A DNA stretch of 60,502 bases, filler included, from Dugesia japonica (taxonomy: Eukaryota), in the NCBI GenBank assembly GCA_001938525.1. It is 6 parts of 6 records of this genome, joined end to end, with 100 filler letters (N's around TTAATTAATTAA, not from the genome) between each part and the next. Parts side by side here need not be neighbours in the genome. Positions count along the whole stretch, not along the records: positions 21,049 to 31,207 come from MQRL01639549.1; 5 more parts are not named here. One strand, written 5' to 3'. The notes below the pieces were generated by a model that was not told the origin of the DNA, ran no database searches, and saw only the letters and a program-made list of their open reading frames with translations. Below, in pieces: positions 1 to 60,502 of this stretch (position 1 is its first letter; the number at the start of each line of letters is the position of its first letter). A program made the position numbers and the translations under genes.

Positions 1-219
1 ATCGAGAGTGATAATGAAGATCAATATAAATAATATGAAAACAACATCAAAAAGCCTAGCAACCCAACAATTTTTAATTTTTTTAAAAAGATTTGAAAAA
101 CAGTTTCCAATCATAGCACAAAAATTTCAACTCGCTTCTAAACAGTTATTATTGACCAACAATTTATAACTTCAGAGTTTTTACCTATTTTAATTGGTTG
201 ATTCTTTTGAAATTTCTTT

Positions 220-605
220 TTATTAGCTGACAGGATAAGTTCTCATGGGCAAGTCTGAATTGTACATCTACAACAATTCTTTGTACACTGCTCTTTGTGA
301 TTTCAGTAGCTTTTAAAATGCCGTAGATGATACTATTCTGGTGCTTATGAATGGTATACGACACTGCTGCTCGCCTCTCTTCATAATTTTCAATACAAGG
401 TCTTCCAGAACCCCGCTTCTTATCAAATGTGCCACTTTAATAATACATATCTTCACAATTTTCTGGCATTATTTTTATTTACTTCGAAAGCTTGACATAA
501 TTTTTTGACAGAACCGTATTCAGGTTCCACCTTTTCCATTTTGACCAACAATCTTTCATAGTGTAATAGAAGCAATAATTTTTGGTCTTCTGAAAGATTT
601 GACAT
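220..605 (-). pseudogene. Tc1/mariner-family transposase N-terminal (DNA-binding) remnant
   Basis: Manual translation MSNLSEDQKL...GSVKKLCQAFEVNKNNARKL*...GTFDKKRGSGRP...ITKSSVQRIV: HTH, GRP linker, HTH, with a stop and a frameshift. Confidence 0.6.
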
Positions 606-1756
606 TTTAAACTTCAAAATTTTTTTAAAAAGATTTAAACAAAATAGTTAATTAAAATAAATGTCAATTAGAAATAAAACAATTTATCTAAATTAAAACT
701 AAATTTATTAAATTCACTTTTTATGGGATGGAATAAATATTTATATTTCTTTTACATTCTTTGTATTTTCATTAAATTCGAATAAATATATTTTATTAAT
801 TTTTCTTTCGCTACGTATTGTAGATGAGCGTTGACATTTTCTTGCTTGTTTTAATCACTTTTGTCTTCGATCTAAATGAACTCTTTATTATATTTCTTTT
901 CCAATATTTTTGTTTATTTAAGCATATTTTTAAACAGCTCTTCCTAAAAAGTCAATTCCTGACGAAGACAAGGTCAAAATATCGAATTGTTATCCAATAT
1001 CAATAAAAAAACCAAAATTTTGATCAAAGCTTTTATATTAAATGAACTCTTCCTAAAGCTGAATACCTGACTCATTGTTTCCTAGATTTCCATTTTTATT
1101 TCTGATCGATTATATTTTTATAATTGCTGCAATTTACAGTTATTTAAATTCTTCTCTTACAGAATTTTCTATTTTCTTTTCTTGATAATTTAAAGTATAT
1201 TTGTTTCTTCCGTTTCCTCGAAATTCTTTTAAATTTTCTGTCTTCTAAATTTTAATAATTTTCTTTTCCCAATTTGGTCCTAACAGAATAGAAAAAATCA
1301 GTGGAAAATTTTTTAAATTAACTGTAATAACACCAGAAAATAAAGGAATGTTTACATAGAATTTATAACTGTATTTAGTCAAGTTTTCTACAACCAAGGT
1401 AAGAACAAATTTCACGTTCTTCTTTTTAGTAGTTCGCTAATCTGATTCAGAATTGAATTTTAAATAAATACTTTAATCTATAATTTAGTAATTCATTATT
1501 CAAGTTTGTCTAATATACAAAAATTATTTTGAACTAGAAATTAATACAATATCAATTTAATAACTACAAACTTAGAACATTCAGAATTTCATTTTAAAAA
1601 TTGATTTATATTTCTTTCACATTTTGTCCTAATTTATTTCAATCAATAACTATATTAATTTTAGTGCTTTATTTGATACTCACATTCACTACAAGTTCAA
1701 AACAAATCTAATTGGTTAAAATCGGAATCACATTTAAATTTAACTATTTTTTTTAG

Positions 1757-2953
1757 AAAACATGCTTTGAAAAAAAGATCAAAAATTCTCCGAAGAAATT
1801 AAGTCAATTAGAAAAACTTTTAAACAGTATTCTTTTTCAAATTAAATATTTAACTAAAGTAATTATTTTACGTATGTATTTATAATTAATGGATTACAAT
1901 TAATATTTTTAGACAATTATTGGTGAAAGATGGCGAAGAATTTTTGATCTTTTTTTAAACAAAGAAAATCAAAGTCCAATTTTAGAACAGAATTTACAAA
2001 ATATGCCAGCTGAAGACAAATTGATTAATACAAATCAGTCAAATGAAAACCAAAGATCAACAAACAATTTCGAAGAATATAATTTCAATGTTTCGATTTA
2101 TCATAAAACAACAAAATTTCTCACATCTGAGATCGAAAATTATTGCATAGAATCTGAATTAAAAGGACTGCCATATTTTTCTAGAATATCTCAAACAAGT
2201 AAATCTTACAAAAATTTCAATGATACTTTGACACAAAATACCGACTTACCAAATATTGATTCAATAAAATTCAGCCAACCAAACACTTCAGTTTTCAAAC
2301 CGAATTTTAAAGAAATTAAAAGTAATATTTGCTATATGTATATCGGCACTACTTAACCAACTGAAATATAACATATGAAATCCTCTAAATTTCGAATTGT
2401 TTTTAAAGTACCATTATATGGTTTATTGTAATTAGAAAACAAAAAATTAATTTAGTGATTTTGAAATAACAAATATCGATTGTAGAAACTTTTTTTCGAA
2501 ATTTTAAAGGATTTGATATCAACAAAATGTGACCTTAATGAAAAATATTTACTCAACTTACTTTCAGTATCACCTATCAAGCGGGTTAGAAATGCATCAG
2601 AAAAATCCATCAGAAAATTATCGAATTCAGAATTGGACTTGAAAGACAAATCAAATCAAATTGGATCTGATAAATATCAAACAACAAAAAAAGAAATTAT
2701 CAACGAAGGAAATCACTTAGCTCTATCCGGTATTTCCAAAAATTCGTTTGAAATAATTTTTTATAAATTTTTGAATTATCTATTAGAAAATTGCATCAAA
2801 TATACTCAACCTGCAGACAACTATCTAAATGCTTTGCCGAATGTTCAAAATTTCGTACATACAACAAATTATGATTCGATTCACTATAGACATTTTAGTG
2901 AACCAGCTTTTATAAATTCATCAAGTTCAACTTGTCCAAGTAAGATTGATTGA
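1757..2953 (+). CDS. Hypothetical spliced gene, partial; exon 1757-1858, 54-nt intron, exon from 1913, further exon to 2953 (structure unresolved)
   Basis: Open phase-0 exon bounded by tttttag/gt joins in frame to the 2003-2356 ORF; the join to the 2513-2953 ORF could not be resolved; no recognisable domain. Confidence 0.4.
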
Positions 2954-5225
2954 ATTTGATATAAATTATTTACAAATTATAAACAAATTGAACATCTAAT
3001 TAAAAATATCTAAAATGGAAACCATATTTTCTATATGTATCAGCGTTAAAATTTCGTTAAATATTTTGTTCTTGAAATTGTGTGTCAGTACAAGTATGTA
3101 TGTATAAGATACCGAAAAATATTCTCTTGGCATTTCAATGCTTGGTACGCTTTGTTATATGGAGCTAGTGATTCTGTTTCTCCATCGCAACAATGTTTGT
3201 CTCTATATTGACAGATTAAGTAAATGTAAAACATGTATGCGTTTGTGTATGTGTTTTATTTCATGACTGATTTTTATTCTTTGTATTGGAAATTAAAACT
3301 TCATCCCACAAATTAGTAAATATGATCACAATAATCAATAGAAACACGTGGTTAACATTAAAAAAAATTTGATTAAAATTCATAAAATGAAAAGGTAAAT
3401 ATCGAAGCACACCATTTGAAATTGTGTTTGAACGACTTCATTTCCATTGTTAGTGAAGCAAAATTTAGACTGTGTGCTGTTGATTAGTGTGTCTTGACTA
3501 GACAAGTTGAATGACTTAGTTACAATCAATTTTTAAATGAAATTCATTTTATAAGCATCTTAATGTCACGTTTTTATTGATTGTATTTCTATTCAGTGAC
3601 TTCCATCTATCCACTTGGACCTAATTTTAATTCTGGATCTATTCCTTCTCATTCGGAGGTTAGTCAGTTTTGTTATTTATATTTAAATTAATTAAAATAC
3701 TGATAAACGTAAATTAATAATTTAAAGTAATAATTCATAAATTTNNNNNNNNNNNNNNNNNNNNNNNNNNNNNNNNNNNNNNNNNNNNNNNNNNNNNNNN
3801 NNNNNNNNNNNNNNNNNNNNNNNNNNNNNNNNNNNNNNNNNNNNNNNNNNNNNNNNNNNNNNNNNNNNNNNNNNNNNNNNNNNNNNNNNNNNNNNNNNNN
3901 NNNNNNNNNNNNNNNNNNNNNNNNNNNNNNNNNNNNNNNNNNNNNNNNNNNNNNNNNNNNNNNNNNNNNNNNNNNNNNNNNNNNNNNNNNNNNNNNNNNN
4001 NNNNNNNNNNNNNNNNNNNNNNNNNNNNNNNNNTTTTAATTATAGACATTTCATTCAATGAACTTAATTGGATTAGTATTCCAAATTTTCAAATGAAAAT
4101 TTTTATATTAAGCCAATATAATTGTAAGAATTTTTATATTTTTTATGAAAGTTAAATTTTATTTCAGTTTGCATTTTTCNNNNNNNNNNNNNNNNNNNNN
4201 NNNNNNNNNNNNNNNNNNNNNNNNNNNNNATGTGTTTTTCATAAGTTAGTTTATCATTTTGTTTAAATGCATAAAATTTTTCATTAAAATTGTCTATTGA
4301 ATTTAAATATAGCTTTTTTTTGAAACTAACAATTTTAATTATAGACATTTCATTCAATGAACTTAATTGGATTAGTATTCCAAATTTTCAAATGAAAATT
4401 TTTATATTAAGCCAATATAATTGTAAGAATTTTTATATTTTTTATGAAAGTTAAATTTTATTTCAGTTTGCATTTTTCTTTCTTAAAAATTTATATTAAA
4501 ACNATTGTTAACAAATTATTTGAAATAGAAAAAAAATAATTTCAAAGTTTAATATATTTTATTTTTTATAAAATAAATAAATTACTTAGGTTAAATTTTG
4601 TAAATAGTTTATAAGAAAACATTTTTAGAACTCAACACCTTTCTTATTTGAATTACATTTTAATAAAATGAAATACAAATTTATTCTCACTTTTAAAATA
4701 TGACTACAATAAATTAATATAAAAATTGGAAATAAGATCAAAAGCTATGAATTATATAACTGTTTATAATTGTGATTCCATTATTACATTAGAGTAGTAA
4801 TTTCTAAAATGACTTTTCGTTATATATTACCTATTTATTAATAACTTTAAGCGATTCAAATTTAAATATTAAAAGTTTTGGTTATTGTATACTGTTCAAG
4901 AAATTAAAATCTTTATATATTACGTTGTGGTAGTTTATAATGAGGAAACTATTTCTATCCATTTAGTTTTTTTATCCAAACATTCTTTGCTTAAAGGAAA
5001 GAAGTACTTTATTATTTTCATTACACGCTAACATATTTCTGAAAATTCAAAAATCGATTAAAAATTAAATATTTTTTTATTTCATTCAAAATTACATTTA
5101 TGATGCTAAAATTTGACTTTTACACGTTTAATCAAAATTTATTCTACGAATTCCATTATTTGATATGCTTAAAATTTATAATTTAAACGAACATGTTCGG
5201 TGCCTTTATTATTTATGTCTTAGTA

Positions 5226-5644
5226 CAGTGGTTCTCAAACTGGGGTCCGCGAAGCGGTGTCAGGGGAACTATGGGGGGATTCCTTTCCTTCGCTATTTTG
5301 CTAACGACTTTGCAGTCCATTCGTAAATTGTCTCACCCGAGATATCTCACNNNNNNNNNNNNNNNNNNNNNNNNNNNNNNNNNNNNNNNNNNNNNNNNNN
5401 NNNNNNNNNNNNNNNNNNNNNNNNNNNNNNNNNNNNNNNNNNNNNTTTACTTTTATTTAGAATACGAAATTCAACGCTCTGGTGTAGTTTTTTAAATCAG
5501 AGAATATTTGTCTGGATTTCGTTCAAAATACGGGAGAAAAATAGGAGATTTCCGACGTTAATTATGGTTAATTTTAGTTAATTTAAATTTTATGAGTCCA
5601 CGAGCCGTCAAAAAATTCCCAAAACTGCCACACAGGAAACACTG
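5226..5644. mobile_element. Non-autonomous hAT (Charlie/MER5-like) element
   Basis: Starts CAGTGGTTCTCAAAC, ends GGAAACACTG; perfect 8-bp TSD TCTTAGTA at 5218-5225 and 5645-5652. Confidence 0.85.
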
Positions 5645-5692
5645 TCTTAGTAGAAACCAAAGTTTCAATTTTTTAAATTACAATTTAATATA

Positions 5693-7401
5693 CAGTCAAA
5701 CCTCTCTATAACGTCGCCTCTCTAGAATATCTCTCTATAATGTCAAACCTCTCTATAATGCCAAACCTCTCTATAACGTAAAACCTCTCTATAACGTCAC
5801 CTCTATAACACCAAACCTTTCTATAACATCAAACCTCAATAATATCAAACTTCTCTATAACGTCAAACCTCTCTATAACGTCACCTCTATGACATCAAAC
5901 CTCTATTACATCAAACCTCTATAACGTCAAACCTCTATAACGTCACCTCTATAACACCAAACCTTTCTATAACATCAAACCTCTATAACATCAAACCTCT
6001 CTATTACGTAAAACCTCTCTATAACATCAAACCTCTCTATAANNNNNNNNNNNNNNNNNNNNNNNNNNNNNNNNNNNNNNNNNNNNNNNNNNNNNNNNNN
6101 NNNNNNNNNNNNNNNNNNNNNNNNNNNNNNNNNNNNNNNNNNNNNNNNNNNNNNNNNNNNNNNNNNNNNNNNNNNNNNNNNNNNNGTCACCTCTATAACA
6201 TCAAACCTTTCTATAACGTCAAACCTCTCTATAACGTCACCTCTATGACATCAAACCTCTATATAAAGTCAAACCTCTATAACGTCACCTCTATAACATC
6301 AAACCTTTCTATAACGTCAAACCTCTCTATAACGTCACCTCTATGACATCAAAACTCTATAACGTCAAACCTCTATATAACGTCAAACCTCTCTATAACG
6401 TCACCTATATGACATCAAAACTCTATATAACGTCAAACCTCTATATAACGTCAAACCTCTCTATAACGTCACCTCTATGACATCAAACCTCTATAACATC
6501 AAACCTCTATAACGTCAAACCTCTATAACGTCACCTCTATAACACCAAACCTTTCTATAACATCAAACCTCTATAACCCCAAACCTTTCTATAACATCAA
6601 ACCTCTATAACATCAAACCTCTCTATAACGTAAAACCTCTCTATAACATCAAACCTCTCTATAACGTCAGCTCTCTATAACGTCACCTCTATAACACCAA
6701 ACCTTTCTATAACGTCAAAACTCTCTATAACGTCACCTCTATGACAACAAACCTCTATGACATCAAACCTCTATAACATCAAACCTCTATATAACGTCAA
6801 ACCTCTATATAACGTCAAACCTCTCTATAATGTCAAACCTCTCTATAACGTCACCTCTATGACATCAAAACTCTATAACGTCAAACCTCTATATAACTTC
6901 AAACCTCTCTATAACGTCAAACCTCTCTATAACGTCACCTCTATGACATCAAAACTCTATATAAAGTCAAACCTCTATATAACGTCAAACCTCTATATAA
7001 CGTCAAACCTCTCTATAACGTCAAACCTCTCTATAACGTCACCTCTATGACATCAAACCTCTATAAAGTCAAACCTCTATAACGTCACCTCTATAACATC
7101 AAACCTTTCTATAACGTCAAACCTCTCTANNNNNNNNNNNNNNNNNNNNNNNNNNNNNNNNNNNNNNNNNNNNNNNNNNNNGTCACCTCTATAACATCAA
7201 ACCTTTCTATAACGTCAAACCTCTCTATAACGTCACCTCTATGACATCAAACCTCTGTATAAAGTCAACTCTCTATAACGTCACTTTTTAAAACCCAAAA
7301 TGAATTTTCCAATTATAATTTATCTATATCTACCACAAACTTCCGTACAACATCACTCAGTTCCGGTCCCGATGGGTGACGTTTATAGGGAGGTTCGACT
7401 G
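5693..7401. mobile_element. pogo/Tigger-like MITE inflated by a TIR-derived minisatellite
   Basis: TA|CAGTCAAACCTCTCTATAACG ... GTTTATAGGGAGGTTCGACTG|TA; interior is about 1.55 kb of 14-18-bp variants of the left TIR. Confidence 0.85.
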
Positions 7402-8084
7402 TATCTAGCATTCTTTCCAAGAATAGTCCTTCCACCGAAACTACGGTAAACAATTAAAACGGAAAGCAGATGCAGCTAACAAGCATTTATCGATCGACGG
7501 CCAACAATAAAATCAGCCTTGACAATAGTATGCTTCTTTAAAACGAAACGCGTTAAAATATTAACAAATCTCTTTCTAAATTACAAATGGGGATTTTTAT
7601 TATAATAAATTTTAATTAACATTTCAAAAATTTGTAGATTTGTAATCTATATTGAAAACTGATGAAAATTAATTAGATTACTAATTCATATCTTAATTCT
7701 ATTTCAATTTCATTAGTTGAAAATATGGGTTTAAGTAAATAAATCCCAATAGATCTTAACTTAAGCTATTTTTAGCACAAAATTTTGGTTTTAATACGCC
7801 CACTCATACAAAATTCATAAGGATCAATGTTGTTAAAATGAAATAAAATTTAAATAGTTAAAAATTTTCATGTTATGTTGAATTTAAAATCAAAAAGCTA
7901 TTAATTATAACATTTGTAATTGTATTTGATCTGATAAAAGCATTTTATCTCTAATGGTATCCAACTAAAGTCCGTGAATGCTTTTAAAACGTTCTTTTTT
8001 CTAGAAATGTACTCTCAAAAGTATATTTAACCAATTAAATGCGGAATTTATTTTTATTTAATTTTAATGTTGAATAATCCGATA

Positions 8085-8581
8085 TACATCAGGCAAATAC
8101 TACAAGTAAAATAATGGGAATACCAGTTGTATCAGGAAAATATTACGAGTAAAGTACGGAGAATACTAGTTGCATCAGGAAAATATTACGAGAAAAGTAC
8201 GGGGAATACTAGTTGCATCAGGAAAATATTACCAGTAAAATACTGGGAATACCAGTTGTATCAGGAAAATATTACGAGTAAAGTACGGAGAATACTAGTT
8301 GCATCAGGAAAATATTANNNNNNNNNNNNNNNNNNNNNNNNNNNNNNNNNNNNNNNNNNNNNNNNNNCAAGTAAAATACTGGGAATACCAGTTGTATCGG
8401 GAAAATACTACAAGTAAAATACTGGGAATACCAGTTGTATCAGGAAAATATTACGAGTAAAGTACGGGGAATACCAGTTGTATCGGGAAACTACTACAAG
8501 TAAAATACTGGGTATACCAGTTGTACCAGGAAAATATTACGAGTAAAGTACGGGGAATACTAGTTGTATCAGGAAAATATT
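8085..8581. repeat. 43-bp minisatellite, about 11 copies, two alternating variants
   Basis: Unit CAAGTAAAATACTGGGAATACCAGTTGTATCGGGAAAATACTA at 8368 and 8411; alternates with a CGAGTAAAGTACGGGGAATAC variant. Confidence 0.85.
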
Positions 8582-8644
8582 ATATCTTAGTGAAATTTTG
8601 AGTTTTTATATAGGCTAGTAATTTTTTAATTTTACACGAAGTGT

Positions 8645-8718
8645 ATACACGTCAAACCAATTCTAACCAAGAATTGGATTGACGTGTATTCACGTCGAAC
8701 TCAATTAACTCGTTAAGG
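8645..8718. repeat. 20-bp-stem hairpin followed by ...AAGGG, possible piggyBac-like element end
   Basis: ATACACGTCAAACCAATTCT-AACCA-AGAATTGGATTGACGTGTAT (1 mismatch); terminal AAGGG but no intact TTAA. Confidence 0.4.
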
Positions 8719-10399
8719 GTAGACTATATGTTAAAAATTCGTAAAATCGTCACTAGACTATAGAAATTGATTAGTTATTTAACTCTGTGTTGTGGTTGGT
8801 TGAAAAATTACCCATTTATTTAATATTTGAATATGCATGTTTATACAACCACTTAGATTTGAAATTACTTACATTTTATCACGCCTATTTATCTAGTTAA
8901 TAATTTAATCAACGGATGTCAAATTCTTTACCATTTGGACTTTTCTTTCTGTTAAATATTGTGCTTCAAAGAGTTAATCTGAAATTTAAAATTAATATTT
9001 CACGTCACTGTTAAAATCAATTAAGTGTAACTAAAATAATTATATTTTAATTTTTAAAATGATGATATTATTTCACGTTTTAATTACTATACTATTGTGG
9101 TAATAGTGATATCAATAACAATTAGAATGTTGGTTAAATAAAAGTACTTCATGATTTTGTACTATATAAAATAATACTTTGTTTTAATTTACAAATTAAA
9201 TAGCATATTAAGTAATCTTATTAAATAATCTTGAGACTTTCAATGTTTCATTTATATCAGAACTATGGTCCTTGTTCAAATGTGTAACGAAATATTTTTA
9301 CTTCAGTAAATAATATAAATTAGGGACAGTATTAAAGTTGTGGAACTTCGATTATTGAAGTAAATTAAGTAATTAGGATAAAACAATTATCATATTCGTG
9401 AAATTCAATATTAAGAAAATGAATAACAGTATATTTTTAAAGCTTATTTTATTAATGTACTGCTCAGAGAAAATTCTAAGACTTGATCAGGGTTACTTTA
9501 TACAAATATCAAGATATTTTATTAATAATAAACTTTAACAACAATAAAAAATTATTTCACTATTTTTTTCGAATGAAGAAAAGATTTTGCAAATAATAAG
9601 TAGGAGTTTTTGTAAGTATTCAATTGAAGAAAATCAATATTTTTTTCTAAATTTACTATTAAATTTTACTAAATTTATCTGTATCTATTGAAAGTTACAA
9701 AATTGTAAAAAGAATATTATTAAATAAATATATTGGTAATTTTATTATTTTTTTTCATTATGTAATTGTTGTACAGTCAATAAATTTAATGGGTTGTAAT
9801 AAAATTTCAACAACTTAGCAATTAAATTATAAATATTAATCAAATCAAAATATCCCTAAATTCAGTTTCTGTTACAGTGCTCTTATAAAGATTTTATTTT
9901 CAAATTTAAAATATTGTATTTGGTTTTGTAACTTTTACGATAAGTTTCTGATCTGAGAATAAGGGTTGTTTATTCATCAATTTACATTCCTATGAAAAAT
10001 TATTTATAGGAAATTCTTCTAAAAATAATTTAATTTCAATTATATATAATGTTTAACTATTCGCCAATATCTAAATCAGTCTGAAATACATAAATACTGA
10101 TCAAGCTATCACTGAAATGTTTAGTAATTTTTGGAAATATAAGAGAAAACATACTAACAAATGGCTTATCAACATTTCTTATACTATAAACAATCGAATT
10201 TAAGTATTAGTCACAGTGATTAATAAATATAGTGAATGAATAACTAAATTGGAATATATTTTTATAATCAATTGAAAATTTCATATTTAACTAAATTTTC
10301 CTGATAAAATAATATATATTCATTATATTATATATTTAAATAATCAAAGAACAATGGCAATCTTTTAATAAAAACTTTTAAACGCCATTTCAATATATA

Positions 10400-10499
10400 N
10401 NNNNNNNNNNNNNNNNNNNNNNNNNNNNNNNNNNNNNNNNNNNTTAATTAATTAANNNNNNNNNNNNNNNNNNNNNNNNNNNNNNNNNNNNNNNNNNNN
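10400..10499. other. Artificial scaffold-joining linker (44N-TTAATTAATTAA-44N)
   Basis: Exact 100-bp pattern with stop codons in all six frames, repeated five times in the window. Confidence 0.97.
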
Positions 10500-11254
10500 A
10501 AATGATTATACAAATTATTCAAATATTGAAAAAATAATTTAATTTTAAAAAGTATCATTTATAATTTAATTAAGCTTAAACTCTCAACAAATTAAATTAG
10601 ATATCGAATTGAAAAAACTTTTTCAGAATATAATTGAAAAATTTCATAATGTAATTAAACAAAATCAAACATATCGTTATAAAAAGGATTCTCCATCTGA
10701 TTAATTCCTGATTCCTATACTACATCAAATACAATGACAAAGTGATGACTATTTCCTCATAACAATTGTATTTACATTTGTCCACGTAAATCCGAACTAC
10801 TTGAAACAAAATTATTCATCTCAAAATCAATAAAATTAGTTTCCTTTTTTTCTTGATAAAGAAGAAACTTATTATGGTAATAACAATTAGTATTAATATT
10901 AATATTAAATTTAAATTTATAATTTATAAAATTTAAATTATTTATTTCAAATAAATACATTATTAAAATAATACTTTATTTTTAATTTTGTTAATAAATA
11001 TTAATAAATAATAATATTATATATATTATTAAAAATTTTTTTTTATATTTTTTATTAAAGTATTATAATAATACTACATANNNNNNNNNNNNNNNNNNNN
11101 NNNNNNNNNNNNNNNNNNNNNNNNNNNNNNNNNNNNNNNNNNNNNNNNNNNNNNNNNNNNNNNNNNNNNNNNNNNNNNNNNNNNNNNNNNNNNNNNNNNN
11201 NNNNNNNNNNNNNNNNNNNNNNNNNNNNNNNNNNNNNNNNNNNNNNNNNNNNNN

Positions 11255-11320
<66 letters not shown>
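11255..11320. repeat. (ATT)n microsatellite (others near 20875-20948, 52061-52240, 55424-55483)
   Basis: Direct reading; source of the poly-I, poly-L and poly-N ORFs. Confidence 0.95.
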
Positions 11321-12439
11321 TCTATAAACAAAATTATTTATTTAATAAACTAATATTGCAATTTAATTTATTAAAAAATAATAAAATTTGTTTTTCAAAT
11401 CAAAAAAATAAATATTACACCACTTTATTTTAACACGTCATTTATATAGTAAGTAATAATTTATCTACAAGGTAATCAGTAAGAAAGAAATAAATAAAAA
11501 ATGTAAAATAAGCTTTATCTTTAAAGTAAATCAGGAAAAATTCTACCGATTCTGTAAAAATAATAATTTTATTATTTTTTGAAGTATAAACATAAATGTA
11601 GTCTGTAGACAGCAAGGCAATTAGTGAAAATTATTTTTATCATTATTTAATAAGATTTTGAACTGGTATTTTCAGCATAAATTTCAAAATTGTTATTTTA
11701 GTATAAAAATTAATTTAAAAAAAGATTATTTCATTGCGATAAGTGCCATTCGCTTCAATGATTACAGAATATGGATATAGCAATTACCATTCAAAGTAAA
11801 TTTTGAAATTAGCAATCAAAAAGAAATTTCTGTAGATTTTTAATTGACATCAAAATTCAAATTTCATTTTTGTGTATTTAAAACAAAGCAAAACTTATTT
11901 TTTTAAATTAAAAAATAAAATATTAATATAATATTGATAATATAACATAATGTAAATTACATTGGAAACAACTCTCATTATCACATGTACTTTTCTCATT
12001 AAGTAATTTATCAATTTCAATATCACACACATTTCTGGAAAAAGAAAACAGTAATTTCATTAAATTTTAAAAATTTAGATTTTAGATAATTTAAAAAATT
12101 GTAAAACGTGTAAAATAAAATTACAACAGTCAAAATAAATTGCTGCACATTAAGTAATATTGTAAGACTCAAACACAAAAATTTACAATCACTCACAAAA
12201 ATTCATTTTTCAAATTAAAATTCTAGCTAGAGTATTTTATGAGAAAATTGTCAAATGTATTGAGAAACCAGAATTAAATATTTTGGAATAAAAAGCACAT
12301 AGAAAGAGAAATAATAATGGTTAAAGACATTTTTCAAATGTTATTGGTAATATTGATATAATGGAAGTGTGTGGATGGGAATAAAATATATCAATTTTTA
12401 GATTTAAAATATGTTGTATACAAAAAATATAAAACATAG

Positions 12440-13620
12440 TAATGATAAAATTAATACACTCAAGCTAAATGTCAGAAATAGAATGGTTAAATTACTTGAT
12501 AAATATGACCACATTTTCATGAATTCAAAATTTGATGTAGGTTTAACAAATAAAACATTGCATACTATAGAAACGAAAAGAAAACCCGTATTGATGAATC
12601 CAAGAAGACAACCTATGTATTTAGAAGGTAGAATAGATGTATTAGTATAAAATCGATTATTAATAAATATTATAAAAACTTGAAGAAATCCATAGAATTC
12701 TCCATTAAAAGTTGTTTCCAAAATAGAAGAGACTTTCAGAATGTGTTTGGATTTTAGAAATTTATTATTTTATTCATTATTATTATTATGATATTCCATA
12801 CAGACGCAAGTTTCAATGTAATTGGTACAGTTTTGAGTCAACTGTGAAGACATGGTTTGGAAACTGTTATTGCTAATGCATTTCGTAATTTGAATGATCA
12901 CAATAAGGGTTATTCTGCAACCAGAAAGTAACTATTAGCATTACACGAGTTTATGGTTCATTTCAACCAATATCATTATGAATAAAGTTCATAGCCAGAA
13001 GACATTAGTGTTTTGTGAAAAAATAATTTAACAAATTAGTTCACAATTTAAGACGTGAATTACAAGCCAACAGAATTTGATTTTGATCTTGAATTTTGTA
13101 AATATTTGAAGGAAAATGATTGAAAGAAATCACAAAAAATTTGGAAATTTCGTCTTCATACAAGCATCAATCAAACGGTTTTGTAGAATTAACAATCAGG
13201 ACTCTACGAGATATAATTAATACTACAATAAAACGCGGTTATAAACAAGTTGATTGGGATAAATTCTTACCTTGAATTAAATTTTCAATTAATGCAACCC
13301 AACAAAAGTAACTGGGGTATCACCGTTTGAGCTAATTTATTGGAAAAAAGATTATGATTCATGAACTATTAATAAATGACAATACTAATTGCAATGATGT
13401 GAGAGAATTAGTTAATGAAAATTTTAAAAATGCATCTCTAAAATCAAATGAATATGATTCAAATAAAAGAGAACATCGGCATTTATTTGAAGAAAATGGA
13501 ATTCAGATATGAAAGTACTTTTGAAGTATTAACATTTATAAGCCCACATTAAGTGCTTTTGATTTATTCTGAAATTCATCTACCACGAAGAATTGAGTGA
13601 TTAAAAATACAGATACTCAA
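12440..13620 (+). mobile_element. Internally deleted Ty3/gypsy pol remnant (RT start, RNase H, integrase pieces)
   Basis: FDVGLT..HTIET...PRRQP, FRMCLDFRNL, HTDASFNVIGTVLSQ, YKHQSNGFVELTIRTL, with many stops. Confidence 0.85.
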
Positions 13621-13842
13621 AAGAAATTAAGAAGAAAGGAATTAATATATAAAAATATGTATATAAAAATATGTAATTTATGAAATTAAAAACGTTATAA
13701 ATAAAGAATTCAACTTAAGCTCTATGTTTCCATAGACGTGTACCGAAATACACTATCACCTTAAAAAGAAACTTTCGATTTAAATAAACACCAAAAGTGA
13801 ACCCCTGAAAACATTATTATTGAACCTAATGATAAATATAAT

Positions 13843-13997
13843 GCCGACCCTCCGACAGCCATGGGTAAAGGTTTCCCATTAGCCGCCATTTGCGTTCAAA
13901 TTGTGAATGATCAGAGCGTTGTGCATTTTACATTAATTCACATATTTTGCTACATTCTTCATCGATATTTGAGCGGAGTGATCCATCACTTAAAGTG
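13843..13997 (-). rRNA. 5.8S rRNA pseudogene (degraded, isolated)
   Basis: Reverse complement contains GGATCACTC-GCTC, ATCGATGAAGAA, AATTAATGT, TTTGAACGCA and CTGTCGGAGGGTCGG, the 5.8S hallmarks in order, with substitutions. Confidence 0.85.
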
Positions 13998-14097
13998 GTT
14001 ATTAATAAAGATGCTGTTAGGCGATCATACTCTATTTTGATCAACTCAATAATAAAATCGAGGATCCGTATTGCTTTTGCAATACTATTATTAAATT

Positions 14098-17000
14098 TGT
14101 GATATAATATAAAAATGAAGTGTTTAAATATTCAGATTTTAGAAGAGGAGAGTTTGAATTTGTTTTATTTGAATAAATATTATTTTAGTAATTTATCATT
14201 AACTTGGCGTCAGGAGCAGAATTCAGTATATTTTTGTCAAATTTATTCAACATGATTGAGAAGCTGCCAAGTTTTCATATATGAGATGATTCTGTAAAAT
14301 ACCTTTTAGGAATTTAAGAACCACATTCTTAATTTAAAGATCGAAAAAATTAGATATTTTATTAATTCCTTAGAACAAGATGCCCAATATGAATTATTTT
14401 CTTTACCAGATTAGTAGAATGTTAAGGGTGACAATTATTTGTTAAATAATAAATTTGTAGAATTATACAAAGTTAAAGATTCGAGGATTTCTAATATTAC
14501 CGAACTTTTACAAATAAAGCAAAATGACCTCTCTTTAAGAGAATTTATTACAAAATTGAGAGTTTATTTATTTAAAAGTCAACCAGAATTGAACAGTAAG
14601 GACAGAGAAAAGACTTTAATATTCATATTTTTATTTAGATTGAACGGTAAAAAAGTGGCAGCAGTAGTTCAATTTCTTAAGCCAGAATCATCAGACGAAT
14701 CTTATAACTTTGTAAAAGAAGAAGTTAAAAACGAAAGTAAGGAAAATCTGAGACAAATTAAAACACAGGTCTTATCAGATGAAGTGCGTTCACTAAAACA
14801 GAAGGTGACAGAATTGGAACAAATGATAGCCAGAATATCTAGCGATATAACGGAAGAAATAAATCTGGAGTGAATAACACAAGGACTAATAATAACAGTC
14901 GGGATAGAAATATCCAAATTAAAGATATTAAATGCTTCAACTGTGACAACTTTGACCATTTTGTAAAAAAACCAATTGTGTGTAAAAAATGCAAAAAGGT
15001 TGGCCATTAAGATCGATTTTGCAGAAAAGGAAATATGGAAAGAGTCAGATATATTAATGAAATGATAGTGAAAATATGGAATTTGACGAAATCAGATAAA
15101 TTTCCCCGAGATCAGAAATATCCAGCACAGAGACCAATCATGCATTAAACAAAACTAATTAGAAAAACGTGAAACCAAAAAAGGTAATAAAAGATAATTG
15201 TTATACTAGAGAAGTTATGAATTCAGCTCAATACATCAATGGACAAGGAGCCATACCAAATTTTATAAATAAAGCAAAAACACTGAATTCAGAAAATTAT
15301 TCAGAATTTGCTCAAAATAAGTGTTTGGTCCCAGCGAGAATAAAACAAAAGTGGGTAGCAACACTAATATATAGTGGGGCAGAATAAAATGTAATGGATT
15401 ATGATTTATTATGTGAATTGAGATAGAGTAACAAACAGATTAAATTTTTCAAAAGAACAGAACGAATGCGCTGTGCAAACGGATCACCTATGAAAATCGT
15501 GGGGGTTACGAAGGTTGAACTAGTAATTGGAGAAAAAGAATTGACACTAGAATTTAAAGTGATGGAAAACGTTTTCCCAAAATTTATCATTGGAATTAAT
15601 CCAATGAAAACACACAGAACTTAAATTCTTTCACAGGATGACTGTATATATATCAGGAATCAAGCTTTACCATTTTTATCGAAAGTTTGTGACGATGAAG
15701 CTGAAAATTTACAAGTATCAATCTGAGGAGTCACGATTCTGGTGCTAGAAAAAACGAGACTCAAAGACCTGAGTACAGCTCCATCAACATTTTAACGACT
15801 TATGTATCTGATATTGCAAAATGAAAATTGAGAACAATGTTTTATTTATTTAGACGATATTTTGATATTTGGAAACTCTTATGAACAACATCTCCGTCGA
15901 TTGGAAGTAGTTTTAGCTAGAATAAAAGAATCGGGAGTTAAATTAAAACTTGACAAATGTAATTTTTTGCTAAAGAAAGTTTCATATATGGGACATAGAA
16001 TTACAGCAGAAGGTATAAAAACAAATCCAATAAAGATAGAAAAGTTCGAAATTAGTCAGAACCAGGGGTTACTCAGAGCTACATTCATTTATAGCTTTCT
16101 GTAACTATTAAAGAAAATTTATAAAAGATTTTGCGTATGTTGTTCAACCTTTAGAAACTATACTGAAACCAGACAAACAAAAAATAAATGGGAAATACAG
16201 CAAAAAAACAAATAATTTGGGAGGCTGGAGGAAGAAAAGCATTTAAAAAAATGCAGGAACTTCTAACAACAGCCCCAGTTCAAGCTTATCCTGGAAAAGC
16301 AGGTATTTTCATATTAGATACAGATGCAAGTCACAGCCATATTGGAGGAATCTTAAGCCATGTTCAAAATGGAGACGAAAAAGTTATCCCATATACGTCG
16401 AAAAAGCTGACAAATTAAGAATTGAAATATTTTGTTACTCGTAAGGAATTATTAGCTGTTTATGTTTTTGTGAAACAATTTAGGCATTATTTATTGGGGA
16501 GAAGTTTCAAAATAAGAACTGATCATAAAGCAATATTGTGGCTAAAAAGGTGGAAAAATCTAAATATATCACAGTATTTCACTTGGATCACAGAATTAGA
16601 GGAATATTATTGTGATATTGAACACCAACCTGGCAGATTTCACATAAATGCAGACTATATGAGCCGACCGAAATGTGAACAATGTGAACTCAGACATAAT
16701 GAACAAAAATAACGAAGAAATGTGAAACTGATCGAGAAAGAAAATGATGAGAAACCAATTATTCGAGTTCTAAAAAATGATTTCACGTCTCAAAGAAAAA
16801 AGGAAATAATTGAATATTATCATAATAACATGGGCCATCCAGGATTTATAAAGGCAAAAGAATTAATTCAGAATTATTATGACTGGAAGAATATGAGTAG
16901 AGAGATCAAATTCTTTATTGATAAGTGCATTCTATGCATATATCGAAAGAATGGAATAACTTCAAACTACATTCCTGAGAAACATTTTGTAACTAATGAG

Positions 17001-18041
17001 GCATTTGAAAAAATATGCATAGATATCACCGGACTATTACCAGAATGTAAAGGATATAGATATATAGTTTAGGTGTGATAGATGTCTTCTCAAGATATAC
17101 CATGTTAATTCCTCTTAAAAGCATCAAATTGAGACAAGTAATAAATAAATTGTTTAAAAGATGAATCACTATCTTTGGAATGCCAAAAATTATTCAGTCC
17201 GATAATGGAAGTCAGTTGAAAAACAATTGCATGGAAGAATTTTGTAAAGTTCTTAAAATAAATCAAACCTTTGCAAGCCCATACTATCATCAAGGGAACG
17301 GCTTGATAGAAAGAATCTTTAGAACTGCAAAAGATAGAATTTATGCAACCAGCTTGAAATTTCTCACAAATTTGATAGATGTCATTCCATTCGTCGAAAT
17401 GGGAATGAGAATAACAAAAAATGAAACAACTAATTATTCTCCTTTTGAAATAACTTTTGGTAAATCAAGCTTATTTAAATAACGAACAAGTCAACTCAAA
17501 AAGTCTGGATCAATATTTAGAGAATATTAGAGTAAATTTATAAAGAATAAATCAAAATTTTAAACCAAAAAAGAATGTAATTGTTAATTACCATCAAATA
17601 AAATTGGCGATATGGTAATGTTCAAATTAGATAAGAACAGAATGTTAAAGAAGCGATATAAAGGACCATGTGAAGTTACGGAAATATTATCATACGATAA
17701 TATAAGAATGGGTTACAAAGGGAAATCGCTAATTAGTAATGTTAATCAAATGAAAAAATTTCCAATAGAAAAGCTAGAGGAGAAAGGAGAAAAGTGTCTT
17801 ATGAACACAACAATAATAAGCCAATTAAAATAAATTCAATAATCAAACCGGAAAAATTAACAAGCGATAGACAAGGAAGAGAAAATCCTACGAGAGAAAA
17901 ACGTAAATCAACAAGATTCCGGGAATTCGAATGATAAAAAGATGGATGTGATATATTATAAAAACGAAGTGTTTAAATATTCAGATTTTTTTGAACTTTT
18001 TTTATTTGAATAAATATTATTTTAGTAATTTATCATTAACA
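14098..18041 (+). mobile_element. Ty3/gypsy LTR retrotransposon with both LTRs, degraded (gag, PR, partial RT, RH, IN)
   Basis: LTRs 14098-14204 and 17947-18041; TSD AAATT on both sides; PBS TGGCGTCAGGAG (tRNA-Leu-like) at 14205; YLDD, ILDTDAS, RKELLAV, IQSDNG, YHQGNGLIER, YKGP motifs. Confidence 0.92.
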
Positions 18042-19810
18042 AAATTAAAATCTATACGTTGTTATGATATTGTTTTTGTTTATAAAATGTTTTTTTCTAA
18101 TTTTAATTTGTGTGCATATACATACATGCTATATAGATATTAACATTTTATAATAAAATTTATTATAGAAAGAAAAAAATCGATAATTAAATTAACAAAA
18201 TTGCTTAAAATTTGAAAATTAAAATTAAAACTTGGCAACCGCCGAAAAAAAGAAAAAATTAAAATTTTAAAGGATATCAAAAAATAATCTTGGCAAAAGA
18301 CAATCACACAAATACAACCCAAATGATTTCTTGGCAACCCCCTAAAACTACAAATCCTGGAGAAACTATTCCCACAAACAAATTGAAATAAATTAAAAGA
18401 AAGTAAAAAATATTTGGAATCTAGTTTGAATACAAGCTGAAATAAAGTACAGATTATTCAGATCCAAATTGAAACAGAAATTTTAATTTTTGTTCTTTCG
18501 TCTTTTAATAAAATTGTTAATTTTTTTAACTAGTTTGTTATTAGTGTTATTTTGTTTATATAAACTCTCATATCATAAGTAAAATATTTTAAAATAACAT
18601 AACATACATCCCAAAAATTGCTCTAGGAGACTCTTCCGGGCTCAACAGACTTCCTTATCGAATAAACTAATTAAATTTAAAATAAATAAAATAATTTGTA
18701 TATTAATAGATAAAATACTGAGTTTAAAATAACATAATGGTATATAAAACTCATTAGTATATATAATAAAAATATCTACCACACAGATACCAACAATAAA
18801 TTAATTAAAGTTCTAGAGAGTAACTGAAAATTTTTAAAAAAAAAATATTTTCCGCATATTCTTAACACAAGTCTTTGTCAAGTACAAATTATTAATTTAT
18901 AAAAACCATAAAAAATATAAAAATATATGGCCCATTATTTTTNNNNNNNNNNNNNNNNNNNNNNNNNNNNNNNNNNNNNNNNNNNNNNNNNNATATTTCA
19001 TTTATTCCGTATTTGATAATCTTATTATATTATTATAAAAAACTCAGTATATATAATAAAAATATCCACCACACAGATACCAACAATAAATTAATTAAAG
19101 TTCTAGAGAGTAACTAAAAATTTTTAACAAAAAAAATATTTTCCGCATATTCTTAACAAAAGTCTTTGTCAAGTACAAATTATTAATTTATAAAAACCAT
19201 AAAAAATATAAAAATATATGGCCCATTATTTTTTTGAAAATATTCTAAATTCCGGATCAGTAATTAATAAATGAAAATTTTATGGCTCGCATTTAATAAT
19301 AAATTTATTTTTATTAATATGATATAAATTTAAATTAACTTTATTTTAATAATATTTCTATTTAAGATTTCATAAAATAATTCTTTATAACAAAAATAAA
19401 AGAATTTTTCAAAAATTTAAAAACAGTAAAAAAAATTTAATAAATAGCATTTCACGCACAGTAAAGTTCCTCTTAGTCGCAAGTCCTCTTAACCACCACC
19501 CTCTATTAACCTCCAAAAAAAAGTAATTTTCATCAATTTTACATAGAAGATTTCTATAAGCAGCAACTTTTTTATACTTTTTCAAATGTTTTTTCAATAT
19601 ACTATTTATAATTGAAGTTTTTTGTTATTCCGCTGCTATAATTTGATCTAATTTAATGAATTTATTTTTTTACATTTTAGATTATTCCTTAAAATAGTAA
19701 AAATAAAATCTACTAAGCTATTGATGAAAGAATGAATTGAAATTTCAAAAATATTTAAATAAGGTATTTTTTATGAAAATATATTTGTTAATATTTTATT
19801 TGAACATCTA

Positions 19811-20011
19811 CCGTATTTTCCTGGTTATATGTCTCATCTGCGTAAATTATGCAGAAATATAAACATAGAGTAGATAAAAAACTGGATTTTTTATTACATA
19901 CAAAAATTAATGATGACATAAATAATTATTATATAAGTCGCTGCTTTGAGCTAGCCGCACTTGTCTTTAAATAGGAAAAAAACGTTACGACTTATACACC
20001 GGAAAAGACGG
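19811..20011. mobile_element. pogo-like MITE
   Basis: TA|CCGTATTTTCCTGGTTATA ... TATACACCGGAAAAGACGG|TA. Confidence 0.8.
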
Positions 20012-20302
20012 TATTTATCAATCAAAAACAATAATAAAACAATGTAAATCAGCCAATTTTCAGTGAATCCATCAAGAATATTCTTCAAAATTAAAGGGAA
20101 ATTATGGAAATTGTGTGAAGTGGAGTGTTCTATGAAGGTAACTCAACAAACTGAAGATATTATATAGAAAACGAAATTATCAGAGCTAATTCGTAAGATA
20201 TCAGTATTGTTCGATTCGCCTGATAATAATATTTCGTTTAACTTGAAAGCATTTTAATTTATTTATAAACATTGTAAATTATTGCGTTTCAGCTTTCGGT
20301 TG

Positions 20303-20408
20303 TGAAAAGTATTCAATTTTTAAATGCAAAGTTGAATGTTACAGATTCATCTAACAGTTAATGAATCTGTAACATCCATCTTTGTATTTAAAAATTGAAT
20401 ACTTTTCA
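20303..20408. repeat. 106-bp near-perfect foldback palindrome
   Basis: 48-bp arms (TGAAAAGTATTCAATTTTTAAAT... and ...ATTTAAAAATTGAATACTTTTCA) with about 3 mismatches and a 10-nt loop. Confidence 0.85.
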
Positions 20409-20897
20409 TTCTAAGATTTATTCAAGACAACAACACTAACACAAACTATTAATTTGTCTTTTCAAACAAATTTAAAAATTTAATAACCGAGATTAAACAA
20501 AAAATATTAGTTTGTCATAATATTTTTTAAATAAAATTTCAAAATTAATATATTTAATTAATTTATTTATTATATTTAAAATTTACTACAAATTATAAAT
20601 TTAAAGTATAGTTTTTTGTAAACATTTAAATACGTAAAATTTTGTGTTCACAAATTTTGTTTATGATTTAATTAAAAATATTTTAAAAATTTAGTTTTGT
20701 TAATATTTATTATAAAAAAATATTTAAATATTTAAAATTGCTTTTAAAAACCACCTTACATCCCCTTCTTTAGGAATTTTTTTGATCTGCTCTAATTTCC
20801 TTTTGAAGCGTCTTTCTTCTGTGTAAAAAAACATATATTTCTTAATTGTTTAATAAGTTTGTCATTAGTGTTATTTATTATTAGTATTAGTATTATT

Positions 20898-20948
<51 letters not shown>

Positions 20949-21048
20949 NNNNNNNNNNNNNNNNNNNNNNNNNNNNNNNNNNNNNNNNNNNNTTAATTAA
21001 TTAANNNNNNNNNNNNNNNNNNNNNNNNNNNNNNNNNNNNNNNNNNNN
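20949..21048. other. Artificial scaffold-joining linker
   Basis: Same 44N-TTAATTAATTAA-44N pattern. Confidence 0.97.
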
Positions 21049-21165
21049 GATTGACTCGAATACCGATTGCTATTGTTCGAATACTGATTGTTGCTATTGC
21101 TCGAATATTGGTTATTATGTGTTATACATGTTATGTTATATATGTTATGCATGCAAACCTCAACA
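21049..21165 (-). mobile_element. Start of an LTR-like repeat (TGTTGAG...), truncated by the scaffold end
   Basis: 21092-21165 is the exact reverse complement of 28474-28547 and 31134-31207. Confidence 0.7.
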
Positions 21166-21963
21166 CATGTACTACTGGAAATGGGAGCTAAGTATAGATA
21201 ACATTGCTGGATAAGACGGTTTGATTGGCCGTTTTCGAGAGTTTTGGATCAATCCTTAATCGAAAAATTGGAATTAAATCATTACTCATTTATCATTTAT
21301 TGGCAATCGACATGGAGTTATAATTTACTAAGAAAACGACAATTGGTAACGGGATTTATCTGAATTGACAAACAGGGAATTGGAAATCAATTATCGGAAA
21401 GGTAATCCATATTTTTATCAGGACTAGTCGGTTCTCCCGATTCAAAACCATCAAATGAAGGTATGCAATTATAGTAATTCATTTTTTGCTAAAAAATAAA
21501 TATTTTAATTCTTATTCTCTTTATTTATGATTTACAAATTAACAATAATTGCATTGGAAATCATTTATGCTTTATTATTGATTACAGAATGCTACTTTAA
21601 TGACATTAACACAGGATTAAAATGAAAATTTACTTGTAATTTGAAAATTAGGTTCCTGCAACGGGGTTTTTTCTCGTTTTTCTTCTAGTCACGGAGGTTT
21701 CACACGGAATGGGTGTTGAACTCTTTTCTATATTTTCATTTTAATTGAAAATAATTATGTCCGATTCAACTACAGTTTACTTTCGATTTTTTCCTTGGAT
21801 CACTCGTGATAAATTTTGCTTCCAAGTAATAAATAGACCAGCCAATTGAATAATTACTGAGTCGTAGAATTTCTCTTTTGATATTTCGAATTTAATGAGT
21901 AAATCTTTAACACTTAAGTTTTATGAAATAAATTGTTGTTTTTCGACTAAAATCAGGGGTGTT

Positions 21964-22005
21964 TTTATACCATTTTTGATTACACCCTGACTTCTTCTGC
22001 ATTGG
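21964..22005 (-). promoter_or_regulatory. Pol II promoter module CCAAT - AGGGTGT - GGTATAAA
   Basis: Same three motifs in the same order with near-identical spacing at 33692-33732. Confidence 0.55.
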
Positions 22006-22879
22006 CTGTCTATTTTTAATTTGAATTTCTTGATTCTAATTGGGTCTAAAATTCTAAAACTTTTTAACATTTTCCACTACACCATTGGTGCCTATTTTTG
22101 GATCACCTTGTAATTTTTCTGTCTTTGTTTCATTTTTTTTCTGGTCTATCATTGGTTCATTCTTTAGACCCTTCTCAAGACTCTTCTGGTGATGGTAGTT
22201 TTCTTGTTAAACAATCCTATTGTTTCTGATCATTTCCTTTTAGGATTTTCTTATTCGAAATCTCCATGATTTTTCTGGATTCAAAAACAGGTTTTTCCTT
22301 AATTTATTTTCTATTTTGCGATAAATAAATTAATTTTCCTTTATAAATTAATTATTTTTTTCCGAATTATTTTCTTATTTTCTTTTTAACAATTATGATT
22401 TTCTTAATTAACGACTTAATTTCAGCCAATATTTTACTCATTTGATGCTTTCTTTCTGCATTTTATTTTTTCACCTGTTTCCGTATTAATGTAATTATTG
22501 CAATTTTCTCATCTTTGATAATTATCTTAATCAATTTCTTTTTCTAACTCCTTTCTTTATTATTTCGCGATTTGGGCCCCCTGGCTTTATCTTCTTTTCA
22601 AACTGGGTGTTTCACCCCAACAAATTGCTATCCGTTTTGTTCAAATTCCGTCCCAGAATCTTTCGTTGTCCCACCACGTTGCAGAATTCTTAAAACCCTA
22701 TAATATTGACAGAGCAAGATGAAATTTAAGGTAATTACATCCTATTTATTTACACATAAAAATTTCACTACTTTATACATCAAGCTACGATATACATCAA
22801 TACATATATAATTTGCTTGTTGATTCAATTGCTACCAATATTCAGTAATTCAGTTACTAATTACAGTTATTTACACTAC

Positions 22880-23965
22880 CTTCGGCTTTCTTCAATCAAT
22901 TTCTTCCTCTGGGTGCTAGTGGGTCTTGGGTTTAGGTACTGACCCATATTTAAGTAGAATTTTGGTGACGATTGACTGTGAGAGATTCTTAATAGCAAAA
23001 TCATTGATCTTAATTGATTCAGACGTGGAAATTTTATGCGGGATCCAGCTTGGAGTTACTGCAGGCTTTGGAGGATCTTGAATTATCAATGGTGCTGGAT
23101 GTCTTGGTCGAGCTGGAGTTACTACTTGCAAATTTGAGGGGTTGGGAAAGGTATTGGTTGCCATGCTGGTGTTGTTGGGTTTAAAACCGATTGCGAAGGA
23201 TTTTGGATAAGTAGACCTCTTGGGTGAGATGGAGCTGGTGTGACACTACAAGTGATGACTGGATGAGAGATGGATTGGCAGATTGCATGAGATTGCTGGA
23301 GTTTTTTGATCATTGCAAATTGTTCGATTAGATGCTGCTGTTTTTTTGCAATGTCGGTTTCTTTTTCTTGGCAGCGGGTGCGTAACTCGATGATTTCTTG
23401 TTCTAGTGCAGCTTTTTATTGCTCATAATATTCGCTTTTATTTTGATATTCCTGTATGATGCATTCAAATTCCAGGGATAATTTATCAATACCGGCTCAA
23501 ACGCCTTCTTGGTTAGCTAGATTGGTTAGGAGCTGATTTTCTGTGGCCAGACGAGTTTTCTCAAACTGGGTATTGAATAATTCTATTTGGAGGATTTGGG
23601 TATTTTCTTGTTCTATTGCCAGTTGCTTTTCAAGCTCCTTTCTTTTGGGTTCAACCGCTTTAAATTTACTTTTCCAGTTACAAGCTTGCTTTATGGCATT
23701 TATTTTCGCTCTATTCTCATCGAGGCGTTTTTGGCTATCTTCTTATGCCTGACGCATGCTCTCTTTTTTATTTCGAGTTCATGCCTAATGTTTTCTATCT
23801 GGGTTTCTAGTCGACTGATGTAATTTTGGAGTTGTAGATTTAGAAGTGCATTCTCTTTAGCTTCTAGTTTCCATTTTAGGGCTTCGGGGACTATTATTAG
23901 TGATTGGTTCTGAATTTGCAGAGTGTGGACTTCATCTCGGAGATAGGTTATTAACTTTTCATTGC
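22880..23965 (-). pseudogene. Long coiled-coil protein with Pro-rich C-terminus, disrupted
   Basis: Manual translation NEKLITYLRDEVHTLQIQNQ...KRKELEKQLAIEQEN...LEQEIIELRTRCQEKE then VTPAPSHP/VTPARPRHP; about 2 stops and 2 frameshifts. Confidence 0.6.
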
Positions 23966-24061
23966 TTATTTCTTAATTAGGGAGAGTTATTAATTAAGTA
24001 TAACATGATAAGTGACTATTATAAATAGATATATACATTAGTTATATATTTTATGTTTCTT

Positions 24062-25031
24062 TTATTGTTTAAATGTAATCCCTGACACCCTACGTTCAAT
24101 TAATTTTCGACACATAAGGCATTCATTCAAAATTAATGCGCAATTAAAGCAAGTTTTAAAATGTCTGCAAGGGAGAAATACGACTTGGATTGATTCGTCG
24201 AGGCAAATCATGCAATCACTACCTATTAAAACCCATTCTTGTTAATAACTAATTTGACTGGGAATTATTTTGCGAGATTGTTGGTACAATTCCAGCCGTG
24301 TTACTATTAGCACTCTCTCTCTTTACTCTCTTTTCCGCAACTTTCTTTGCGATTAGTTCGCTGGTATTTTCTTTATTCAGATCAAGTATTTTAGTTGATC
24401 TATCTGCTTGCCATTCGACGGTCATTTCTATTTGGTTTTTCGACATATTCCATTCCACTCTACACGATGTTACTGGTAACTCTTCCACAAGGTTTTGGCT
24501 TAATCTTGAGCACTTTGGTTTGTGAAATATACTCTTTGGCAGTTTCTCTACGCCTTTTAGTATCAGCGTTTTTCTTTTGCAGGTTGTGCATTTTATGACT
24601 TTGATATTTACTTGTCGGATGATATAATATCCTTTCATTGCCTTTTCTATTAATTCTAGTATCTCTTGAAAGGTTTCTTCCTTGGCTTCAAAATCCCATT
24701 CCAAATAATCTGGTAATGTCACTTCGGCTAAGTTCTTTATTACTTTAAAATACAACATTTTGGGTTCTGTGGACACCTTCTCGATTTCCGGTGGTTTGCC
24801 TTGGTTTAATATTTTTGGCTGATTATTTACATCCAAGTTTAGTAGGAATGAGCATGTAAGGAATGATCGTTTATGGTCTCTCTTTGGGTTATCATTCTTA
24901 CTCCATTTATACAGATTTCCTTGACAATAGATACATTTGATTCGATCTCCCAATATTTCTTTGTACAGTTCGCCGATGTTTCGTTCTTGATTTATTTTCA
25001 TCCTTACATAACCGATGCGTTTTTCATCCAT
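24062..25031 (-). pseudogene. Intronless inhibitor-of-apoptosis (IAP)-like gene: BIR + degenerate BIR + C-terminal RING; lesion near 24250
   Basis: BIR GDRIKCIYCQGNLYKWSKNDNPKRDHKRSFLTCSFL; second BIR-like AMKGYY...KCTTC...HKPKC; RING CMICLDESIQVVFLPCRHFKTCFNCALILNECLMCR at 24214-24062 in a shifted frame, absent from the ORF track. Confidence 0.88.
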
Positions 25032-25039
25032 TTTCCATC

Positions 25040-26960
25040 CCTATTTCGGAAATTTGTTGAATTTATGTATTAGTATTTGTTCTACTTTTCTTTCGACTCG
25101 TATATCGACTGGTAATCGTCCTTAATTCTTTTGATTTGTAGTGGGTAAGGGCCCATCTGCCAGTAAGATTTCCATCCTTTAAATTCGTGGTGTACAATTG
25201 AATATACTCCTTTACCTTGATTGATGGTTATACTTTTTTGGCCCTCCTCACTTCTATTTCTTCCAAAAATATTAACCTGGTATTGTCTGTTCTACCATAT
25301 AATGGTGTGATAATTGAATTCGTTTCTCGAGCACGTTTTTATCTCTTCGTTCTCTGTGCTTCTTGACTTCCATTCTTTAATTCGGATATTGTCCTCTAGA
25401 TAATATATCAGAATGTTAATTGTTTCGTCAAATTTAAACCACACCTTGGTTTCGTGTTAGGGTTTTCACATTTAATGTCTAACATTTGTTCTACCCCCCA
25501 GCTTTGTGTGTTGAATTGCATTGATCTGCCTTCTACTGGTGCTTGACTCAAGAGGTGCAATTCCATTTTTCCTTTGGATTGGTGCAACTTTACCATCGCA
25601 ACCTTTTGACTTTTTATTATTGGCCTCAAGGTTATCTCCCAGTATGGCTCACTGGTTGTGTTTTTTGTTCTTTGGTGAAACCGGCCCGACTGATGATTGT
25701 AACCATGGTTAACTCCTTTCCGACTATTATCCTATTTTCTATCAATACCGGTTCATTTACCCAACATTCTTGACTTCGCATTCCTTTTATGGTTATTAGT
25801 ATAGTGTTTAATATGATTTGACCACTAGGTATTCCGTTTCGAGATATTATCTGCACTTGTGGATTGGCCAGAACTGGTAATGATAACCATAATAAGATTA
25901 TTCCAATAACTCCATATATTAGGATTGTTGTTGGGTAACCTCTTCCTAAAATTTTGACGAGTTTCAAAATTAAACATACGAAAATGCCGTAATCCCAGCT
26001 TGTGTTGATTATTGCTCATAGTAACAAAGCCATTTTAATTATTATTTCTAATGTATCTACACTAGCGTTTTTCCATGGTATCTCATTTTCTTGTGTTTCT
26101 TTCTCTGCTTGTTCTGTCTCATTATATACTAAAGTCATTTTCATTCTTTCCATCCCTCCTAGAGCTATGCCGGCCAATTATTTCTCTTCCTCATCCATTT
26201 TATTCGATTGGCCACTGAATGACTTTTCCATTACCTTTACCAGCTTTTGTACTCCTTTGCCAGTATTCCCGATATTGTCTAACTCTGATTATCTGAGAGT
26301 TAGTTTGTCTGATTTTATGTCCAACTTCGCAACATCTTTTATCTCGTATTTTCTTTGTATGGGTGGTCCAACCATTCCCCATGGTAATTGGATATCTGGA
26401 GGTTCATAGACTCTTATCCAATTCCATTGTACCAATGTACAGTGAAAAACGTGAATAACCGCTAGTAACTCGTCACTGTAGATATCTGTGCATAGCAGGA
26501 ATAGATTTTTGAAAATAGATTGATAAATAGGTCCCTGAATTTGTGCTTCAATTGGTGCTTCCATCACAATCTTTTCTAAACCAATTTTCTTGTCTGGACA
26601 GCCATGCCCGTTGATCATAAATGGCTTTTAGTGCAGTTTTTAGTATAATTTGCGTTTTCTTGATGCATCGCAAACAATTCTCCTCCAGTTGTATTGTTGA
26701 GAGTGGGCATGTTATTCGTGCAATATGGATACAACTTTATTCGGACATCGGTATTTGGTTTCCTTGGCACACGATTTGAATAAAGTGGCGTTCATGACTT
26801 CGATCTCAAGGGGCCTATGCATTTGATTATCTGAATTAAAAGATACAGTTGTAGCACCTTGTGGAGCAATAATTGATCTAATATTGGTTATAGACATAGT
26901 CTGCTGTGTTTGAAAAAGATAATTAGAGTTTGGTGTCTCTGTTATTTCAGGTATCCGCAT
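25040..26960 (-). pseudogene. Disrupted large ORF with N-glycosylation sequons and several hydrophobic segments (membrane protein or polyprotein)
   Basis: Collinear fragments from ATG at 26960 (MRIPEITE...); NAT/NTT/NYT/NCT sequons; hydrophobic runs IIIKMALLL, GIFVCLILKLV, ILIYGVIGIILLWLSLPVLA; basic RTKR*KR. Confidence 0.5.
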
Positions 26961-26981
26961 TTTAGTTTCTTGGTAGGTAGT

Positions 26982-36942: not shown

Positions 36943-38977
36943 ATGTCAATGAATAATTATGAAAATATTAATAATGGCAGACAAGAAGTCATTTCAATTC
37001 AATGTGGCCAAGCAGGTGTTCAACTTGGTCATGCGTTATGGGAATTAATAACAATAGAACACGATATTTCAGCTAGTGGTTTTATCAATAATCAACCTGA
37101 TGATATATCTTTCACTACATTTTTTTGTCATTCTTCAAATGAACACTATTTCCCAAGGGCTTTAATCTTTGATACAGAACCAACAATTCTAGGTATTTTG
37201 TGCAAATTTAATATTTTATCCCACTAATTTAGATGAAATTCGATGCGGATACTATAGAAAATTATTTCATCCAGATATGTTAATAAATAATTTCCAAGAT
37301 GCATCAAATAATTTTGCAAGAGGTTATATATCAGAGGCTAAACGTATGATATACAATTTAGTAGATAAAACAAGATATTTGATAGAAAATTGTGATAATT
37401 TTTCGGGATTTCTTGTTCAGTCTGGCACGGCAGGTGGTACTGGAAGTGGTTTATTATCAGCATTAATGGAACATCTTCTAACAGAATTTGCAGGTCGAAC
37501 AAATGTTCAACTTTCAATATTTCCAGGACAAAAATTGAGTAATTGTATTGTTCAGCCATATAATTGTATTTTATCTGCAGAAAAGCTTATTTATTGTTCG
37601 GATCTTAACATTTTAATTGATAACGAAATGCTTTATTCAATTTGTTGTAACCAACTTAACATTCAAAGACCAAGTTTTTCAAATATTAATAGAGTTATTT
37701 CACCGACTTTGTCAGGTTTAACTGCGCCTATAAGATTTCATGGAATGATTAACAGTGATTTAAAAGGGATATCTACAAACTTGGTTCCATATCCTAGTTT
37801 ACATTTTCCATTAGTCAGTTATGCTCCACTCAGTTGCATTGACAAACTAGACCATGATTTACTAAACATTGAATCCTTAACCAGATCTTTATTTGATCAA
37901 GAAAATCAGTTTATTGAGGTTGATCTAAAACAAGGTAGTTTTCTGGCATCTGCTTTATTATATCGAGGAAACTGTGATTTATCTAGTGTTCTTAAAACTG
38001 TTCAGGCGATAAAGAAAGAAAGTGATTTTAAATGGGTTGATTGGTGTCCAACGGGATTTAAGATAAGTCATACAGTTCAGCGAGCATGTTCCATTCCATT
38101 TAATGGATCGTTGAATTATGATAAAACAGCAATGATGATTTCAAATCATAGTAGCGTTGCTTCTAATTTACGAATATTAGAAAATAAATTTAGTGTTCTT
38201 TTTAGAAAAAAGGCATATTTACACTGGTATATAGGAGAAGGTATGGAAGAAAGTGAATTTCTTAATGCTGTTTATGAAGTACAAATTATTTCTTCTGATT
38301 ATTTTAATATTGTAGATCGAATTTTTGTTAACAAAACTTATTCTGATAAATCCCAATCATCTTTAAAATTAGAAAATAATATAAAAGAAAAAGATTATAA
38401 TTCAGATTTTTTGGATATTAAAATTTTAAAATTAGATAGCGCAATTGAAACTAGTAAAATTCCTATACAAAGTGAAGAAATTCTACAGAAGAATGTAGTT
38501 AAATATCATTCAAAATTAAGCTTCAAAGAGAACTTAACTGCCCGGAAAGATATAAGTAATTCAAAAGAAACTTTAACTTCAAAAGAAACGAAATCATCAG
38601 AAAGATTATTTTATAATAAACCTTCAAAAACTGATACAAAAGACGATGAATATGGTTATGATATTGACTTAGATGGCCCCTTTAAAAGTTCTAGTGTTCA
38701 TGATTGGTCTCATCTTTTAACCAATAGATCAACAGTTGATTCTGAGTTCGATTCAAATAATGCTGCCGCAGCAATGTATGAAATGTGTGAACAGAATTAT
38801 GTTGCTAATAGTTATAAAACACTTAATAATAAAAAACAAATTCTTCGACAAAGACATTTATCAAAAAGTAATAGCAGCAGAAATTTTATACAAAAAATAT
38901 TTCGTAAAAATAAAGAACTGTTTAATAAATTAATACATAGTCAACACTATGATTTTATGACTATGTGTAAATTATAA
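36943..38977 (+). CDS. Divergent alpha-tubulin-like protein, 664 aa; exons 36943-37192 and 37233-38977
   Basis: QEVISIQCGQAGVQLG, DTEPTIL/DEIR across a 40-nt GT-AG intron, DASNNFARG, GGTGSG, TNLVPYPSLHF, VDWCPTGFK, HWYIGEGMEESEF are alpha-type; no lesions. Confidence 0.9.
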
Positions 38978-39289
38978 TCAGTAAATTGTAATGATTTACA
39001 TGATGTATTACTTGTATATATTTCAAGTAATTGAGAACTTTTAGAATGTAAAGAAAGTTTTAACAAAATTTGTTAAATTTGGGAGATTAAAACCAGTTTT
39101 AAATTAAGCTATTGTATACTTTTATAATTATTCAGTTATATTTTAATACTTTTATGTTTCAAGTTTTAAAACATGAGTCGACAATGTGCTCAAAAAGCCA
39201 TTTTTAAATGCATTTAGCCGATGTATTTAAATTACAGGTAAAAATCAATTTTTGTGCATACTATCAATTTTCTGACAATATTAAGTACA

Positions 39290-39530
39290 GTTCATTAACT
39301 CCTTGTGCAATTTAATGAGAATCAAAGAAACAGGAGTCTTATATTGTGCACAATGTTGCTTTTTCGGCAGGAAAGAGAAGCAAATTTGCATAGACTCATT
39401 AAATGTGATGATAAATGGATACTCTTCAATAACAACACTAGGAAAAGGCAAGGTTAGACACAGGAGAATCACCGAAACACTACTTAAAACACTCATCGCA
39501 CCCTAAAAAGTTGATGGTAGTGTTTGCATA
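39290..39530 (+). pseudogene. mariner transposase fragment
   Basis: LHRLIKCDDKWILFNN and HPKKLMV motifs in shifted frames. Confidence 0.7.
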
Positions 39531-40197
39531 GAAGATTATTTATTTTTGCAACTAGGAAAATTTGGTTAATTGTATAAATTTGTTGGTGTTATGGGTGTCC
39601 TTCGCTAGAACAGGTACTATGCTGTAACATGCAACTGTGATTTAGTACATTCGCCCATTGGATATTTTAATATCATGACTAAATTATTATTTAGAACCCT
39701 TAACTACCCTTAACTGTATGGAAGATACAACTCAAACTCGTAAAAACCCAGCAATAAGGTTGGCATATTTTTTAAATTGCTCATATTACTTAAAAATATC
39801 CATTTCATATATTACGAATAAGTTATTTTCACTATTCGGCAAAGTGCAAATACTTGATTTATTTTTAAAATGGAATATGAATATTGCATTAACTAACCCT
39901 ACTGGCAAACTGAGCATACAGGTTCTTTCCAAGCTTTACGTTATTTTAAAAAAACTTATGACTTCAAATTAGCAAATTTAAATGGAAGCGGCTGTATTAT
40001 AGATGTAGAGGAATTGGCTGGTATTTTAATATAGCAATTACGATCAGAATTGTACTTAATGGGCTGTTTTCACTATTTACATAATACAAATAATTAGGCC
40101 AATATTTATTATGTTCGTTACAACCCTAATAAATATGAAGTTGAGTAATAATTAAAATTTTATAAATTAATAAATAACTATACTTAACATAAAAATA

Positions 40198-40931
40198 TTA
40201 AATTTTTTGCAATATGAATGTCAATAATGTCAAGATACGAGTTTTTAATTTTCCTGATTTAGCTTCTGGATTACTCATTTGACACTGAGAACAAGTTGTA
40301 CACGATAGTCGAGATAATGAATCAGCGTTTGCATGTAAAATTCCCTTTCGATATTCCACCTTAATATCTAAACTGCTTAAAAAGTTTATCCATATCTGGA
40401 ATTGTGAAATAATCAGCCTTTTTGTAGATAACATAAAAGTCATAGCCTTATGATCCGTTCGAAGAATAAATTGTTTACCATACTAATAATGATTGAAGTG
40501 TTGAGTGAAATAATAAATAGCTAACAATTCCTTTCTTGTAATAGAATAACCTCTTTCGTGTAAACTCATTGCATGTGATCCATAAACAATAAATCTTTCG
40601 TTTCCATTTTCATCTAATTGTGCGAGAATTGCTCCAATTGCATCAAAGCTAGCGTCCGCGTCCAAAATAAAAACTTTGTTGAAATCCAAATAGGCTAACA
40701 CTGGAGTTTTCTGTAAAGCAAATTTTAATTGATTAAATGAGTCATCACACTAATCAGACCAAATCAACTTTTCATTACTTTTACCACATAATGCCTCTAG
40801 AATTCTAGCTTTGTCTGCGTATTTATTTATAAATTTTCGAAAATAATTACATAATCTCAAACTTTTAATACATTTCGTCCTTTCAAATTTACTTATTGCT
40901 TCAATTTTACTTTGATCTGTGCGTATTCCCT
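40198..40931 (-). mobile_element. Ty3/gypsy pol fragment (RT end and RNase H)
   Basis: FILDADASFDAIGAILAQ, RKELLAI, EYRKGILHANADSLSR. Confidence 0.9.
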
Positions 40932-41031
40932 NNNNNNNNNNNNNNNNNNNNNNNNNNNNNNNNNNNNNNNNNNNNTTAATTAATTAANNNNNNNNNNNNN
41001 NNNNNNNNNNNNNNNNNNNNNNNNNNNNNNN
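40932..41031. other. Artificial scaffold-joining linker
   Basis: Same 44N-TTAATTAATTAA-44N pattern. Confidence 0.97.
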
Positions 41032-41900
41032 AAATAGTCGAGGATTTGAGCTTGTCAAAAAGTACTTTTTCATAATTGTCTGGATAAAACAAAACAATTT
41101 GTGACTATCCACAACTAATAATAATCCGGATAGGAGAGGTAATCTTTTATCAGATAAAATGATAAATGCGGTTCAAATAATTAGTGAAGATGCAAGTTTA
41201 TGTCAACCTGGTGTTGTGGAAAAATTCAAGGTTGTGAATTTAATAAATGCCAATCCAGTGTTTCAAAATATTTTTAAAAAACTTGGAATAACACGAAAGC
41301 GACTGACAATTATTATGGATAAGAAAAACAGTCCTAAAGTTATAAATACGAGAAGAAACTTTGCTCTAAGATATAATATTGAAAATGATACAGATTATAC
41401 TTTGAAGAAACTGGATTGAATCTACATTCCTTTGCTAAATATGGATATAGTCCCGAAAATTTGCCAACAAGAATAACAGTTTCAATAAGTAACAAGATTT
41501 TAGTGTATTGGTAATTATTTCAACAGAAAAAGTACTGAAATGCAAATACATTGATGGCAGTTATGATTGAAAAATTTTTTAAAATTTTATACTGGAGTAA
41601 TCTTTTTAGTAATAAAATTATTTTAATGGACAATGCTAGGCTGCATAAAAAGAATGAAATAATAATATTAATTATGATTTTGNNNNNNNNNNNNNNNNNN
41701 NNNNNNNNNNNNTTGAGGAGTTTCTTGTTTGTTTTAAGTCGAGATATTATTCCATAAGACCACGTGCAACTAATAAAGCAACTATTAAAATTTATATTGA
41801 TAATTTTATTGAGCGAAATGAACAGAAATAAATGGAAATGAAAAACTTACCATACTATTAGCATTTGAGAGTGTTTTTGCAAAAGCATATACTGGGATTC
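41032..41900 (+). pseudogene. IS630/Tc1-family transposase remnant
   Basis: KKLGITRKRL, ETGLNLH, YGYSP, IILMDNARLHK, EEF motifs in fragments. Confidence 0.75.
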
Positions 41901-43332
41901 ACTTTTGAAATTAAATTGTTTATGGTGGTATATGTGTTATTTAATTTTCTTAAATATAAATTTATAACTTAGTGTTATTTAGTCCTCGAGTTTAAGAAAA
42001 CACTAGATATAATATAATCATAAATGTTTACATGTATATGTGGCGTTTTCTTACAAATAAGACTACTTTGGAATATTCGGAGTAACAATTTGAAATATAA
42101 TTAGTAATATTTTGGAATAAATATAGTAATAGCACTGTATTATTATTATTTAAAAATTTCGTTTAATTTATAATCGACTATTTATTTAATTTACTATTAC
42201 AATTATTGCGAGAATCATTGTTGGACTAAACCATTGATCGAAGCTTTTAATTTAATGAAATTTATAACTGTAAAATGTGTGAGTAGGATATATTTCTGAA
42301 AATTAAATATTGATTTGACCTGTATGTATGTTGTGATTGATGCGACCCATATAAACATTGTGAATGAATGATGTAATGTATTTCTCGAATCATTGCATCA
42401 CTTATATTTTCCATATTTAAGAATGCAATTTGTGTGCAATTGGGACTTTTTTATAATATAATTTTATTTAATTGGGTTTAGTTATGTATACTAATAAAAT
42501 ATATTTTAAATTTTATTTTAAAAATTTATCGATTGTTTATTTTTACATATTCTTATAAGAAAATTGGTCAAATTGTGGAATTTACCGGTAATTTTCCGAT
42601 GGTTGTAGTTTTTTTTAAATCAGACTTTTAAATGTCTGCTTTTAATGAACTATAAATTTCACCTTCTAAAATAATTTGTTATTTTTTCGTAGAGGTAGAT
42701 AATTTATTATGAAAAATAGTTAATTAATAGTCTTTATTCATATTTTTATATTATTTTATAATTTATTAATTTTTAAATTTATTATTTCAATTCATTTATT
42801 TACAATAAAAGCTCTTAATTTACTATCATAATTAATATTTTTAAAATGTTTTGTGTTAATTTATTCTGTAAATCTTTCCATTAATAAGTAAAATGATTTT
42901 AATTTCATTTCATTTAAAATATAATTTCATGTATTTCAGAATATCATCATTTCTATTTCAAAAAACATTAATATTAATTTTTTAAAAACAATTTCTAAAA
43001 GATAAATTTTCAAATACCGGAATGACGTCATGACAACTTAATTTTTTCTTCGTGTTTCTTCGATGTAGATTATATTAGTCGGATTCTATAAAAAATTTAA
43101 AACTTGCAATTCTTTTCGAAGTATTTACAGCAACAATAAATTTTAGTTAAAAAGGAAATAATAAATATTTTATGTTTAATATTTTTCTTAAATTTTCTAA
43201 AAAATTCAATATTGGATTTTTTAAAATAATTCGTATAAAATAAAAATAATATCTAGATTAGATTATAATTTTGTAAAAAAATTGTTTAATGTAAAAGTTA
43301 AAAGACTTGAATTTTCCATAATTATTTATTTA

Positions 43333-45375
43333 TGTCATTTAATATTAACAAATTTAAAACGTTATATCTTTTTATAAATGATAAATAACTGCTCTCTTTT
43401 TCTAATTTTCAATTTTCTTCAGTCATCTAGTCTTCTAGGTTTAAACTGTCCTGTATAATTTATAAGCATCTGAAGTGGACTTTAAAGTTTAATAATTTTG
43501 CAAGGACCCTCATACCTGAAACCTTTTTAAACTTGTGTGGTTCTACTTTCACTATTAATTTTTTCCCTTCAAAATGTCTTCACGTTCGTTTTACACATTC
43601 ATAACTGCTTTGTGTAAATTTCCATCTGCCAGTTTTTTCCTTTCTTTTGTCCGAATTTCCTTCTTGTGGTAATCCGTGTGAGACTTTTCTTCCAAAGATA
43701 ATTTTAAAAGGAGATAGACCGGTTAATTTTTGTTGTGTTGAATTTAATACAAACTCAATTCGTGGAAGTTATTTGTCCCAAACTGATTCTGTGCAGCTGT
43801 TGTTTGCCGTTGTTACCATAATATCTCATAGTGTTCTAATATTTCTTACTGCTTAACAATTTGATTTATGTTGATATGGGGACGGAAATTCTTGTTTAGT
43901 CTCCAATTTCTCTGCAAGTGACGGCATTAACTTTCTTTCAAAATTTTTGCTCTGTCGGTCAAAAAAACTTTTGGCCTATCAAAACGATATATCCAGTTTT
44001 CCTTTATTGCCTCAACTATCGATGTTTCATCATGTTTACTTAACGCAACGAATGACATTAACTTACTTTATCTGTCAACAATGACGAGAATATATTTCTT
44101 TTTGGTTTTCACTTCTGAAAAGTATACATGATATACATGATAACATGTTCCAATGGTCCAAATTCTGTTCTTGGAATAAGAAATTCCTTTCTTCATCCAG
44201 TGTACGTTTTATACATGTTACATATTATACAATTTTTAGTTGATATCTAAATTTCTTTGCATATTTGGCCAAAAATAACTTAAATTCAAATATTCCGTCA
44301 GTTTTTGGCCTCCCATATGATATAATTCATCGTGAATGAAATCTAAAAGGTCGGGTATCGACTTTCCTGCCAGTACAATTCTTTTCTTTTTTCCTTCGTT
44401 GATAATGAGTATCTCATCATCCAGCCTAAACTTTTCAAGTTTGAAAAAATATTTACTTTTGGTCACCATTGTGTTCAGCTTATTATTTATCATTCCACTT
44501 TCAATACGTTCAATGATTTCTCTCGTAATTGGTTCGTTTCTCTGTGCTTCTTTAATATGGCTTCTATAAAAGTTTGTTTTGTCTAAATTGTTGATTTTTT
44601 TAACTCGATGTTGTTCCCCTTTGGCATCTTGATGTATAGTCTGACATTGCGGACAAAGACTCTCTCCTATACTTAAAAGTCCATCAGCATTTCCATGAGC
44701 TGCTCCTTTTCAAAATTCTAGATCGAAATTAAATTCTGCTAGATTTGTTATCTGTGTGAAACTGAGAACTAATAGGCTTACTAGTCTTCGTCATAAAAAT
44801 CCATGCTTTATGATTGGTTCTTGCTTTAAATTACTTGCCCTACAAATAGTGTTTAAAATACACCATAAGCTCATGCAGAGCTAACAATTCCTTGCGAGTA
44901 ACATAATATCCGTTTTCATGATTGTTTAAAGTTCGAGAACCATATGCTATGACCTTTTCCAAACCATTGTCCGTTATTTGACTCAAAACTCCTCCAATAT
45001 TGCTTCAAAACTAGCATCAGTTTCCAATATCATTTCGCCCCTATTATTTCGGAAAGTCAAGATCGTAGCACTACACAATTTTGTCTTTAAAGATTAAGAA
45101 CTATCATCACATTCTTTTGTCCATTCAATGTTCATTTGTCGTCTGAATCATATCATCGGAAAAACTTGGTTTTGTTTATAGCAATTCTTGTGTTGAAGAT
45201 GGCAGCTTTGAAAAAATCTTCTGGNTATCATCTTTTTCTTTCTTCGTCAGTACGCTTATTTTGTCGTGGTTATCAGTTAAAAAACTTTTATTAATAATGA
45301 ATTATTTTAACAAATATTATCATTTAATATTAACAAATTTAAAATTTTTTATAATTTTATAAATGATATATAATT
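43333..45375 (-). mobile_element. Internally deleted Ty3/gypsy element (RH and IN remain) with 58-bp terminal direct repeats
   Basis: Repeats 43333-43390 and 45318-45375; purine tract beside the 3' repeat; ETDAS, RKELLAL, HDELYHMG, PYQH motifs; TSD not convincing. Confidence 0.8.
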
Positions 45376-46068
45376 ATAAAAAGAAATTTAAACCACGTAA
45401 AAAGAGTGCATTATATTTTTGGAATCGCATTAAAAACAGAAGGAGGTGTATAAACATTTTTAGGATTTGTCTCGTTTGCTTTCAGTATCTTTAATTGAAG
45501 CATTTATACTACTTCTTTTTAAAATCGAATAGATTTTCTTTTATAATTGAGACAAAGACAATTTGCATAAGATTTTATGAAATGTATGTTGATTTATATC
45601 AAAATAAAATTTATCTAAATATTTTATTTGCATAATTATTCTGTTTTAATTATAATTTAATTAGCATTTCTTAATCTAGAATTAACAATAACATATTTTG
45701 TAGTACATAATCTATTTATAATTAATTTAATAAATTCATAATTTCTCAAATATGGTAATCCTTTGAAAATCAATTTTAAATTTTAAACTTTCAATCAAAT
45801 TTCCTAGATTTAAATACGTTTATTTTCAATATCTAAAAAATAGATTTAGGTGAATTTGTGGACGCTATTTCGACTAAAATATGTTGGCAAGACATATTTC
45901 TAATAAATTTTGTTAAATTACATTTTTATTATTAAAATAATGCTCATTCTATTTAGTTTATATTGAAAAATTTTAAAATTTAAAATTCTTGGAATTGCTT
46001 TAAACTATATAAATTTCATTTGATAAATTTCTTTTTTTTAATTATAAATCACGACTTTTATTTGTAGT

Positions 46069-49000
46069 AGTAAAAAGACTTGCCATTAATATTTAGTATT
46101 TATTTAAGAATATATATTTTGTATTATTTAAACAAAATTGACTGTTTAAATAATCACTATTTTCTAACTTNNNNNNNNNNNNNNNNNNNNNNNNNNNNNN
46201 NNNNNNNNNNNNNNNNNNNNNNNNNNNNNNNNNNNNNNNNNNNNNNNNNNNNNNNNNNNNNNNNNNNNNNNNNNNNNNNNNNNNNNNNNNNNNNNNNNNN
46301 NNNNNNNNNNNNNATATTATGAGGTTCCTTTTTTACAAGAACATTTTCACCAATTGCAAATTGTCTGTGACCTCTTGTATCTGATTCGTACGTTCTCATT
46401 TCCTCCGCAACTCGTTTCAGTTCTACTTGTGTTTCATTGATAACTTGTTCATGATTAGCGGGCTCATTTCTCGACAACCCATGTAACAGCACTTGTCGCA
46501 AATATGGAACTTCAAATGTAGATCTCTTAATAGCGCTTTGATATGTTGCATTAATTGAAAATTCAATCTTGGAAATGTATTTATCCCAAGTAAATCTATT
46601 CTCATCACTATTCATTGAAGTGACTAACATATCTCTGACTGTTCGAATTGCTCGTGCTGCTAGACCGTTGGCTTAATGTTCGTAAGGTGATGTAAATTCC
46701 TGTGTAATTCCAAATCTTACACACAACTCGTTCATTTTGCTACCTTCAAAAACTCTANNNNNNNNNNNNNNNNNNNNNNNNNNNNNNNNNNNNNNNNNNN
46801 NNNNNNNNNNNNNNNNNNNNNNNNNNNNNNNNNNNNNNNNNNNNNNNNNNNNNNNNNNNNNNNNNNNNNNNNNNNNNNNNNNNNNNNNNATAATAACAAG
46901 CAAGTACTTTTGATTAGACTTATACTCAGAAAAGTAGGCCACATCTATTACAATTTGTTCTAGTCCAAATTCATCTCTTGGTAACAATAGTTATTTTTTA
47001 GACCTTTCTGTTAGCACATATTTCACATTTTTGAATTTCGTGTTCTATTTTTCTACTCATATCAGGCCAGAAATATATCTCTCGAATATATTCCACTAAC
47101 TTCTTGCTTCCAAATGACATAGTTCTTCGTGCAAGTATTTAACTAATTTTGGTGAGTGATTTTCTGGTATAACCATTAGTTTCTTCTCTTGTTCATCTTT
47201 AATCACAATATTCCCAAATAATTTGAATTTATCTAAACTTTTAAAATATCTGCTTTTCTTCACGTCAGTAGTAACATTATTATCCAAGCTTTGTAACCAT
47301 CATGATATTGATCTTAGTATTCCACATTGCTTTTGCAACTCTTCAATATTTTCGTCATAAAATACATTTTCGTTTAAACTGTTTATAAATCGAATTTTCA
47401 ATTTAGTCCATTTACTATCATGGCGTTTAGTTAAGTATTGAATATACAGCTTTTCATTTATTCTGGAAAGTCCGTCAACATTGCTTGTGATCCGTTCCTT
47501 TTCGATATTCTGAATCGAAATTAAATCCAGAAAGATTAGCAAACCAAGTCTGGTGCTGTGGACTAATTGGTTTATTTGTTTTTTTCATATAAGTTAAAGC
47601 TTTATGGTCAGTTCTTATTTTAAACTTTTTCCCAATCATATAATGCTTAAAATGCATAACAAATTCATGAATAGCCAAAAGTTCTTTTCTGGTTACACAA
47701 TAACCTTTCTCATGAGAATTTAAAACTNTCGACGCAGAACCTATAACTTTTTCATCTTCTTGGTTATCGTTTTGACTTAGAACAGCTACAATAGCTCCAA
47801 AATTTGCATCAGGGTTCAGAATTATTTCTTTTGATGGATCAGGAAATGCTAATATTGGTTCTGTAGTTAATTCATACTTTAGCTTTTGGAAACTACTTTC
47901 AGCCTCTTTGGACCACTCGATCAATTTTACATTTTCTGATATCATTGCATACAGTGGTGCAGTAATAGTTGCATAATCTTTGATAAATCGACAATAATAA
48001 TTAGTTAGTCCCAAAAATGATCTTAATTGTGTAACACAACCTGGGATTGGTGCTTNTGTAATTTTTTTAATTTTATCATCCTTTGTTTGAATTCTTTTTT
48101 GACTAATTGTGTGCCTGAAAAAATTCAATCTATCAGTTCCAAATACACAATTTCCTGGATTAACTTTTTTTTGATGCTTTAATTAATTCAAATGCTTTTT
48201 CTAATCTTAGATTATGTTCATCGACAGTTCTTCCATAAACTAAAATGCCATCTAAATAAACAATTACACCTTTATACAGCATTCCTTTAAAAATCAAATT
48301 CATTAAACTCTGAAAAGTCGGTGCTGTACATAAACCGAACGGCAACCAGTTAAAGCAGAATTGTCCAATTTTAGTACTAAAGGCTGTTTTCATTTGTGAA
48401 TCTTTGTCTAACACAACTTGATAATAAGCTTGTCCTAAGTCTCTAGATGATAAAATAGTTTATCCATTTAAAGTATCCTAAAGTGTGTTTATGCCAGGTA
48501 CGGAAATGAAAATTTTTCAGTTACTTCATTCAACCGTCGAAAATCCAAACACATTCGGATAGAACCATCTTTCTTTGGTACTATCACTAAATTAGAATTC
48601 CATGTGCTTTTACATGATCGTAAAATTTTGATTCTAATAAATCTTCAATTAATTTATCAACATTATCTTCTAAATGCATTGGCTGTCTTGGATTTTGAGA
48701 AATCGGAGGTCCTTTAGTATGCTTAATCAATGTAGTGATTCCTAAATCAAATTTGAATGCCATAAAAATCGATCCATATTTTCATTAATTTTTCAATAAA
48801 TGGAGTTCTGTCAGGAACATGCTTTAATGCCGTTTTAACCCGATCACAATCCGTATATGTTATATTTACTTCAAATGAGTCAATAAATTTTACGTCTGCC
48901 AAGAATACTCCACATAATTTCATCATATCGATTCCACCAATAAAACCAGGAGAAATACTTTTAACAACCAAAATTTCTTTCAAAGGTTTATTATTCCATA

Positions 49001-50027
49001 CAATTTGTATTAATATTTTACCAAGACATGATTCATGCTTTGAAGAAAATACACCTGACAATCTAACTTCTGACTTTATCAACTAGGTGCACCAATTCGG
49101 ATCCAATTTTCTTCACTAATCACTGTTATTGGTGCTCCAGAATCCCACAACATTTCAATATCACAGCCATTACAATTCATAATACTNNNNNNNNNNNNNN
49201 NNNNNNNNNNNNNNNNNNNNNNNNNNNNNNNNNNNNNNNNNNNNTCCTCTTTTCTATCTCTATTATTAATATAATTTATTGACTCAACTCCACCGACGAG
49301 ATAGGTACAGTGAGTTGGTAGGAGTTTTTTTTCCGTTTCGCTATCATCAATATCATGGATTTNNNNNNNNNNNNNNNNNNNNNNNNNNNNNNNNNNNNNN
49401 NNNNNNNNNNNNNNNNNNNNNNNNNAATCAAATAACAGTCTTTGAAATTATGAGGAAATAATTATTAATTAATAATCTCACCCAATAGGAATTGAGATAC
49501 CTTTTGAAACACATCTGTAACCATTTTTTTTAACTCGAATCTCAATTTCTGTACTTCTCGTCTGTTCTCTGTTTTATTGAAGACAATTCCTTTACTTTAT
49601 CATAAATCGATTTTGTATTTGTAAAGGTTTCCATAAACCATTTTTCGACCTCATTAGTATCAGAATCATTTGAAAGGTAAATTATTCCCATAACGGTTTT
49701 GCATCACCTGTTAGGAGCATATATAACGCAAAAGCAAATTCCATTTGATTAAATGTCGCAAAATTCTTCGTTGTGTACGTGCAATCTTCGGCATCTTGAC
49801 TAAGACCATCAAAAAAACTTGGTTTCGGAATCAACATTTCTTGGTTTTTTTATTCAAATTATAAAAAATCTTTTGCCTTTCTTCGCTTTTCGGTCTTGTT
49901 AACGCCTTAATTTCGGCGTGGTTGCCAGTAAAAAGACTTGCCATTAATATTAAGTATTTATTTAAGAATATATATTTTGTATTATTCAAACAAAATTGAC
50001 AGTTTAAATAATCACTATTTTCTAACT
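46069..50027 (-). mobile_element. Ty3/gypsy LTR retrotransposon, degraded, with 101-bp LTRs and AGT...ACT termini
   Basis: LTRs 46069-46169 and 49927-50027 (3 mismatches); PBS TGGCAACCACG; TSD GTAGT/ATAGT; DSGA protease, RMCLDFR, LPFGL, YLDG, RKELLAI, SPYEH. Confidence 0.92.
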
Positions 50028-51807
50028 ATAGTTGTTTTCTCCATCGGTGGTCAATTTTCATTATTGATAATTCTAAAAAATTTTCACAATTATAATTATT
50101 TGTTTTCAACTTAACTCATTTATAGGATATCATTTTTAATATAAATGTAGAATAATGATCGAACTATTTAATTTTTTTCTCATTTTTCTGAGACAAAAAC
50201 TACTTTCAAAAATTTAAAGAAAAATACAAAAAAATTAAAATATTTATTTTTCTTTTTGTCTTGAAAAAAGTAAATTGAAATAAATTTCATGTTTTATTTT
50301 TAGCAATATTTATTTAACTTTCAAAACTATAAAGGTAATTATTGAAATTATGATATTTCTCGTTAAACAAATATAATAATATTGCCTTGATAAAAAATTT
50401 TTATGTTATGTTTATTCATTAAAATGATCTTATCTCTAAAGTCATTTACATATTTTCAACAACCAACTGAATTATTTACTGTTCCCTGTAGATCGTTTAC
50501 ATATCTATCGCTATTATTGTTTTCTAAATATAAATTATTAATGTGATAATTATTTGATGGGTAGTGGGTTAGAATTGTAGAATGTCTTATATTTCAAACT
50601 AAATTATGTGTAGTTGAATTGGATTTTTATATTTGTCATTGTAATTATATATTATTGTATTGTATTATATATTAAATTATATTATATTATATATTATTAA
50701 ATTGATTCACGTAGCAAAATTGATTCTCAAACAAAAAAAGGTGAAGTCTTATAACACTTTTAACACAAACATAAAATTTTACCAGAACAACATTATATAA
50801 TATGGAAAACACTACAAATAGGCTACATTTCCACACTCACAGAAATAAACATGAAGAATTACTAATTAAAAAGGATAAACCTAAAATAAGTGTAATTTAT
50901 AATAATTTAATAAAATAAAATAAATTTCAAACATTTTTCTAATTCTATAAATAAATTTTGAATAAATGAAAATGTTAATTCCTAAATAAGACAAAAGTCG
51001 AAAATTCGAATTACTAACAACTAAAGAATAAAAAAACATTTTGATGGAAGCTTTTAATTTAATGAAATCTCATACGATCAATGGTTAAGTTCAACAATTA
51101 TTCTCGCAATAATTGTAATTTTAGAATTTTATTAATTGTTATTACACTGATTAAACTTAAATCGATCAAATAATTTTCGTATGGTATCTTAATTTAGGAT
51201 TTCAAATTTTTGTCCGTTTTGTTAATTAAATGTCAAAAGTTTTCATTTGACCAAATGAAATCTAATAAAATCATTCCAAATAAATTTTAAAACTTTAATG
51301 TTATTAATACAAAAGTAAAGTTAAAATTTTAAAAGAATGCCAAGTATGTAAATTTCATAAATTATTTTAAGATATTTTATCCAATGAGAGAATTGGTTGA
51401 ATTTTACTTGTTTGTGATTGAAAAGTTCATATTTTTGTCTCTGTTTTTAATCGGTTACAAATGTCAAGGACATATCGTAAAAATGAAATATAGAATTACA
51501 AAGTTTTAATTGTTGGCCCTACTACATTAGAAAAAACTATGAACTTTTTTTGTAAATTATTTTACAAATAATTCATTTCGCTTAGTAAATTATGTGTTTA
51601 AATCACACTCACTACTTTTTTCAAAGGAACTTAAAAATATATAGAAGTCTTTTTGTATATTTGAAATTATGAACATTTATCCTTTCTTTGAATGAATTTC
51701 GATTTCTAAATTTAAATAAATTTTGATATATTAGTCTCATTAATATTTTATCCAGCAAAAATCTTTCATAGGCTGTTGAAAATGAAAATTAATTGTTTAT
51801 TTTTTCA

Positions 51808-51907
51808 NNNNNNNNNNNNNNNNNNNNNNNNNNNNNNNNNNNNNNNNNNNNTTAATTAATTAANNNNNNNNNNNNNNNNNNNNNNNNNNNNNNNNNNNNN
51901 NNNNNNN
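51808..51907. other. Artificial scaffold-joining linker
   Basis: Same 44N-TTAATTAATTAA-44N pattern. Confidence 0.97.
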
Positions 51908-52059
51908 AAATTCTTATTATTTTTTTCAAAGTTTATATTTTCTAAATATTTTTCTATAATTTTTCGAATTAGAATTATTGCGAGAATAATTGTGTGAGAT
52001 TAACCATTAATCGTATATGATATTTCATTAAAAATGTTTATTAATAACAATATTATTAA

Positions 52060-52119
<60 letters not shown>

Positions 52120-52170
52120 NNNNNNNNNNNNNNNNNNNNNNNNNNNNNNNNNNNNNNNNNNNNNNNNNNN

Positions 52171-52227
<57 letters not shown>

Positions 52228-53169
52228 GTTATTATTATTATAAACGGTTTCAAATTTGTCAAAATATTTGCTTGAATATCACTACAAAATCCAGCTTTTT
52301 CTAATGTTTTAAAGTTATTTCTGATTTTCCTAGGAAGAAATAAAAATATTTAAATTAATTTATCCTTTACATTTATAAATTGAATTTAAGTTATTAAATA
52401 TTTTATTTATAATATTTTACAACATCTAGCCGAATCTTTCATCTAGTGACAGGAGGAAAAGGAAGACGCAGTTTGAGGTCTTAAAAATTTCCGTTTCTAA
52501 AAAAACAATTTTAATATTTACAATTAGTCAATCACCTGAAAAAAGTCTATTATTTTTCAGAAATCTATATAAATTTCCATGAAACAACCTTAATTGCTGC
52601 TATTATATACGATGTAGAATTTGTTGGTAGTAATCATATATAGTTTTTATCAAAATTGTCTACTAAAAGATAAATTGTTTAATTAAAATGAAGAGCCATG
52701 AATATGTAAATAGTAGGTTTTAAACATGTTGGTCAGTTTTTTTAAAAGAAAATACTTTGTAATTGATCATATTGTAAGTGCTTACAACAACTGATGTTCA
52801 TATTAATAAATTTAAGTATTTTTAATTTAAATTGTTTGAAAACCAATTTTCCTCTTTTATTAGATTAATAAATATTAATTAAATAAAATAAAGATTTTGT
52901 TTAAATGAATCAATAAATCGTAATGACTAATTCACAAATTTACATATTACAATTTAGACTTACTTAACAAAAAGAACTTGAAAAGTTATACACTACAAAA
53001 CATTAAATTATGATTAAAAGATTTTTTCAAAATTACCTTTTTTTCCGACTTTAAAATGTTTCTCCAGATTAGGATAACGGATTTAGCTCTATTATATGTT
53101 ATATTAAGCGGAATATCTTTTTTACAGACAAATCTTAGTTAAAACATATGCAATTGCTGAGTGTATATA

Positions 53170-54105
53170 TAGTCCGTTTCAAAAGTCTGTTTGCACCCAT
53201 GTAAATTACAAAAATTACAAAAATGTCGTTTGAAAAGCCAATGGAAAACAAAGAAACATTATATTTACAAACGATAGCAAGTTTATTAATATTATTTTGG
53301 GTATCCTTTCATCTTGATAATAAAGGACACTCTTCGCGGCATGGAATGAACGAGTTTGGGACATAAGGAAGGGGGTATATTATACCATATCTTTTGTAAC
53401 CCCGCCCACATTTCATCAGTATTCAAAGGTCTGAAGGCATTCATTTTGATCTTTATGAAATGCCACAAATTTTTAATCGAATTGGCATAATGTTTATGCA
53501 GATCGATGGCAAACAGCATTGTCATGCTGCAATATGAACCTACGCCGAGATAAGGCCAAGCACTTGCCAACTAGGTCAATTTCATTGACAATTTTGCTTT
53601 AATAGATTGCAGAATTCAACGTGCACTGTATTGGTTTCAAAATTCCTAAGCCGAATCGTGAAAAGCATTTCTAACATGGATTTGCACACCATATTGAATA
53701 ACCTTCTTAGTACAAATAGGACTTAATCTTTCATGTTGAAACGGCCTAATTCTTTGGGGGCGACTATGATTATATGTGCGAAACATTGATTCATCACTGA
53801 AGACAACATCTGCCTATTTATCAACATCCAATTGCTGTTTAGATATCACCAACTGCAATCTTCTTTTCCTTTGCTTTTGATTGTCCAACGGCTTGCTAAC
53901 AGCCGGATGACTTCTTAATCCGTGATTATTGAGAATGCGGTGAACTGTAAATCTGGACACATGTTGAATGCTACCTATGTCACAAGTACGTGCTATTTCC
54001 GTTAACGACATGCTTCTATTTTTCAGGCATACGCGTAGAATAAATCTGTGTGACCGTATTGATAATTTCGGTGGTCTTCCACTGCGTTTCCGATCCACAT
54101 ACATT
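53170..54105 (-). mobile_element. Tc1 transposon remnant with one TIR
   Basis: RSGRPPKLS, VVFSDESMF, NLWH, SMPRR...KGYP; TA|(T)AGTCCGTTTCAAAAGT terminus. Confidence 0.88.
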
Positions 54106-54109
54106 CCTT

Positions 54110-54590
54110 AGGTCTTATATTTATGGATTAATCAACGGATAACCTTTATGCAAAACGTTTGCAGTTATTATTAAAATAGTCCACTTTCCTTCACAAGTAA
54201 TGATACGATCCAAGAAGGTATCAGTGAAATATCTTCTGAAGAGATATGTGGTCATCTTTCCTCTCTTTTTCCTGTAGCTTTTCGTAAGATCACGCGGTAC
54301 CAAGTTTATACAGTTTTTTGACTTTGCCAATCAGTTTCAATATTTAAATTCAGTAGATTGTGAAAAATCTTTGTTGCTATCTCTGACGCACTTTTTATGT
54401 CTTCCTGTACTAACATCCTCATTAACAGTAGAAGCTCCACATTTCTTTCTTTATCTGTAAGAGACTTATTTTCACTTCAAAACGTCTGTAACTATCTCTG
54501 CATAGTACGCTGCTCTATAATTCTCCACAAGATTTGTTTACATATTTATTTGTTGCTGTTGCATTATAATCGAGTTTAAATTCGTGAACT
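54110..54590 (-). pseudogene. mariner transposase fragment abutting the Tc1 remnant
   Basis: LVPRDLT (WVPHEL-like) and FLDRIITCEGKW. Confidence 0.75.
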
Positions 54591-54843
54591 ATAATGATAA
54601 ACAAAGCAATTCTGTCTATGGTAGCAAGTTTTTCCACTGAAAACTAAAATGTAATATAATTTTCTTTATAATGTATAGAAAACATGGTTATTAATTACAT
54701 TAACATAAAAACTAATTTATACAAATTCACTTTTCGTAGATGATTATTTTTCGAATTTTTTATTTTCAATTTTTGCTTTACATTTAACAATCTATCGTTC
54801 TAATAAAATATGATATAATAGTAATCATTTTATTATATTTTAG

Positions 54844-55421
54844 CAAGCTTGCCTTAAAAGGAATACGAAAAACATCACAAAACCACCACCAAAAGGTTGT
54901 GAATGCAAATGTCGTCCACCATATATCTACGATAACAAACCACAATTCAATGCAGTAATTACTGGAGGAGTTTCAAATTGTTTTCAGAGCTGCCATAGTG
55001 CAAGTTTTGTCAGTATTGACAAAAGTTTTGTTACATTTTGGTTGGGTTTATGGGCTGTTCTTTGTTGCCTTAGTAGTACAGCTACCGTTTTAACATTTCT
55101 TCTTGATCGCTCTCGATTCAAATATCCAGAACGTCCAATTGTATTTTTATCTGGTTGTTACATGATGGTCTCAATTGGATATATTATTCGCGTCGCATTA
55201 GGCCATGAATCAATAGCGTGCGATGGAGATAAACTTAGATATGGAACAACTGGTCCTGCACGATGTTCAATTGTATTCTTACTTATATATTTTTTCGGTA
55301 TGGCCGCTTCAGTTTGGTGGGTTATTTTAACGGTTACATGGTTTCTATCTGCTGGTTTGAAATGGGGTAGTGAAGCCATATCAAAATATTCTGAAGTATG
55401 TATTAACTGATAAAAATAATT

Positions 55422-55483
<62 letters not shown>

Positions 55484-56397
55484 NNNNNNNNNNNNNNNNN
55501 NNNNNNNNNNNNNNNNNNNNNNNNNNNNNNNNNNNNNNNNNNNNNNNNNNNNNNTTTTTCTAGATTTTTCATTTTTTGGCTTGGTTCTTGTCTGGGGTGA
55601 AGAGTATTTTGGCTTTGACATTAGTAGCAATTGATGGTGATCCAGTAGGTGGAATATGCTATATTGGTAACACAAACAGCCTCAATTTGAAATTATTCTT
55701 AATAGTCCCTCTCACGGTTTATTTGCTAATTGGTTCGTGTTTTTTGTTGTCTGGGTTCATTGCCTTGGTGAGTATTAGAAAAACAATTCGGGCTAAGGGT
55801 GAATCGAAAACTGATAAATTAGAAAAACTAATGATGCGTATTGGAATATTTGGATTGCTTTATAGTGTTCCAGCTGCTGTTGTTATCGGATGTCATTTTT
55901 ATGAAGTAAGAAATCGAGAGTTCTGGGAAAAATCAAACAATTGTTATTGTAATCGTAATTTCAAATTACAAGAAAACTTTTCAAAGCCAGAATATTCTGT
56001 GTTTATGCTCAAATATTTCATGTGTTTAGTTGTTGGAATTACATCGGGGTTTTGGATTTGGACATCAAAAACCCTCGATTCATGGCACAACGCTTTTCGA
56101 CGAATTTCACAGGGTATTTGTGGGAAATCTGACAAACATATAAAACAGTTTCCCGGTAACGAACAAGAAACCCCACTTTGTCAAATAAATCAAAATCAAA
56201 TCACAAATGGAAAATCAATAGAACAATGTTCCATCAATCAAAACGCTTTAATCAATCCAGCGACACACAACAGCAATATCTATACTCAACATCCTATGGA
56301 AAACAATACTTTAGCTCATCATATTGCTAGCAATGTCCAGCATCATCTTTACGTACACAATGCAAACTCAGATTTGGCCTCGGTGTCCAGGGTATAG
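54844..56397 (+). CDS. fzd5/8: Frizzled-5/8 receptor, last two exons (54844-55395, 55564-56397); CRD exon(s) not in this scaffold
   Basis: CECKCRPP linker, FKYPERPIVFLS, RYGTTGPARC, FFGMAASVWWVIL, KLEKLMMRIG, KTLDSW (KTxxxW), C-terminal SRV; in-frame phase-0 GT-AG intron. Confidence 0.92.
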
Positions 56398-58389
56398 AGA
56401 TTTTTGACAATTTTTCTGTCGATATTATAGTAATTATGGATATTTTTTGATCTCGTAATATAGAAAAAAAATTCGCTATCGCAATCAATATGTAAATATT
56501 TATTTATAAAAAAAAGTGAAACATTATTATTTTTTAAAATAACTGATATTTTTACTTTAATTTTTCTGTAAATAAAGCATTATATAAAATATGGCATAAA
56601 TATTTTTAGAATTATTGATTGTCGAAATTAATAATTACATGATTATTTATAGTTGTTTTTATTACTATTATTATTAATATTTTATTTTATTTTACTGATA
56701 ATAAATTTGAAATATTTAACGAGAATCGTAAGATATTTTATGTGAAATGAAAAAAGATAGTATCTAGTGTTAATATTAAAGCCGTTCAAAGTGTCAATCA
56801 TTTTGACTTTCAGCAGCTTCCAGTGGAATGAGCTAAAAGACAAGCATCATTTGGTCAGTTCTGAGTCATCCATCAATTTTTTTAAAAGTCACTGATGAAA
56901 ATAACTAGTAGAAAAAAAATACTAAGGTTAATTAACTATGGAATTTGCTTTTTCTTTAGGTTTACAGGAAATTGTCATTGTTTTCAGACAAGTTCAATTC
57001 AGTTTGCAGTGAGATGAGAAACAATGGGTATAATATCACCATTTTGGCTGGTTAAAAAAAAATTTACCGTTGACAATGCAATTTCTAATTTTTTTTATAT
57101 CAATGAAAGTGAAAATTTTTCTATCAGTAGAATAATTAATTATTTTGATGAAAACTAATTTTTATTTAAAATTTGATCTCAGTGACTGTTCTATTGAAGT
57201 TGATTAGAATTTTTTTTTTGATATATTTTCTTTGTAATACTTTCTTTTATTCGAATATTTGGTAAATATTGAAATAGAAACATTTAGAAAAAGAAATATT
57301 TTGTTATAATATTATTATAAAAGTGAAATGTCTTTGTTTTTTCTTTAAGAATATTTCTATTTTTTTGTTTAAGTAAATTTTTTATTATGAAAAAAAATAA
57401 TTCTAATTTTGTTTATTTTGTAGTATGAATATTAATTTTTAAAATTTTATAATTTAAAATAAATAGTTATCTTCTATGTTCATAGATTATTCAATATTTC
57501 GATTATTATTCAATTCATTCTGGTAATAAACATTTTAATAAAAACACAATTTTAATTATTCTGATTTAAATTAATATTTATAATTGATTTATTTTAATGT
57601 TTGCACCAATTAATGGATAATATGTTCAATAAATTTATTGTTATAATTATTAACCAATGGAAATTAATTTTAAACCATAGTTCCTGAAGAAGGCATAACC
57701 GAAATATTGAACAATCTATGAAAATAGAAGTACAGCAATTTTAATACTTGCTTTTAATGAATTTCAAATAAAAAAATTTACAGACTAATAGTTAGAATAA
57801 TAAAAAAATATTTTAATTTAATTAATAAGTATTACAAAAATCCCATCTTATACTTAGTTTTAATAATAAATATTTAATAATAAATAATATAAATTAAATT
57901 TTTTAATTCTATTTTATTTTGTTTTATTTGGAAATATATTCATTTTTTATTGCAAAACTTTATGTCGTGTGTTTAAAAAAAATTTTTTTTTATCAATTTT
58001 ATTGTGACATCATTTAATTCTTATCTAATTACGCCCTAATCAAAATAGGAACACGTCATCGATTCGTAGCCAAATATCTGGATTTCTTAGCAGAAAAGAC
58101 AGTCAAGATAAAATGTTTTTTTTTGACAAACAGTAAATGAATTTTATGAATAATAATTTATGATGTAGTTCAAGATTTTGTTAATAACAAATGAAAAAAA
58201 AATATTTAAAAAATAAATTATTTTTTTAAACAAAAATTAGATTTATTTAAAAAAAATTTTTTACGAATAAAATCAAGTGAAACTTCAATATTTTTCATGA
58301 ATTACTCATTGAATTTTTGGCACAAAGAATAATTCTAATTGATTCAGAAGTTGCCTGTTTTGTTTTATGAAAATTGATTTAGAAAAATA

Positions 58390-58459
58390 CAGTCGAACCT
58401 CTCTATAATATTATTCAGTTCCGGTCCCGATGGGGTCACGTTATAGGGAAGTTCGAATG
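58390..58459. mobile_element. 70-bp pogo/Tigger-like MITE, same family as 5693-7401
   Basis: TA|CAGTCGAACCTCTCTATAA...CAGTTCCGGTCCCGATGGG...TTATAGGGAAGTTCGAATG|TA. Confidence 0.85.
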
Positions 58460-58541
58460 TAATATGAAAACGTCTATTTAAATTTATTTTATTAATATAT
58501 CATGTAAAATAATAAACAAGAATAATATACTTTGAATAATA

Positions 58542-58956
58542 CAGTGCAGCTCCGTTAACTCGAGGTCACTGTGGTCTATGATATGCCCCCTCGGATTAAG
58601 TGAAGTTTATATTTGTCATTTAACAAATAATAAAGAACATGTACAAAACAAATAAGAAAGAAAATGTACAAAACAAATAAAATACATTTATTATTAATAC
58701 ATATTTGTACAAATATAACTTGCAATCAATTTTTAATCAACCAGTCTGTAATATTATGTGGTTTTCTATAACTGTTTTGAAATTTTTTGCATTTCTGGAA
58801 CATATTTCTTGCTTGCAAGACTCGGGTCTGAATGCCATTTTGTTCATATTAGTCATTATGTATTGTTACTATGCTGATTATTGCTATGTATGTGTAAATT
58901 CGGGAGCCAAGACAGAACCGTGGGTTAACGAGGCGCGGGTTAACGGGACTGCACTG
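58542..58956. mobile_element. pogo/Tigger-like MITE
   Basis: TA|CAGTGCAGCTCCGTTAAC ... GTTAACGGGACTGCACTG|TA. Confidence 0.85.
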
Positions 58957-59708
58957 TATTTTAAAAATGGTGTTTCTCGAGAATTTTTAATAAATATTTT
59001 CAATGTAATGTTTCTATTGTAAAAAGATATGAAATATAAATTCAAGGATAAAAAAATGTTCTTAAAATTATAAGCAAATATATTTTTTAAAATTTTATCA
59101 TATTTCATTTATTTTACTAAATTAATCTTAGTGTTTATTGAACAAATCTTTACAATCGATAGATTCTATACTAATTTTGGTTTGCACTTATTTGAATTTA
59201 CCTTGCCTTTTCGATAAAATCCACAAAATAATTAACTTAATTAGTTAAATTAAAAATAATTAAACGCTGTTAAACTTTTAAGCCTAATTTTAAATAAATA
59301 CTTATTACTTTCTATTAAGCTGTGACTTCTAGCTAAAAACTCAAGGTTTTATTGACTTTGTCAAGATACCCACAAGGTATCCAATAAAATTTTAAAAAAA
59401 TAAGATTTCGCTAAAAATGTTTTTCATACCTTTGCAAAATTCTTTTGGTCACATCCTATCTGTAATTTTACTTTAATTAATTTCCTAGTTACTTCTACTT
59501 TTTATTTATTTTTTTTCATTTATTTATTTTCATTTATTTATTATCTTACTAAACTAAAATCGATTTTTATTTTCACTTTAACAAAATATCTAAATCAAAA
59601 TTAACTAATATTTAAAGCAACACGATGCGATATGTGTTTTAATAATATTAATTATTAAGTGTAGTTTTCAAATAGAACTTTAGTAAAATTCATTGTTTAT
59701 CAATAATA

Positions 59709-60420
59709 TGGCGTCACCAACATTGTTGGTTAAATGAAAAAAAGATATTTATCAAGAAATTTACAAATGGAAAAAATATTTCTATTCCTGTTGACAAATT
59801 CGAAAAATTTGCCGAAGAACAAAAAATTTAACTCTTATCAATATTTCTGAAAGAGTTAAATAATCGTTTGGCAGTCAGAGCCAGATAAATTATGAAACCA
59901 AACACTCTTGAAGAAGATTTTAATTTCATGAAAAGAGAAGATAAAACTCGATATAATAATAAACTGTGAATTATTAGCAATGGCATCAACAAGAAAAAAA
60001 ACAAGAAATGGAAATTTTAAAACTGAGAAAAATTGAGAATGAAAATTGTAAAAATCGTATTTGGAAAGAAACCATGAACAGATTCTTTAAATCATCCAGT
60101 TCAAAGATCAAACAAGAAATAAAATATTATAATTGCAACGGAAAAGGTCATATTGCTAGAAATTGTAACAAACCATTACTATACTGTAGTTACTAACTGT
60201 AAACGATCCCGACAAATATCTTGATTTTATCAATCAGCAAAATGATCCATTATTCAGAAAGAGGCTTTTTGAAGACTCAGAAAAATGAATGACTATTCGA
60301 ATATTGAAAATGATGAAGCCAGTTATGATTATAAAAAGGAATCTGCAGATAATAATCAACTTTTCCAGATTATTTCCAAAGAAAGTGTAGAATTACATTC
60401 AGAAAATTATAAATTAAATA
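59709..60420 (+). mobile_element. 5' part of a Ty3/gypsy element (PBS and gag remnant)
   Basis: PBS-like TGGCGTCACC at 59709; zinc knuckle YYNCNGKGHIARNC; resembles the gag region of the 14098 element. Confidence 0.65.
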
Positions 60421-60502
60421 CTTAGTATTTTGCTTTTATATCCTCTTTTTTATTAAAATACATACTTATCAAATTACTTTTTTTTGATTTCAATTATGTC
60501 AT

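Follow-up and report, generated by a model that had tools for sequence, protein, structure and literature searches.

The locus described here is part of a 60,502-nucleotide stretch of DNA from Dugesia japonica (GCA_001938525.1; hereafter, the window), which joins parts of six genomic records, and falls within positions 21,049 to 31,207, contributed by record MQRL01639549.1. The minus strand, to which all features below belong unless another strand is given, contains a 260-aa open reading frame (ORF; positions 24249–25031) that starts with the ATG at 25031, terminates at the stop codon 24251–24249 and encompasses a BIR domain (BIR1), a second Cys/His cluster, and a linker. BIR1 (24843–24965) is recognized by the profile PF00653 with a score of 43.1 bits (E 6.3e-11; cut-off 22.9 bits) and is the sole BIR found by the Pfam search. 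Its zinc core, C-x2-C-x16-H-x6-C, shows the canonical spacing, the ligands being located at 24935, 24926, 24875, and 24854. The match covers profile positions 30–69 of 70 only, that is, the C-terminal, zinc-binding half of the domain; the N-terminal half (profile positions 1–29) was unmatched by Pfam in all three frames, which may be due to decay or to native divergence, the two being indistinguishable in this copy. The best 60 of the 74 PDB sequence matches of BIR1 are all BIR proteins, led by the BIRs of NAIP, XIAP, ML-IAP, cIAP, and DIAP1.

Downstream of the ORF, in a different frame, lies a RING domain of the C3HC4, IAP type (24062–24214; first Cys at 24214), which terminates at a stop codon (24064–24062) nine codons past its last Cys. 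The RING is matched by PF13920 (E 7.4e-14, Pfam), and 10 of its 13 PDB matches are RINGs of IAPs (cIAP1, cIAP2, XIAP, and ML-IAP; best E 5e-9). The BIR and RING matches are both far beyond chance. The two domains do not share one open frame: the break between them (24242–24251) consists of the stop of the ORF and a separate stop upstream of the RING in the RING frame. This copy is therefore a pseudogene, unable to encode a BIR and a RING in one chain. A preliminary description, made from the sequence alone, had reported a canonical BIR zinc motif in the 260-aa ORF, an IAP-type C3HC4 RING in another frame at 24214–24062, and a disruption between the two, and had proposed a check against the Pfam BIR and RING profiles; all three elements are confirmed here, by the two significant profile matches, the PDB matches of the RING, and the frame change with the stop at 24251.

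The same description recognized a second, degenerate BIR in the ORF, and here the evidence is mixed. Residues 148–174 (24510–24590) form the pattern C-x2-C-x18-H-x3-C, the spacing of which is non-canonical for a BIR. The 194 residues behind BIR1 contain four Cys and a single His, and a relaxed zinc pattern arose in only 5 of 20,000 shuffles of these residues, a result that overstates the case for the cluster because the pattern was chosen after inspection of the sequence. The BIR profile produced no Pfam match to this part of the ORF at E values up to 10, phmmer against PDB yielded 0 matches, and the cluster could not be aligned with BIR1 (shuffle P 0.34). In the Atlas, residues 95–235 fall near BIR clusters (0.87, 168 of 256 features), a result at the level of a lead, the top two clusters being the same as those for the whole protein. 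By eye, short words resembling the BIR consensus precede the cluster. Together, these observations suggest that the second cluster is probably metal-binding and perhaps a degenerate BIR; what stands from the original claim is a Cys/His cluster that is unlikely to have arisen by chance, without the profile match or the canonical spacing of a BIR.

The module is embedded in a decayed coding tract of about 5.9 kb, extending from ~26980 to 21170, that is one-stranded, A-rich, and intron-free. Across 21501–27000, in 500-nt bins, the A content of the minus strand is 0.37–0.51 and the T content 0.20–0.30; the GC content is 33–41% from 22501 to 27000, above that of most of the window. Stop-depleted frames extend for about 1.9 kb upstream of the ORF, such that approximately 950 decayed codons lead to the RING. 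These upstream frames comprise segment A (25635–26978), which is Cys-bearing and contains 6 stops in 448 codons compared to 33.1 ± 5.3 in shuffled sequences, and segment B (25033–25731), in another frame, with 5 stops in 233 codons compared to 17.1 ± 3.9. Segment A includes a membrane-like hydrophobic stretch (~25940–25850, hydropathy peak 2.5); neither segment has a known domain, with no significant Pfam match and only PDB sequence matches with E 0.9 or worse. On the other side of the module, a decayed ORF (22876–23972) encodes a coiled coil followed by a Pro-rich region; it produced only sub-threshold Pfam matches, to coiled-coil profiles, and, by inference, could be Smc-like. Within it, 23742–23125 contains 2 stops in 206 codons compared to 11.9 ± 3.3 after shuffling. 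All the stop counts were obtained for the best-chosen frames, so the contrast with the shuffled sequences is somewhat inflated.

The IAP module probably formed the C-terminus of a longer protein, as had been proposed; the extended stop-depleted frames upstream of the ORF point in that direction. The preliminary description envisaged a frame continuing upstream past a single stop at about 25042. That stop is real (25041–25043) but there is another one 26 codons upstream, followed by a change of frame, so that the upstream coding DNA has been broken many times.

Directly after the last ORF stop, at 22875–22893, there is a candidate polypurine tract (15 of 18 purines, 7 of them G) followed by TG, a possible start of a 3′ LTR. 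As a candidate, it is weak because it shares ranks 2–6 among the TG sites in 24100–21170. In one run, the contig depth goes from 0.6 to 30 across this site; a second copy of the putative LTR was not found within the window. The remainder of the tract (21166–22875) is A-rich and mostly stop-rich and might be a remnant of an LTR or of 3′ non-coding DNA; it is truncated at 21165, where the end of another repeat and an assembly gap intervene. Profiles for gag, protease, reverse transcriptase, RNase H, integrase, and ankyrin detected no match in the six frames of the tract, nor did the ankyrin, MATH, BCL2, and env profiles match the 5.9-kb fragment.

The tract is bordered at its 5′ edge by a MITE-like insertion of 135 bp (26982–27116, no strand assigned), the 29-nt terminal inverted repeats of which are perfect; this insertion is multicopy in the runs aligned. 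An ATG at 27104 was considered as the gene start and rejected given its location within this insertion. At ~27130, without a gap, the tract adjoins AT-rich Polinton-like DNA with genes on the other strand. This Polinton- or adintovirus-like fragment (27171–30290, plus strand), presumptively labelled from its gene content and in view without its element ends, includes a PLA2-like ORF (29169–29552; PF08398, E 3e-9), an ORF with a sub-threshold match to the rve integrase (29483–29977), and small HTH-like ORFs repeated at 27231–27360 and 27717–27846. Another LTR-type element is represented by two identical 3′ ends, at 27941–28547 and 30268–31207 (plus strand). Each consists of an ORF without a Pfam match, a purine tract, and a TG start (28474 and 31134), and both run into assembly gaps; an assembly artefact could explain this duplication. 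The same LTR-type end occurs in inverted orientation at 21092–21165 (minus strand), where it cuts the IAP tract.

Elsewhere in the window, there are decayed ordinary gypsy elements at 44236–50027 (minus strand; reverse transcriptase/RNase H at 47475–48182, E 2.6e-26; integrase zinc finger at 44236–44709; protease trace at 49079–49447) and at 14098–18040 (plus strand; gag trace at 14418–14873 between short direct repeats), as well as tandem arrays of 16–18 nt and 43 nt units (5679–7299 and 8017–8668). A long intron-free frame at 37193–38977 (plus strand), the product of which is absent, as read, from the protein collection, encodes a divergent tubulin (profile matches to Tubulin, E 1.6e-27, and Tubulin_C, E 6.5e-27) that bears, at its C-terminus, a low-complexity extension of more than 200 residues. 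An orthologue of frizzled 5/8-4 occupies 54844–56397 (plus strand), with two exons in view, the last of which is 91% identical to its counterpart in Schmidtea mediterranea. The frizzled ORF at 55564–56397 shares 253 of 277 residues (91%) with S. mediterranea Fzd-5/8-4 and shows 69% identity to the Dendrocoelum lacteum sequence, with the other 118 of the 120 matches listed at 60% or below; the close identity to the S. mediterranea protein indicates that the host is a dugesiid planarian, and the value of 91% suggests a species other than S. mediterranea itself.

Relatives of the 260-aa ORF were sought in several collections. The exact sequence is absent from the protein collection searched, where neither homologues of similar length (0 of 342 candidates) nor longer ones, up to 2,000 aa (0 of 4,072 candidates), were detected. 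Likewise, there were no relatives in 12 stretches of viral contigs, in 593 stretches of metagenome contigs, or among phage records. A single-sequence AlphaFold model of the ORF had a mean pLDDT of 34.5 and was unusable.

The DNA of the tract is multicopy. Assembly contigs from three runs, belonging to three studies, one of which may be the source of the window itself, were aligned on 23900–27300 (3.4 kb) at 80% likeness. This survey produced 821, 842, and 847 contigs in the three runs, with all 30 bins covered; 441, 447, and 426 of these contigs were less than 90% alike to this copy, and 55, 57, and 63 were at least 99% alike. The summed contig depth, which does not equal copy number, was 1,796–3,197 over the BIR core and 1,830–5,610 over the RING end, compared to about 10–21 for contigs nearly identical to this copy. 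This pattern fits a diverged family along with a commoner relative that is recognizable mainly in the BIR and RING. The linker before the RING carries small indels in other copies. A run with a second organism label contributed 78 contigs, 57 of them less than 90% alike. Variable sites were distributed 11/15/8 over the three codon positions, without a third-position excess, in a biased subset of 34 coding sites among the 40 listed of 1,103 variable sites. The earlier characterization of the module as an intronless IAP in mobile DNA agrees with these results, the module being intron-free and the tract multicopy.

Transcription was assessed in raw reads of three RNA runs that bear the same species label, 6–25% of each of which was read and for which the strain match was uncontrolled. 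These yielded 135 aligned reads, none of which was at least 95% alike to the locus. For 65 of the aligned reads, the match is confined to 38 RING bases, and these reads come from another RING transcript. Such reads are present in all three runs (49, 10, and 6 reads), match 24149–24186 apart from five differences that they share, and diverge on either flank; their source is an expressed RING gene of a related type, either a host IAP or a member of another element family. In one further run of presumed RNA, which may be DNA and is the run with the depth step at the candidate polypurine tract, 6 of the 81 contigs were at least 99% alike, at a depth of about 2.

In IAPs, the BIR engages caspases or IAP antagonists and the RING ubiquitylates them, and large retroelements with such domains as cargo are on record in planarians. 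According to PMC6431247, Burro/GYPSM1 are gypsy-like LTR elements of more than 30 kb, present in thousands of copies, that carry BIR, Smc, MATH, ankyrin, BCL2-like, and env-like regions along with a 4,873-aa ORF1 polyprotein, and decaying Burro fragments with stops and frameshifts occur in Dugesia japonica. PMC13465017, which reports this at second hand, attributes to Burro1 a RING+BIR region, ‘B-IAP’, that is anti-apoptotic and protects stem cells; the same source gives dugesiid or geoplanid planarians as the host range of Burro. Other papers describe Burro as an abundant, piRNA-repressed planarian family (PMC8532177, PMC11410931, PMC10175614, PMC13309565, PMC10558129). Our literature search found no transposon-borne IAP in planarians other than that of Burro. 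BIR+RING cargo in a planarian retrotransposon is thus already published and functionally studied for Burro1, so that the novelty implied by the preliminary description is not supported, with BIR-carrying Burro elements in print in PMC6431247 and their B-IAP in PMC13465017: the element described here is not new in kind.

We consider it likely that the locus is a dead fragment derived from the 3′ region of a giant, Burro-like LTR retrotransposon of the Ty3/gypsy type. Consistent with this assignment are the dugesiid host, the BIR+RING cargo, the many diverged copies (821–847 contigs per run), the one-strand organization of the tract, the stop-depleted frames upstream and the coiled-coil ORF downstream of the module, and the candidate polypurine tract with TG. 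Against it stand the lack of gag, protease, reverse transcriptase, RNase H, and integrase in a fragment that is cut at its 5′ end, the single possible LTR end with a purine tract that is not outstanding, the direct junction with Polinton-like DNA at ~27130, and variable sites that show no third-position excess. That the module works like a retrotransposon-carried IAP is well supported. Burro membership we infer, because the fragment is without pol and none of the searches returned a Burro sequence match; the polyprotein context and the LTR start are likewise putative. Intact relatives would translate the module from the element RNA, probably at the C-terminus of a long polyprotein. The predicted role of its BIR is to bind caspases or IAP antagonists, and that of its RING, as an E3 ubiquitin ligase, is to ubiquitylate the bound targets. 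By analogy with what has been reported for the Burro1 B-IAP, cells with an active element might resist apoptosis.

A more far-reaching scenario, which we put forward as tentative and on balance rather doubtful, is that a lineage of planarian retroelements, either separate from Burro1 or derived by independent capture, has a two-unit IAP (a canonical BIR, a remodelled BIR-like zinc domain, and a RING) at the end of a membrane-protein-bearing polyprotein, accompanied by a high-copy sister family with the BIR and RING better conserved than the rest; this would amount to convergence on the two-BIR design of baculoviruses. Independent capture as such, with the IAP module being cargo of either an LTR family other than Burro or the neighbouring Polinton-like element and playing the same anti-death role, appears unlikely. 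The tract is multicopy with no Burro sequence match obtained, and the Polinton-like genes start less than 2 kb away across a gapless junction, as this alternative would have it; however, those genes are on the opposite strand, in DNA with 20–28% GC, compared to 33–41% in the tract, and with the opposite skew, which argues against Polinton cargo, and BIR+RING cargo is known from Burro in the same host family, making a second origin less economical.

Derivation from a host IAP gene, as a processed pseudogene or an expanded gene family, is very improbable. It would account for the lack of introns, for the best PDB matches of the BIR and RING being to animal IAPs, and for the RNA reads of another RING transcript that match 24149–24186 with five differences, but outside the 38 matching bases these reads diverge in both directions, and the 1.9 kb upstream, which is not IAP sequence, is likewise covered by hundreds of diverged contigs. 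In addition, a membrane-like stretch but no IAP domain is present in the coding DNA upstream, and there is no poly(A) tail past the RING stop. Large DNA viruses of invertebrates carry IAPs, and an endogenised piece of a non-retroviral virus would fit the compact, intron-free BIR-RING layout and the 63% viral membership of the top Atlas cluster (0.89, a lead only), but we regard this as the least credible origin and dismiss it almost entirely, given that viral contigs and phage records contain no relative, that so many copies of the entire tract would be more usual for a transposon, and that the Atlas taxa do not indicate origin.

A transposon that carries an apoptosis inhibitor and might benefit the stem cells of its host would be a striking case of mutualism between host and element, and this case has been published for Burro1. 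The present locus adds at most a decayed example from what is probably another dugesiid species, a hint of an old, diverse family there, and a putative further unit resembling a BIR. Its importance would grow if full-length copies revealed that the capture was independent or that the second zinc domain is conserved.

Among known systems, the closest are Burro1/GYPSM1 and Burro-2 to -4, which have in common with this locus the host family, the BIR+RING cargo, and the multicopy state, along with a long upstream coding region, nearby coiled-coil (Smc-like) coding DNA, and the existence of decayed copies. In contrast, the locus is a broken 5.9-kb fragment without pol or paired LTRs. Burro1 is described with one BIR in PMC13465017, whereas this copy may have two units. 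With animal IAPs (XIAP, cIAP1/2, ML-IAP, and DIAP1) and the NAIP BIRs, the module shares the BIR zinc core and, with the IAPs, the C-terminal RING of the IAP type; unlike in those proteins, only the C-terminal half of the BIR is matched, there is no UBA or CARD match, and the gene is broken and lies in repeat DNA. The layout of baculovirus IAPs is two BIRs followed by a RING, and the comparison with these and with DIAP1, drawn in the preliminary description, fits as regards layout, not origin, with the second BIR unestablished. Compared to the baculovirus proteins, the second BIR here is only putative, the context is a planarian genomic repeat, and no viral relative was found; what the two have in common is a compact, intron-free arrangement of BIR(s), linker, and RING that, in baculoviruses, serves to block host cell death for the parasite genome.
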